DNA of 59,859 nucleotides, the filler included, from Sanchytrium tribonematis (Eukaryota), in assembly GCA_018985235.1 (NCBI GenBank). It is 5 parts of 5 records of this genome, joined end to end, with 100 filler letters (N's around TTAATTAATTAA, not from the genome) between each part and the next. Parts side by side here need not be neighbours in the genome. Positions count along the whole stretch, not along the records: positions 12,011 to 23,916 come from JADGIG010000240.1; 4 more parts are not named here. The stretch is one strand, 5' to 3'. The notes beneath the pieces were generated by a model that did not search any database, was not told the origin of the DNA, and saw only the letters and a list, made by a program, of their open reading frames with translations. Each line of letters begins with the position of its first letter. The stretch's first letter is position 1. Below are positions 1-59,859 of the stretch, one piece after another. The position numbers and the translations under genes were made by a program.

Positions 1-731
1 CTGTCCAAGATCTTCTGATCTTCCGCTTCTTTTAACAATTCGCTACATTCCACCCAGTCTTTGATCTTTCGCTGCAGTTCTTGGTTTAATTCCAAGTGAG
101 AGTCGGTAAGTTTTTTATGCTCTGCTTTTAGTGGTTCTAATTCAGATGTTAATATTGTTAGCTTTTCGGAACATATATTTAATTCTGTTGAAAGCAAATT
201 GTGCTTCGTATTTAGATCTGAGATCAGTTCGTCTTTTTCTTCGCAATTTAATTCCAAATCCTTGATAATTTTTAAAAAGCTTAGTTTTTCGTTTTGCAGC
301 GAAACGAGTTGCCCATTGAGATCCTGAAGTTTTCCACTGTATTCAGTACTTTTGCTATACAATTCAGATATTTTCACATACTTTGACTCTGCTTCGGCTT
401 CCAATTGGGTCAATTTTTCCCTCAATTCCTCATTCTCAACTTGAATTTCTAATAGCTTGGTCTTTGTATTTTGAAGTTGATCTTTGGTGCTCAGCATCGG
501 ATTAGCTCTATAACTTTTGATTGTAGATACTGCTGTTTTTCTCGGAGGCAGGTTTTTAATAATTGGCTTTACAAATTTGTTTTCCTGATTTGATTTCGAC
601 ATCTTTGACAACTGGTTTTTTGACGAGGTCCCCGCAGGTTTTTGTAAATGTGAAGAAGGCGTGGCTAGCTTTGGCTTCTTTAATGGAGGCTTAGGAATTC
701 CTGTACCTGGTCTTTTTAAATTCGATTTCAT
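1..731 (-). CDS. Partial coiled-coil protein with a basic, Pro-rich N-terminus (kinesin-14 tail-like architecture; motor domain not visible); runs off the window start
   Basis: Manual translation from ATG at 731 (MKSNLKRPGTGIPKPPLKKPKLATP...) stays open to position 1; heptad-rich E/K/L sequence after about aa 80. Confidence 0.6.
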   Translation of the reverse strand, partial: MKSNLKRPGTGIPKPPLKKPKLATPSSHLQKPAGTSSKNQLSKMSKSNQENKFVKPIIKNLPPRKTAVSTIKSYRANPMLSTKDQLQNTKTKLLEIQVENEELREKLTQLEAEAESKYVKISELYSKSTEYSGKLQDLNGQLVSLQNEKLSFLKIIKDLELNCEEKDELISDLNTKHNLLSTELNICSEKLTILTSELEPLKAEHKKLTDSHLELNQELQRKIKDWVECSELLKEAEDQKILD

Positions 732-844
732 TTTTGGTTTGAAAAAATAAATATTTTTCAGCGAAAAATTATATTGATATAATAATAATCTATTTTATTA
801 GGCTTCAAAGTTATCCAATTAGCTGTTGCCCCTATCGAAACTGG

Positions 845-1321
845 ATGTTGTTGAGTTGTGTTGCAATATTTGGTGCGGCGTTCGAGTTTGTCCCTGAGTA
901 TTTATCGGTTGACACAATCATGTCCGTGACATGGAAAAGTAATAGTTCCCTAAATGTGTCACTGAACATCGAGATTCAATCTGACGGAGGGATTCTTGCC
1001 CTGACGGGTGATTTCCCTTTATATTATAATCGATCGGATTTTAATGTCCCTGGCAAATATGTTGATCAAAAAGCAAAGGTAGAATTGATCAATACAAAAC
1101 CAGATAATACTAAAGAAATTATTGCTCAGAGTCCACCATTAATTATTAAAGCACATGGATCGCCAAAGGCCATTAGCCCAGACGATGTTGTACAAAGCCA
1201 AAATTCTACCAATGCAACTAGCGAATCTACTTCAACACCATCAGAGAGTAGCGACTCAACAATTCCTCAATTGATCTTTAGCATTTTCTATGGAATTATA
1301 TGCTTAGGATTTTTACAATAA
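845..1321 (+). CDS. Putative secreted/GPI-anchored protein
   Basis: Hydrophobic N-terminus, Ser/Thr-rich linker (NSTNATSESTSTPSESS), hydrophobic C-terminal tail. Confidence 0.6.
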   Translation: MLLSCVAIFGAAFEFVPEYLSVDTIMSVTWKSNSSLNVSLNIEIQSDGGILALTGDFPLYYNRSDFNVPGKYVDQKAKVELINTKPDNTKEIIAQSPPLIIKAHGSPKAISPDDVVQSQNSTNATSESTSTPSESSDSTIPQLIFSIFYGIICLGFLQ

Positions 1322-1343
1322 ATTTTGAATTTTTGAAACCGTA

Positions 1344-2474
1344 ATGAGTTCATCATCACAACCACTCGGAACTCAAAGATTTGGATTGGAGATCCCTGAC
1401 AACTTGCAAGATCTCTTAAGCTTTATTGAAGAAAGAATGAGATGCTCCATTTGCCTTTGCAATGTTAATGATCCCATGAGACTTCCTTGTAACCACATAA
1501 TGTGTCAGGAGTGCATGAAATCTGCGATTAAACACTCAAAAACTTGTCCTGAATGCAGGTCCAAATTTGTGCCTAGACAAGCTAAATTAATGAAAAATCT
1601 AGGCAGTTTTAGCGAAGAAATATCGGCCTTGTTACCCAAATTGAATGAATTTGTAAATTCAATTGAGATTGAACAACCCGTCACCTCTGTAAAGCGATCC
1701 TCGAAAATGGAGTTGCTTGTCCCTAGCAAAAGAAAAGCAACTCGTCCAAATGTACTAGGGAGTCCCAAGCCTAAGAGCAAAACATCAAAAAAGTTGGATA
1801 AAAAACTTGACGTAAAGAATATACCTTCTTCGCCTCCACCTTTAAGGCCATCTTCAATGTCCTCGAAGAGTTCTTTTAAAAAAACTGTAAGTTTTACAGA
1901 AGACGCACTTAATATAATGGAAATGAATACAGATGATATGCTTAACGACTCCCAAGTATTGGGGGAGCTTGACAAACTTATAAAATATGTAGAAGAAAAG
2001 AAAAATGTTACATTTTCAAATACCAATTCAAATGACATTCCTACAGATGAGGTTTTTGATCAAATGAGTCTGAGCCCTGCTATATATCTAGAAAAATCTC
2101 TTAGAAGCAAGAATCTTGATATTCAACATGAAGGAAATCTGGAAATAGTGGAACTTGTTATTATACCCGAAACAGAAACTCCTCACGAATTTATTTTGGA
2201 ATGTATGCTAACTATTGTTAATCAATGTAAGCTTCTTCGCTACAACGAGCCTCAAAATTTGAATTTATCTGATGGGATCAAACTTCCAACAAAAATTGCT
2301 AGTTTGAAAAATACAATTATTTACCACAAAAGCAGAAATGATTTGCTCTCCTTCATTGTAGAAGCTCAAGGAGGATTTGTTCTCGATCATTACCCTCATT
2401 TTAATCTAGCCAATACCCATAGAATAGTCAAAATTAAAAAGCTTTCTGAAATGAGCCAATTTTTATTGAATTAA
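1344..2474 (+). CDS. C3HC4 RING-finger protein, possibly BRCA1/BARD1-like with a degenerate C-terminal BRCT
   Basis: CSICL...LPCNHIMCQEC...CPEC RING motif; low-complexity middle; C-terminal IVEAQGGFVL resembles a BRCT motif. Confidence 0.7.
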   Translation: MSSSSQPLGTQRFGLEIPDNLQDLLSFIEERMRCSICLCNVNDPMRLPCNHIMCQECMKSAIKHSKTCPECRSKFVPRQAKLMKNLGSFSEEISALLPKLNEFVNSIEIEQPVTSVKRSSKMELLVPSKRKATRPNVLGSPKPKSKTSKKLDKKLDVKNIPSSPPPLRPSSMSSKSSFKKTVSFTEDALNIMEMNTDDMLNDSQVLGELDKLIKYVEEKKNVTFSNTNSNDIPTDEVFDQMSLSPAIYLEKSLRSKNLDIQHEGNLEIVELVIIPETETPHEFILECMLTIVNQCKLLRYNEPQNLNLSDGIKLPTKIASLKNTIIYHKSRNDLLSFIVEAQGGFVLDHYPHFNLANTHRIVKIKKLSEMSQFLLN

Positions 2475-2501
2475 TTTCTACATTGTAACTTTAAGTCTCC
2501 T

Positions 2502-3605
2502 ATGTTTGGTAATTTGGTAATAAATTCTGTTGTAGATCCTTCATCTCGAGTGCTAAATCGCAAAACTCTCCACAATTGTCTTGATTCTATAAAAAGTAAA
2601 ACAAAAGAAAACAATTTTGATGAATATTACTCCAATTGTAAAGTGAATGCAAGTGTCATAAATACCAGTTTGCGTGTGGAATACAACTGCTCGCTGCTGG
2701 ATAAATATAAATGGGAATGTGCGACAGAAGAGACTGATGATCTTGAGCGCTTTTTAAGACTGGTAGCCGAATATGCAGGCATGCATTTTTACCACCACGA
2801 TGACCAGTTTTTAACATCAAGTGAGATCATAATCATAGAGATATTTCAAACAAACAGGAATGTTGTTATACAATTTGCAAATTCAATCAAATTTGATCAA
2901 AGAATGGAAACTGTTTTAACAAAGCTACTAATTGAATACCCAAATATTTTTAAAGATGCTGTGACATACTTGGTACATCTAGAGTCTCAAAATGAATTAC
3001 AGAAATGGTCAGAGCTGATTTTAGAATGGAAGGAAACACCAATTTTGACAAAGTGGATTGGCCCTTCATTGGATTTTACATTTGATTATTTTGGGTATCA
3101 AAATGGTAATTGCATACAACTTAGTGACTTTGTTTTCGTAAATCGAGAATTTACAGATTCTTTGAGTCTAAATAAGGGAAATGCTGAATTAAAGTTGTCT
3201 GATTATCATTTGTTTGAAATACTTTGGAGCTATTTTAAAAAAACAAGTTCCGATTTTCCCAAATTAAATTCAGTGTGTGGTTCTATACAATTTGAAAGTT
3301 TGACTTCTGAGGCAGAAGTCGATCATCTAATTAAATTTACGGTGACAGAAAATTTTAATTATGAAGCATTTGCAACTAGCCTTAGTCCTTTCTTTAATTT
3401 GAAATATTTCATAGAAAACTTTTTTGTAGAGAATAATCAAGATTCAACTCGAGTTATTAAAATGGACATTAATTCTGATTTTTCTTTGACCTTTAAAGGT
3501 GAAAAAAGTACTACTGTAGCTTTTACTCCGACTCTTACAGTTAATAGACAGAAAATAACTAAATCAAGCAATTTTATTTCAATTTGCGAAAAACATATTA
3601 AATAA
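2502..3605 (+). CDS. Hypothetical protein
   Basis: 367-aa ORF filling the space between neighbours; no motif recognised. Confidence 0.6.
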   Translation: MFGNLVINSVVDPSSRVLNRKTLHNCLDSIKSKTKENNFDEYYSNCKVNASVINTSLRVEYNCSLLDKYKWECATEETDDLERFLRLVAEYAGMHFYHHDDQFLTSSEIIIIEIFQTNRNVVIQFANSIKFDQRMETVLTKLLIEYPNIFKDAVTYLVHLESQNELQKWSELILEWKETPILTKWIGPSLDFTFDYFGYQNGNCIQLSDFVFVNREFTDSLSLNKGNAELKLSDYHLFEILWSYFKKTSSDFPKLNSVCGSIQFESLTSEAEVDHLIKFTVTENFNYEAFATSLSPFFNLKYFIENFFVENNQDSTRVIKMDINSDFSLTFKGEKSTTVAFTPTLTVNRQKITKSSNFISICEKHIK

Positions 3606-3606
3606 A

Positions 3607-3999
3607 TTAATTCTTCTGTCTTAACATTGGCAAACATAGTTGCACACCTTTATAACATGCATAGGCAGGTATTGTCCAATAAATAATCCAGAATTTTGAG
3701 CTAATGCAACTTCCAATCTGAACAACCCAGCTGATATAAATGATGTCAATCATGTATTGGCTAATAACATTATTCAAGTCTGATTTAGAGTACTTCAGAT
3801 TCTGCATGTCTGTCGATATATGTACACTTTTATATAGCAAAAACAATGCTAACCAGATGGCAAATATTGATAAAAAATTGTAAAAATTCATTTGGTTAAA
3901 AATCGAGAACAAAGTCGTGGACAGTGTATTTCCATAAAGCAAAAACTTAAGAGTGTTCAAATTTTGAATTGTTAATTTTTTAGCAGATTGATTTGCCAT
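3607..3999 (-). CDS. SND2: TMEM208/SND2-family ER membrane protein
   Basis: MANQSAKK N-terminus, DLN...SQYMIDIIYISW, FWIIYWTIPAYACYK motifs. Confidence 0.85.
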   Translation of the reverse strand: MANQSAKKLTIQNLNTLKFLLYGNTLSTTLFSIFNQMNFYNFLSIFAIWLALFLLYKSVHISTDMQNLKYSKSDLNNVISQYMIDIIYISWVVQIGSCISSKFWIIYWTIPAYACYKGVQLCLPMLRQKN

Positions 4000-4021
4000 C
4001 CTTTAGTTTCAAAGTATAATT

Positions 4022-4886
4022 TTATTCTTTTTCTTTCTGAATCTGAGATACATCCATGCCTTCTTGTGGGACACCATAAAGCTCAATACCATCAATTTCC
4101 GTAACATCTCCTCCTCCAATATTGCTTTCTACAAATATCTATATTATTTAAAAGTACATTCAACTTTGGCACTCGTTGAAATTTTACATATTTGAGTTCC
4201 ACGAAAGCTCGGTAGATTTTATCTTCCAATTTGTAATCAGATTCGTTTAAAGTTAGATCTTGAACACAAGGAAGATCATCTACGTCTTCAAATGTCATTT
4301 GTTGATTATTGTAAAATTTTAAACTTTTTGGCGCTTTTTTTATATCTTTAACAGAAATTTCAAGGGAATGAACTTTAACAGTTGCGTTGAATGGCAAAGA
4401 TATAATAACTTGTTCATCGCAGTCACTTTCGAGCGAGCCTTTGCCTTCCAAAATTCCTAAAACACCCAAATTTTTCACATTTAATCCCTCTATTTGGTTT
4501 TTGAGGACAAATGGCTTGAGACTAAGAAATCCTGGCGGACCTTTTGTAGGTTGGCTTTGTACTTGGGATATTTCTGATAACTTTATCAACAATTGATCAA
4601 TTGCTGGAGGGTTAGCTCCAGAAACCGTTCCCACAACCTTGCCATTGTTGAATGTAATAAATGTTGGTATAGATTTAATTTGATATTGCTCAGCTATCTC
4701 TTTAAAATTGTCAATATTAATTTTAATAAATTTAACATTAGGATGCTTCGGTACTAGACTTTCCAGATGAGGTTGTATGGCTTTGCAAGGACCGCACCAT
4801 GAAGTATAAAAGTCAACAAGAACCGCCCCGCTGGACTTTCCTATAAAGGAATAAAACTCGTCTGAAGATAGAATATCTTGAATCAT
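4022..4886 (-). CDS. TXNL1: Thioredoxin-like protein 1 (Trx + PITH domain); two exons, 4886-4158 and 4138-4022
   Basis: WCGPC active site; PITH motifs LESDCDEQ and LKYVKFQ; splicing a 19-nt intron restores the C-terminus IFVESNIGGGDVTEIDGIELYG. Confidence 0.9.
4139..4157 (-). other. 19-nt spliceosomal intron in TXNL1
   Basis: GTACTTTTAAATAATATAG; phase 0; removal restores the PITH reading frame. Confidence 0.88.
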
Positions 4887-5032
4887 TTGCCGTTTCTAAT
4901 AATCTCCTCAATTCAATATAAAATTTCTCGATTTTTTAGAATTGAAAAAGATTTGACAAATCCGCAGCGTCTTTATTCCTATTTAATCATTGCCATTTGC
5001 TGGGCAAAACTCAAAAATTTATTTTCTAATAT

Positions 5033-5858
5033 TTAAGATTTAACTTCATTGGATTTTAGTTTTATATTTAACTGCTCTTTTCGAGGAGCTTCGCTCACTT
5101 CCATTTCATCTTCTTTCTTCTCTAATATCGATCTTAATAGTAAAAGTTGTCGTGATTCAAAACTTTGTACATTTTTGGTTGTAGAATAAGGTGTCGAATA
5201 AATGGCATCTGGAAAATAATTTTCAATTTGACTGAAAAAGGTAAGCATTTGGTCATCGGTGTCCATTTGCTTAGACTCTTCTGTCACTGTTCTTGCCCTT
5301 TTCTGAAGCTGGGCCTCTGTTTGTTTAAATTGATGCAATGCAATAAGATCCTCAAAAGGTTTAGACCTTCCTGTGACGACACGTCTAAATTATTATTATA
5401 TACTTCATTGCAACTGAATGATTCTTGCAAGTGATAGATCTATAACAGGGTCCATTTTCTGTCATTACACCACAGTTTTTGTCCAGGTCCAAAACTCTAC
5501 TTTTTTTAATTTTCTTACTGCCGCTCGAAGGCCTTTTCCTTTTGACGGGAATTTTAGGATTTGAACCACTTTGTGGAACTTCTTTCTTTGGTGGTTCGTA
5601 ACTAAAATCTTCGTCTGCTCTAAATTGCTCTGGAACTTCAACTATTAGCGTCTGTTCATTATTGTGCGCTTTACGGCACTTATCGAAATGTTCCACAAAT
5701 CTAAGTGGTAAAATTACGCGACTACAAATTCCGCATTGAACAAGTTCCTTTTGTAAATATGGTATAAAGAGATCTTCGTCATTAGTTTCTGCCTCATCTA
5801 GCTCTATAGCCTCAATTTTAAAAGATTTTAAATAATTTTGGGCCCGAGAGAAATTCAT
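5033..5858 (-). CDS. SGF73: SAGA subunit Sgf73/Ataxin-7 (SCA7 zinc finger); two exons, 5858-5404 and 5384-5033
   Basis: N-terminal CGIC...HFDKC finger; DLDKNCGV...GPCYRSITCKNHS then, after splicing, MKRVVTGRSKPFEDLI completes the SCA7 domain. Confidence 0.85.
5385..5403 (-). other. 19-nt spliceosomal intron in SGF73
   Basis: GTATATAATAATAATTTAG; phase 2; removal joins two ORFs within the SCA7 domain. Confidence 0.9.
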
Positions 5859-5908
5859 TTTGGGGGTATTTTAAAAAAATAAAAATTTGAAACAAATGTG
5901 TAGATTTG

Positions 5909-6409
5909 TTAATTTGAGTCTTTATTTCTTTTAGTAAGGTGACTGTGTTGTAGCTTTAGTCGTGCTATCTCGGAAAACCCGTCTAGCACATTTTTTAGCG
6001 TAAATAAATATATATCGCTTTGCCCCACTAATTTTAAAAGTTCCTTGTTGCAATTCTGGTTATCCAGAAAGTAGTCAACTATTTTCCATAGCTCCTCATT
6101 TCGCTTATATTCTTTTTGGTATAATTCATATATTCGATGCTCAACGATTTTAAGGTGCTCCTCCGATTCCGCGGCATCTGCAGACACATCGTACATAAGC
6201 TCCACAACATTTTTTGGGAACTCGCTGTCTGCAGGATTTTCCATTTGATAATATTGAAAATTCTCAGTTTTGACTAGATTGTAGTGATGGTATTTGTCAC
6301 AATATCTTTGCTTTGAATTATAAGGAATAGTACCAGTCAATTTGTTATATCTATTGTTTGGTTTATAGCGTACATCCATAAGCACCCAGTCAATTTCTTC
6401 TCCCATCAT
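5909..6409 (-). CDS. Hypothetical protein
   Basis: About 166-aa ORF from ATG at 6409, head-to-head with the DEAH helicase. Confidence 0.55.
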   Translation of the reverse strand: MMGEEIDWVLMDVRYKPNNRYNKLTGTIPYNSKQRYCDKYHHYNLVKTENFQYYQMENPADSEFPKNVVELMYDVSADAAESEEHLKIVEHRIYELYQKEYKRNEELWKIVDYFLDNQNCNKELLKLVGQSDIYLFTLKNVLDGFSEIARLKLQHSHLTKRNKDSN

Positions 6410-6435
6410 TTTCTCCAAGTTTTGAAATCATATTT

Positions 6436-9099
6436 ATGCAAAATGAAATAAGTGATTTCTTATTACAATCCATAGGTATGACGGAAAACTCAATTGTTGA
6501 ATCTATATTAAGTCTTAAAGGAAAAACCAAGTCTGATATCCATGGCCATTTGCAAATGTTGTGTTTTCCATCTGACAAAGTTGATGATGCAGTAAGCCAA
6601 ATATACAGCATTTTGAACCCCAAGCAACAAATCGAGATTAAACCAATAGAAAAGAAAAAGTACATCGATGTGAGATTGAAATCTCGTCAAGATTACTTAA
6701 AGAAAAGAGAGAGTAAGCAATTAGCGTTTTTAAAGTACAAATTGGAAAAGAAAAGTGTAAAGGATGAGGGAGAAAAAATTTTTCATGAAAAAGTTGTCTC
6801 ACTCATCGAAGACCGAAAGAAACTCGAGCAGGAAATTTCTGAGATTGGTCAGGGATACCAGATGCCAGGCGAATATAATGATGAGGAAATGACACGTGCA
6901 CTTAAAGGAAAAACCAAGATTCTGGGAATATCGTATGATAAAATAGTTGACTGGGAAGAAATGCAGTTATTAAAAGCCGCGAAAGATATTGATAAAGATG
7001 AAGACTACGAATATTTGTTTGATGAAGACGAGCAAATTGCTTTCCTACTAGCATCACAATTAAATGGGGAAGAAGAAGAAAAAATGGATGTACCACAGAA
7101 ACATAATCAAGACATACAATCTATCCGGAAAAGTCTTCCAATATATTATTTTCGTGATAAAATTATAGAAATTATCAAAAGAAATAAAGTTACCATTCTT
7201 GTGGGAGAAACTGGTTCAGGAAAATCTACTCAAACTCCACAATATTTATTGGAATCAAAATTGTTTACTGGAATGATCGCAGTGACCCAACCTCGTAGAG
7301 TTGCTTGTCAATCTTTAGCTGACAGAGTTGCGAAAGAAATGAATGTTTTTTTAGGTAAAGAGGTTGGTTACACAATAAGATTTGAAGATAGAACTTCTCA
7401 CTCCACAAGAATTAAATTTTTAACTGACGGTGTTATTCTCAAGGAAATACAGGACGATCCGAAGTTGTCTCAATTTTCTGTCATTTTGATCGATGAAGCA
7501 CATGAAAGAACTACAAATACAGACGTGTTACTCGGGCTGCTTAAGGAAGTTTTGACTCTTCGGGACGACTTACATATAGTTATCGCATCAGCGACCCTAG
7601 ATTCTGAAAAATTTAGCTCTTTCTTCAATAATGCGCCTATAATTAAAATTCCGGGCAAAACTTTTCCTGTGGATATCTATTATACTCAAGCACCGGAGGC
7701 CAATTATATTGCGGCTGCAATTTCCACAATTATGCAAATTCACATTTCTCAACCCGTCCCAGGCGACATCTTGGTGTTTCTTACTGGACAGGAGGAAATT
7801 GAAAGTTGTAACGAAATGCTACAGGACATAATCAAAAAGACTGGAAACCGAATCAAAGAGCTGCTAGTATACCCAATATATGCTTCCTTGCCAAGTGAAC
7901 AGCAGTCTAAAATTTTTATCGAAACTCCTTTAAATGCTCGTAAAGTTGTCTTGGCAACTAACATTGCTGAAACCAGTATAACAATTGATGGTATCACCTA
8001 CGTTATAGATTGTGGGTTGCACAAGGAAATGTCTTTCCATCCCAAATCTGGAATTAGTAATCTAGAAATAGTTCCTGTTAGTAAAGCAGCAGCAAACCAA
8101 CGTGCTGGTAGAGCTGGCCGTACAAGACCGGGAAAATGCTTTCGTTTATATACTAAATGGGCATTTGACAACGAGCTTAAAGAAAACCCTACCCCTGAAA
8201 TAATGAGAACAAATTTAAGCTCAGTCGTCTTGCTTTTAAAATGCCTTGGAGTCGACCAAATTGAAACTTTTTCATTTCTTGATATTCCGCCTTTAAACGC
8301 CATTCAAAAATCTGTCCAATTGCTCATTGATTTAAATGCACTTGACAAACATCAGGTCTTGACAGCGGAAGGTCAAAAAATGGCAGAACTTCCATTGGAT
8401 CCACGAATGGCTAAAGTAGTACTCTCTAGCTCTGAGTTGCAATGTGCTGAAGATATCTGCACAATAGTTGCATTATTGACAATACAATCCCCAGTTTTTT
8501 ACAGACCTCGCTATAAAACTGAAGACGCTGACCTCAATAAGCGTTCGTTCTATCATCCGAATGGAGATCATATGACTCTTCTGAATGTTTGGAATCAGTT
8601 CCAAGACTCTAACTATTCTAGAGAATGGTGTTATGAAAAATTCATTCACTTCAAATCCCTACAACATGCCAAGAGCATTCGTGATCAACTCATGAGACTA
8701 CTGGATAAGCTGGGAGTCGCTCTGGATAATAATATTGGAGGTGATAATATCATAAAAGCATTTCTTCGTGGCTATTTCACCAATGTTTGCAGGCTCACGA
8801 ACGAAGGTTCCGTTTACAAACACGCTAAAGATGAAATCTTGGCTTTAATACATCCATCTTCGTCTCTTTATTTGAACATAAATTCCGAATTGAAAAGCGG
8901 TCAAACGAAAGTATTTAAGAAACCAAAGTGGGTCTTTTACAACGAGCTAGTACTGACCAGCAAAGAATACATGAGAATGGTGAGTGTCATTGACCCCACT
9001 TGGCTACTAGAGGCTACTTCTGCATTTTCCCAAGAAGAGCTAGATGCTTTGGAAGGAACCAAAAAAAGTTATAAGAGCACAGGATCATTTTTCGACTAA
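6436..9099 (+). CDS. DHX16: Spliceosomal DEAH-box helicase Prp2/DHX16
   Basis: GETGSGKS, TQPRRVA, DEAH, SAT, QRAGRAGR motifs; N-terminal SRQDYLKKRE typical of DHX16/Cdc28; YIAAAISTIMQIH. Confidence 0.9.
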   Translation: MQNEISDFLLQSIGMTENSIVESILSLKGKTKSDIHGHLQMLCFPSDKVDDAVSQIYSILNPKQQIEIKPIEKKKYIDVRLKSRQDYLKKRESKQLAFLKYKLEKKSVKDEGEKIFHEKVVSLIEDRKKLEQEISEIGQGYQMPGEYNDEEMTRALKGKTKILGISYDKIVDWEEMQLLKAAKDIDKDEDYEYLFDEDEQIAFLLASQLNGEEEEKMDVPQKHNQDIQSIRKSLPIYYFRDKIIEIIKRNKVTILVGETGSGKSTQTPQYLLESKLFTGMIAVTQPRRVACQSLADRVAKEMNVFLGKEVGYTIRFEDRTSHSTRIKFLTDGVILKEIQDDPKLSQFSVILIDEAHERTTNTDVLLGLLKEVLTLRDDLHIVIASATLDSEKFSSFFNNAPIIKIPGKTFPVDIYYTQAPEANYIAAAISTIMQIHISQPVPGDILVFLTGQEEIESCNEMLQDIIKKTGNRIKELLVYPIYASLPSEQQSKIFIETPLNARKVVLATNIAETSITIDGITYVIDCGLHKEMSFHPKSGISNLEIVPVSKAAANQRAGRAGRTRPGKCFRLYTKWAFDNELKENPTPEIMRTNLSSVVLLLKCLGVDQIETFSFLDIPPLNAIQKSVQLLIDLNALDKHQVLTAEGQKMAELPLDPRMAKVVLSSSELQCAEDICTIVALLTIQSPVFYRPRYKTEDADLNKRSFYHPNGDHMTLLNVWNQFQDSNYSREWCYEKFIHFKSLQHAKSIRDQLMRLLDKLGVALDNNIGGDNIIKAFLRGYFTNVCRLTNEGSVYKHAKDEILALIHPSSSLYLNINSELKSGQTKVFKKPKWVFYNELVLTSKEYMRMVSVIDPTWLLEATSAFSQEELDALEGTKKSYKSTGSFFD

Positions 9100-9100
9100 T

Positions 9101-9935
9101 TTACTCTAATGCTGCAGCTCCCGTAACAATATCACAAAGCTCATTGGTGATAGCCGCTTGTCTACCTCTATTGTAAAGTAAAGTTAAATTACCAATCATA
9201 TCACCCGCATTCTTAGTTGCATTTTCCATGGAAGTTCTTCTTGAAGCAATTTCGGAGGCATGACTTTCACACATCATAGAGAACAACTACATAAGATGTG
9301 ATTACCTTGGAGGCGTATAAAAATTCGGCAGCATTTTGAAAACTATCGCTCTCATTCTCATATTTTCCCAAATCAACGTCTTTAATTTTCTCTGGGGTTG
9401 GCAGTTCAACTGCTTTAGTTTCATAAGAAACAATTGACTTAAAATTGTTATAGACCACTTTATGCGAAACGTTTTTCAACTTTTCGTCAGCTAATAATGC
9501 ATCGGCTATCAAGCAAGCTTCCTGGAACACAGGCACATTTTTTCCAAGTTGATTAAATGAGTAAACGATTTTGCTCCTGTGTTCTCTTGACAATTGTGCT
9601 TTAGATTTGTCGCCAACAGCCACAATAAAATTTGGTTCTTTTACATTTCGTTTAATAAATTTGGTGATATTAGAATGAACACCACCACAAAGACCTCTGT
9701 CTGAGGTAATGCCAATGAAAACTGTGTTTTCACTCTTTGGCAGAACGGCATTTTTTTCCACTTCTACTTGTGCATCCCCAATCACTTTTGCAACTTCCAT
9801 GGCTCTCTGAGCTCTAGTCAACTTAGTTGTTGCAATCATCTTCATAGATTTAGTAATTTTTTCAATATTCTTTATAGATTTAAGACGCAATTGGATATCT
9901 TTCAAGGTAGCGTGTTGAACTCGAGAGCAAAACAT
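9101..9935 (-). CDS. ATP3: Mitochondrial F1 ATP synthase gamma subunit; two exons, 9935-9306 and 9286-9101
   Basis: [46 protein letters not shown] motifs. Confidence 0.95.
9287..9305 (-). other. 19-nt spliceosomal intron in ATP3
   Basis: GTAATCACATCTTATGTAG; phase 0; gives [17 protein letters not shown]. Confidence 0.92.
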
Positions 9936-10192
9936 GAAAACAAGGAGAAAGTTTGATGGAACATTTTACTCAAAATTTTGATTTATTCAATCCATGTTAT
10001 GTCATTTGTAAGAGTTACTCCCGCTGACAAACTATGAATTGTTTAAGCTGTATTCGCTACGGTTTAAAATTAACCCATATTCTTTAATAAAACATCAATG
10101 TTTGCTTTTTATTACTGACGAGTGACAATTCAATGCAACTAATGACTTGATGATATTCCAGCGCATAAACTTCAATTTTACATTTTACGGAG

Positions 10193-11354
10193 ATGAGTTT
10201 CAGTTTTGCAAATAACAATTCTGGCTTTGGTACTCAACCAAAAACTACATTCGGCCAAGCTCAACCCCAAAGTACTTCGGGCTTTTCCTTCGGCCAAACA
10301 GGACAGTCTTCAGGGTTTGGACAACAGCCAACTGAGTTTGGTCAACATTCCTCAGGATTCGGCGGTCAACAGCAAAATTCCGGTTTTGGACAGCAGCAGA
10401 ATACGGGAATAGGTCAAATTAATAATCAAGGAACTGGATTTGGTTTTAATAATCAACAATCGAATACTACTGCTTTTGGTCAACAAAATATTTCTTCCGG
10501 ATTCGGACAACAAAATGCAAGCTTTGGTAGTCAACCCGGTTTTGGTAATAAATCAGTAGGGTTTGGCTTTGGAAACACACAACAGCAAAGTGGAATTGGT
10601 TTTTCTTTTGGTCAACAACCCCAACAAAACGGCTTTCAGAATCAATTTACCCAGCAAAATCAACCACCAACAAATCCGCCCATTGTGTCGGATCTACTTG
10701 AAGCTTATGGATCGTTTATGGATCCAACTAAGTCAGTGTTTATCCATCCATTTTATAATTTGGTCCATCCAAATGACAAACAGACATATGGAAAACCACC
10801 ACAAGTGAATGAGCTGCTTTACCAACAAGCACAACAAGCTGCACCGGATGAGAATTTTGTTGTTGCATTTGCTTTAGGCCCTGGAGATGTTAAGAATAGA
10901 CTAAATATTCAAAACGAAAAATTTGTAGATCTTGAAAATAGAGTCGCTTCTATTGAAACAGAGGTTGGCACTGTATCTAAAAGCATCTCTGAATATTCTT
11001 CTAGAATTGAGAGTATGAAAAGAAAACATTTAAATTTAATTGAAAAGACTACTCAGGTATTTTAGACTTATTCAGATGTACACAAAACTGTCTATATATC
11101 AAAGAAGTACGCTAACTCAGGGTGAATTGGAACTTTATGACCGTTTCAAAGAACTTCACGATAAATCACAAAAGATCAATATACAAGGAAGATTGCAAGA
11201 GCCAGAGGCTTTTGACATTGATGAAGAAGCAGTTCCAGTCTTTTATGAGACTTTATCTGAAATGAATGACAGAATTCGAAATTTAACGTCGAAAATCCAA
11301 AAAGATATTAAAGTAATGTTGGAAATGAATTCTTTACTCACCAACATCAAATAA
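10193..11354 (+). CDS. NUP57: FG nucleoporin Nup57/Nup54; two exons, 10193-11056 and 11076-11354
   Basis: FG/Q-rich N-terminus; FYNLVHP...KPPQVNELLYQQA...GPGDVKNR alpha/beta region; coiled-coil C-terminus. Confidence 0.85.
11057..11075 (+). other. 19-nt spliceosomal intron in NUP57
   Basis: GTATTTTAGACTTATTCAG after exon-end CAG; phase 0; removes an in-frame TAG. Confidence 0.88.
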
Positions 11355-11355
11355 A

Positions 11356-11910
11356 TTACATAAAAGCTAGTCTTTTGAGATTTTCATAACCAGTAAGTTT
11401 TTCAGTATTTGTTAGTCTTTCAAATTGAAAAGGTGTATTTGGTGGCGGATTGAATTTAAATGTGGTTATGACTAGTGGATCATCTGCTGGGAGTGCAGCA
11501 ATGGATTTCTTTCTAGGAACTGGAGGAGGAACGGGATTTCGCTTTGCCGGTGGAGGGGGTGGGGGTTTTCTTTTGCTCGCAGATGATCTGCGATCTAAAA
11601 ATTCTCCTGAACCAAGACTTTCTCTTGAAGCACTCAATGAAGTTGGTTTGGACGGAGACTTGGGAGGATTTAAAGAAGAAGGTGCTAAAGCCTCTATGGA
11701 AGAGTTTGGAATCTTTTGGGGCAATATAGGAGGCAGTGTAGAAGGCGGTGACACTGGAGATTTTGATGGGAAAGCTGGAACAGAGGGCGGAGGAATGTTG
11801 GGAATATTTTGAGGGGGTCGGAGCGGGATTTGTCCAGATATCGGCAAATTAGGTCTTATACTGGGAACAGGTGGCCGTGATATCGGCACATTAGTTTTGG
11901 ATTGTTCTTG
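11356..11910 (-). CDS. Partial proline-rich protein (verprolin/WIP-like or other SH3-ligand protein); 5' end truncated by the contig edge
   Basis: Multiple PPPPP and PxxPxR motifs; frame open to the gap. Confidence 0.6.
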   Translation of the reverse strand, partial: QEQSKTNVPISRPPVPSIRPNLPISGQIPLRPPQNIPNIPPPSVPAFPSKSPVSPPSTLPPILPQKIPNSSIEALAPSSLNPPKSPSKPTSLSASRESLGSGEFLDRRSSASKRKPPPPPPAKRNPVPPPVPRKKSIAALPADDPLVITTFKFNPPPNTPFQFERLTNTEKLTGYENLKRLAFM

Positions 11911-12010
11911 NNNNNNNNNNNNNNNNNNNNNNNNNNNNNNNNNNNNNNNNNNNNTTAATTAATTAANNNNNNNNNNNNNNNNNNNNNNNNNNNNNNNNNN
12001 NNNNNNNNNN
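11911..12010. other. Artificial contig linker
   Basis: N run + TTAATTAATTAA (stops in all frames) + N run, 100 nt. Confidence 0.98.
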
Positions 12011-12228
12011 TTGTTTAATTGTTCCATTTCTGTTACATTAAATGCAGATGCTACAGTTTCAATGCCATGTTTTTCCAATTCAAATCCATTTTCATCAAAT
12101 CTACAACTATGCTGCACCAAATTATACTTTGTCGAAATAGTTCTTGATCCAATATTTTGACATCCCATTGTTTTTAAATCAATAGATTCAAATGAAAACA
12201 CATTTAAAATGGCAATCAACATGCACAT
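12011..12228 (-). CDS. Partial paralog of the secreted CmcJ/NvfI-like protein family
   Basis: MCMLIAILNVFSFESIDL...C...FELEKHGIETV parallels YESLDFTQC...FDLKQHGIQII of the adjacent gene. Confidence 0.65.
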
Positions 12229-12313
12229 GTAAACAACAACGTCTTTCGAACATGATTTGTACCCAGTTGTAACTGCTAATGTCCAATCAGCATCTTGTAG
12301 CACATCACAAAAT

Positions 12314-13099
12314 TTATTTGTAATCATTTGTTTCCACGCGTTCTTTAAATCTAAATTCAATAGATTGTCTATCAAATTCTATCCCATAATCTACAGATGA
12401 ATGGAAATAATAATTTGAATTAAAAACAATGGCATCTCCAGTCTCAATATCTTCAAATACAATGGCATCATAATTATGATCATTTTTTGGAATTAATATT
12501 CTTAAATCTTCAACGACAGCTGTGTGATCATCATCACCAGGTCCAATAAAATGTAAATTATGATTTTTAATGGGTTTCCCTAAATTAACCCACACATTAA
12601 AGGTTTCTTCTTGTTTCATTTCTTCAGCAAATAATGTCTGTCTACTCTGTCCATTATTCCAATCTGTTCCCATAAATTCACTTCCAATGATATCTTGATG
12701 AAATAGGGTAATGGGTGCTCTATTGCCATATCCTAATCTTGAATCTCTTGAAGTAAAATCAACACAACACATTTGCATTCTAAATTTGTCTTCCAATATG
12801 TCTTGAATTTTCTCACATTTGCCAATCTTTATTTCTTCGTTATTCCTCACTAAATCTTGAACATCTTTGAAATTGAATATACCTTTTATAATTTGAATTC
12901 CATGTTGTTTTAAATCAAATGAATTTTCATTTGCATTACATGTCTGGTTTCTTAATCTGTAAATGAGTTCATCTCTCTCAAGTTCTTTCTTATATTCGTC
13001 ATTTAATTTGGCAAATATAGTGACAATATCTTCACTCTGGCTACATTGTGTAAAATCTAATGATTCATACGCCATTATATTTATCAGAATAGCCCACAT
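12314..13099 (-). CDS. Signal-peptide protein with CmcJ/NvfI (AsaB-like) Fe(II)/2-oxoglutarate oxygenase motifs
   Basis: Hydrophobic start MWAILINIMA; FDLKQHGIQI, HQD, NVWVNLGKPIKNHNL, GDAIVF, FHSS, RQSIEFR. Confidence 0.7.
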   Translation of the reverse strand: MWAILINIMAYESLDFTQCSQSEDIVTIFAKLNDEYKKELERDELIYRLRNQTCNANENSFDLKQHGIQIIKGIFNFKDVQDLVRNNEEIKIGKCEKIQDILEDKFRMQMCCVDFTSRDSRLGYGNRAPITLFHQDIIGSEFMGTDWNNGQSRQTLFAEEMKQEETFNVWVNLGKPIKNHNLHFIGPGDDDHTAVVEDLRILIPKNDHNYDAIVFEDIETGDAIVFNSNYYFHSSVDYGIEFDRQSIEFRFKERVETNDYK

Positions 13100-13360
13100 G
13101 ATGATGTGGATCGTGATTTGGTTTTGATTTGAAATTGTAATTTGTGTTTCAATTAGAGCCAATCAAATCATTGTACAAGAATACACAAGTAAATTGTGAC
13201 TAGTCATTACATTAGACATTTCAAATCATTGAAAAGTGATTTACTTGACTGACTGATCACGCTGATTGATTTCAAGAATTTAGCACATTCTGTGATTGGT
13301 TCCTTTTATGAATCTGTCTGAGATTGTATTCAAAAAGAGAATGGATCCCCTGTTGGAATA

Positions 13361-13741
13361 ATGATTTTGATTTTATTTGCATTCATGGTATATGGAGGAG
13401 AAGGTCCAGTAGAAGGTATTTCACTAGAAGGTGATCGAGGGCGAGATCCAAATCCAAATGCACGAGAAGGTGAATCTGGTACGTATACTTTAACAAATCC
13501 GGGAGAACCTGTAGAATTCGGTGATCCTTTAAAGTATAATCTAAAGCAGCAAGAATCAGTAGATACAGCCAAGAAAGAACTCATGGATAAAATTAAAGAC
13601 AAGTTTCCAAGTCGAAAAACCATTGAGAAATATGTATCGAGTGCACTTGCTATTGCAGCAGTAATTGCCATTATTGCATTTCTCATTGGTGCCATGATTG
13701 ATATGAAAGATCATCCAGGAACCACTTATGTGACACCACCA
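13361..13741 (+). CDS. Signal-peptide plus single-TM protein; 3' end probably replaced by the LINE insertion
   Basis: MILILFAFMVYGG; acidic/Pro linker; TM ALAIAAVIAIIAFLIGAM; same architecture as genes at 26978 and 27680; the ORF runs into the antisense LINE tail. Confidence 0.6.
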
Positions 13742-13768
13742 TTTTTTTGTTATGAAGTGATTTATTTA

Positions 13769-16700
13769 TCAATTGTCTCGCCCCTCTCGTGCTCTCTCTG
13801 CCTGTGCCTCGGTTTCTGCTATGCATTTTCTAGTAAATACCCTCATTTTACCTAGTTGCTTGCGAATTGCATCTCGCATTTTATTGGTTGCATCCAACCA
13901 TTTTACAGCACGACCAAAAGTCATCCGTCCATCACACATATATAAATCCTGTAGTGCATATTCTTCTAATACTAATGTATACTTGTTGGTGTACAAAACA
14001 AATGGATGATTTTGAGTTGGTTGTAAACTGCACAGATAATCCGCCAAGTTATTTGGCAAGCAGTTACTATGCCCTTTGACCCATTTTAATTCAATATTCT
14101 TGATATTGGGGTTGGTCTGCTGGATAATATCAATGGAACTGATTTTTCGAAAGGAAATATTTTCCTGATAATTTTTGATGGTTTCAATTGCTCCCCGTGA
14201 ATCGCTGCAAATCATCACATCTAATTCCCAATTAATGCGAGTATCGTTACATGCCAGACATATTGCAAGTATTTCAGCACGAGTACTAGAATCAATGATT
14301 AAATCACTGACTTCAAATGACTCAAAATACACACCATTATCAGAGATGATGACGTAGCTTGCCCATCCAAATTTACCCACTTTGGATCCATCTGTGTATA
14401 CCATTACTTTATCAGGTACAATATAATCACTCAATAAACCATGATTTCCTCGTATAATCCTATTTAATTGGATCAAATCGTCTCGTGAATTTGACATGCC
14501 ATAATTGGCAGACACGTATTCTTCCGTCATATTAGCAAAGAAACAGTGTAATACACCTGATTTATGCTCATGAGTGCCATTACAGTTATCACATTCCACA
14601 GAAACACGTGGGATTTGCTTTTTAATAAATGGAATTAATCCTCTGTATTTCTCTTCTACTTGATAATACTGCTTAATGGGTTGCATTGAATACTTCATAG
14701 TGGGTACATATGCTGTATTTCCATTTGATTCCTTGCCAACTCTGTGATTATTCCATTTTATGTGCAATCCACACCAACGAGTGTAGTAATCTGTAAAAGC
14801 AAACATGTCATAGATGTCTTCTAATTTCGTATCACCAGCAGTACCGGAGAAATCTCTCACTGTGGTCAATATGAACGAATTTATGCGTCTAGCCAACTTG
14901 GCATCTGGTTCAAATATTTGAAGTGAATAATCAAGTATTGGGACTAAATACGTTTGTATTGTCTTCATTATCAACTCCATCTTGATGCCACTATATTTAA
15001 AGATTCCGGCACGCACCAGATTTGTCTTTTTAGCATACGCCTTTTCTAGATTCCATTTAATTTGAGTCTTTTTACACAATCCCTTACGATTTAATGCTAT
15101 TCCAAGGTACTTCTTGTACATATCACTGTCAATAACCTCTGTTTTATCATTATTTAGTTCCAAACCAATGCTTTTTAATCTTCTTTTCAAATCAGATTCA
15201 ACTTGATGGCGATAACCTGAACGAGTGAGCAGTATTATGTCATCCGCAAATACAACAATATGGCTATTGCTAGTATCCCAATTATCTAGTGCATTATCCA
15301 GCACTTTTGCAAAAATACCCGGACTTGCTTTTCCCCCTTGTATCACGCCAGATGACGTTGCAAACCCACTGGAGTAGTACTTTCCCAGTTTGATTTTAAG
15401 TACTTGATCCTTTACTAGATTCCAAAGTGCCCTTTTCCAAACAGTATCCAAATTTAAGTCCAGGATCATGCTCAGAATGGCAGATCTTTTCAAGGTATCA
15501 AAAGCCTGCCTTGCATCATATTTTACAATCAACCAACCAGGATGCGCTTTAATCAATTCGTTGAGGTCATAAGCAGCATCAAGGCAACTTGAATTCTTCT
15601 TGAAGGCATATTGCTTGTCAGATGTCTCCAATTCGACTCCCAGCATCTGGAGCAATAAACCTTCAAATAATTTACGTAAATGACTAGCCAAAGCGATTGG
15701 GCGATGGCAATCAATCCTCTCCTTTCTCCCTCTCTTAAAAATTGGCACTATTGATATATTTATGAAGATATCTGGAAATATCCCACATTTGATAATCAAG
15801 TTAAATAAGTCCAAGATGGCTCTGACTCCACTTGCTGGTAGATATTTAATCATCTCATTGGTCACTAGGTCTTCACCAGCACTTTTTCCCATCGGCAATT
15901 GACTGATTTGGATCATCATGTCACTAAATAGGAATTGGGCTTCTGGATCATCATGGCTGTGAATGAACCATCGACATGGCTCTAATTTGTCATCAGCATT
16001 CCATTTTGCCTGCCATACCTCTTGATAATCCTCCAATTTGTCCACTTTTAACTCGGATTTGTTTTGGAACTTGTGAGAACTGCGATTGGATGTTTCTTTA
16101 ATAAACTCAATTCTATTCTGTTTACAGCGTCTATTACGCCAGTTGTCAAGTCTATTCTTCTTCAATTTCTTGATTTTACGTCTAATAGTGTGAGTAAATC
16201 CAGATTTGAGTAATTCTTCCCCAATTTCCTCTTCTTCTGCTGTAAAATCTACTGCCTGTCTAACATTGCTATATTTACATATTTTACCAGCCGATTGGAC
16301 TATCCCATCCACTAATTTCAATGATGCTTTATTTAAATCGTCTTTGATGCGTTTTTCATCATGATCTGGATGAATTTGGTTAATGATGTTATAGTAGTTC
16401 CTAAAATCAAAGTGATTCTCAAAGTGCTCTTCATATTCCTGCTTTCTGTCGTGGAGTAAATAAGATTTGATTTTTGATTCTTTTTCACGGGGTTGTATTG
16501 CAACATCCAATTTCAATGTCAAAATAATCATTGAATGCTCACTCAATTCAGTACGCACAGCGGTGATATCTCTCACAAAGTGAAGGACATTTCCGTTTCC
16601 AGTGGCATGATCAATGTTTGATTCCCGAATCCCATTTTTAGTGTATTTGATAAATGTAGAGTCTGGTGGCTTATCAATCAGTACCTGTCCAAGACTGAAC

Positions 16701-17647
16701 AGTCTATCCATCATTGCATATTCAATAGACAATTTGGCACGGGCCAGATTCAAGTTCCAATCCCCTATGATGATGGTCTTTTTATCCACCCATTTGGCAA
16801 GTTTTTGATTAAAAAACTCCATTTTATCAACATCTCGAGAAGCAGGCAGATAGATAGCGAGAATATTTAGATTATCATTCAATTTTAGCTTGATATGATA
16901 TGGGGAAATGGAGATGACCATATCCGACAAATCAAGATTTCCATACTTGGGATTAACAGTCATACACATCCCGTAATTATTTTTAATTGTATCTGATGCT
17001 ACTCTACACCACCTAGGGGCTTTTCGCAATCCATTCATCTTTGTCTCAGAACAGATAACAATATCCACATTTTCACGTCTATGAAGCTTGTAAACACCAT
17101 AGTGACTGCCTTGAAAGCCATTTACATTGAAATATGCCACCTTGAGAGACGATTTATCCAAATTTTCAATTTTATGGCGACTTCCTCCTTTCAATTCACC
17201 AGCAGCAAACAGCACATCTAGATGCCTAATATGGGTATTGACATCCACTCTTCTACCATTTAATAAAATTTTACACTTTTTGAACCAAAACGGAAATATT
17301 TCTGAAATATTGAAATTTTCATCTACCCATTTTATGTGTCTTTTGCCATTCCAAAGACGCAATTCAATGCATTTTTGCTTACTGATATGTTTGAAAGAAG
17401 TATTATAGGCTTTAATTGACGACGATTTAGTGATTTTGCAATTTTGCTTGAAATCTTGAAAATCAGTCAAATTCCCTGTTGTTTCAAAAAATCCACCAAA
17501 AATGCCCATGAGTGGGAGAAATGACAAGAATATTACCGCAAAATAAAGCAGTTCAAATTGGTTGAAGGTGTCAATATCTTCATAGACTCGTTCAAAGTGA
17601 AAACATATATCCACACGGCAAATTTTTTCCAATTCCAAATGTGTCAA
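13769..17647 (-). CDS. LINE pol-like ORF: hydrophobic segment, ubiquitin-like domain, APE endonuclease, reverse transcriptase, Cys/His motif, RNase H
   Basis: APE: YFNVNG, SETK, GDWN, SNIDH, SEH. RT: HRPIAL, QYAF, DARQAFD, GVIQG, FADD, KYLG. RNase H: YTDGS, RAEI, SDS, WVKGH, NNLAD. Confidence 0.92.
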   Translation of the reverse strand: MTHLELEKICRVDICFHFERVYEDIDTFNQFELLYFAVIFLSFLPLMGIFGGFFETTGNLTDFQDFKQNCKITKSSSIKAYNTSFKHISKQKCIELRLWNGKRHIKWVDENFNISEIFPFWFKKCKILLNGRRVDVNTHIRHLDVLFAAGELKGGSRHKIENLDKSSLKVAYFNVNGFQGSHYGVYKLHRRENVDIVICSETKMNGLRKAPRWCRVASDTIKNNYGMCMTVNPKYGNLDLSDMVISISPYHIKLKLNDNLNILAIYLPASRDVDKMEFFNQKLAKWVDKKTIIIGDWNLNLARAKLSIEYAMMDRLFSLGQVLIDKPPDSTFIKYTKNGIRESNIDHATGNGNVLHFVRDITAVRTELSEHSMIILTLKLDVAIQPREKESKIKSYLLHDRKQEYEEHFENHFDFRNYYNIINQIHPDHDEKRIKDDLNKASLKLVDGIVQSAGKICKYSNVRQAVDFTAEEEEIGEELLKSGFTHTIRRKIKKLKKNRLDNWRNRRCKQNRIEFIKETSNRSSHKFQNKSELKVDKLEDYQEVWQAKWNADDKLEPCRWFIHSHDDPEAQFLFSDMMIQISQLPMGKSAGEDLVTNEMIKYLPASGVRAILDLFNLIIKCGIFPDIFINISIVPIFKRGRKERIDCHRPIALASHLRKLFEGLLLQMLGVELETSDKQYAFKKNSSCLDAAYDLNELIKAHPGWLIVKYDARQAFDTLKRSAILSMILDLNLDTVWKRALWNLVKDQVLKIKLGKYYSSGFATSSGVIQGGKASPGIFAKVLDNALDNWDTSNSHIVVFADDIILLTRSGYRHQVESDLKRRLKSIGLELNNDKTEVIDSDMYKKYLGIALNRKGLCKKTQIKWNLEKAYAKKTNLVRAGIFKYSGIKMELIMKTIQTYLVPILDYSLQIFEPDAKLARRINSFILTTVRDFSGTAGDTKLEDIYDMFAFTDYYTRWCGLHIKWNNHRVGKESNGNTAYVPTMKYSMQPIKQYYQVEEKYRGLIPFIKKQIPRVSVECDNCNGTHEHKSGVLHCFFANMTEEYVSANYGMSNSRDDLIQLNRIIRGNHGLLSDYIVPDKVMVYTDGSKVGKFGWASYVIISDNGVYFESFEVSDLIIDSSTRAEILAICLACNDTRINWELDVMICSDSRGAIETIKNYQENISFRKISSIDIIQQTNPNIKNIELKWVKGHSNCLPNNLADYLCSLQPTQNHPFVLYTNKYTLVLEEYALQDLYMCDGRMTFGRAVKWLDATNKMRDAIRKQLGKMRVFTRKCIAETEAQAERAREGRDN

Positions 17648-17689
17648 ATAAATCTTTCTTTTTAGCTGATACTTAGTGATTGTATTGAC

Positions 17690-18250
17690 TTAGCAATGCT
17701 TTATGGCATCAAAATGAACAAACATGACTGAATTTGTTATATTTTCCTGTTTTGACATTCTAAGATTATAATAAAGTTCTTCAGCTGAATCTTTTAATCG
17801 TTGTATCTCACATTTAACTATATCTGGATGTTGTTTAATTACAGACATCCAATAAAACTCATCAATTCCTACAAATTGCATGTTGGAATAGCGATTTTTT
17901 AATTTTGAAAAAATTTTGATGATTTTTGGCAAGTATTTTTTCTTGCAAATTATCTCTATGAAATCTCCGTTATAAATGGATCGCATTTCATCAAAATAAT
18001 GGGCGCTACCTTTGAATCTGCCCCAAAGGTACCTACGCAATGACTTTGCACATATATCTGGTGGCACATTTGCCAAAATAAATCTTTTATGTTTTCTCAT
18101 GTCATAATACGCGTAAGTATTATTGGGTTTGCAATGAATAGTAAAATGACTATTCGTTTCTCTGTTCAAATGTGAAAATGAACTGTTTATTATGCGCGAA
18201 AATTGACGCAATCGAGGCGGATCTTCCAAATCGAAATCCCCTCGTGTCAT
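17690..18250 (-). CDS. LINE ORF1-like region, in frame with pol across a single TAA
   Basis: 186-aa ORF directly upstream of pol; homologous decayed copy near 19130-19500. Confidence 0.65.
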   Translation of the reverse strand: MTRGDFDLEDPPRLRQFSRIINSSFSHLNRETNSHFTIHCKPNNTYAYYDMRKHKRFILANVPPDICAKSLRRYLWGRFKGSAHYFDEMRSIYNGDFIEIICKKKYLPKIIKIFSKLKNRYSNMQFVGIDEFYWMSVIKQHPDIVKCEIQRLKDSAEELYYNLRMSKQENITNSVMFVHFDAIKHC

Positions 18251-19129
18251 AGACAGATCATATTGTCAAATTAATTGAATGACAGTGATAAAATGAATAA
18301 AAAGACTGAATTGATATTGGGATTGATTTGGTAGCAATCAAGCAGTTTTGGCAATTACATGATACTGCCAAAGCATCTGTTACATTCTTCAACTTCATTT
18401 CTTTCCTTAAACAATCAGCAACAAAATCACCATTCAACAAAGCCTGCAATTCCGAATTTATACTGCTTCAATGGAATTGCCGTCCAATAATTCCATATTA
18501 TATTCAGTATTGCTTTTCAATTTGAATACCGTATTTTGCAAAAATTGTTCTAAGACTGGAGAAATCTCTTCAACATGAATAATTTTCTTTTCTAAACCAA
18601 ATATGTCGCTCAAAGCAATCAATCAAAATTATCAACAATTTAAAAATTAAATGTTTTGATTTCATGGGTATACTAGATCAACATTCGCATTTGAGGAAAA
18701 ATATATTCCTTCAACTAACATTTTCATGGTGTTTTTAATATTGGAATGTAACTGGTCTTCAATTGGATTAATTTGTGCTAGAGACATACAAGTAACGGTC
18801 CTGTCTTTGATTTGGAATTTGAATTAACTTGAATCTTGAATTTGAATCCGAATTTTTAAAGAATTTGAATAATTTGTGAATTTGACTTTACTGAAGAATT
18901 TCGAAGTCTAACAAGAGATGATTCTGTTTAACAAATGCACACAATTCCAAATTTTAACGTCTGTATTCATATATGGGTGTGAGTCTTGATACGTCAAATC
19001 TTCGAAGGATCTGTGTGTTGCACACACTGTAGGCACAATTTCAAAATAACTGCTAGCCTATTCAGTTAGTTTGGCATCTAGCCTATTTATGTCACTTCTG
19101 CCGAGTCAGCTACTATGGGCCACCGGGTT

Positions 19130-20110
19130 TGACTTCTGAAAACATTATGAGGTATATTCGTGGTCATTACAAAAGCTGTGACCATTTATTTGCCGAAATG
19201 CAGCAGATATACGACAATTTGAAATTATTTGTAAAAAAGTACATTTGCCCCGAATCAGCACGATATTTAGTCAAATGAAGACTAAATTAACAAAATTTGA
19301 TGTGTTTGGCAATTCAGAATCTGGATGGATTTAATTAAGTCGATGATATTTTACAATATGAAATTGAAAGACTCAAAGAGGCACCCGTCGATCTGTTTTA
19401 TAAATTGCAATTATCAAAAAGTGGACATAATATGAATTCTGTCAGCTATGTGTATTGTGGTAGTACCAAATATCTTCTACAAAAGAAGTATTTATTAGAA
19501 ATATATAGGGCTTGAGAGATTGTGCTCATCCGATTTGTGGAATTATCATCTACCCTGCGATGATAAAACAACATTTACAACATTTGAGTTACTCATGTTT
19601 CTGCAATGTTTTTTGTGGATGTCAAATTAAATGCTTATTGTATCTCCTAAACCAGTTTCTAGCACCATAACATAGTTTGTCAAGCACCCTCGCTGCAAAA
19701 CAATATTGGAAACTACATCAACAAGCACCTGCTTCTCTATCTTGAGGAATGGTTTAAATTTGTCCCAATCACAGGATTTAAAATGGAAAGTTTTGTTCAA
19801 TTGATGTCACTTCGTAGCTCTGCTAATTTGAATCAATTTGAGATTCTAAATAGTAAAATATCAGATGTGAGCATCTCTGCCAGTCATGGTTATGATTTGC
19901 GAGATAGATCGACAAAAAATAGACAAGCAACATTAAAAATTAATTTGCAACCACCCACAATGAAGGTACAGACACCTCCAATCCGATCAGGATTGAAGAG
20001 AATTTCTTTTAATAATATAGATGGACTACAGAAGAAGGCATTTGCAATTATGCCAATAATGGAATCAAACTCTAAAGACATTTTGATTCCAGATGAAATA
20101 GAGTAGAAGT
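19130..20110 (+). pseudogene. Decayed 5' part of a related LINE in the opposite orientation
   Basis: Frameshifted translations FEIICKKVHLPRI, EIERLKEAPVDLFYKL, TFTTFELLMF, ISFNNIDGL...DILIPDE match IEIICKKKYLPKI, EIQRLKDSAEELYYNL, TFNQFELLYF, YFNVNG...DIVICSE of the intact element. Confidence 0.75.
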
Positions 20111-20149
20111 GTAAACATGAAGCAATTTGGTACTTAAATATTGATGTTC

Positions 20150-20900
20150 ACGATATATTTGTTCATTTCGTCAAATGTAGCCCACAATATGATTTATGTC
20201 ATAAAATCATGTACATGCGTGCTTTAAAATTAAATTTAATCTATGACGCACACAGCCTATCCAATTCTATTTTTGTACGGTTTACAATTGCCATCATTTC
20301 TTTTGCATTATCTTTAAGCAATGTAATTTGCTTCAATTCCAGATTGGATTAAAGATTTAGTAAAAACCTTTAATACAATGAATAATATTGTCTGTTGTGT
20401 GCTCCACTGTAAAGTTCCAATTTGCAAGATTAATGGTGTGATACAAATTATTATACATCAAATGAAAATTGACTCCAATCATTCTTGTTTGATCATTTGT
20501 TTTCCACAGATCAGTAGAACAGCAAATATGGGTACTATTTTGTATCGTTATTTTAATGATGTTCACTATATCATCTCTGATGTAACATTGGTAATGACGC
20601 GTTGTAGCGGCATCTGGCGCAATGTTGGGATGAAGAATTGTCAGAATATGGATTTGTGGAATCCGAAACAGGTCTAAAATCAATTGCTTGGGAGAAAGCT
20701 CACTTTTTGTTGTAGTTGAAATTTGCTCTTCCAATTAAAAAGGCATGGCCTTCAAACACAATGCGCGACAAAACACATTTGTGAAATGGGTCCGCGCCTT
20801 TAAAATGTCTAGTCATATTGGTGCATGTGGTTGTATTTGCTTGAGTCATATTACAGCAATAAACAACATTACACAACAAACACTTCCATTTCAAGTTGTT
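20150..20900 (-). pseudogene. hAT transposase remnant
   Basis: BED-type finger WKCLLC...TNMTRHFK; CSTDLWK (first catalytic D); HTTDNI motif; broken by stops and frameshifts. Confidence 0.75.
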
Positions 20901-21479
20901 ATCACTCTGTATATTGAAACGAATTGTATTTCAACAAATTTGTCAGTATAAAATCTCTTTGAGAATATGCTTAAACTTGCAATTGTAAACAATGGATGAG
21001 GACCAATTACGAGTTGCAGCTGTTTTGGAGTGCTTGAATAACGCAATTGTACCATTTGTTGTGATTTCAAGGGGTCATCGCTAATCTGGTAAGCATTGAT
21101 GTTATTTATTGCAAATTCAGATTCAAATTCGGGAATTGCCATCTATTTAAAAGCCGATGTCACTAAATTTGAATCAGTCTAAACTTGAAAATGTGCGAAT
21201 TTAGACCGTCCAATTCATATACCCAATTTTGTTAAAGTCGGGACCGTTACTTTGATGTTGGGATTGATTTGGTTGCAACTCATTTGGATCATTTGAGATT
21301 ACGTGATGATAAAGAGATCTCAATGGACCATCCTCGTGTATTTGACTTGGAAGAGAAAGAAGAATAAATAAATAAGTGTAATAAAATCTCATTAAAGTTA
21401 CATATAAGCTAAGATAATAAATTTGGCAGCTGTCTACTACATTGTAACCATTGGATTGTTTATGACAGACCGTTTCATA

Positions 21480-22337
21480 TTTCAAGATGAAAACAAAGAA
21501 CATGGCACTAGATTTGTTAAAATCTCAGCTTCTAGGTGCAGAAGCGGGGAGAAGATTTATAATGCTTTTCCGTCATTTAACATTAGTTTCCGTTACAATG
21601 AGAAAGAAAACAAGACACAGACCATCTGATCTCGCAAATTTCAATGCGATTACAAACTTCTATGCATGGATTAACTTTAGATTTTACAAATCAGACATCT
21701 GTGAATAGCAGGGTTTCTGGAAATTCCAAGCAAAATAAAATTATCTAATGGATCAGTAGAATCCGGATTAGTTTGTTTATGTGTATTTTTAAAAAGAATA
21801 TCTTACCCGAACAGATTAAGTGACTTGGTAGTAATTTTGGAATAGAGCAGTCTAAAGTAAGCCAGATCAACTACTTATGTATAATGGCCATAAGCGTCAC
21901 CACGCATTAAAATATCAATCTTGCATTTTGTGGAATGGACTTATAATTCATTTTTGTGACGTATTTGAGGGTAAAAAGCATGATATATCAATATTACGTG
22001 CAATTTATTTCCAACTAATAAATTATTTATACATGGTAACCCAGCTTATCAAGTTAGAATCCAAATAATAACTCCATTCAAAGCAACAAACAACATCCGT
22101 GAAATGCGACTGTGTAGTACTTAAATGTCTTCTTTCCGAATCTGCGTGGAACTGGGCTTTGGAAAAGTTGTTAGAGTTGATCATTATAAGAACCAAAAAG
22201 TCATGCTGCAACCGAATTCTGAAATGTATAGTGTGACAGTGTTGTTATCTAATTTCAGGTCATGTTACTACAGCAATCAAAAAGCCATGGCATTTGGTGT
22301 CCCACTTCCAACATTAAGAGAATATTTCAATAAATAG
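21480..22337 (+). pseudogene. PIF/Harbinger transposase remnant
   Basis: FRFYKSDI, LCVFLKRISYPNRLSDL, YNGHKRHHALKYQS, EGKKHD, MSSFRICVELGFGKV fragments in several frames. Confidence 0.8.
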
Positions 22338-23916
22338 ATCACGAAATTTATTTAGATACGGATTTTCTAAACATCTCTTACATTAATTCCATTTCCTTAG
22401 CCTTGTTTTCCTCTCTAAGTAGTTCTACTTCAATTTTTTTTCCTCCATATCCACTCTTTGCTCTTCTGGTGCAAGCCGGATTACATTCAACTTGAATCTC
22501 TTGCGATCCAAACGTCAATTAATGGAACAAGTCAAAAATATACAAACTCAAAAGCTGTTGAATAAACACTTCATCCACCACACCTGTAAATTCAATAAAT
22601 GACATTAACACAATAGTTAATGTTGTAAACAATGCCATGGAACCATTTAATGATTCAAAATACAGGACATTTGGAAAAATACCAAGTCCACCCAAGGACC
22701 CTATTCCACATCGATGGGTGCTCAATTAATGGCATCATGGGGACAAAAGGAGAATGATTGTGAACTGCATTGAGAGATTGGGTAGGATTGCATTTGAAGC
22801 GGAGTTCAATGATTATCTTAAGAAATGTGGTCCAAATCTAAAATCAGAATAGAAGGAAATTTATCGATTTTAAACATGTTTAGCAGTAACAATCAATAAA
22901 TAGTTAATATAGAGTCATTTTAAATTACTTTAATATACGTCTTTTTGATGATAAGGAAGTGTTCAATTTGAAGGAGCTTTCGTCAAGTGTTTCAAGAAGG
23001 TTGTTACTAATAAAAAGATTTATTTAATCATTTTTTCCGGTACTTTTATAATGAATAAAGATCATTTAAATACATTAAATTAATTAAATCAACATACCCA
23101 ATTGCACGAAGAATGATTATGTTAAATGATTAGCTTTTGTTTCCGTTTCTTACAAATGCAATTATTGAAACAAAGAACTATATGGGATGGGAAAACTGAT
23201 TTCAGATACTATGTTCATCATTTTTGAGGTACCTGGATACAAAAAACAAGCGTGATACCAGTATTTGATGTCCATTTTGTTGGGATTTGTAAACACAACT
23301 AAGATAAATTTTTATTACAAAAATTTGAACAAACGTTTCCAAAAATGTAACACAAATTGTGTTAAAACAAGGTAAATAAACAGTATGGCAAATTAGCCAT
23401 CAATGATTTATAAGACAATGACCCACCATTAAAAATTTTTGCAATAGATGTTTAGGGCCGTTGATGGTGTTAAATTTTGTCGATATTTGACATTGGGAGT
23501 CGTTAGCACGACTGTTCAAAAAATCTACTTTCAAATTGTGCCCACATCAACAAAAAATACAAATTATCAATTCTCCCATCAATTTAATGTAAAATTAAAG
23601 CTTGTAGCCATTTCCAATTCTACTTGATAAGATGTTATCAAATCCTCTTTTAGCTTGTATCTGTTATCACCCATAAGCATAAATGATTTATCATATCTCG
23701 TAAATATAGCTATAAAAATTGCTTAAAATTTGAAAATGCAAACATACTGGCGTTAATAAAGGTTTTGCGGAACTAAACATCTATAACAACTTGACCTGTC
23801 ATAGAATGAAATCCTTTTCTTATATAAAAGGGAATGAAATTTTTTTCGTGAGGCATTTTGCGGTTTACTTAATGCCATTCAAAGAGATTAATTTAGCTAT
23901 TACACTTGGGGAAATT

Positions 23917-24016
23917 NNNNNNNNNNNNNNNNNNNNNNNNNNNNNNNNNNNNNNNNNNNNTTAATTAATTAANNNNNNNNNNNNNNNNNNNNNNNNNNNN
24001 NNNNNNNNNNNNNNNN
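23917..24016. other. Artificial contig linker
   Basis: N/TTAATTAATTAA/N, 100 nt. Confidence 0.98.
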
Positions 24017-24686
24017 CGTATGGTCTCCACCAGCAAGTGCCTCATTTGTAAAAACAATTGCAAGATCTGCTCCGTATGTTAGAGATTTGGCAATTGAATA
24101 TCCAAATCCAGAATTTGTCACCATGCTGACGTATTTACAACCAGTATTTGCCAAATTAAGCAAGTTGAGTCTAAATGCATTTGATCCATTTGCAGTTGCG
24201 CCACTTTACGATATCGTCACTTTAAATGGCAATAATCTGCAACATTTGCATTTGCACATGATTAGTCAAAAGCCCATCACTGTCAATACAGAATGGATCG
24301 ATAAATTAGTTCGACATTCCCCAAATTTAAGAATGCTTCATTTAGAGGGATTTACATGCGACATCAAAAATCTAAGATATCTCCTCAGATATTACCCAGA
24401 TATCCACTCATTTTCATTAACTGGACCCGGTATAGCTGAATTCAACACTGAAGATGAATTGATTCTCATTGGCACACTCATCAATATGACACATTTAAAA
24501 GAATTCTCATTGGCACTCAAAAGTATCCAAGGAAGAGCCCTGGTAAAAGCAGAAGCAGAGACTATTGAGCAGTATGTAAGTAGTTCATCTGCTCAAGAAC
24601 AATATAGACAGAAATTAGAAAAAGAATTGAATCGTATGATATTTTGGGCAAATATCAAAATTTGGCAGAATTTGCGACATTTTTGA
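24017..24686 (+). CDS. Partial leucine-rich repeat (F-box/RNI-like) protein
   Basis: LQHLHL, SPNLRMLHLEG, LKEFSLAL repeats; 5' end truncated by the gap. Confidence 0.65.
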
Positions 24687-24703
24687 ATTTGAATAAATTC
24701 GAT

Positions 24704-25213
24704 TTATTTGCATGTACCTGATAAACTGTAATTTTTATCACAATCATTTTTGATGTCTCGACAAAGTCCCACTTTCAATCCTTTGTATAATGTGCAATAC
24801 GGAAATGAAGGATTAGAGCAGTTTGTAGAATCCTTTTCACCTGCAATCTTACCACATTCGACTTTTTGACAAACTCCGCCTCTAGATATCTTGGAGCCAA
24901 ACGTTTCTCTAGATTGGAGACGAATTTCATCGCTTACGCAATTATGCGCTAATCCTCGAGAATCAGCACACTCTGTTTCTCCATTAGCTGCATAATCAAT
25001 CCATGATTGTTGGTCGCCACTTTTAATAGCTTTATAATCAGCAGGAAATTCATTGGCAACGCACTTTGCATACTTCAAACCCATTTTGATTTTGCAATAA
25101 TAATGTTTTGGACAATAGTAATCCAAATCACATTTGTATTGTTTGCAAGAGCCACGTGCACTATATCTTCGATCACAATCTGGTTTGCAATCAAACGGAG
25201 TTGCCTCCTCCAA
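24704..25213 (-). CDS. Small cysteine-rich protein; start unresolved (possible frameshift after a signal-like MAFLWLTW in another frame)
   Basis: Many Cys residues in 169 aa; no in-frame ATG at the N-terminus. Confidence 0.5.
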   Translation of the reverse strand: MEEATPFDCKPDCDRRYSARGSCKQYKCDLDYYCPKHYYCKIKMGLKYAKCVANEFPADYKAIKSGDQQSWIDYAANGETECADSRGLAHNCVSDEIRLQSRETFGSKISRGGVCQKVECGKIAGEKDSTNCSNPSFPYCTLYKGLKVGLCRDIKNDCDKNYSLSGTCK

Positions 25214-25216
25214 ACC

Positions 25217-26223
25217 ATGTCAACCAAAGAAATGCCATTTGAAATAATTTCCATGTGTATTCCCATAAATGATGGCTATTTAGTCAATAATTCATTAACA
25301 TCAAGATATTTAAAATCCAGATACGATTTGTTATTTTACCCATTGCAATTTGAAATCTCTCAAAATCCAATATTTCCGTATTTATCATATTGTACACGAC
25401 TCGTTATAGATCGAGTAGACGATTTTGATTATTCTCAATTTCACAATGTAAAATGCATTGAAATCCCAGATATTTTAAATGATGTAGAATTGATGAAATT
25501 ATGGAATATCATAATCAAAGATATGAGCCACGTAGATTCATTAAATTTAACAAACTTGTATATAAAAGAGTCTGAATTAATGAAACCAATGGCGACTTTG
25601 AAGAAATTAAACAAGTTATTTTTAAATCAGTCAATTGAAAATTGGGATATTTTCAATGATATTACCAGTTTAAACACTTTAAATATTGAATTGGATCAAT
25701 CTAAAATGAATGTAATGCAAATCAAAGAACCACTCAAGCATATCACCACACTAGAATTAATAAATGCAAATCAGCAACATTTGGATCTTTTAGCTCAATC
25801 ATGTCCAAATTGCACTCATTTATCCAATAATTTATTCATCAATATAAATCCAGATGAAGTCATTCTTAAATGCATTCAAAAAAGTGATTTATCTCCATTT
25901 TCAATCTAAAATTGAATCATATCCCCCAAATCTTGAAATATTAGATTTATACATTGAGCATCCATCTAAATTAAATCAAGCTATTCCAGATACTCTATCT
26001 AATATTCCAAAATCAATAAGCCGTGTGATATTTACTTTGTAGATGAGTCAGAATATTTGATTAAAATGCAATTGAGATCATTAGAACATGCATTTTTGGA
26101 TAAATTGAAAGAGGCTGCTCAATTAAATGTACGATATTCATTTACTATTGCATCTTTATTCTGTGCTTCTCATGATGGCTCTTATTATTACAGTAATGTG
26201 CCTAAACAAGTGTGGAATGAATA
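25217..26223 (+). pseudogene. F-box/LRR-like gene with two frame breaks (pseudogene or assembly indels)
   Basis: MPFEIISMC F-box-like start, LRR repeats (SCPNCTHL, PPNLEILDL); frame shifts near the A-run at about 25878-25883 and near 26040. Confidence 0.5.
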
Positions 26224-26233
26224 AATCAAGTAG

Positions 26234-26719
<486 letters not shown>

Positions 26720-26977
26720 TAAAATTGATTTTCTTAGATTTTGCAACACTTCTAAACATTTTAATTTTTCAAACCCAAAATTGATGCTGTTTAATCATTT
26801 ATAGCAATTGTGGATTATTTGTATATCATAATAAGGTATTGGGATTTGTTGCGATTTGGGTAGATTAAAATAAATGACAGTACATTTTAGAAGATTTGAT
26901 TGGATTGTAGACCCAATTTGTCTGAAAATAGAAAATTCAAGATTCATAATTGGAAACATTCCCCAAATGAAAAACAG

Positions 26978-27526
26978 ATGCTATTTACATTATTATTGGC
27001 AATGAGGGATGTCAAACCAGGACCTGGGCCTAAGACAGGCGAATTGAGTGATGTTCCAGTGTCTGATCCTCTTCTTGATACACAATCAGGGACTCGATCA
27101 TCATTAACACCAGGAGCTACTGAACTAAATCCGGATGAATTAGCCACACAAGAAACCAGACAGCAAGAGCGAGACACGCCACCATCATCCTCTAATGCTG
27201 AGAGACAACTTGAAGAACTTGGCAGTCGAACGAACCCAAGAGACACGAGAATTGAAAATGAAAAGAGACCACTCACAAGAAAAGATAAAATCATAAATGC
27301 ACTACTCATTACTACTATTATTGCTGGTATATCCACTATCATTGCTGCACTTGCTGCCTGGCTCACTCAAAAAGCAATATACAGTGTTTCTCCAAATGAC
27401 AAAGATATGCCACAAGAAGCCATTCCGAATCCAAAAGGAGGTAATTTCCCAATAGATGGATTTCAAGGAATTCAGTGGCCAGTTTTACAAGATCACAATC
27501 AATGGAACATGCAAACTAGTCAATAA
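26978..27526 (+). CDS. Signal-peptide plus single-TM protein, tandem paralog 1
   Basis: MLFTLLLAM; low-complexity linker; TM; C-terminus MPQEAIP...FPIDGFQGIQWPVLQ. Confidence 0.75.
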   Translation: MLFTLLLAMRDVKPGPGPKTGELSDVPVSDPLLDTQSGTRSSLTPGATELNPDELATQETRQQERDTPPSSSNAERQLEELGSRTNPRDTRIENEKRPLTRKDKIINALLITTIIAGISTIIAALAAWLTQKAIYSVSPNDKDMPQEAIPNPKGGNFPIDGFQGIQWPVLQDHNQWNMQTSQ

Positions 27527-27679
27527 ATGCGATACTTTTAAATGACTTCTCAAGATGCAATTTTTGAGAAAATCACATTCATTTCAAATTGGCATATGTG
27601 ATTGGATCACAAATTCTGTTTGACTGAGAATAGAAATTTGATGATTCATAACTGGAGACATTCCCCAATTAGAAATCAG

Positions 27680-28273
27680 ATGTTTTTTGTGCTGCTACTT
27701 GCAATATTTGGAGGGCCTGAGGGATTTAAATTAACAGAGGGTGGAGAAGTGCAAAACCGAGAGGGATTAGGGCCAGCTTGGACTCCAGAAACACCAGAAA
27801 CGGGTAACCCAACATTAGGAGGCTCTAAAGACACTTCTGGTGATACTCTAGAACCGCCGACATTTGAAGGAAGTGATCCTGTATCAAATGGTTTAGCACC
27901 TGAAATTCAAGAAGTAACTAACGGATTAGAAGATTTGGGTAATAATTTTAAACCCAAGGATCCAAAAGATCCAAAAGATCCAAAAGATCCAAATAAGAGT
28001 GATCCAAAAAAGAACCCGATTATAGAGTATCGAAAGAAGCAGCTTGCATTGGTTGCCATTGCTTTACTAGTTTCAAGTCTAGCTGGTCTTCTTGCAGGAT
28101 TGTTTGTGACGTTATTCGATAAGAAATCAGTGCCAAGTCTATTCCCAAATGATGACAATATGCCACAAGAAGCCATCCCGCATGCAATAGGAGGCAATTA
28201 TCCAATAGATAGTTTTCAAGGGATCCAATGGCCCGTATTACAAAATCAATGGACCATGCAAACCAGTCAATAA
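27680..28273 (+). CDS. Signal-peptide plus single-TM protein, tandem paralog 2, with a KDP repeat
   Basis: MFFVLLLAIFGG; (KDP)4; TM; C-terminus MPQEAIP...YPIDSFQGIQWPVLQ. Confidence 0.75.
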   Translation: MFFVLLLAIFGGPEGFKLTEGGEVQNREGLGPAWTPETPETGNPTLGGSKDTSGDTLEPPTFEGSDPVSNGLAPEIQEVTNGLEDLGNNFKPKDPKDPKDPKDPNKSDPKKNPIIEYRKKQLALVAIALLVSSLAGLLAGLFVTLFDKKSVPSLFPNDDNMPQEAIPHAIGGNYPIDSFQGIQWPVLQNQWTMQTSQ

Positions 28274-28282
28274 ATTTATGAG

Positions 28283-29554
28283 TTATTTATTATTCTTCAT
28301 ATTATTACACACATCTACAATCGGATAACCCTTGTAATACATCAAATCAGCCCATTTTTGCAATTCGTGCTTGTATTTTGGAACATGCTGCAATTCCCAC
28401 AGCACATATTGCAAAAATGTACCACAAATCACATGGTTTAATTCAGGTTTAAAACAGTATAATATTTCATTAATTGTCTCATAAATTACATCATTGGGTG
28501 TCGCATCAATAAAATAATGTAATAAAACACCTTTTCTAAACATTGCCGCATCTCCTTTTTCTAAATTCAATGCACGCAAACAATCATCAAACAAGTCAAT
28601 TTGGTCATGATTTGTCACTTGAATGGATAAATCATGATACTCTTCAATCATTTGTTTGAATTGTGGATATTTTAAAGTGAATTGATGGTCAAATTCACAT
28701 AAATCACATAAACAAATAAATTGGTAATGTGCTGTGTCATTTTGTCGATTTATTAATGGTTTATGGGTTAAAATGTACTTGAGGGTCAATGATTCTCCCA
28801 TTTTAATGTCTCTTAATGCTCTAATGACCATAATATCTCCAATAAAATAATTAAAGCAATTTGGTAAACACGAGTGATTTAACAGGGAAGCAGTTGAGAA
28901 GATGGCATGGTATTCAGGGTGATAAGGACCTAATGTAAATGCATTACAATCTACCAAATCACTAATAATAGATTTGGTTAATGTTTCTGTGGGTTCATTG
29001 CAAATATATAATTGTTGAATTTGTGATTTTTTAAATGGGTCATTGGCCATTTCATACACTTTAGACTTTAATTGTGATACTCCTGATTGATTATCACTGT
29101 CTTGCGCATATGCAATGGCTTTATTGACTAGAATTAAATCACCACATTTATAATCTTGAGCAGCACATAATCCCCTTCCTTGATCCATCGTCTCTACAAT
29201 CTCAACATTGCGGACATAATCACTCACATTGACAGTAAACTGATCCTGTGCTTCTTTAAACATGCTCTCAAATTGATATTCACCAAAATCACGCTCTCTT
29301 TTACGTTGCATCAATATTTCCTTGAATTCATTCATATTCTGATTATATTTACATTCTAATATACTCAATAATTCATCGCATTCATCATAATCCTGCATTT
29401 TATAATAAATCATGAATTTCATCCAAATGCCTTGTAAATCATCAGATTTCACTAACTTTAATGCATTGATATATTCATGCTTGTCAAGTAATGTTTTCAA
29501 TCCCGTATGATTAGTAAAATTCATTCCATTTACATTTGAATTGACTCCAAACAT
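28283..29554 (-). CDS. SET-domain (SMYD-like) lysine methyltransferase
   Basis: GRGLCA...GDLIL, LLNHSCLPNC, ESLTLKY, post-SET FICLCDLC. Confidence 0.85.
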   Translation of the reverse strand: MFGVNSNVNGMNFTNHTGLKTLLDKHEYINALKLVKSDDLQGIWMKFMIYYKMQDYDECDELLSILECKYNQNMNEFKEILMQRKRERDFGEYQFESMFKEAQDQFTVNVSDYVRNVEIVETMDQGRGLCAAQDYKCGDLILVNKAIAYAQDSDNQSGVSQLKSKVYEMANDPFKKSQIQQLYICNEPTETLTKSIISDLVDCNAFTLGPYHPEYHAIFSTASLLNHSCLPNCFNYFIGDIMVIRALRDIKMGESLTLKYILTHKPLINRQNDTAHYQFICLCDLCEFDHQFTLKYPQFKQMIEEYHDLSIQVTNHDQIDLFDDCLRALNLEKGDAAMFRKGVLLHYFIDATPNDVIYETINEILYCFKPELNHVICGTFLQYVLWELQHVPKYKHELQKWADLMYYKGYPIVDVCNNMKNNK

Positions 29555-29587
29555 GGTTTCAATTTCAACAAATATTTTTTCAAACAA

Positions 29588-31453
29588 ATGCCCATTGATT
29601 TCCCAACTCCTCCAGCCATCATTTTCAACGCTAAAAAGAACAAACAATACCATAGATTATCTTCACTAGGTCAAGGTGGATTTGCGAAATGTTATAAAGT
29701 ATTATCAGATAATCATGAATTTGCAATAAAATGCATTCACAAGAAATCACTCAAAAACCCAAAACACGTCTCCAAATTGAAATCAGAAATCAAAATCCAC
29801 TCCCAATTAAACCACACCAACATTGTCAAGTGTTATTCTTACTTTGAAGACCGCGAATTCGTATATTTAGTATTAGAATTATGTCATTTAAAAACCCTAG
29901 GATCCATGCTACGCACTCGCCACACTCTATCTGAACCAGAATGTAGATATTTTATGCTTCAAATATTACATGCCATCCAATATTTACATAAAAATCAAAT
30001 TATCCACAGAGATTTGAAATTAGGCAATATTTTATTAACTTCCCAAATGACAGTCAAATTAGCTGATTTTGGATTAGCTGCACTCGTCACCAATGAACAA
30101 CGCAAGAAAACTTTATGTGGTACTCCAAATTACCTCGCCCCTGAAATATTACTCGGTACAGCCAATGGCCATTCCTATGAAGTGGATATTTGGTCATATG
30201 GCTGTGTTTTATACACTTTATTATTCAGCAAACCCCCATTCCAATCCAAAGATGTCAATGATATTTATCATAAAATCAAAAATACATTATTTGAAATCCC
30301 TCCCAATTCTATCCACCATTCCACAGACTATCTCATCCATCAATGTCTCCAAAATCACCCTGAAAAACGCCCATCTGCTTCCCAATTACTCTTATTTGAT
30401 TATTTCAAATGTTTTACCCCCAAATCCCTCCCCGTTTCATCACTCGCATCCATTCCCCAATTTGATAATGAGCCACAAAGTGTATTACAGAGTAATCCAC
30501 AGAGTAATTTACAGAGTGATCCACATAGTCTAACTAAAAAACAATCCACCCAATCTATAAAACGAGTTGATTCTCATTTAACCCCAATTAAATCCAAATC
30601 TATCCGTCATTCATCCCCAATGTCCATCCCATCCACCCCATCTAAAATACCAACTCCAATTAAACGTAAAAATACCATCCAACTCTATTTATCCAATTTA
30701 CGACATTGCTTCAAATGTGCTGAATATCACTATATAGCCCACCATGCCCCCATCCCATGGCCTCAACAATCACCCCAATCCACATTCAATACACTCCATC
30801 CCCCAAAATGGCCCCCACATCCCCCACATCTCCCATCCATCTTCATAATAAAATGGATTGATTATTCTAATAAAATTGGATTATCCTATGAACTCACCAA
30901 TGGCATCGTGGGTATTTTATTCAATGATTTAAATTCCATTTTAATTAATTCTAATAATACCCAATTGTGTCAATTAGAATTAACCAGCCATCAAGGCCAA
31001 TCTCAAATGCATATTATGGAACATTCTGTGAATGAATTAGATGGATATTTACTCAAAAGATATAAAATGGTGATGGAATTCAAGAAATACATGGCTACTC
31101 ATTTAAGTGGCCAATTAAAATGGACTGGCAGTCAACAAAATGGATTTAATGAACAATCTGGTGAATCCAATGAATTGACACCCACAGTCTATTTACAAAA
31201 ATGGCTTAAATTTAAACATGCAGTGGTATTTAGATTCAATAATAATCAAATTCAAATGAATTTTCAAGATCATACTAAAATGATATTAAATGAATATGGA
31301 AGTGGTATTTTGTATATTAAAGAGAAACAAGTGTATTCTGGACATGTAGAAGAGATATTAATGCAACAAGGTGGATTAAACGGGGTCATTTGTGAAGAAA
31401 TGGTGGATAGATTGTTGAAAATGATTGAATTTTTACAAGTATTGGATAAATAA
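29588..31453 (+). CDS. CDC5: Polo-like kinase
   Basis: LGQGGFAKCY, HRDLKLGN, KTLCGTPNYLAPE; polo boxes KWIDYSNKIG and QMNFQDHTK. Confidence 0.95.
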   Translation: MPIDFPTPPAIIFNAKKNKQYHRLSSLGQGGFAKCYKVLSDNHEFAIKCIHKKSLKNPKHVSKLKSEIKIHSQLNHTNIVKCYSYFEDREFVYLVLELCHLKTLGSMLRTRHTLSEPECRYFMLQILHAIQYLHKNQIIHRDLKLGNILLTSQMTVKLADFGLAALVTNEQRKKTLCGTPNYLAPEILLGTANGHSYEVDIWSYGCVLYTLLFSKPPFQSKDVNDIYHKIKNTLFEIPPNSIHHSTDYLIHQCLQNHPEKRPSASQLLLFDYFKCFTPKSLPVSSLASIPQFDNEPQSVLQSNPQSNLQSDPHSLTKKQSTQSIKRVDSHLTPIKSKSIRHSSPMSIPSTPSKIPTPIKRKNTIQLYLSNLRHCFKCAEYHYIAHHAPIPWPQQSPQSTFNTLHPPKWPPHPPHLPSIFIIKWIDYSNKIGLSYELTNGIVGILFNDLNSILINSNNTQLCQLELTSHQGQSQMHIMEHSVNELDGYLLKRYKMVMEFKKYMATHLSGQLKWTGSQQNGFNEQSGESNELTPTVYLQKWLKFKHAVVFRFNNNQIQMNFQDHTKMILNEYGSGILYIKEKQVYSGHVEEILMQQGGLNGVICEEMVDRLLKMIEFLQVLDK

Positions 31454-31476
31454 ATGAAAATTGTTTATTGGGGTGG

Positions 31477-32166
31477 TTACATCATGTCAAGCAAATCATT
31501 AATGAAATCCCCATCATTAATCACTTTAAATGTGGTGTATTCATTAACACTGACTGATAGTGCCATACCTGCTTGAAATTCTTTGTTTAATTCAGTACGT
31601 AGGTCAGAATAACTCGAAGAAAGCCTTTGTTCGAAACCATTTTTACTTCTGATAATATATGTGTAATCATTCTTACTATTTTGCTTGACTTCGAAACTCA
31701 ATCGATCTGATTTGATTGTAAATTCTAGATTTGGGGAATTTTTGAACCACTTTAAAAAAAAATAATCAAATTTAGTCGATTCAGGAAAATGACACTTGTA
31801 AATTTTATCCAGCATACTCGTCACAATTTTGAATCGACCTCCCTCTTTCTTTACGACCTGTGATCCTACACCACATCCAACATCTGAATGTTGAATCATA
31901 TCACCCACTTCAGCATTTCCTGCAATGGATGTAACCAATTCCGTTAATGGCACAGGATTTTTAAGTCGATCATCTACAGATACGGTAAAATCATGTGGTA
32001 TTTCAACTTCTTCTCCACCATGCGCCAATGTGACAAATCTTTTGTCATACTGTGTGGAAATTCCACCAATGTCTGTAATTTGAAAACGTAGTATCTCTTT
32101 ATTTGTCTTTTTAATATCCACAGTGAAAGTAAATGCGAATAATGCACTCAACAATAAAAGCAACAT
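31477..32166 (-). CDS. Secreted hypothetical protein
   Basis: MLLLLLSALFA signal peptide; no recognised domain. Confidence 0.65.
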   Translation of the reverse strand: MLLLLLSALFAFTFTVDIKKTNKEILRFQITDIGGISTQYDKRFVTLAHGGEEVEIPHDFTVSVDDRLKNPVPLTELVTSIAGNAEVGDMIQHSDVGCGVGSQVVKKEGGRFKIVTSMLDKIYKCHFPESTKFDYFFLKWFKNSPNLEFTIKSDRLSFEVKQNSKNDYTYIIRSKNGFEQRLSSSYSDLRTELNKEFQAGMALSVSVNEYTTFKVINDGDFINDLLDMM

Positions 32167-32594
32167 GTGAAAATAAAAGTGGATTCCTTTTATGTCTCCA
32201 AATAACCCCAAGGAGTCTTATCTACCCAATCGATTGTAATTGACTATTTAGCAGTGACACAGAAACATGATCACAAAGACATGGGTCAAAACAATGCCCA
32301 TATGGACACATGGTGATGCAAAAATGAAATCAAAAGTAGATACAAAGAAATGGACAATATAGGACTATGGATTGAAATAAAGAATAATTATTTGGATATC
32401 ATTATTTTGAGCATATGGGACCTGGTTAAGATTTTAATATAAATGGCACGGCAGGACAAAATTTGAATTGGGACCAGTCCATCTAGAGCTGGGACTTATG
32501 ACTAACTAGACACTGACTAGTTTTTAGTCATGACTAAACTAGTTTAGTTTTTCAAAATTTACGACTAGACTAGATGAAAACTAGTCCAAAATTT

Positions 32595-34353
32595 GGTAAA
32601 TGGGAATAATGATCCAGAATTGAAGAGAATCATTCCCCTTTCATCCCCTTTCTACCCCCAACAGAGACGTAGACCTTGAGAGAATTTACATTGGTGGGGA
32701 AAGAAGCTTTAAAATAAATCATTTCATTGGTCAATACGTCTTTAGCGTAACTAGCCTATTGATTGGATCATGATTTCCCCATGTCTCAAATCCAAGGTTT
32801 CTTCCCCTTATTATGGCTTTAATATTGCCAATACAACTACGCTGTGTTCATTTTTGGTTGTTTGACGCTCATGGCTTTCATTTGGTACTAGTAAGAACTA
32901 TATTGAAAAAGTACTTTTCAAAATAATTTGAAGTTGTAGTTGCAATTTTACACAATTCAATTAATTAGGTGGCATTTCATTGTACATGAATACAATCACT
33001 CAAAATCAATTTTAAAAACATATATAGATGTATTTTAACATAACAAAGCCATATATGACTTTATTTTAGAAAATAAAAGAGAAATGAAGGAGATACTAAG
33101 GAAATTGTATGTTTTATATCACATTTTTCCACCCCTTGGCAACACCTCAAAAAAACATTAAACAAAATTGCAAAACCTAATATCAGTATTCTTTTTGACG
33201 AGCTATCAAATGATATTGTTTAAATTTTCATATCATTAATATTGAAGTTCAAATTTTGGGTTAAAATATGAAATTTTTAAAACCTAATTAAAGATATCAT
33301 ATAGCATTCACAAACTCTTGGTAGTGCTCCGTTTTGGGGCCATTGTTTATCTCTACTTAATAAATTATTTCTAAACATAAAATCGTAGAAATATTCCTCT
33401 ATTTGATGAAATTTTGCACCATTTTGCGGCAAAAATTTACGTAATCTACTCCATAAACCCTTAATTCGCTGAGTGTGAATATTAGTGTTAACAGGATTTA
33501 CAAATCTCCCGATACCTGGAAGAGAATGATTAATTGAGAAATGCTCAAAATCAGGATAATTATCCAACCAATTATATGATGCATAAGCATCTGTATATAT
33601 TGTAGAGTGTTTTTTGGCAATCTTTTTAATAAAATATTCCATCGTTTCCTTTTTTCTGTTAAGAACAGGAATAATAAAGCATTTTTGTGTCTCTCTTGAG
33701 ACCAATCCAAGAACCCAAAATGTGCATTTTAATCTTCCTCTATTATATTTCCTTTTTCTAAAAAGTGCTTCATCTATCTCTATTTCTTCAGATAATGGCA
33801 TAGACAATTGTCTTATTGCCTGTTGTTGATAATTGCGAAACATTTTGAAAATTACTCCAGCTGTTTTTCTGCTTATTTTCACACATGCTGGCACTTTTGA
33901 TGGAGATATACGTGCATAAAAGCACTTTAATAACGCACAACAACGAAATAATGGAATTTTGCGATGTGAAAATAAGGATCCACATCTTATACTTTTATCT
34001 TGACCACAAAAATCGCAGTACCAAAAACAACCATCTGCAATGCTTTTATTTTTATACAACTTCATTGGTTGTATAATTTCAAGTTGTTCACAACGTGGGC
34101 AATTCATTTGATTGGCAAATATGCCCACTTGTTGCAAAATAATGGCGCATTTGTAGTTATCTTTCAATTCGCATATGTCTTCAATGAAATTCAATTGATC
34201 AAATGACATGTTTAAAGGAGCATGACACGAGAAAGATATGACCAAATGCTATTTATTACGTATTTTAGCGCATGACTTGAAATTGTTTGAGATAACAACT
34301 TCCATGTTTTGGAATGTCGCAGATATATTTCTAGACTAATGTTCCCATATACC
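32595..34353 (-). mobile_element. Merlin (IS1016/IS1595-like) DNA transposon nested in the MITE
   Basis: Imperfect TIRs GGTAAATGGGAATAAT and GGTATATGGGAACATT; 8-bp TSD CAAAATTT at 32587-32594 and 34354-34361. Confidence 0.85.
33277..34245 (-). CDS. Merlin/ISXO2-type DDE transposase; third catalytic residue appears mutated
   Basis: N-terminal CPRC...WYCDFC ribbon; EIDEALF...KYNRGR, IYTD, INHS...FVNP, HTQRIKGLW. Confidence 0.9.
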   Translation of the reverse strand: MVISFSCHAPLNMSFDQLNFIEDICELKDNYKCAIILQQVGIFANQMNCPRCEQLEIIQPMKLYKNKSIADGCFWYCDFCGQDKSIRCGSLFSHRKIPLFRCCALLKCFYARISPSKVPACVKISRKTAGVIFKMFRNYQQQAIRQLSMPLSEEIEIDEALFRKRKYNRGRLKCTFWVLGLVSRETQKCFIIPVLNRKKETMEYFIKKIAKKHSTIYTDAYASYNWLDNYPDFEHFSINHSLPGIGRFVNPVNTNIHTQRIKGLWSRLRKFLPQNGAKFHQIEEYFYDFMFRNNLLSRDKQWPQNGALPRVCECYMISLIRF

Positions 34354-35065
34354 CAAAATTTAGTCAAAAATACTAAAATCCTTCTTTTCTTAGCCCATGT
34401 TAATTACTAGACTTTAGAATAAACTTTTTTTCTGTTTTCCTCAGCAATTAACACTCATATCTTAATGATTAAACAAATGTAGCAAGTTTTAATTGTGACA
34501 AAAACAACTTGAATTAAAATTCATTTATTTTGGTGCTTGAAAATGCGCTAGAAATGCAATATTATACATGGAAACAAGCTGTTAAAAGCCGACAAGTGAA
34601 AATTTCGGCGCAACACTCTTAAAAATTGATTTTATTAGTCAAAAATTCATGCAAAGTTTGGACGACTAAATTTTGAACTAGTTTCTAGTTTAGTCAGAAA
34701 CTGAACTAGTTTAGTCACCATTTTTTATGACTAAAACTAAACTAGACTAGTCATAGGTCCCAGCTCTAAGTCCATCAGACAAACAGGTCTATTTGTTTGC
34801 AGATGCCTGCTGTTTAAATTGTAATTACAAGCATATGGAATCTAATCATATGCTCTGCCAGTAGCAGAGCTGCCTCATTAGTCTATTTAAAATAATAGAT
34901 TCGAAAACATGATTGAAATGACCGTCAAATAGCGTGATTAATTGTACTCTTAGATGAAACAATTTAAGACATTTGTATGACATTTGTGTTACTGAAATAT
35001 TAAGTTACACGTTGCACGGTACAACGTGAGACTGTATTTGAATAATTTCAGTCTTTCTCGTAGTA

Positions 35066-35842
35066 ATGATATGGATACTATTGATTTATGCAGGGTGTCA
35101 AGTAAGTGATGAATATGATTTGCCAAAATGCGAAAAGAAATATATTCATAAAATCAAATCATTGCATCAATGTGAATTAAATGAGGAAGAGTTTGATTTT
35201 CACAGAAACGGGTTTGCATTTGTTGACAAATTTTTTGATGAAGAGGAATTAAAATTAGAGGGAATTTCTGCCAACAGATATGTAAATAAGAAAGGTTACA
35301 AATACTCCAAGAAAGTTCAAGAGTTGGTGAGTAATAGATTCCAAATGGATGTATTTTGCAACAAAATATTTAAATTTGATCAGAATGCTGCCATTGCTCC
35401 CTATCCAATGCATACGGACAAGGAATTCAGCTCCAGTTTTCATCTGGATAGAGTTTTTTCAACATTTAAAGATGATCTCGAACAGTCTGATTTGATGGAA
35501 TTAGCCAAATTCAAAAAAAAGAACAAGCGTATTGATTCTATTACGATGTGGATCAGTACGACGAATGATAATATCGAGAATTTCCCATTGGCTTTGGTCC
35601 CTAAAACAAACTCGAGATTTAAGACGGGAAATAGCGCATATTACTTCAAAGATATGGCATTTGGGCAAGCTATTATTTTTGATAATTCCGTTTTACATGG
35701 CTCACTGGGATTGAGAAAGAAAGAAAGTCAAGAACATAGACATTCAGTAGCATTTTCATGTTTAAAATTGCCGCAAAATATATTAACAATAGTGCAATCA
35801 CTTGAGGCAAAAGAGCAGGAGTTGCAAAGAATTGGTGGATAA
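35066..35842 (+). CDS. Signal-peptide protein with CmcJ/NvfI-like oxygenase motifs
   Basis: MIWILLIYAG; FDFHRNGFAFV, HTD, TMWIS...IENFPLAL, YYFKDMAFGQAIIFDN, LHGS, RHSV. Confidence 0.7.
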   Translation: MIWILLIYAGCQVSDEYDLPKCEKKYIHKIKSLHQCELNEEEFDFHRNGFAFVDKFFDEEELKLEGISANRYVNKKGYKYSKKVQELVSNRFQMDVFCNKIFKFDQNAAIAPYPMHTDKEFSSSFHLDRVFSTFKDDLEQSDLMELAKFKKKNKRIDSITMWISTTNDNIENFPLALVPKTNSRFKTGNSAYYFKDMAFGQAIIFDNSVLHGSLGLRKKESQEHRHSVAFSCLKLPQNILTIVQSLEAKEQELQRIGG

Positions 35843-35903
35843 GTGTGGGATAGATAAATAAATAATGTTTCTAATATTGTGTGACTTGTAAAAATAACAT
35901 TTT

Positions 35904-36003
35904 NNNNNNNNNNNNNNNNNNNNNNNNNNNNNNNNNNNNNNNNNNNNTTAATTAATTAANNNNNNNNNNNNNNNNNNNNNNNNNNNNNNNNNNNNNNNNN
36001 NNN
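35904..36003. other. Artificial contig linker
   Basis: N/TTAATTAATTAA/N, 100 nt. Confidence 0.98.
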
Positions 36004-39000
36004 GTTGATCTTTGTACTTATCTGGGAGTTTTACTTCAGCCTGAAGATATTTGTGAAAAGAATGTAAGCAGGTTTTCCAAATTTTTGTTAAAAGTTCTTT
36101 TGATAAATTGAGTCCAAATAACATGCCAAGTAAATCCATAAAGCTCAATAAGGCTACCTTCCATCTAGCCAAGCTATCTTTAAAGATTCGGTTTAAATCT
36201 TTTGGGTCCGATTTTTTGGTCTCATAATCCGTATCATATTTAGTATCAAGGATATTACCAATATGACGTAAGTAATTTTGCAACAAAGATATGGTTACTT
36301 CATCTTCATTTTGTTGAGCAATATTAATGAATTGATTGTTAAAAACTTTGAGTAGTAGGTCGCAAAATTGACTTCCATTACCAGGTCCAATTTTATCATT
36401 TTGAATCATATACAGGTTTTGTATTAAATTTAGGTTTTCAAAAGCTACTGCAGAGTTTAGATTTTTAGACTCGTAATTTCGCTTTTCATTTTTCATCGTA
36501 AACTTTTCTTCACTCATTTTTATTTCTAAATCTATTACGTAGTTTAAATTAACTTTCCCAAAATACAAAACGCCTAAGATTATGAGCCTTTGAAGAGGAA
36601 GTAGCTTTTTTATCTCTTCTATCACTTTTGTATCATTGGTAATTGGCTCAAATAAAAAGGAAGAATTGAGTCCAAAATCTCGCTTACTTAATATATCATT
36701 ATTCAAAGCGTATTCATATATACTGCAAAATCTTTTACAAGTCTCAATTGTCAATCCGGATAGAGACACTTTGTTTTTCATCGTTGTAGCACTAAGCCCA
36801 CTTTTGACAATTTTTTCAATTTCAAACCATTGCACTAAAATGACCTCTGAATAATACGATAGCGACTCCTGGGTTGAATCTTTGAGTTTAATATTCAGTA
36901 ACAAATTCAGCGACTCAATGGATATTTTTAGTTTAAAGTCATGCAGTTCTTCCGGAATTTTTCCCAAGGTGTCTATTGAGAATGTTATCCAATGCTTGGC
37001 AATGGAGACAAACACGTCATTGCTTGATACAAACGAATCTATAACGTATTTAAGAACATATAAAAGCAGTGACTTGATATCCTCTTCCCATTCTTTAATA
37101 TTACTCTTATTAACTCCTAATATTGACCGTTCTAGATTATTAAGATTTGGGCCAAGTATTTCTGAAAAAAGTTTAAATAAATTTTCAATGCAAAATATCC
37201 TTATGTCTTCGCAATCTTTTTTCCAATCTCGATTTTCCTGAATAAGGTAATCTTCCTTGGCATCCGCATTTTGCTCAAATTCGGTCGAAAAAATGTTAAA
37301 TATAAGATCCTTGACTATATCAGATTGCTTTAAAAACAATTCCTTGTCGAAATGTGCATCAAACTGACGCGAAAAAATTTTGCATAAGGTTTGAATACTT
37401 CCTACACATAGAGCTTTTTTCTTAGCTTTACACTGTTGCGCTAAATTCGTCAAGACAAGAAATTTAGATTCTACAGCATTTACACTCTTGTTCCTATTCA
37501 AATGGTCCATTAAATTCCAATACAACGCTAAAGCAGTGTAAGCAATATTTGAATCTGATTTTTGGCGAGCAAAATATGATATGCACAAAATCCAATGCTC
37601 AATCAACTCACTTGAGTCCAAATTTTCTAAAAATTCACTATCAATTGTTTGAACGATGTCGAATAATTCTTTTAAGTAGTCTAAATTCAATTTTGCAAAG
37701 TTTTGATTATCGTTACACTTTGATGAAAATTCGTCACTCATGATTCTTCTGAGATTCATGATAATAAACATTAAAAGTTTCTTTGAAGCTAAAGCATCAG
37801 GAATTTTCACTATACTTTGAAAAAGTGCAACCAAATGTTTCCGAGATTCCAGCAGGGAGTTTTGTTCAATAATATCAGCATAACCATTCAGAAAATCTTG
37901 GAGAAGAACTTCATCGAGTTTTGTTAAGTTTGTAAAAAAGATCGAGGTATAAAGTTGGAAAAATACAGTGAAAATGGTCTCATCTTCAAAGACCATCATT
38001 CTCCGAGCCAAAATATCGACCACAATACCTTTGTTACTAAAATTTTGATGGAATGCTATAATCGAAAAAGAAAACAATAAATCTCTTCTTATTGAAACCT
38101 CCAAGTCTATGTATTTTTCATTAAATAATTCTAAAAACTCTGGATTTGCACTAAATATAGAGAGTATTCCATTCAATATGCATTTTGTAAAGGTGCCTTT
38201 GTGGAGAAATAGTAAGGACTGCAATTTGACATCAAAGGGAAATCCTAAAATTCCAACATTGTGTTGACTTTTTGTCCATTCAAATGATTTGGTATAGGAG
38301 TCGTAATACGTTTGATCGCTAAATAAAGTGCTTAGTAAAGCGTCAAGCTCTAAGGTGGCTGTTTTCTTCCAACTTGAATTCCTACTAATTTTGTCTACAT
38401 ACAACAATATTTCTAGAAAATGATTTTTAAAATTTTGCGGATAAATCTGAACCAGATTGAAGATAGTGCAGATGTGTATCGCTTCACTTATAATAATTAG
38501 ATCACTTGGTGGTTTTGCGATTATAAGATCATTTACAATGATAGGTGGACTTTTTAGTGTGGCTGTGAGTTTCGAGAATTTGACGTAAATCGAAATGATG
38601 CTTCCATGATCTGATAGATTGGACGGGCTTTCAATTTCTAATATACTGCAGAAAAACTTTAAACTTTCTTCATAGATATCCTCAAGCATATCATTTTGAA
38701 GGCAATCCACTAATTTATCAAGAACTCTTAATGATATGGCAACAATATAGTTTGGAGGCAATTCGGGTACTTCATTTTTGTCTAAGTGTTCTACATATAG
38801 CTGCTTCAAGGGTATATTTACAAAATGATCATGCCCATGCTTTTTAAAATACGCATTTATGATTTTGCTGCAAATCTGAAAAATTTCCTTCACAATATTT
38901 ATGTTGAAAGTGTCACCCTTAAGCTTGAATATGCTAAGTATCACATCTTTGTTTGAGACAAGCTTCAGAAGAGCCTCAAGGCTTAAAGCAGCCAACACAA

Positions 39001-39964
39001 TCGAAGAGTCTAAATTCACAGTTTTCAGAAGCATACTTAAGAGAAGTTCACATTCAGTTTTCAAAACTAGGTGAAAAGAAATGATAGTTTGAGTCACTAA
39101 CAATATACTTCGAATAGCAATTGGATATGGACATTGTTCTTTAATGGCGTCTCCGTAAATCTGAATGGTGGTTTTTGAAAATGTAGTCAATAATTTAGAA
39201 AACTGCTGAGACTTTAGTTTTTCTTGGCAACTTGCAAAAACCTCTCTTGTGATCTCTAATGCAAGCGTGCGAGGAACTGGAGTAACACATTTTAATGTAT
39301 ATTCGACATTTCCAGAAAGGTACATGATATCCTCTAGAATATCAAATCCTATTACATCGGAGCATTTTTCTATCAAATTTGCAACAACTTGCCTATAAGT
39401 GGCCCAGGCCGAGCTAACCACCAAAGGGTCAATTGTCATTTTAACGGGTATATTCCAACATTCATCAGATCCGTGTTTAAACGTAGGATTTAATTGAATT
39501 TGAAGTAGTTTGTGCATTAAAATAAATAATTGATGGATGGATATAAGATTTAATTGCGAAGCGTATAGATCAGAACATGGAGACGCGACTTGGACTAATT
39601 TTAATTGCATTTCCTGTAGCAAATTTGCTTGAGAGCTAAAAAAACCTCCCAAGTCTGCCTTTAAACAATGATGCATCCATAAAATGCTTTCGGAGACTAA
39701 TTGACCATCGACCAATTTGAACGAAATCATTTTGAGTAGAATATTGAGTCCAAGAATATTAGTTTTAGGCTGATTTAAAGCGAAAGTTTTTTGTAATACT
39801 GCTTTAGCAGATGAAAGTTGTTGATCTTGTCTAAGCTCATACAAGCATTGCTCAGTTGCTTCTTTGATATCATTTAATTTTCTCTTTTTAGCTTCAGATG
39901 ATAACGTAATTAAATCTTGTTGCAAAAGCGAACCAACTGCAACAGAAGATGGACTGGCTGACAT
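36004..39964 (-). CDS. MON2: Mon2 (Sec7-family-related trafficking protein), 3' truncated
   Basis: LQQDLITLSSEAKKR...IKEATE, QLKLVQ, SAWATYRQVV, LKTECELLLSMLLK, EHLDKNEVP, QKSDSNIAYTALALYWN. Confidence 0.88.
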
Positions 39965-39977
39965 CCGTTTGTTTCAA

Positions 39978-41045
39978 ATGTTTTTTTATCTGGCATTCAT
40001 GAATAACTTGAATCTCTTATACCATGGGACATTGGCCGATATATCAGTTTATTCATCTCCAAATTTCTTTCCAGAATGGCCTTGCATCAAAGTGGTATCC
40101 AATGAAAAAATTTACATAGTTGAGGATAAGGGGAAAGAATTGAATGATATACTAATAAGAGTACAAACGTGGTATTATAGCGCCAGCAAATTATATGAGT
40201 CTCCCACACACATCAAGCTATTCAAAAGAGATTCCCTCAGAAACGTTACCATTCTCAGCATCCCAGAACTAAGTGTGGATTCAGTCAGCTTAGATGAAAC
40301 ATTTTTATCGTGGAACACACTTCCGATACTCCCGATTACAAGGAGACCTGCAAAATCATTCAAAGCAATTTCAAAAGTGAGTGCTAGTAGGCAAAACTAC
40401 ATGTGGAGAATCAACAGTATCTTACATACGGCTTTATTTCTTTCAGGGGAATCATTGTATTCTTTAATCCAAGAAAATGGGGCTGTTAAATACACTGAAA
40501 AGTATATTATTCACAGGTTGCGAAACTATTGTAAAGTGGAGATTCAAAAAGTGTCTGAAGATGCTAACAACATTATATGTACAATGAATTCTGTAAATCC
40601 CAACATTTTGGTATCCGTCACTCATGATTTACATCAAACAGATAGTATCAGAAAGTTTGACAGTGGCAAATCGATTGCCATTGCTGCTACTATTGAGCTT
40701 GTGCGGTTTTTAAAACAATATCATCAAAATTTTGCTGTTAAATTTGTATTTTTTGCCGCAGAGCAGCTATCTTATTTGGGATCCAAGACATTTTTTGAAA
40801 ATTCACAATCAAAAGTGTATAAAACTCACTATCACTTTCATAATTTTGCAGCTGATCTGTTATGGAGTAATGATGGTACTGACGAAATTGCGTTTTTTAA
40901 TAGATTTTCACCTACAATCATGATTGAAAATAGTGAAGGAAACGACGATTATGGGATATTATCTCAAGAATTAAAGAAATTAAAAGCATCAATTCAAAAT
41001 AACTTGGATCAATTTATACATAAACTGATAGAGGACCTAAAATAA
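39978..41045 (+). CDS. Nicastrin/nicalin-like (peptidase M28-fold) protein, short form
   Basis: ILVSVTHD...DSG..IAIAATIELVRFL...FVFFAAEQLSYLGSKTF. Confidence 0.5.
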   Translation: MFFYLAFMNNLNLLYHGTLADISVYSSPNFFPEWPCIKVVSNEKIYIVEDKGKELNDILIRVQTWYYSASKLYESPTHIKLFKRDSLRNVTILSIPELSVDSVSLDETFLSWNTLPILPITRRPAKSFKAISKVSASRQNYMWRINSILHTALFLSGESLYSLIQENGAVKYTEKYIIHRLRNYCKVEIQKVSEDANNIICTMNSVNPNILVSVTHDLHQTDSIRKFDSGKSIAIAATIELVRFLKQYHQNFAVKFVFFAAEQLSYLGSKTFFENSQSKVYKTHYHFHNFAADLLWSNDGTDEIAFFNRFSPTIMIENSEGNDDYGILSQELKKLKASIQNNLDQFIHKLIEDLK

Positions 41046-41059
41046 TTTATTTGAGATCT

Positions 41060-42767
41060 TTATTCCAAAATAGGTCCTTTCATTCCTATAGTTTCTAAAA
41101 TATGCTTGTGTTCAGACTTCAACATGTGTAGCTCATATTGCCACGAAGTCTCTCTATTGGGATTAAACGCCGAAAATACCTCGTCCTGCTCAGGATTTTC
41201 ATACCTGGTAGCAAAAAATTGAGGGTCTGTATTAGATGGTGTCTCTCTTAAAATTGTTAGTTTGTGGAATAGATAAGCAACACAAGGTTGCTCCGGCCTA
41301 GGCATTATGACAGTTGGGGCTCGACCCGGTAAAACCTGTGTGGTCTTTACAGGATAATGATAACCTCCAGGAAAAAATATTGATTCCACCCAGCGATAGT
41401 CGCTTTTGTATCTTATCCTATGAAACAGATAGCATATTTTACCTTCAAGAACACCAGTCAAGCCATATCTCATTTTTTCATAATCATCGTCGTGCACAAA
41501 ATCAAGAAGACATTTGCCAAATAATTGATATGCTTTCATTCCAAACATTTCATCGGCTAGTTTTCTTGGAGAGCAAGTGAGAAAAATTCCTTTCGTGCTC
41601 ATTTTTGACCAAAGAGATCTTTGCCCAAAACCAGCAAAAGCGTCAAGATCATTATAGTTCAGAGTGGGCAAATATTGTTCACGTGCTGAAAGAATCAAAA
41701 TTCGTTTGCCTTTTGGTCTTTCACATACCATGCCTAAATTAAATAAAAGTACATCGTCCTTGAACACCGAGCCAAGTATAGCCGGAATTCCTTCGTTTAA
41801 ATCTAAAAATCATATGAATTGGTTGATCTGCAATGTGTGGCAGGTTTTTAAACTCTCGCATTATTCCAACCCAATCTCCACTGTGGCAAAATTCACTCAA
41901 GTTTTTGTTTATAATTTCCGATGGTTCGTATTCTAAAAATTCGAGACAAGCTTGGTTTACGTGTATAAATTGTCCTTTAATCGATAAGCATAATAAATAC
42001 GGTATGGAATCTAAAAGGCTTTCATAAAAAATGCTTTGAGGATCAAGTCCCTCACTATTCCCCATCATGTCAACTATAAATGGCTTCAATATATCAGTCT
42101 CATCAAATTCGTCTAAATTTTTTAATTCTCCTATGTGCTCGCGATCTATGTCATATTCTATTTTTACTTTTACTTTTTGGTCTACTTGATAATTAATGGT
42201 ATATATTCCCTCGCGCATGCATCGCATAATATTATAAGGTTGATCAATCAAACTCACTTGAAATCCAATAAATAAGTCTAAAGGGCCACCCTCGTAAGAA
42301 GAAACAGGGATTATAGTGATAAAATTGATAAATGGTTCTCCTCCTTTTTTGTAATTAATTAATGAATATTGGCACTCCTCCAAATCATCCAAATTTTTTC
42401 TTATTTGATATACTACATTGTTGTCCGTATATCTTCGTCTTGAACCCTTTGTGGCGAGCCCATCAGCCTCTGTTGAAACTGATTGCAAAAATCTACAATT
42501 ATGACCAACGCATTCGTCTGCCCTGTATCCAGTTAATTTCTCAAAAGCCTGACTTATATATACAATTGGGGTGTCTTCTTTTGTTCTATCGGATATGCAA
42601 AAGGAACAACTCATGTCAACTGGTCCCAAACTCACTTTTGCGTTTTCTCGGTAATAAACCCTGGCAAGAATACCCATTATATCAAATCCAGTGTAGCTGT
42701 ATATGTGGGGTCCTTCTCTAATTTTTGTTTTTGTAATCCCTATCCCACCATTTGCATTTGATGACAT
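41060..42767 (-). CDS. wc-1: White Collar-1-like LOV/PAS blue-light photoreceptor without a GATA finger; two exons, 42767-41753 and 41733-41060
   Basis: YSYTGFDIMGILARV...LGPVDMSCSF, GHNCRFLQ with the LOV Cys, two further PAS domains, TSWQYELHML. Confidence 0.92.
41734..41752 (-). other. 19-nt spliceosomal intron in wc-1
   Basis: GTACTTTTATTTAATTTAG; phase 1; gives SGYTWLGVQGRCMVCERPKGKRILILSARE, continuous through PAS-B. Confidence 0.9.
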
Positions 42768-42915
42768 TTTTGTTTTGTCTCACTCCGTTTATCCGTAAAA
42801 GTCCAGACAAGAATTTATACAGCTTCTTTTGAATATCGCAGTGTTTTACGTGGAATTGCAGTTGTAATATGTTGTATCAAAAGTTAAAAACAAGAAATCT
42901 GCCATTTAAAATAAT

Positions 42916-43323
<408 letters not shown>

Positions 43324-43393
43324 TTATAAGAAAACTAAACACGTGTTTTAAGCCAATCAGAGGGTAGATTTGCTTAAGAAATTATAAACATTT

Positions 43394-44029
43394 TTATTTT
43401 TCAAGAGATAAGATAATATCCAATACTTGGAATCGTTGCTGTATGTATTCTGAACAGTCAAAGTCAACCTCATTTTCAGCAAGAGTGAAAATTTGTCTGA
43501 GTTCCTTTCTAAGCCATAGCAAAGCTTTATCGTCTTCCTCGCCCATATACGATTTAATTGGTATAGCATTATGCAAATTGTAGCCGAAATTATGGATTGT
43601 ATTGTCGACTGCAATAACATGATTTCCTTTCTCAATTATGTCGTGAATGAGTTTAAAATAAATATTAGCAAAGAAATAGCAGTCCTTTCTGGTTAAAATC
43701 AAGCAGAAATATTTTTTTAAATCAAGCAGATCCAAGACTGCCAAGGCGTATTTTTCTTCTGCACTTGTAAATAATACAAGATCACAGTTTGTTGCCATTT
43801 CATCTAGAAATTCCTTTACATGTGGTCTAGCTGATGCCTCCAAAGTACTTGGATTTGTGCAATGTAGTAGGCATTCATCCATATCTAGCACCAACGTGAA
43901 TTTCTTGGTAGGCTCATAATCATATTTGATTTTTGGTATATAGAGCTTTGGGATACTGGATAATGCGTTGTATGCTGAGTTTACATCAAAGTGCATCCAA
44001 TTTGGTTCAATAGAAGATTCATTGATCAT
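43394..44029 (-). CDS. FCP1/SCP (NIF) HAD-family phosphatase
   Basis: TLVLDMDECLLH, RPHVKEFL, VLFTSA, VDN, NAIPIKSY...DDKAL. Confidence 0.85.
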   Translation of the reverse strand: MINESSIEPNWMHFDVNSAYNALSSIPKLYIPKIKYDYEPTKKFTLVLDMDECLLHCTNPSTLEASARPHVKEFLDEMATNCDLVLFTSAEEKYALAVLDLLDLKKYFCLILTRKDCYFFANIYFKLIHDIIEKGNHVIAVDNTIHNFGYNLHNAIPIKSYMGEEDDKALLWLRKELRQIFTLAENEVDFDCSEYIQQRFQVLDIILSLEK

Positions 44030-44175
44030 TTTAAGAATCGAGTTTCAAGTCAGAGACGTACTCCAAAAAATTAGTGGAGCTTTAACCAACAATTTTTTTT
44101 AAAAAGGATATTGGGTGATATCTGAGTAAGAGAAACTATAAGCTAGCTGACTATAATTAAAAAACTCCTTGTTTT

Positions 44176-44676
44176 ATGAACTGCAGATTTTTACAAAACA
44201 TAGCTCGAATTCCTGCCGCTGATGTAATGCTCCATTCTAGTAATTTGGAAAAACTTAGATTTTATGCTCTATTTTCTATGGAAGCATGTCAAGCCTTCGG
44301 GGCCAAGAGTGCTCTCTCTCCTCTGCCTAGAAAAATGAAATACTACACAGTCTTAAAATCTGCATTTAAATTTAAGCAAGCACAAGAAACATATGAAAAA
44401 CGAACATTCCGAAGACTAATTAAAATTTATAATACTCACCCTGAGACTGCAAATCAACTATTGTATTACCTAAATGACAACACTCCAGATGGCGTCAAAA
44501 TGAAATCACACCAATACTTTTATGAGGATGAAAATGTATTAAAGCGAATAGACGACGATCTTGAATTAATGCTGAAAAATAACCGAGCATGGATTCCGTT
44601 CGAAAATGAAGTGGATCCCAATGTCGCAGCGTTGAGAACCCTAAAAGCCTTGAAACAAAATAAACAAGTCGTGTGA
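44176..44676 (+). CDS. RSM10: Mitochondrial ribosomal protein uS10m
   Basis: PLPRKMKYYTVLKSAFKFKQAQETYEKRTFRRLIKI. Confidence 0.85.
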   Translation: MNCRFLQNIARIPAADVMLHSSNLEKLRFYALFSMEACQAFGAKSALSPLPRKMKYYTVLKSAFKFKQAQETYEKRTFRRLIKIYNTHPETANQLLYYLNDNTPDGVKMKSHQYFYEDENVLKRIDDDLELMLKNNRAWIPFENEVDPNVAALRTLKALKQNKQVV

Positions 44677-44681
44677 TTTTA

Positions 44682-45389
44682 TTAGATATCTTGCTGCAAC
44701 GACTTCACTATTTTTATGCTATTGCCATCGTGTAAAGCAAATCCTCTAGAAGGCATGTTGTATCGAAAACATGGATTGTAAATTTCTAAAGGATATGTGA
44801 CTTGTATAATTAGTATCAAATGAAATTTTGGGGCGATAGGATGACCTATATGCTTGAATCTCTTGACACCAATGGAGTTATCACCCATCAATTCTGTACT
44901 AAAAGGAGAATCATCTATCGGAGTAAATTGATTTGTATGAATAGATACTGCCACCAAATCACTGTCATCTGTGTACATGTCAGTACCAAATAAATTGTAA
45001 TCATAAACATTAATATTGTTAAATGATAGATATTGAGAGGGTATGAAAACTGCGAAAGTGGAGTCAATTGGCGCAAGTGGTAGCCTAAATTTTCTATCAT
45101 ATCTCAACTTCGTGACGGATGACAGATCAGGTTGAGGGATGATCGGATTAATTACAACTATTTCGCTGTACTTTGTCTTGACCGTATTCTCTTCTTCCTC
45201 CAATTTAATGGCCGCTTTCTCAACAGTCAAAAAATGGTTACCATCCTCTTCGTTTTCAAAATCTATTGCTACACCTTTCAGTAACGATGTTGAGCCATTC
45301 TGAAGTACTGTTATCTTACTCTTTGGGAATTTTTGATTTGTTAGGTTTGCAAAATCTAACGGCTCAGAATGGTCAAGCAGAATACGCAT
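44682..45389 (-). CDS. RXT3: Rxt3-like subunit of the Rpd3L deacetylase complex
   Basis: LFGTDMYTDDSDLVAVSIH and SR...HDGNSIKI motifs. Confidence 0.8.
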   Translation of the reverse strand: MRILLDHSEPLDFANLTNQKFPKSKITVLQNGSTSLLKGVAIDFENEEDGNHFLTVEKAAIKLEEEENTVKTKYSEIVVINPIIPQPDLSSVTKLRYDRKFRLPLAPIDSTFAVFIPSQYLSFNNINVYDYNLFGTDMYTDDSDLVAVSIHTNQFTPIDDSPFSTELMGDNSIGVKRFKHIGHPIAPKFHLILIIQVTYPLEIYNPCFRYNMPSRGFALHDGNSIKIVKSLQQDI

Positions 45390-45422
45390 CGGTTGACACA
45401 AAGGAGATTTATAAATTTATTT

Positions 45423-45854
45423 CTAGACTTGCTCACCAGCAATTGGCAATTGTACTGATTTCCAGTCAATTTTGATTTTTCGGGCAAATTTGATGGCTTC
45501 ATACTTGAAGTAATTTTCAACTACAAACAATATCAAGAATAAAAAATCAATCCAACCAGGTAGCTTCAGGCTGGATACTAAAAAGAACACAGACAACAAA
45601 CTAGCAAAGTCAATTGCTATGCTAATGATAGATAATTTAATGTAGGCTCTGAGAGAGTTTATCGAATTAATTTCGACAGACAAGAACCCAAGTAATAACA
45701 GAATCAAATCTTGCGAGGTTGGGACAATTTCCGCTTGCAATAAATTTGAGAGCGTGTAAAAAACCATATTAATCACTAGCAACTTTTTTAAAGCTGTCTG
45801 GAATCCTTTGACATGACTTGGATGACTAGTCAAATTTTGATTGAGTTGGAACAT
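45423..45854 (-). CDS. Small multi-pass membrane protein
   Basis: Several hydrophobic segments in 143 aa. Confidence 0.55.
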   Translation of the reverse strand: MFQLNQNLTSHPSHVKGFQTALKKLLVINMVFYTLSNLLQAEIVPTSQDLILLLLGFLSVEINSINSLRAYIKLSIISIAIDFASLLSVFFLVSSLKLPGWIDFLFLILFVVENYFKYEAIKFARKIKIDWKSVQLPIAGEQV

Positions 45855-45935
45855 TTTGGCCTACTTTTATTGCAGCGGAAACGCGAAGATACAGCAATAA
45901 ATAATTTTTGCTGATTCCAGACAATCCCCTTGACG

Positions 45936-47033
45936 ATGTTGACAATTGTTCGAAAATTTCATGACCCCAAAAAAACGGCCGAAATACTAAAAAAGCACTA
46001 CATTCAACGCACAACTGATGAAAAGAAATATCTTAGAGAATATGAGGCGAACGAATGGCTTCACAATGAGGGTAAACAATATTTTTGGGGGGATGCGCGA
46101 CGATTTTTGCCCAACAAAGATAAAAATCCTAGACAACCATTTCCTCAAAATCCGGATTTTCTAGTACAAGATCCAATTGGAGATAAGCTAAAGGAAGATA
46201 TATTCCAGCGATTTATAAATAAGTCCGATCCTCTGTCGGCTGAAAAGCTAGCAGAGGTTTACCAACTTTCTCTCGACAGAGTAAAAGCAATAATAAAGCT
46301 AAAGTGGCTCGAAAGAGGAATGAAAGAAAAGGGCATTGCATTACAAGGTCACTATCAAGCTTGTATGGACAAACTTTTAAATGCAAAGAACGACATCACT
46401 CGTGAAAACCGAGAAACTAAAATGAAATATTACAAGAAGCGAGAATTTCCCATATTCGTTCCATCAAAATCCCCAAATCCAACTCCGGAAGAAGCAGCAA
46501 GCGCTATGCATACTGACCCGTTCATCAAACAGATTCAGAAAATTAATAAGGCAGCGTCCAGACCGCTAAAAATTCCTAAATTTCTCAGTGACATGTATTG
46601 CCCGACTTCTGCAAGTCCAAACTGGAAGCCAGAAATCTCTAATACAAAGGAACTGAAAACTAATTTTACAAGCGACAAGTTAGTGAGAAGATCTATTACT
46701 AATTCAAACGTTAATGCAAAAAATCCTAGTTATTCGTACCCAGGGACACTACAGGCAGAATCTTCCCAGCCAATTTTTGAGAGCGGTAAAGCTTGGAAGC
46801 GCCAACCTCGACACCCAGTAGTTTTTGTAGATATATCAAAATCTAAAGCAGATCCTAAAATAAAATGGAATCCCATCAGTCAAATGGAACATGTAACACC
46901 TAGTCCTCAATCGGGTGCTATCATAGTAAGGGATAGCAACGGAAAGCTCAGAAGTCCAAATGCAAGTGAATTGAGGACAAGGGAGCTCTGGGGACGCAAA
47001 ATTGCTTCGCAAAAAATGTACAAGAATTTTTAA
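45936..47033 (+). CDS. MRPS35: Mitochondrial ribosomal protein mS45 (Bot1/MRPS35 family)
   Basis: QPFPQNPDF...LKEDIF...LAEVYQLSLDRVKAIIKLKWLE. Confidence 0.8.
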   Translation: MLTIVRKFHDPKKTAEILKKHYIQRTTDEKKYLREYEANEWLHNEGKQYFWGDARRFLPNKDKNPRQPFPQNPDFLVQDPIGDKLKEDIFQRFINKSDPLSAEKLAEVYQLSLDRVKAIIKLKWLERGMKEKGIALQGHYQACMDKLLNAKNDITRENRETKMKYYKKREFPIFVPSKSPNPTPEEAASAMHTDPFIKQIQKINKAASRPLKIPKFLSDMYCPTSASPNWKPEISNTKELKTNFTSDKLVRRSITNSNVNAKNPSYSYPGTLQAESSQPIFESGKAWKRQPRHPVVFVDISKSKADPKIKWNPISQMEHVTPSPQSGAIIVRDSNGKLRSPNASELRTRELWGRKIASQKMYKNF

Positions 47034-47055
47034 ATAAATATTTGGGGCGAAACAA

Positions 47056-47885
47056 ATGGAACGTGAAAACACAAATACCTACACTACAACAATCGGAAAA
47101 TACAATATACCCTTTCCATATAAACCATATAATATCCAGGAAGATTTTATGCGAAAGATTTTAGACTCCCTAGAAAAAGAACAAAACTGTCTCTTAGAGA
47201 GCCCTACTGGTAGTGGGAAAACCTTGTCTCTTTTGGCTCCGGTACTCGCTTATATCAGTACCCTGAACGTCAAACCGACCGTCTATTTTACATCCAGAAC
47301 GCACTCACAACTAAAACAAGCCATCGAACAATTGCGACTATTAACAACATTAAACGCTACCACACTAGCATCAAGAGGGCACCTTTGCTTGAATAAAAGT
47401 GTCAAGGATCTACCTTCGGGCCTAGCCAGCATTAAGTGTAAAACAAAAACGAATTATAAGAGTAAAGATTCTTGTCTATATTATGAAGGATTTAAAAGAC
47501 AGCAAAAAGTTGTCAAAAACCTCAAGTTAGCAGATATAGAGGATCTAACCAGCTATGGTAGAAAAACGAATATTTGCCCATATTTCATGGCAAGAGCTTT
47601 AGTAAGTCAAGTGGACTTCGTTTTTTTACCCTACAATTATTTATTTGATGGGACCAAAGGTGATCATTTTTTGGTAAATGTCAACCTAGAGAGTGGCCAA
47701 ATAGATGTTTCTAAAACCGAAAATGAAGCCATTTTGCAAAGTAAGAAAAGAAATGGCGCAATAGTCATCTTTGACGAAGCTCACAATTTAGAGAGTGTAG
47801 CTTTAAGTAGTACGTCATTTGAACTTAATATGCAAGACTTAGAGCATATGGATGGGGAGGTAAAATTGTGTATATCGCTTTGTGA
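47056..47885 (+). CDS. XPD-family Fe-S DEAH helicase (FANCJ/RTEL1-like), 3' truncated
   Basis: FPYKPYNIQ, LESPTGSGKTLSLL, SRTHSQLKQ, SRGHLCLN, CPYF, PYNYL, IFDEAHNLE. Confidence 0.88.
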
Positions 47886-47985
47886 NNNNNNNNNNNNNNN
47901 NNNNNNNNNNNNNNNNNNNNNNNNNNNNNTTAATTAATTAANNNNNNNNNNNNNNNNNNNNNNNNNNNNNNNNNNNNNNNNNNNN
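47886..47985. other. Artificial contig linker
   Basis: N/TTAATTAATTAA/N, 100 nt. Confidence 0.98.
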
Positions 47986-50125
47986 TGCTACTTTGATAAA
48001 TGCTTGGTACCGTGGCAAGGCTGAACAGTCATTTTTTCAGCTTCACAAATCTTCAATTATATTAGCTGCTTATCTGCGAGGCGAAAATGCACGTCAAGAA
48101 TTTGCTCACATGAAATTAATGGCAAAATTTAATGCTGCAGTCAAGGGCTTTTTTGTCAGGAAAGACGCCAACACTCAAAAAATTATCACTAGGTTTAATG
48201 CTCGAATCAGAGGACTTGTCGTCAAAAAATCTTGCTCCGATGCAATATTTGTAACAAAATTTAATTCAATTGTCAAAAAAGTGCTTATTTATAGAAACTT
48301 TTATATAGGTAGACTATCGTCCCAACTTGGAACTAGAATACGTGGCTTATTGTTAAGGAAACAATTTAAAAAGTATCTTTTAATTTCCAACTTAAGTAAT
48401 TCTTTTCATAATTGTGTAGAAAAAAGATTGACTCGTGTGAATGAATTTGCAATATTATTGAATAGATATTATCGCGGATTTAAGGCTAGAAGAAGACATG
48501 ACTCTTTAGCAGATCATTCTAAAACAGTCACAAAATTTAATTCAAGATATAGAGGATTAAAAGTAAAGCGAGCATTTCACTTGGTTCAGCTTAGCACTAA
48601 GTTGAATGCGTATTTAAAAGCCAAACATGTAAAAAACAATTTTGAAAAGCATCGATTTATCACAAAACTCAACTCTACTTTTAGAGGCCATCAACAAAGG
48701 AAAATATTTAAAACAAATCAATTATTTGCCCGCTTTAATGCCATAATTAGAAAACATTTTGTTAAGATTTGGTTTGGAAAAAACAAATTTGTCACTCGAT
48801 TCAATGCAACTTTTAGGTCTAAAAAAGAACAAAAGTTGGTGAAATTGCATGCATTGTCTACCAATTTTAATGCTGTTGTTAAAGGTCATAAACTACGAGA
48901 GTCGTTTAAAATTGAATTTGACAAAATTCAACTGTGCACAAAGTTTAATACCATGTTCAGAGCCAAAATGATTAAAAAAGAATTTAAATTGGTGCAATTA
49001 TCTACAAGATTCAATGCGACATTCAAAGCATTTCAGATTCGAAAAATATTTTTTAGAAACCACCTGGTCACCTTATTCAACGCCAATATACGTCGCAAGA
49101 TAGTTAGACATGATTTCAAATTAAATTTGCTATCTACAAAGTTTAATACCGTATATCGGGGTTATTTTAGAAGAAAACAACATTTTGAATTGCTTAATTG
49201 CATCTCAACTAGTAGCACGTGTATCACATCTTGTTTTAGGGCACATATTGTACGAATTTCATTTGTATATCTAAAAACTACAATCACCCATATCCAAAGA
49301 CAAATTAGGCAGCATTTACATATCAAAGAATTAAGCAAGAAATATTTAGCAAGCGCGCTGACATTGCAAGCATTTGCACGTGGGTATTTAACCCGCAAAT
49401 GGGCTTACAAAAAATATCCTCAATTGAAAAGGATTCGAATGAATCTGGCAAAAATTCAGGCACATCCAAATCACACTATTGGAAATAGATTGAAGCGTGC
49501 TCTTCATATACTTAAAAATAATCAAATTATAGCAGATTTATTGGAGGCTACAAACGAGTTAGTTCATCTGACAAAATACTCTGATATTTGTGCGCTTTTG
49601 ATTCATAAAAATGGGATTCAGATGCTTACTGGAAGATTTGAGGGACTAAATAGGAGTGAACCACATATTTTGTATCGAATTGGTTTGCTTAATTGCATCA
49701 GAAATATTTCAAAATACACTCACTATTTAAAACATGTCAAGGATGCTATTGATCCATGTGTTGATATTTTAAAGAAATTCAAGCACCCTACCTTAGTCGG
49801 GTTGGCTAGTCAGGTGCTTTATCTTGCTAGCATGTATACTGGTCATTCTAAAAAGTTTAAAGTCCTCAAAAATGATATTGAGCAAAGTATTGCAAGATTG
49901 GAAAAAGGAAGCATCTTACACACTCATGCGCCAGTGACTTTGTTTGTGAGTCAAATCAGCGTGCACGAAAAGTACAAATGCGTCGGCCAAGACGGCTTCA
50001 TCGGGATTAGAAGAGGAAGTCGAATTGGATTGAGGAAGAAAGAGAAAAGTGTTTGGTTTGATGATGAAATTGGAATTTCTGGAAGTATTGTGATTTTAAA
50101 ATCACTAATAATGAATTTAAAGTAA
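47986..50125 (+). CDS. ASPM: ASPM/abnormal-spindle-like protein, C-terminal part (IQ-like repeats + ARM-like tail)
   Basis: Tandem IQ-like repeats, canonical LQAFARGYLTRK, then IGNRLKRALHIL...LNRSEPH tail. Confidence 0.75.
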
Positions 50126-50144
50126 ATATGTTGATATTCATTTA

Positions 50145-50630
50145 CTAGCAATTAGCTGCGGCTGCTTTGGTATTCATGATCAAAGCGACAATTAAGCCAT
50201 AAAGACCCAACACTTCAGCGAAAATCAATATCAAGACCATACCAACAAACAATCTAGGCTGTTGAGCAGACCCTCTAACACCTGCATCTCCAACAATTCC
50301 GATAGCGAATCCAGCAGCCAGTCCACTAAGACCAACAGCAAGTCCAGCACCTAATTGAATAAATGCATTGCTTAAAGGCATGTTTTGTTCCATTTTACCA
50401 CTAATAAGTACACTGACAACGACACCGTACACAGCTAAAATACCAGCCATAATGACAGGGACGACACTTTTCATGATGAGTTCTGGTCTCATTACTCCCA
50501 TCGCACTGATACCAACACCGCTCTTTGCTGTTCCGTATGCAGCACCAAAACAACTGAAAATGGTGGCTGAAGCACATCCCATTGCAGAAAAGAATGGAGC
50601 GTAAACTGGGCAATTATCTGATGGAGCCAT
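50145..50630 (-). CDS. VMA3: V-ATPase proteolipid subunit c
   Basis: [34 protein letters not shown]. Confidence 0.95.
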
Positions 50631-50705
50631 AGTAACAAGGAGTTGATGTTTTAATTTTTGCAATTTATTTTTGAAACTGGCAAATAATATCTTGCAGAAT
50701 TTAAT

Positions 50706-51554
50706 TTATTCTTGATGAATACATTGAAGTGATGGAAACTTGTTCAAGTATTGCTCGATTTCCTCTTTAGAAAGAGATTTTTGTCTACAGTACCCAGTCG
50801 GAAAAGGGTGCCATTGTAAGCCTCGAATGATTGTAAGCCGTTCTAAGACTGGACAGCTATGAAATATATTCCAAATTCCCGCGTTGCATATGGATGATCC
50901 TGTAATTTTGATAGATTTTAGCGTGCTTGGTAAATTCTTGAGAAATGAAGGGCGAATTTTACCTAATCTTTCACTGTGGAAAGTGATTAAATGCTTCGGA
51001 AGGTGCTGTAAAATACATGCAGTCGCTTTTTGTGATGAAATGTTCAAGTGTAGCACTCCAGTATCCTCAAATTGTCTCACACCATAATCAGAAATAAAAT
51101 TGCACTCAAATAATTCTATTTTTTGAAGACTTTTACAATTTTGAGAAATGAGATACAAGCACGTATCTGAGACATCTGTGCGTGATAAATTTATGACTTT
51201 TAATGTAGGGCACCTTTTCGTGATAATGTGAAAATAATTTCGAGGTAAATGCATGTCCCTCAAATCCAATTCACTCAGTACACGCAATTGACGAGACAAT
51301 TTTAACAAAAACTCGATATTTTGAAATCTCGTACCTGTAGGGATATATAATCTTTTGATATATCGCGACACCCTGTCCAAATTTTCCCTTAAAATTTCGT
51401 AGTCACGTCGCTTTGTTAAAACTGTATTTCTGTAAAGAATTCTTTCACTTGACTCAAATATTCTTGAGTTTAATGTCATGAGACTCAAAAGGTCATTTCT
51501 ATCTAAGAAACTAAAGATTTTTTCAAGTATGAATTCATCTAGTTTATCCAACAT
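50706..51554 (-). CDS. F-box/LRR protein
   Basis: LDKLDEFILEKIFSFLD F-box; CPTLKVINLS, CKSLQKIELFECNFISDYG LRRs. Confidence 0.85.
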   Translation of the reverse strand: MLDKLDEFILEKIFSFLDRNDLLSLMTLNSRIFESSERILYRNTVLTKRRDYEILRENLDRVSRYIKRLYIPTGTRFQNIEFLLKLSRQLRVLSELDLRDMHLPRNYFHIITKRCPTLKVINLSRTDVSDTCLYLISQNCKSLQKIELFECNFISDYGVRQFEDTGVLHLNISSQKATACILQHLPKHLITFHSERLGKIRPSFLKNLPSTLKSIKITGSSICNAGIWNIFHSCPVLERLTIIRGLQWHPFPTGYCRQKSLSKEEIEQYLNKFPSLQCIHQE

Positions 51555-51865
51555 TTCAAGCCACAAATATATACCAAATTTATTATAATCAACTTTCGAT
51601 TCTCTGCATCTTCATTCTATGTATAGCTATTAGCATTCTAAATATATTTAATCCGAGTGGATTAGGGATGAGTGGAAAGTGGTGTTGGACCAAACCCCAT
51701 TTTTTAATATTCTTTTTGAAGGTGTTGTTTTGAATTGTTAATCCTTTCGAAAATAGAGTTTCTTGAGATGGGATTTATACATGGTGCTTGTGCTCAAATC
51801 GTTCATACTTACTTTTTTAGGTAAAATTTCAATTTGCCTTTCATAGCCTATTTTATTCTTTGAGC
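51552..51865 (-). pseudogene. Decayed duplicate of the 3' end of the PACT-domain gene (copy of 52784-53126)
   Basis: Near-identical start CATTTCAAGCCACAAATATATACCAAATTTATTATAATCAA, then similarity with indels. Confidence 0.85.
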
Positions 51866-51877
51866 TACTAAAGGCTT

Positions 51878-52061
51878 TATCTCGACACCCTGTCCAAATT
51901 TTCCCTTAAAATTTCAGACGTGCGTCGCTTTGTCAAACCTGTATTTCTGTAAAAGATTCTCTCACCTGACTCAAATATTCTTGAGTTTTAAGTCATGAGG
52001 ATCAACAGGTAACTTTATCTAAAAACCTAAGTTTTTTTAAGTAATAATTCATCTAGTTTAT
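51878..52061 (-). pseudogene. Decayed duplicate of the 5' part of the F-box gene (copy of 51361-51547)
   Basis: Shared CGACACCCTGTCCAAATTTTCCCTTAAAATTTC...GACTCAAATATTCTTGAGTTT. Confidence 0.85.
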
Positions 52062-52348
52062 ATAAAAACTGTAACTAAGTCGAAAATTTCATTTTGAGAT
52101 ATTTCAACTTCAAATGTAAAAAGTAGACTAAGTATTTCATTCGTAATACAAACCGATGCCAATCATGTTCTTAACCTAAGCAAATAAAAGTATGAGATAA
52201 AAAGGAATATGATTACGATACCATTGAAGGTGAAATGATAAATTGTTTTATTAAAATAAAGACAAACATCAACTCGATTTGAAGGAAAAATATACTATTG
52301 TCGACGGGTAGATAGTCTTATGAATATCATGGATTTCATTTTTCTGAC

Positions 52349-52726
52349 ATGCAATCACGAGGAACAATTTCTTTCACAAATGAAAATTGCTATGAGTATG
52401 AATTTCCTACCTACATCATTAAAGTAGGCCGAGTTAATGCTGACATTGTAAGGGTTTCATTTCAAAATCTACAAAGAATTGATATTCCAGTACCACCTCA
52501 AACTTTTCACCATGATTTACAAACTGGTGATATAAACAATGATTTCAATGGCAGCTTTTTTGTCACATGGAACGGTCGTCACGAAATTATCACAAACGGT
52601 GTTGCTCTTATCCGGTTTAACAATCAACGCCAAGTGAGTGTTATGAGCATCTGTGAACATTGGGCTGTGCGTGATGTAGTTGGACGTATTGTTCGCCAAG
52701 ATGGACAAGAATTGCTGCCAATTTAA
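52349..52726 (+). CDS. Hypothetical 125-aa protein inside a 722-bp insertion
   Basis: Intact ATG-TAA ORF with globular, beta-strand-like composition. Confidence 0.55.
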   Translation: MQSRGTISFTNENCYEYEFPTYIIKVGRVNADIVRVSFQNLQRIDIPVPPQTFHHDLQTGDINNDFNGSFFVTWNGRHEIITNGVALIRFNNQRQVSVMSICEHWAVRDVVGRIVRQDGQELLPI

Positions 52727-52820
52727 AAGATTCTATACTTGTCGTCCAGGCAAATGAAATTGATGTTTTTTAATACGTTGTCCCATTTCAAGCCACAAAT
52801 ATATACCAAATTTATTATAA

Positions 52821-55800
52821 TCAAGTTTCGATTCTCTTCATCTTCATTCTATGTATAGCTATTAGCATCCACGCAGCCATTCTAAATTTATTTAATCTGA
52901 TTGGATAAGGGCTGAGTGGAAGGTGGTGCTGGACCAAACCCCATTTTTTAAGCAATATTTGATATTCCCTTTGAAGGTATTGTTTTTGATATTGTAAATC
53001 CTTGCGAAAATAGAGTTCCTTAAGATATTGGGATTTATATTTGGTACTTTTGCTCAAATCGTTCATATTGACTTTTTTGAGTAAAATTGCAATTTGCCTT
53101 TCATAGTCCCTATTTTGGTCTTTGAGTTGATGATAATGTCTCAATTCCTGCTCCAACTTCAATTTTTCCAGTTTAATAAGGGAGTTTTCATTAATAATCG
53201 CGTCTTGGTGATTTTTAAATTCAATCAAAACCTCTGATATTTCCCGTTTTTCTTTTTCAAGTATGGTAATCGTTTGTTCCGCATCAAAGAAATCATCAAG
53301 CCTACTCTGAAGTGTCTGAATATGGACTTTGTGCTGACTTATTTCCAGCATTTGTTGAGAAATGACATTTTCAAGTGATTTCACATGTTTGTCCAAATCA
53401 TATGTTTTTTGGGCTTGTTCTGGTGATTGAGGATCTAAAGATTCTTTTGAACTGATCGGGGTTTTAACTTGTTCTAGTTTTTCCATAAATTCGCTCAATT
53501 GTTGGTTCTTATTCACCAAACAGCCTTTTATTTCATCCAATCTTTGTAAAATATTTGGATCTTCTTGTAGTAAGATACTATCAAGATTATTCATATAAAT
53601 CTCATCTTCTTTGACAACAGTTGATATAATGTTTCTAATAATGGAAATGGAGTCTGAAGTAAATTCTTTCAGATTATCCAAACTCGGTGCTTCAGTCATT
53701 GTTGGTTCTTCTTCCAATTCTTCACGATCTTGTTCCAAATTCACAACATCATTTTCAATATTTGCAATTATATGCAATAAATCGTCTCGTTTCTGCTTTT
53801 CCCGTTGTAAATCTTGCATCAATTCTTGATATTCCATATTGATTTGATTCAATTCGGCTCGAATTTTTTTCTTTTTTAGTAAAATATCATCGTAATCAGA
53901 TTGCAATGCAACCATGCGTGTTTGCTCAGTCGATATTTCAGTTTCCAGCTTGTCTGCTTTAGATTCCATTAATGAAACTTGAGCACCACAAAGCTTTAAA
54001 TTTTCCTGTAACTTGTCTATCATTTCTTGGTAATCGTCATTGTCTTGTTGCAATTCTTCATATTTTTTAGCCAAATCTATCCGCAATGAGCCTAGTTCTG
54101 ATAAAATCATTTGAGCAACATTTTTCATATCAGACACTTGATAGATTTTTTGGTTTGAGTATTGAGAAATCAGTTCCTGCCATTTGATGAGTTCTTGCTC
54201 CAGTTCAAATTCAGTAGCGGAAACGGTCTCTTTTGTGTTACTTAAATTTGCAGCCAGTTCTTCATTTTTCTCTGAGATATGGATTGTTTCTTGTTCCAAC
54301 TGAATTTTCTGAGATTTGACTTCATTCAGTGTTTGTAATACTTTTTGCAAGTCTAAAACCAAACCATGTTCAGATTTGTAGCCATTTTCCAAGGAAATAT
54401 CAATCAGATTTGGATATTCAATTTTCAACTCTTCAATCTCATTACTGATGCTTTTGAAATCACTTTCCAACTGTAATTGCATTTCTCTGAGGGTCGCATT
54501 TAAATTTTCTTGCATTTTTTCAGTTCTTAGCTGTTCTTGTGCCAATGTTTCATTTTCATTTATCATGCCTTCAATTTCATTTGTCAAATTTTCTTGCTGT
54601 AATTGTAATTCCTCAGATTCGGCTTGCAAGGATTGTATTACACTTTTCTGATTTTGTATATCTTCAGTCAAATTAAATACTTCATCGTCCAATCGAACCA
54701 AATTAATTTGAGCAGATTCGAGTGTCGATTCATTCTCAACAATACCACGCTTGACAAGTTCTATTTGAGATACGATATCTTTGTTTTTGTTATTCAGAAA
54801 TTGCATTAGATCCGTGTTTGTTTTTAAAGTCTTTTCAATCTGTAATCTTTCTTGAACATCTTTCTCGATTTGAGAAATGTCTATTACTGGAATAGTGTAA
54901 TCTATGCTTCGAAGTTTATCAATCATTTCACCAATAATCATGGATGAACTCGACTGCTGAATTTTTGGACCAGAATACTCGATGTTGAGCTCCGGAATTT
55001 TGGAAATATCCGGTATTTTAAGACTTTTAATTTCTTTCGGGATGTATTTTTCAAGTTTTGGTATATTTTTAAACGTCGGGTTTGCGACAAATTTTAATAC
55101 GTTGTAGACTTTTAATAAATGACTGTCCAGTTTATATTTGTGTATTTGGTCGATGACCATATCGTATTCTTGTTTGATAGTTTTTAATTTGATAAGACCT
55201 TCTTGCTTGGCTTCTAAAATTTCTTTTTGTTTGTTTGTAATATTTTGAACCAAAGATTTGTGTTCGGCATCCAGATCAAAATACTTGGCAGAACTTTCGT
55301 CGTACTGTTCTTGAGTAATTTGTGCATTTAGAGCCACTAATTTTTTGTTTTTCTCAGCTAATTTGGATTGTAATTTAGAAATTTCCTTATCAACAGACTC
55401 CTGCTTAAGCATTAGTTCCGACAAATTTTGATTTGCGTTTTCTTGAATGGTATTAGTAAATTCAACTTTTTGGTTCAGTTTAATTTCCAAATCTTTAATT
55501 GTAGTTTCCGCGGAGTTCACTTCGGATGTAACAGCTTCTAATTTTGTTACTTTTGAGTGCAATTCTTCTTCGAGGTATACCAACCTATTCTTAGCAATAT
55601 CTAGTTGAGTTTCAGTTTCCTCAATATTTTTCATTATTGTCCCCAATTGAGTATCCAGATCTGACTTTTCCTCTTCGGCTAGATTTATTTGTTCATTAAG
55701 GCTATCTAATTGTAATTTTAATTGATCAGAAAAGTCTTTGGCCGTTGATATAGAATCATTGAGGTGACTCTCATTATCATCTAATAATCGGGTAGAGAGC

Positions 55801-56915
55801 ATAGTTTTTTCTAGCTCTTCATTTTCTGATTTGATCTGCTTCAACTTTGCTTCGGAAGAATGTTTTTTGGCATTTTCCTGCTGAATTTCAATTTGAATTT
55901 CTTTTAAACTTAAAATAATGGAATCTTTTTTAGAAATTAAATCTCGTTGCTTTGATTCTTGAAAATCGGAGAGCTCCTTGACTTTCTGCTCATAGTTAGA
56001 CTGAATACTTTCCATTTCTTGCTGCAATAAGATTATATCTTCCTTTTTAGTTTTAATTTCATTTCTAAGCGTAACCTCTTCTGCGATAGGATCAGTTGTT
56101 AAAATACCAAAAAATGAGTCGTCGTTAGTGGCAGGGTTGTTAAATAAATCTGGCGAAATTTCTTTCTCGTCTGAAAGCCCTCTTTCCTCCTCAATTTTAA
56201 CGCTATGCTTTATCATGGAATTTTCATTCTTTGCTTCTAAAAGATTTTCTTCTAATTCCAAATTTTCTTTTTTTAAAATGTTCAGAGATTTGCTCAAATC
56301 TTCTTTTTGCTGTTCTAAATCTACTTTGCTTGCTCGAATTGTGGATAGTTCTGCTTCAATTTTTACATTATGCGCCTGCGATTCCTCAATTAGTTTTTTC
56401 GAATTGATAAGCTTAAAATTCTGATCTTTGATCTCTGATTCTTGTGACATGTTTGAATTGACTAGTTCGTCGAATTTGGTTTGTAACACATCCCTTTCTT
56501 GTTCCTCTTTAGTAATATCACTTTCTAATAACTCTAGTTCTTCTTTGATAACTTGTTTTTTAGACTTAGTTGACTCAATTAAGCTGACCAAATCTTCAAG
56601 TTCCTTTTGCTGATCTCCCAACAATGTTGTTTGTTTTTCTAAAGTGTTAAAATTTTCCAAAGATGATTTTTGATGGTTTAGTAAATTTTCTAATTCATTT
56701 ATGCGATCATCCTTAGCTGCTATTAGATTCTGCAATTCTTGAGAGTGTTCAAAAGACACTGAACTTAATAAATGTACAACTTTGGCTAATAAATCGTCGT
56801 CGTCATCTGTGGTGAATATTTTATCGTCTTTTTGAATGGATTTCCGTTTTTCTTGAAGCTTTTTAAATTTTGACCTACCAGCAGCTAATTTTTGGCTGCG
56901 GTCTGCAGAGTCCAT
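52821..56915 (-). CDS. Pericentrin/AKAP450/Pcp1-like centrosomal coiled-coil protein with a PACT domain
   Basis: N-terminal RSQKLAAGRSKFKKLQ; long coiled coil; C-terminal YLKELYFRKDLQYQKQYL...KFRMAAWMLIAIHRM. Confidence 0.85.
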   Translation of the reverse strand: MDSADRSQKLAAGRSKFKKLQEKRKSIQKDDKIFTTDDDDDLLAKVVHLLSSVSFEHSQELQNLIAAKDDRINELENLLNHQKSSLENFNTLEKQTTLLGDQQKELEDLVSLIESTKSKKQVIKEELELLESDITKEEQERDVLQTKFDELVNSNMSQESEIKDQNFKLINSKKLIEESQAHNVKIEAELSTIRASKVDLEQQKEDLSKSLNILKKENLELEENLLEAKNENSMIKHSVKIEEERGLSDEKEISPDLFNNPATNDDSFFGILTTDPIAEEVTLRNEIKTKKEDIILLQQEMESIQSNYEQKVKELSDFQESKQRDLISKKDSIILSLKEIQIEIQQENAKKHSSEAKLKQIKSENEELEKTMLSTRLLDDNESHLNDSISTAKDFSDQLKLQLDSLNEQINLAEEEKSDLDTQLGTIMKNIEETETQLDIAKNRLVYLEEELHSKVTKLEAVTSEVNSAETTIKDLEIKLNQKVEFTNTIQENANQNLSELMLKQESVDKEISKLQSKLAEKNKKLVALNAQITQEQYDESSAKYFDLDAEHKSLVQNITNKQKEILEAKQEGLIKLKTIKQEYDMVIDQIHKYKLDSHLLKVYNVLKFVANPTFKNIPKLEKYIPKEIKSLKIPDISKIPELNIEYSGPKIQQSSSSMIIGEMIDKLRSIDYTIPVIDISQIEKDVQERLQIEKTLKTNTDLMQFLNNKNKDIVSQIELVKRGIVENESTLESAQINLVRLDDEVFNLTEDIQNQKSVIQSLQAESEELQLQQENLTNEIEGMINENETLAQEQLRTEKMQENLNATLREMQLQLESDFKSISNEIEELKIEYPNLIDISLENGYKSEHGLVLDLQKVLQTLNEVKSQKIQLEQETIHISEKNEELAANLSNTKETVSATEFELEQELIKWQELISQYSNQKIYQVSDMKNVAQMILSELGSLRIDLAKKYEELQQDNDDYQEMIDKLQENLKLCGAQVSLMESKADKLETEISTEQTRMVALQSDYDDILLKKKKIRAELNQINMEYQELMQDLQREKQKRDDLLHIIANIENDVVNLEQDREELEEEPTMTEAPSLDNLKEFTSDSISIIRNIISTVVKEDEIYMNNLDSILLQEDPNILQRLDEIKGCLVNKNQQLSEFMEKLEQVKTPISSKESLDPQSPEQAQKTYDLDKHVKSLENVISQQMLEISQHKVHIQTLQSRLDDFFDAEQTITILEKEKREISEVLIEFKNHQDAIINENSLIKLEKLKLEQELRHYHQLKDQNRDYERQIAILLKKVNMNDLSKSTKYKSQYLKELYFRKDLQYQKQYLQREYQILLKKWGLVQHHLPLSPYPIRLNKFRMAAWMLIAIHRMKMKRIET

Positions 56916-56973
56916 TGTTTCGAAAATTATTGCAAATCATCAAAAGTCAAATTTTGTTTAAAACATTGGAGCT

Positions 56974-58877
56974 ATGCAAAGCACCAGCGAAATGGTTAGT
57001 GTTGATGAGCCTAAAAGAAAACGTAAGCCAAATGTGGTGAAAAAGCTTAAAAGTATCTTTGATAAGATACAGCCAGAACATAACAAAATCCTAGTAATAC
57101 AACCAGGAAGTCATTTTATTCGCATTGGATTAGCTGATCAATTGGTTTGTCAAACCTACCATCATTGCATTGCTCACCCAAGTGAAAAAGACAAACCTAT
57201 CGAATTTTATTATCCAGAGGAAGAAATTGAATATTCGCGCCAAGAAGTTTTACAGTATGTCAAAAAGCATAAAGTACGACCAATCCCAAATGGCAAAGTG
57301 AATGCTTCAAACTTTAACTCCAGTAGTCAGCAAATTGAGCTTGAGGATTACAATGATGCTTTTCTAATTGATTTTATAGAACCCACCAAAGGCACCCAAA
57401 ATTTAGACGCCAATGGCAATACTGATCCAATGGATGTGGATCAACCCGAATATTATGTTGGAGAGAAGGCAAGGAGAATCGCTTCCCTACACCACACTTA
57501 TCCTGGATCAAATACCTTTAAACTTTTTTATCCAATTCTTTACGGGCTTCCAAACATCAGAGACTACTCATCTATAGAAGCAATTAAAAACGATCTTTAT
57601 AAGATCTGGACTTTTCACGCTCTCAAATTAGTGGATAATTTTAAAGATTATTTCGTTATGCTGGTGGTAGATGATTTATTAGACAGAAAAACATTGGGCA
57701 TCTACGCTTCGGTACTTATGGATATGATGGAATGTGCTGGAATCCAGCTGCTACATACCAGTGCATGCTGTGGTTTAGCAACTGGCTGGTCAACTACGTG
57801 TGTGGTTGACATTGGTGCCCAAAAAACATCAATCGCATGTGTTGAAAATGGGCTCTCACTTCCCTATAGCCGGATTTATTTGCCAGTCGGTGGTGATGAT
57901 ATCACATTATATTTGAGCTACCTTCTTACAGGCATAAATTTTCCAAAATTGAGCATTGATTCAAAGCCATGGCAATATGATGTGATTGAAGATATTAAAA
58001 AGAATTTTGTTTCTCTAGAGCCACAAGAACTAAAATTGCAGCAATGTGAGATGTATTTAAGAGATTATCAATGCAAAACGGTTAAAATGGAATTTAAAAT
58101 GTTTGATCAGCAAATAATTGCACCTTTTGTACTTCTTTACTTATATAGTTGTTATTTAATGACCATCTATTTGATACTCATGAGAAGCTCAATGATTTCA
58201 AGAAAAATATTTGTCTCTTTGTGGATGATCCAGACATGGGCATCACAGTGGAACGAATTAAACATTTGTGGAATAGAGTCTTCATTAACAAGAGTGAAGA
58301 TGAAAAAATTGGAAGAAAAGAGCAATATAGAAGTAGGAGTAGAGCACCCAATCTGATTACTGGTCTAGTTTGTTTAAATCACTTCAAGAAAGAAGAAAAT
58401 TTACTTCCTGAGGAAAAGGTAATAAAGGTTGAAGATAAAAAGCAAATTGAAGATGTTGAACCTCAGGATAGTGACTCCGACTCTGCTAGCGTCGCTGAAC
58501 AAGAAAATGCAGTCATCTCTTTTAATGAAGACGAGCTGAACAGTTTTTTTAGCGCACCGTTGGATACAGCCATATACCTTAGTTTGGTACGAGCAAGCAT
58601 TGGTCAGCCAGACAAGATTGCCAAGTTTGGGAACAATATCTTGCTGACTGGCGGTGGTGGAAAGCTGAAATACCTCTCCAAGTTTCTAGAAGAAAAGCTT
58701 TCGGAAAAAATTCCTAAAGTGCAATGTAAAAAAGCCCCAAGAGAGTTGGATTCCGAATCTATTGCGTGGCAAGGTGCGGCAGAGACTTCAAAAATAATCG
58801 ATACTTGGGTGACTAAGCAGGAATGGGACATTAAACGAGAATTTGCAATTAATGATAAGGCTTATTTTGTTTGGTAA
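56974..58877 (+). CDS. ARP8: Actin-related protein 8 (INO80 complex); two exons, 56974-58128 and 58149-58877
   Basis: ILVIQPGSHFIRIGLA, CVVDIGAQKTSIACVENG, GGDDIT, APLDTAI, ILLTGGG, APRELDSESIAWQG. Confidence 0.9.
58129..58148 (+). other. 20-nt spliceosomal intron in ARP8
   Basis: GTACTTCTTTACTTATATAG; phase 0; gives QIIAPF|LLFNDHLF. Confidence 0.88.
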
Positions 58878-58929
58878 GCAACAGCATTTATTTTAATTAA
58901 ATCTTAAGAGTTTAATTACTATCATTCAT

Positions 58930-59682
58930 TTATCGATTAGCTTCAATTGCAACTTTACACTCTGGCAAAAGTACTTTTTCTATAACTTGACCTCGGTCTA
59001 ATTTGTATCCTATTTCTGGAAGAATTGGTAGCTTATCCAAAAGTTTGACGTTAAATTGCTCGCACATTTCTTCTACATGTTTCTTTTTGCTAAATAAATG
59101 ACTACACACATCACAGTGAGGACATACATAGCCAGACATATTTTCAATTACACCTAGGACTGGTAGACCAACGCGGTGGCAGAACATTAGTTCCTTTTTG
59201 ACGTCATTCACAGCAACTTTTTGGGGCGTTGTCACAATAATAGAAGATAATGTCGAATCTTTGTTGTTTCTGAGATCATTTGCTTGAAGATATTCCACCA
59301 AAGTCAAATGCTCATCACTAGTACCAGGAGGGCAGTCAATTAGCAAAACATCCAGTTCCGGCCAATTTGTCTGAGAGATAAATTGCATAATTAAAGCATT
59401 TTTCTTCGGACCACGCCAAATTACAGGATCATCTTGATTTTCCATTAGAAATGAGATTGACATGATATACACGTTGTGTTTAAAAACTGGCTCCCATCCG
59501 CTTTCGCTCATCCTAATCGACTCATTCAAACAGCCCATCATCCTACTTTGTGAAGGACCACAAAGATCAACATCGAGTATTCCAACATGTTTAGTCTTTG
59601 ATAATTGATGCGCCAAAATCGATGTGCACGAACTTTTTCCACAACCACCTTTTCCGCTCAAAATTAAAATTATTTGGGTCAT
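58930..59682 (-). CDS. CFD1: Cytosolic Fe-S cluster assembly factor Cfd1/NUBP2
   Basis: LSGKGGCGKS, DVDLCGPS, WRGPKK, DCPPGTSDEH, ENMSGYVCPHC; no N-terminal Cys cluster as in Nbp35. Confidence 0.92.
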   Translation of the reverse strand: MTQIILILSGKGGCGKSSCTSILAHQLSKTKHVGILDVDLCGPSQSRMMGCLNESIRMSESGWEPVFKHNVYIMSISFLMENQDDPVIWRGPKKNALIMQFISQTNWPELDVLLIDCPPGTSDEHLTLVEYLQANDLRNNKDSTLSSIIVTTPQKVAVNDVKKELMFCHRVGLPVLGVIENMSGYVCPHCDVCSHLFSKKKHVEEMCEQFNVKLLDKLPILPEIGYKLDRGQVIEKVLLPECKVAIEANR

Positions 59683-59859
59683 TCTGAAGGGGTAAATTTT
59701 GTTGAATTATATTGCTCCATTTGTACATATAGTTTTCCTGATTTCCAGTTATATCCATGGAGTTTGATGTTTATCGATTTACTAAACTCGGAATATTTGC
59801 AAATCGTGCCAATCTGAGAGTCGACGATTTATCGCTTATCGGGTAGAATGGGTATAAAT

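What the first reader, a model, noticed from the sequence alone, without database searches (positions are those of the whole stretch)
9287..9305. Branch point fused to the acceptor: invariant T(-8), A(-6), T(-5) in all six tiny introns
Seen: the 3' ends are TAATATAG, TAATTTAG, TTATGTAG, TTATTCAG, TAATTTAG and TTATATAG, giving the consensus TWATNYAG, with C at -9 in three cases. All six start GTA, and there is no polypyrimidine tract. Inference: (C)TWAT is a degenerate CTRAY branch site with the branch A at -6, giving a lariat loop of only about 14-15 nt. An A at -6 is also the reported branch position in Stentor tiny introns, so this would be convergence. U1 and U2 could hardly bind simultaneously, which predicts altered or lost U1/U2AF components.
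Basis: partly seen in the sequence, partly recalled or inferred. Interest (0 to 1): 0.75.

Follow-up and report, generated by a model that had tools for sequence, protein, structure and literature searches.

The report
Nineteen-base introns in a sanchytrid-like fungus
Six genes in this stretch of a fungus related to the algal parasite Amoeboradix are interrupted by inserts only 19 or 20 bases long that all end in the same eight-letter signal, which likely holds the branch-point adenosine six bases before the cut, an arrangement described so far for giant ciliates and not for fungi.

Summary
The window has six GTA...YAG inserts (five of 19 nt, one of 20 nt) at ORF junctions, and all six end in TWATNYAG.

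- **Not chance:** the 19-nt pattern occurs 5 times against 0.56 expected, and every hit is an intron. Three invariant interior columns have shuffle p=0.002. None of 17 sense-strand GTA..YAG decoys in coding sequence carries TWAT.
- **Junctions:** removal restores Pfam domains. For TXNL1 and Arp8 the product matches intronless orthologues of relatives without a gap; ATP synthase gamma matches full-length fungal homologues likewise.
- **Organism:** not a ciliate. The closest named relative is the sanchytrid fungus Amoeboradix gromovi (55-75% identity).
- **Relatives:** their unspliced ORFs stop at the same sites. All 3 informative read-through tails back-translate to the same motif.
- **Branch point:** T(-8)/A(-6)/T(-5) fits a UnAy branch site. 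Stentor's putative branch A is also sixth from the end (PMC9505925). Actual branching is untested.
- **U1/U2AF loss:** not testable here, and Stentor keeps these components.
- **Literature:** I found no description of sanchytrid nuclear introns.

This scan earlier noted tiny introns on other DNA (Rozella 26-31 nt, Neolecta about 38 nt), but not this class.

The parts
9287..9305 (-). Intron 3, the finding itself: 19 nt, phase 0, in the mitochondrial ATP synthase gamma gene. The TTATGTAG acceptor block is 9287..9294 and A(-6) is at 9292.
   Evidence: Pfam ATP-synt covers profile 1-207 in exon 1 and 226-285 in exon 2. The spliced product aligns without a gap to full-length Blastocladiella gamma. 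Three relatives' ORFs stop right after the same ...FLYASK + V.
4139..4157 (-). Intron 1: 19 nt, phase 0, in the thioredoxin-PITH (TXNL1-like) gene. It ends TAATATAG and A(-6) is at 4144.
   Evidence: PITH profile 4-135 ends exon 1 and 137-172 begins exon 2. The intronless relative P0198 aligns gap-free across ...VPKLN^IFVES....
5385..5403 (-). Intron 2: 19 nt, phase 2, in a Sgf11/SCA7 zinc-finger gene. It ends TAATTTAG and A(-6) is at 5390.
   Evidence: SCA7 profile 5-43 lies at the end of exon 1 and 46-66 at the start of exon 2. Retention gives a stop after 6 codons.
11057..11075 (+). Intron 4: 19 nt, phase 0, in an FG-repeat Nup54-like nucleoporin gene. It ends TTATTCAG and A(-6) is at 11070.
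   Evidence: Nup54 profile 1-88 ends 2 residues before the donor, and 101-135 starts at residue 9 of exon 2. Retention gives a stop after 2 codons.
41734..41752 (-). Intron 5: 19 nt, phase 1, in a multi-PAS-domain gene. It ends TAATTTAG and A(-6) is at 41739.
   Evidence: It joins ORFs of 342 and 223 codons. The PAS_3 profile runs to position 72 of 89 at the last residue but one of exon 1. The exact donor is less firmly fixed than for introns 1, 3 and 6, because a 34-nt GTG alternative shares the acceptor.
58129..58148 (+). Intron 6: 20 nt, phase 0, in the Arp8 gene. It ends TTATATAG and A(-6) is at 58143. The extra base lies upstream of the motif.
   Evidence: Exon 1 aligns to solved Arp8 chains up to residue 388 of 389. 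Two intronless relatives (P0124, P0125) align gap-free across ...IIAPF^LLFNDHLF....
9101..9935 (-). Host gene of the finding: mitochondrial ATP synthase gamma. Exon 1 is 9306..9935 and exon 2 is 9101..9286.

Best explanation
These are six GT-AG inserts of 19-20 nt whose removal restores conserved proteins exactly, so they are almost certainly spliceosomal introns of a sanchytrid-like fungus, and their shared 3' octamer TWATNYAG is likely a branch site fused to the acceptor, with the invariant A at -6 predicted to be the branch nucleotide.

Shown:
- The termini, lengths and motif.
- The motif's specificity within the window.
- Restoration of domains and gap-free fit to intronless orthologues.
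- The fungal affinity.
- Conservation of intron positions in relatives.

Inferred:
- An ordinary U2-type spliceosome recognises three short elements at a near-fixed spacing: GTA at the donor, U-n-A-y at -8..-5 paired weakly with U2, and YAG.
- Branching at A(-6) would give a 14- or 15-nt loop with a 5-nt tail, the same tail as proposed for Stentor.
- The first AG after the motif is used as acceptor.
- The 19/20 length is never a multiple of three, so a retained intron would shift the frame. It meets a stop within 2-21 codons in 5 of 6 cases, which would expose unspliced mRNA to decay.
For: 1. Real introns:
- Pfam profiles continue across five junctions.
- TXNL1 and Arp8 match intronless orthologues of relatives without a gap, and ATP synthase gamma matches full-length fungal homologues likewise.
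- ORFs of Amoeboradix and unnamed relatives end at the same codon followed by V (GTN) in ATP synthase gamma, TXNL1 and Arp8.

2. The motif is a constrained signal:
- 5 pattern hits against 0.56 expected, all at introns.
- No hits at lengths other than 19/20 join long ORFs.
- Shuffle p=0.0023 for three invariant columns.
- 6 of 6 introns against 0 of 17 coding decoys carry TWAT. By my arithmetic the Fisher p is about 1e-5.
- All 3 informative read-through tails of relatives fit GTA..TWATNYAG at a single length (19, 19, 20), against 37 of 3838 random GT sites.

3. Branch reading:
- The invariant positions are those of UnAy, with -7 free.
- C at -9 occurs in exactly the 3 introns with T at -7. 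That would add a pair with U2 where the -7 pair is lost (recalled U2 pairing, inference).
- The motif is anchored to the acceptor, not the donor. Aligned from the 5' end there are no invariant interior columns.
- Stentor's putative branch A is also 6th from the end, and its commonest intron ends TTATATAG (PMC9505925).

4. Conventional machinery is likely: a Prp2/DHX16 orthologue is encoded at 6433..9096.
Against: - There is no RNA evidence of any kind, so splicing itself and the branch nucleotide are both inferred.
- Only six introns from one 60-kb window were available. The motif was derived from the same six, so the pattern-enrichment test is partly circular.
- The cross-species support rests on back-translation of peptides, not on DNA.
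- A branch 6 nt from the acceptor would be closer than the positions I counted from the published fused motifs of Giardia/Trichomonas and Spironucleus (-8 and -9 by my count, from the motifs quoted).
- Every intron also has other adenosines at -9 to -11 that could branch.
- The donor is only GTA, with G at +5 in 0 of 6. That is unlike the strong donors usual in intron-poor species, so recognition may involve something other than the standard U1/U6 pairing.
Confidence: 0.6

Rival explanations
1. TWATNYAG is an extended acceptor signal read by a protein or by another RNA contact, not the branch site. The branch would use another adenosine, such as -10 or -11, or the first step would not use a fixed branch.
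For: A is present at -10 in 4 of 6 and at -11 in 3 of 6 introns, and every intron has at least one A at -9..-11. A 5-nt branch-to-acceptor tail is very short. Hypotrich ciliates splice small introns without a conserved branch A (PMC10946202), and nucleomorph 18-21 bp introns have none discernible (PMC6009652).
Against: Only -6 is invariant among the adenosines. The invariant set T-n-A-T is exactly the branch consensus shape. The same -6 position is the proposed branch in Stentor.
Confidence: 0.22
2. Introns are defined mainly by length (a 'caliper' of 19-20 nt between GTA and YAG), and the 3' motif is a by-product of AT-rich composition and a small sample.
For: The length range is very narrow, with 5 of 19 nt and 1 of 20 nt. 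The caliper idea was proposed for nucleomorph introns of the same size (PMC6009652). Only six introns were available.
Against: Seventeen GTA..YAG strings of 19/20 nt lie in the sense strand of conserved coding sequence and cannot be spliced without destroying the proteins, so length plus ends is not enough. Shuffle p=0.0023. The motif recurs in relatives.
Confidence: 0.07
3. The inserts are not spliceosomal introns. They could be assembly or sequencing errors, programmed frameshift sites, or short DNA elements removed at the DNA level.
For: No transcript data exist for this window.
Against: All six have GTA...YAG ends and one length class. The same positions interrupt the genes in at least three other genomes, while some relatives have clean intronless versions. 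Errors would not share a 17-bit motif.
Confidence: 0.03

Closest known systems
Tiny introns of heterotrich ciliates (Stentor coeruleus 15-16 nt; also Blepharisma and Fabrea, 15 bp). Sources: PMC9505925 passages, PMC13685798 sections 6 and 13, PMC9004412 passages.
   Same: GTA donor and nothing more at the 5' end. AU-rich interior. Putative branch A sixth from the 3' end, leaving a 5-nt tail. Very narrow length range, in an intron-poor compact genome with the standard genetic code. Stentor's commonest intron ends TTATATAG, which fits TWATNYAG.
   Different: The length is 19-20 nt, not 15-16, so the predicted loop is 14-15 nt, not 10-11. None of the six is a multiple of three, whereas heterotrichs are dominated by 3n introns (abstract). 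The Stentor branch region is said to lack a strong consensus, while here T(-8) and T(-5) are invariant. The host is a fungus, so any likeness is convergent.
Introns with the branch point fused to the 3' splice site in Giardia, Trichomonas and Spironucleus (PMC6679479, passages read).
   Same: Intron-poor genomes. Invariant distance from branch motif to acceptor. No polypyrimidine tract between them. The motif can be used to find introns by pattern search.
   Different: Those introns are longer, have an extended 7-nt donor, and have a 12-13-nt ACTAAC-type block with the branch A further from the AG. Here the donor is minimal, the block is 8 nt and the whole intron is 19-20 nt.
Chlorarachniophyte nucleomorph introns (Bigelowiella natans, 18-21 bp; PMC6009652, passages read).
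   Same: The same length class, AU-rich, with canonical GT-AG ends.
   Different: Nucleomorph introns have no discernible branch adenosine or other motif and are very dense, about 3 per gene. Here there is a clear motif and only 6 introns in 60 kb.
Ultra-short introns of myxobolid myxozoans (median 22-27 bp) and Dicyema japonicum (PMC13644364, abstract and Results part 1).
   Same: [quoted passage not shown]
   Different: Those are longer with broader length distributions, and their A residues move away from the AG as length grows. Here the motif is fixed at -8..-5 and the introns are shorter than the reported animal minimum.
Tiny introns noted earlier in this scan in other Holomycota: Rozella allomycis 26-31 nt (e1-9886595) and Neolecta about 38 nt (e1-7127295). 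These are unchecked AI notes.
   Same: Fungal or fungus-like hosts, with GTA-only donors and a narrow length range.
   Different: Both are longer. The Rozella note reports no evident branch consensus.

Membership tests
U2-type (GT-AG) spliceosomal introns | GT at the 5' end and AG at the 3' end | tested here: met
   6 of 6 are GTA...YAG.
U2-type (GT-AG) spliceosomal introns | Removal restores an uninterrupted, conserved coding sequence | tested here: met
   Pfam continuity holds at 5 junctions. TXNL1 and Arp8 fit intronless orthologues of relatives gap-free, and ATP synthase gamma fits full-length fungal homologues.
U2-type (GT-AG) spliceosomal introns | Branch-site consensus (UnAy/CTRAY, recalled) upstream of the acceptor | tested here: met
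   T-n-A-T at -8..-5 in 6 of 6. This is sequence only; use as a branch is untested.
U2-type (GT-AG) spliceosomal introns | Polypyrimidine tract between branch site and AG | tested here: not met
   Only 2 nt (N,Y) lie between the motif and AG.
U2-type (GT-AG) spliceosomal introns | Donor complementary to U1/U6 beyond +3 (GTAAGT/GTATGT type, recalled) | tested here: not met
   Positions +4..+6 are CTT (three times), TAT, ATC and TTT. G at +5 occurs in 0 of 6.
U2-type (GT-AG) spliceosomal introns | Excision from RNA as a lariat | not testable with these tools
   No RNA holder was listed and no genome is held.
Heterotrich-ciliate-type tiny introns (Stentor) | Length 15-16 nt | tested here: not met
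   The lengths are 19 (five introns) and 20 (one).
Heterotrich-ciliate-type tiny introns (Stentor) | Conserved A sixth from the 3' end (5-nt tail) and a GTA donor | tested here: met
   A(-6) in 6 of 6 and GTA in 6 of 6. The Stentor positions come from PMC9505925.
Heterotrich-ciliate-type tiny introns (Stentor) | Host is a heterotrich ciliate, with dominance of 3n lengths | tested here: not met
   The best named relatives are Amoeboradix gromovi, then Blastocladiomycota and other fungi. None of the 6 lengths is divisible by three.
Fused branch point + 3' splice site introns (Giardia/Trichomonas/Spironucleus) | Invariant branch-motif-to-acceptor distance | tested here: met
   The motif is at -8..-5 in 6 of 6, including the 20-nt intron.
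Fused branch point + 3' splice site introns (Giardia/Trichomonas/Spironucleus) | Extended conserved donor of about 7 nt and an ACTAAC-type block of 12-13 nt | tested here: not met
   Only GTA is conserved at the donor. The -11..-5 heptamers are AAATAAT, TAATAAT, ATCTTAT, GACTTAT, ATTTAAT and TACTTAT.
Chlorarachniophyte nucleomorph introns | 18-21 bp with no discernible internal motif, and very high intron density | tested here: not met
   The length fits, but a motif is present and the density is 6 per 60 kb. The genes are nuclear housekeeping genes of fungal affinity.

The most novel reading that the evidence does not exclude
An entire fungal phylum, Sanchytriomycota and its kin, has remodelled its nuclear introns into a 19-20-nt class, the shortest in any opisthokont. 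This class carries the same branch-to-acceptor module as heterotrich ciliates: branch A at -6 and a 5-nt tail. It has gone unnoticed because the published proteomes were called as plain ORFs. Two lineages as far apart as fungi and ciliates reaching the same module would point to a universal minimal geometry of the spliceosome's catalytic centre.
Probability: 0.45. Interest if true: 0.82.

Novelty: new variant of a known kind. Interest (0 to 1): 0.7.

Why it matters
- **A new size record if confirmed.** These would be the shortest spliceosomal introns known to me in fungi and in opisthokonts. They are below the 22-bp median reported as the animal record (PMC13644364). They are in the size class of nucleomorph introns but have a readable branch-like signal.
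- **A test of spliceosome limits.** A second, independent lineage with the Stentor-type 5-nt tail would help test how small a lariat and how short a branch-to-acceptor distance the spliceosome tolerates.
- **A practical consequence for annotation.** The sanchytrid genome paper called proteins with TransDecoder on contigs, and its main text mentions introns only in a reference title (PMC8371127). Intron-bearing genes are therefore truncated in those proteomes. In Amoeboradix, ATP synthase gamma is 214 aa against about 281, Arp8 382 against about 620, and TXNL1 262 against about 284. This could bias gene-content and completeness estimates used to argue for reductive evolution.

Tried and rejected
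- **Ciliate origin.** This was my first reading. Homology rejected it: the best hits are Amoeboradix and then fungi.
- **Whole genome.** None is held, so no genome-wide logo and no snRNA or splicing-factor census could be made.
- **RNA evidence.** No RNA holder was listed for window 3600-11300.
- **Rfam scan of the window.** No family reached its gathering score.
- **DNA of relatives.** The metagenome scan with ATP synthase gamma exon 1 gave 80 loci, the best at 54% identity, with no sanchytrid-like DNA. The genome-contig scan with Arp8 gave none.
- **Other intron candidates examined and dropped:**
  - The 16-nt GTAG..ATAG at 12379..12394 lies between two tandem paralogous genes, each with its own start.
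  - The 20-nt candidate at 20323..20342 lies in an ORF-poor stretch with no coding signal.
  - The 18-nt GTG.. string at 59090..59107 encodes the conserved CPxC region of NUBP.
  - The 19-nt string at 13409..13427 lies inside an open frame.
- **Formal alternative junctions.** GT-AG alternatives exist at every junction. Homology picks the 19/20-nt form for introns 1, 3 and 6, and Pfam continuity favours it for 2, 4 and 5.
- **Stentor genome paper.** It was not held. I used PMC9505925 instead.
- **Literature searches.** These found nothing on sanchytrid nuclear introns:
  - 'Amoeboradix'+'intron' (9 papers)
  - 'Sanchytri'+'introns' (6 papers)
  - 'Sanchytriomycota'+'genome assembly' (7 papers)
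  - 'shortest introns'+'fungi' (11 papers)
  
  Supplements of PMC8371127 were not read.

Full report
**What is at the coordinates.** Window 9287..9305 read on the minus strand is GTAATCACATCTTATGTAG. It lies between two minus-strand ORFs that together encode mitochondrial ATP synthase gamma. Pfam ATP-synt covers profile 1-207 in the upstream ORF and 226-285 in the downstream one. The window is AT-rich (about 34% GC), tightly packed with genes and read by the standard code (ORFs of 905 to 1371 codons). It contains masked N runs.

**The six introns.**
- I scanned for every GTA...YAG string of 15-30 nt with open frames on both sides, without using the 3' motif.
- The scan flagged six sites whose 3' ends fit TWATNYAG.
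- Phases are 0, 2, 0, 0, 1, 0.
- Retention meets a stop after 2-21 codons in five cases and after about 75 codons in the sixth.
- The host genes are a thioredoxin-PITH (TXNL1-like) protein, a Sgf11/SCA7 zinc-finger protein, ATP synthase gamma, a Nup54-like FG nucleoporin, a multi-PAS protein and Arp8.

**Are the junctions right?**
- Pfam profile coordinates run on across the junctions: PITH 4-135 then 137-172; SCA7 5-43 then 46-66; Nup54 1-88 then 101-135, with 10 residues between; PAS_3 reaches position 72 of 89 at the last residue but one of exon 1.
- Three junctions are fixed to the base by homologues.
  - TXNL1: an unnamed relative (P0198, 59% identical) is intronless. It aligns without a gap across ...VPKLN^IFVES....
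  - Arp8: two unnamed relatives (P0124, P0125, 64-65% identical) are intronless. They align without a gap across ...IIAPF^LLFNDHLF....
  - ATP synthase gamma: the spliced product aligns gap-free with full-length Blastocladiella proteins.
- Formal alternative GT-AG pairs exist at each site. They would delete or insert conserved residues.

**More than chance?**
- GTA-N8-TWATNYAG occurs 5 times on both strands against 0.56 expected, and 0 of 100 shuffles reach 5. All five hits are introns.
- The 20-nt version occurs once against 0.46 expected. That intron therefore rests on the orthologue alignment, not on the count.
- With the motif kept but the length varied from 13 to 40 nt, only the 19- and 20-nt hits join long ORFs.
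- Shuffling the interior of each intron gives three or more invariant columns in 0.23% of 200,000 trials. Aligned from the 5' end there is no invariant interior column.
- In 29.3 kb of confident coding sense strand there are 17 further GTA..YAG strings of 19 or 20 nt. None has TWAT at -8..-5, and 6 of 17 have A at -6, near background.
- By my arithmetic, 6 of 6 against 0 of 17 gives a Fisher p of about 1e-5.
- One decoy, at 57667..57686 in the conserved VVDDLLDR stretch of Arp8, ends TTAGACAG. It differs from the motif at -5 and -3.
- Caveats: the motif was derived from the same six introns, and whether the decoys stay unspliced is inferred from protein conservation.

**No other introns found.**
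- The 16-nt candidate at 12379..12394 separates two tandem paralogues with their own starts.
- Histone H4, V-ATPase c, ubiquitin-L40, mitochondrial uS10 and the others read as single ORFs.
- 18300..23900 has no coding signal.
- So the window holds 6 introns in roughly 40 genes, all of one class. Short 5' exons without the motif could have escaped me.

**The organism.**
- I first took this for a ciliate. Homology says otherwise.
- ATP synthase gamma exon 1 finds EukProt EP00835 Amoeboradix gromovi at 75% identity and two unnamed relatives at 73-76%. The next hits are Blastocladiella, Paraphysoderma and other early fungi at about 50%.
- Arp8 and TXNL1 find Amoeboradix at 65% and 55%.
- The published sanchytrid genomes are 10.5 and 11.2 Mb with 36.3 and 34.6% GC (PMC8371127, Table 1 as shown). 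This fits the window.
- I therefore call the source a sanchytrid-like fungus and do not name a species.

**Conservation in relatives.**
- The relatives' proteins in the database are plain ORFs that read into the intron.
- All three ATP synthase gamma relatives end just after ...FLYASK with V....
- Amoeboradix Arp8 ends after ...VAPF with VILANIAAV.
- Three TXNL1 relatives end after ...VPKLN with V....
- Intron positions are thus shared by at least four genomes, while some relatives lack the TXNL1 or Arp8 intron.
- I back-translated the read-through tails against GTA..TWATNYAG for lengths 15-24.
  - The three tails long enough to be informative fit at one length only: Amoeboradix TXNL1 at 19, Amoeboradix Arp8 at 19, and P0004 ATP synthase gamma at 20.
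  - Three shorter tails fit 20 (and also 23 and 24). One is uninformative.
  - Among 3838 GT sites of the window with 8 or more codons of read-through, 37 fit at 19 or 20.
- This is inference from peptides, not DNA. It does suggest the motif is conserved across species.

**Mechanism.**
- The invariant T(-8), A(-6), T(-5) with a free -7 has the shape of the general branch consensus (UnAy, CTRAY; recalled).
- The -11..-5 heptamers are AAATAAT, TAATAAT, ATCTTAT, GACTTAT, ATTTAAT and TACTTAT. That is 3-5 potential pairs with the U2 branch-recognition sequence, counting wobble (recalled pairing scheme, inference).
- C at -9 occurs in exactly the three introns with T at -7. This could compensate for the lost pair, but with n=6 it is only suggestive.
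- The motif is tied to the acceptor: in the 20-nt intron the extra base is upstream of it.
- In intron 4 an earlier AG, at intron positions 8-9, is skipped. This fits use of the first AG after the motif.
- Branching at A(-6) would give loops of 14 and 15 nt and a 5-nt tail.
- In Stentor the putative branch A is the 10th of 15 nt (90.9% of all introns) or the 11th of 16, giving a 10-11-nt loop with a 5-nt tail. Its commonest intron ends TTATATAG (PMC9505925, passages).
- Nucleomorph introns of 18-21 bp differ: they show no branch signal (PMC6009652).
- A branch fused to the acceptor is itself a known design in Giardia, Trichomonas and Spironucleus, with longer motifs and strong donors (PMC6679479).

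**What is not supported.**
- The prediction that U1 or U2AF must be altered or lost could not be tested, because there is no genome and no snRNA gene in the window.
- It is not compelled either. Stentor keeps all snRNAs, the core U1 proteins and U2AF1/2. Myxozoans keep U2 and U2AF. The window encodes a clear Prp2/DHX16 orthologue (E 7e-223 to human DHX16), the helicase that frees the branch site before the first step (role recalled).
- 'No polypyrimidine tract' is true only downstream of the motif. The interior is 55% T and 2% G, with T runs just after GTA in four introns.

**Novelty.**
- The sanchytrid genome paper predicted proteins with TransDecoder on contigs. In its main text the word 'intron' occurs only in a reference title (PMC8371127).
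- Four full-text searches found nothing on nuclear introns of sanchytrids. I did not read supplements.
- Earlier notes of this scan report tiny introns in Rozella (26-31 nt) and Neolecta (about 38 nt). These are unchecked, and neither is this class.
- The kind, ultra-short introns with a branch-like A close to the acceptor, is known. The lineage, the 19-20-nt length and the sharp T-n-A-T signal are new as far as I could find.

**Verdict.** The branch-site reading is plausible and better supported than its rivals, but it is untested at the RNA level. The spliceosome-loss prediction is open and not needed.

Noticed in passing
window 6433..9096 (+): An intronless 888-aa DEAH-box helicase. Its best match is human DHX16/yeast Prp2 (E 7e-223), ahead of Prp22, Prp43 and Prp16. 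This is a core spliceosome activation factor encoded right next to the intron-bearing ATP synthase gamma gene.
   Followed up: partly
window 13772..18265 (-) and 18300..23900: A LINE-like retroelement. A 1306-codon ORF carries reverse transcriptase and RNase H domains. It is preceded in the same frame by a 191-codon ORF, separated from it by a single stop codon. About 5.5 kb without coding signal follows, possibly decayed element copies.
   Followed up: partly
window 33280..34248 (-): A 323-codon ORF with an ISXO2/IS1595-type DDE transposase domain (E 1e-12). Its codon-usage score is lower than that of neighbouring genes. This is a bacterial-type transposase family in a fungal contig.
   Followed up: no
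relatives P0198 (TXNL1), P0124 and P0125 (Arp8) versus the window and Amoeboradix: Intron presence varies among close relatives. The TXNL1 and Arp8 introns are present in the window and in Amoeboradix but absent from some unnamed relatives. So there has been recent precise intron loss, or gain, within the clade.
   Followed up: partly
proteins P0001, P0122, P0196 (window) and P0002, P0123, P0199 (Amoeboradix): The database proteins for these genes are unspliced ORFs that read into the intron and end early or in nonsense. For example, ATP synthase gamma is 214-222 aa instead of about 281. ORF-only proteomes of this group are truncated at every intron.
   Followed up: partly
window 57667..57686 (+): A near-miss decoy inside conserved Arp8 coding sequence (VVDDLLDR). 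It is a 20-nt GTA...CAG string ending TTAGACAG, with T(-8) and A(-6) but G at -5 and A at -3. It would be a natural test case for which motif positions matter.
   Followed up: partly
window 11962..13162 (-): Two tandem paralogous genes of unknown function share motifs such as F[DE]L[KE][QK]HGI. The second runs into a masked N run and then a proline-rich ORF (11359..11910).
   Followed up: partly
window 1329..3602 (+): Two ORFs of 381 codons (RING finger) and 376 codons lie in the same frame, separated by one stop codon. They may be separate genes or a read-through pair.
   Followed up: no
window 11911..12010, 23917..24016, 35904..36003, 47886..47985: Paired 44-nt N runs occur at regular spacing of about 12 kb. 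This looks like masking rather than assembly gaps. One pair interrupts a DEAD_2 (XPD/RTEL-like) helicase gene.
   Followed up: no

Follow-up and report, generated by a model that had tools for sequence, protein, structure and literature searches.

The window analysed here, meaning the whole 59,859-nucleotide stretch of Sanchytrium tribonematis DNA, carries on its minus strand a gag-pol frame of 1,493 codons (13769..18250) that is broken in this copy by a single TAA. Judged by its sequence, the element is an APE-type non-LTR retrotransposon with the APE endonuclease N-terminal to a non-LTR reverse transcriptase (RT), and the order along it is a gag-like part, a hydrophobic segment, a small domain, a pair of glycines (GG), APE, RT, zinc finger and RNase H. 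The APE domain (16505..17149, minus strand) matches Pfam Exo_endo_phos with an E value of 0.18 here and of 4e-5 to 0.24 in relatives; its motifs N, E, Y, GDxN, DH and H align, and a family profile compared with human L1 ORF2p matches from the endonuclease onward (E 1e-28). The last APE motif (around 16530) is SEH in the window and xYH in P0015, P0016, P0017 and P0072; most of the family has SDH there. The RT core (15095..15709, minus strand; Pfam RVT_1, E 2.7e-24) has an intact FADD, and the RNase H domain (14030..14410, minus strand) matches Pfam RNase_H at E 4.2e-12. Between them sits a zinc-finger-like C-x2-C-x4-H-x8-C (14543..14593, minus strand), a pattern found in 14/15 family proteins tested; I-group elements have the zinc finger and RNase H in the reverse order. 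Neither a recognisable protease nor an E1/E2-like gene is present in the element.

The Gag/ORF1-like N-terminal region (17693..18250, minus strand) is given its putative function from its position; it looks RRM-like by eye, and family searches returned no match and left the RRM identity unconfirmed. Two in-frame ORFs on the minus strand abut at 17690/17689 with one TAA between them, the downstream one (13769-17509) holding the RT, the RNase H and weak APE matches. The upstream ORF (17690-18250) resembles the N-termini of P0020, P0021, P0023 and P0047 (z 5.7-8.3, 0/300 shuffles each), while its similarity to P0025, P0050 and P0016 was not significant in the shuffle test. Homology to single-ORF relatives continues past the TAA, and the N-terminal residues of the window element and its relatives align (MTRG/MTQG). 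The TAA (codon 187; 17690..17692, minus strand) is TCA in the sole contig of run X1 that spans it (692 bases, depth 82), a reading that depends on this one contig from a run whose contigs drop rare variants. Run X1 contains 92% of the words sampled and may be the source of the window. From the TCA, the homology across the TAA and the aligned starts we conclude that, apart from the stop in this copy, gag and pol form one ORF of ~1,490 codons, and the TAA probably belongs to this copy alone or arose in assembly. An alternative code with TAA as Gln was rejected, since TAA ends 16/19 host ORFs checked, and so was the Met at 17509 as a start of pol, since it is CTG in another copy and homology extends upstream of it. 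An earlier note on this DNA had placed the small domain at residues 92-155 of pol, upstream of the endonuclease. The domain does lie next to APE, but in the interior of a gag-pol ORF starting at 18250 rather than close to the beginning of a pol of its own. The idea of a polyprotein stands on firmer ground than the author of that note knew, because gag and pol appear to be one ORF.

Diverged or deleted copies are found among 115 contigs of run X1 aligned to the window, showing that the element is repeated in the genome. One X1 record of 836 bases (depth 48) on 14814-18118 is a heavily deleted copy from which short pieces remain, 17164-17331 among them; its version of the small domain has a stop and gaps. 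Copies differ by nine changing and two silent differences in the linker and by one changing and two silent in the covered part of the domain, too few for an inference about selection. A comparison aimed at a target-site duplication and a poly(A) or repeat tail gave only 8-10 base AT-rich matches. The downstream flank at 12020-13772 has one identical contig at depth 111, compared with 26-41 for other identical contigs nearby, and may itself be repeated.

Elsewhere the window, which comes from a gene-dense eukaryote with the standard genetic code, encodes an IS1595/Merlin-type DDE transposase (33277-34209, minus strand; Pfam E 1.2e-12) and, at 41060-42767 (minus strand), two ORFs that by eye are LOV/PAS parts of a putative white-collar-type photoreceptor gene. 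At 13361-13855, 26978-27526 and 27641-28273 lie small proteins, each hydrophobic at both ends and of low complexity in between; the last two share DNA at 76-81%, and they are possibly a secreted or membrane family. The stretches 51361-51864 and 51878-53126 form a local duplication, 83-84% identical. The host ubiquitin of the Ub-eL40 gene (43075..43302, minus strand; Pfam ubiquitin E 2e-32 plus Ribosomal_L40e) lies outside the element and serves only as a comparator.

The small domain and its predicted fold

The small domain comprises 64 residues (17183..17374, minus strand) and is assigned to the beta-grasp, or ubiquitin-like, fold from a predicted structure and from its homologues in P0015 (1-65, z 8.9) and P0017 (57-121, z 8.2). 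Its last four residues, L-K-G-G (17183..17194, minus strand), complete a tail of five residues and are the putative site of protease cleavage. Retranslation agreed with the earlier note in the 64 residues, the LKGG end and the five listed identities to the window's ubiquitin, and the endonuclease profile begins 11 residues after the GG, near the 13 or so estimated there. In contrast, the by-eye alignment with ubiquitin proved no better than chance, with a local score of 23 against 20.1 +/- 3.5 for shuffles, and since 21% of 2,000 shuffles equal it, the ubiquitin claim would fail on pairwise likeness alone. The domain profile compared with ubiquitin gave an HHalign value of 0.2%, with 26/60 shuffles as high, and searches with the domain gave no Pfam family at E<=5, nothing useful in PDB sequences and no match in the Atlas. 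The domain does not belong to the ubiquitin family proper (PF00240), lacking both the sequence match and the length of ~76 residues. Its tail has Glu at the place of ubiquitin Arg72, a residue with a role in E1 selection.

Prediction of the fold from the single sequence (420 residues) failed, with a pLDDT of 30. An alignment of eight rows (the window, P0015, the inner domain of P0017, a fragment of P0072 and units of P0021, P0023, P0025 and P0050), used without a ubiquitin row and without a template, gave an AlphaFold2 model with pLDDT 77 and pTM 0.60 (69-77 over five models); for four of the eight rows the link to the domain is weak (HHalign 19%, 0/60 shuffles). The model has strands at 6-12, 18-24, 40-44 and 61-65 and a short helix at 29-32, and the GG lies on a five-residue tail beyond the last strand, as in ubiquitin. 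All 45 Foldseek matches listed are ubiquitin-family chains or domains (probability 0.90-0.99, TM 0.45-0.62), two of which we take to belong there and the rest by title; no Foldseek match reached E<=0.001. Among 48,161 chains compared by VIA-align the best was Mth1743 (Z 6.5, rmsd 2.9, 67 aligned residues), followed by the DRG1 TGS domain (Z 6.0) and MoaD (Z 5.8), with 17 chains at Z>=5 and none at Z>=8, levels that may mean only a common arrangement. Beta-grasp domains make up nearly all of the best 50 VIA-align matches listed, and the structural neighbours are MoaD/ThiS, TGS, SUMO and ubiquitin, with modest scores. The alignment-based model and these neighbours thus predict the beta-grasp that the earlier note had suspected, and its ubiquitin register agrees with the predicted strands. 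In strand order and structural match, at modest scores, the domain is predicted to be a minimal beta-grasp with a five-residue tail, which on this model is a short fold of ThiS/MoaD/TGS size and not ubiquitin. With the fold resting on an alignment-based model and fold searches and the GG kept in relatives, we regard the feature itself as real.

Relatives and the gag-pol junction

A phmmer search found 25 proteins at E<=1e-30, 11 relatives cover the start of APE, and Sanchytrium tribonematis was the source name for two of the ten family proteins looked up. A metagenome scan for the element found 0 loci, a word-index search returned only the query with residues 1-360 and one family member (P0002) with residues 520-1180, and a five-row profile search added no new member. 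In quick trees the family is a branch of its own (SH-aLRT 91, with LINEs without clade names as outgroup), and the window groups with P0015, P0016, P0017, P0072, P0019 and P0022 (16 rows, SH-aLRT 96); an RT-only quick tree of 46 rows does not fix its place. The junction is present in 5/7 members of this clade, and the protein starts of P0015, P0016, P0017 and P0072 may be truncated.

In 4/5 members of the close clade an L-x-G-G precedes the endonuclease by 11-17 residues, as against 0/7 other family members and 1/21 other LINEs, these LINEs being unrelated elements with at least 25 residues upstream of APE. For the family against other LINEs the counts are 4/12 and 1/21 (p 0.047), a p value that overstates the contrast because kin are not independent and only four sequences bear the GG, three of them of shared ancestry. 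The motif is in the same register in the window, P0015, P0072, P0017 and ubiquitin, so that the conservation asked about in the earlier note is seen in three of the four closest relatives with a known junction. These relatives are only ~29% identical to the window in APE, and the linker after the GG shares 0-3 of 11 residues. In the four GG members the residue at -5 is E, P, R or R and the residue directly after the GG is S, Q, A or M. The GG thus recurs in 4/5 of the clade and 4/12 of the family, a small sample, and, as in protease-processed ubiquitin-fold precursors, it directly follows the last strand and is itself followed by an in-frame product. P0016, inside the clade and apparently intact, has neither the domain nor the GG. 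The seven other family members are also without the GG, and five of them have another small unit at the junction.

In P0017 the inner homologue of the window domain (57-121) has no GG end, and a second domain of 76 residues (145-220) that is ubiquitin-derived (z 16.6, 0/1000 shuffles) ends in L-V-G-G, after which APE begins. This second domain is identical to ubiquitin at 22/76 positions without gaps, with 9/12 identities in the last 12 residues against 13/64 elsewhere (Fisher p 4e-4); the Pfam ubiquitin match on the whole protein (E 0.073) is below the cut-off. P0072, the sister of P0017 in the quick tree, has a last strand of the window type with GG. The sequences indicate that in this family either of two different domains can provide the same tail at this position. 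The simplest reading, in which the order of events is our reconstruction, is capture of a ubiquitin-family domain that then supplied the GG in place of the older domain, which decayed.

Upstream of the small domain the window element has a hydrophobic segment with a signal-peptide-like end (17495..17551, minus strand; Kyte-Doolittle 2.24 over 19 residues), 119 residues before APE, and 7/9 relatives examined have similar segments. In P0020, P0021, P0023, P0025 and P0047 a hydrophobic segment with Pro and a small-x-small end lies 73-84 residues before APE and is followed by a different small unit without GG; these internal signal-peptide-like segments are at P0020 293-311, P0021 399-414, P0023 426-443, P0025 674-692 and P0047 291-308. 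In P0016 and P0050 a hydrophobic segment adjoins APE. A signal-peptide-like rule, written after the leaders had been seen, fitted 6/10 leaders at the true hydrophobic segment and 28/160 control cores. Such segments may be another release device, with a possible signal-peptidase site, or they may anchor the protein in a membrane and so create the need for release. The gag regions of P0021 (252-374), P0023 (256-387), P0025 (425-653) and P0050 (309-439) have tandem units of 60-70 residues without GG, which are weakly related to the window domain (HHalign 19%) and are probably more beta-grasp domains.

Proposed processing at the junction

The reading that we favour, with moderate confidence, is that a host ubiquitin or ubiquitin-like protease cuts after the GG and frees APE-RT-RNase H from the gag-like part. 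Gag and pol would be translated as one polyprotein, cleavage would follow the G-G of the predicted beta-grasp domain, and the products would be a gag-like protein of ~356 residues and an APE-RT-RNase H protein of ~1,137 residues. The protease would be the host's, because the element encodes none that is recognisable, and the benefit would presumably be that the endonuclease gains a free N-terminus and is detached from a leader that is hydrophobic and possibly bound to a membrane. The single frame, the domain order, the kept L-x-G-G and the insert in P0017 all argue for such a cut, together with the predicted fold. The reading is weakest in two respects: neither in sequence nor in size does the window domain come close to ubiquitin, and P0016 and the sister clade manage without such a domain. 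We know of no eukaryotic protease that processes ThiS/MoaD/TGS folds.

The domain could instead be an uncleaved binding module, either TGS-like and RNA-binding or an adaptor to a protein or the proteasome, with the GG as a flexible linker before the endonuclease. TGS domains are indeed among the top folds (Z 6.0, 5.4 and 5.0), the tandem units of relatives, probably of the same kind, imply by their lack of GG that the fold has some role that does not need it, and the Burro gypsy element has an internal SUMO-like domain for which the accessible part of its description reports no cleavage (PMC6431247). A binding role does not account for the retention of Leu at -4 and of both Gly on the APE-adjacent unit alone, or for the ubiquitin copy in P0017 having kept its tail while the inner small domain is without GG. 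We regard a binding module as unlikely, while ranking it first among the alternatives to cleavage.

It is more improbable still that the domain is a signal for degradation or down-regulation, through ubiquitin-fusion degradation or the N-end rule, that holds pol at a lower level than gag whether or not cleavage occurs. Ubiquitin fused in frame is known to signal degradation, but the residues that follow the GG (S, Q, A, M) are mostly stabilising under the N-end rule, and an intact GG favours removal of the domain over its retention. A low output of pol has also been proposed for 2A in L1Tc (PMC3708506).

The earlier note had also raised the possibility of a conjugatable GG-ended leader, and the gag part might after release be conjugated to proteins or act as a sulphur carrier like Urm1 or MoaD. 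A beta-grasp with a free C-terminal L-x-G-G would suit this, and the fold neighbours include MoaD, SAMP1 and Urm1-like chains, but the released piece would be ~356 residues long with a hydrophobic segment before the GG, position -5 (E, P, R, R; Glu at the Arg72 place in the window) offers no kept E1 determinant and the element is without an E1/E2-like gene, so that we find no support for the proposal and give it very little credence. That there is no ubiquitin-like domain and the GG is accidental would fit the background-level pairwise and profile comparisons with ubiquitin, but is largely refuted by the fold model, the homologues and the P0017 insert.

Host cleavage after the GG may be part of a wider pattern, which we put forward tentatively and with more doubt than the cut itself. 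A LINE family whose named members come from sanchytrid fungi, with gag and pol fused and no protease of its own, would rely on proteases of the host, recruited by interchangeable cleavage modules where gag meets pol: a minimal ubiquitin fold with L-x-G-G, a captured ubiquitin that replaced the minimal domain in one lineage, and an internal signal-peptide-like segment in the sister clade. The minimal domain would then be a GG-processed fold of ThiS/MoaD size cut by a eukaryotic protease, a type of substrate of which, to our knowledge, there is no example.

Comparison with known systems

LINEs normally separate the packaging protein from the enzyme by using two reading frames, or by a 2A skip in some single-ORF elements. 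If our reading is true, LINEs would have, in a ubiquitin fold cleaved by the host, a third way to separate gag and pol, and retrotransposon activity would be tied to host deubiquitinases. Our literature search turned up no account of a LINE whose endonuclease follows a ubiquitin-like domain ending in GG, and supplement tables, subscription journals and Repbase could hold one.

The closest LINE parallel, also named in the earlier note, is the 2A peptide, which lies just upstream of APE in ~50 mostly single-ORF elements (Ingi, L1Tc, CR1, Crack and others; PMC3708506). The position and the proposed split of upstream functions from pol are alike, but 2A acts by ribosome skipping in cis, whereas the folded domain and its L-x-G-G would depend on a protease of the host. 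None of the 12 family rows has the motif D-x-E-x-N-P-G-P within the 45 residues upstream of APE, and no NPGP precedes APE in the window element; the same scan found the motif just before APE in two unrelated control LINEs, P0073 and, in altered form, P0168.

Among cellular precursors, Ub-eL40/eS31, FUBI-eS30 (PMC8354635) and SDE2 (PMC13572447) have the same arrangement of a diverged ubiquitin fold, GG and then a working protein, and are cut by USP-family enzymes. Their domains are N-terminal and about the size of ubiquitin, unlike the internal and shorter domain of the window. In size (~65-70 residues) and short helix the window domain is closer to ThiS/MoaD/Urm1/SAMP and TGS (1ryj, 6jc0, 3rpf and 2eki), of which the sulphur carriers also have a GG end, but identity is only 12-23% with no link at the sequence level, and the window domain is embedded in a retrotransposon polyprotein. 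The giant gypsy elements Burro and GYPSM1 carry a Ubi2/SUMO-like domain and so also have a ubiquitin-like domain within a retrotransposon polyprotein; they are LTR elements with their own protease, their domain is not at the endonuclease, and the accessible text mentions no GG or cleavage (PMC6431247).

Cytopathogenic pestiviruses (BVDV CP1, Osloss-type and CP Rit) offer a further precedent, in that captured ubiquitin is described there as a signal for processing inside the polyprotein, where cleavage by hydrolases of the host sets the N-terminus of the downstream enzyme (PMC8310069). P0017 looks like the same event and, if so, would show pestivirus-style ubiquitin capture in a non-LTR element. 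The viral inserts are sporadic and near-identical to host ubiquitin in an RNA virus (PMC8310069), whereas the window's clade has an old, diverged domain, mostly a 64-residue minimal fold, that is fixed in a retrotransposon clade.
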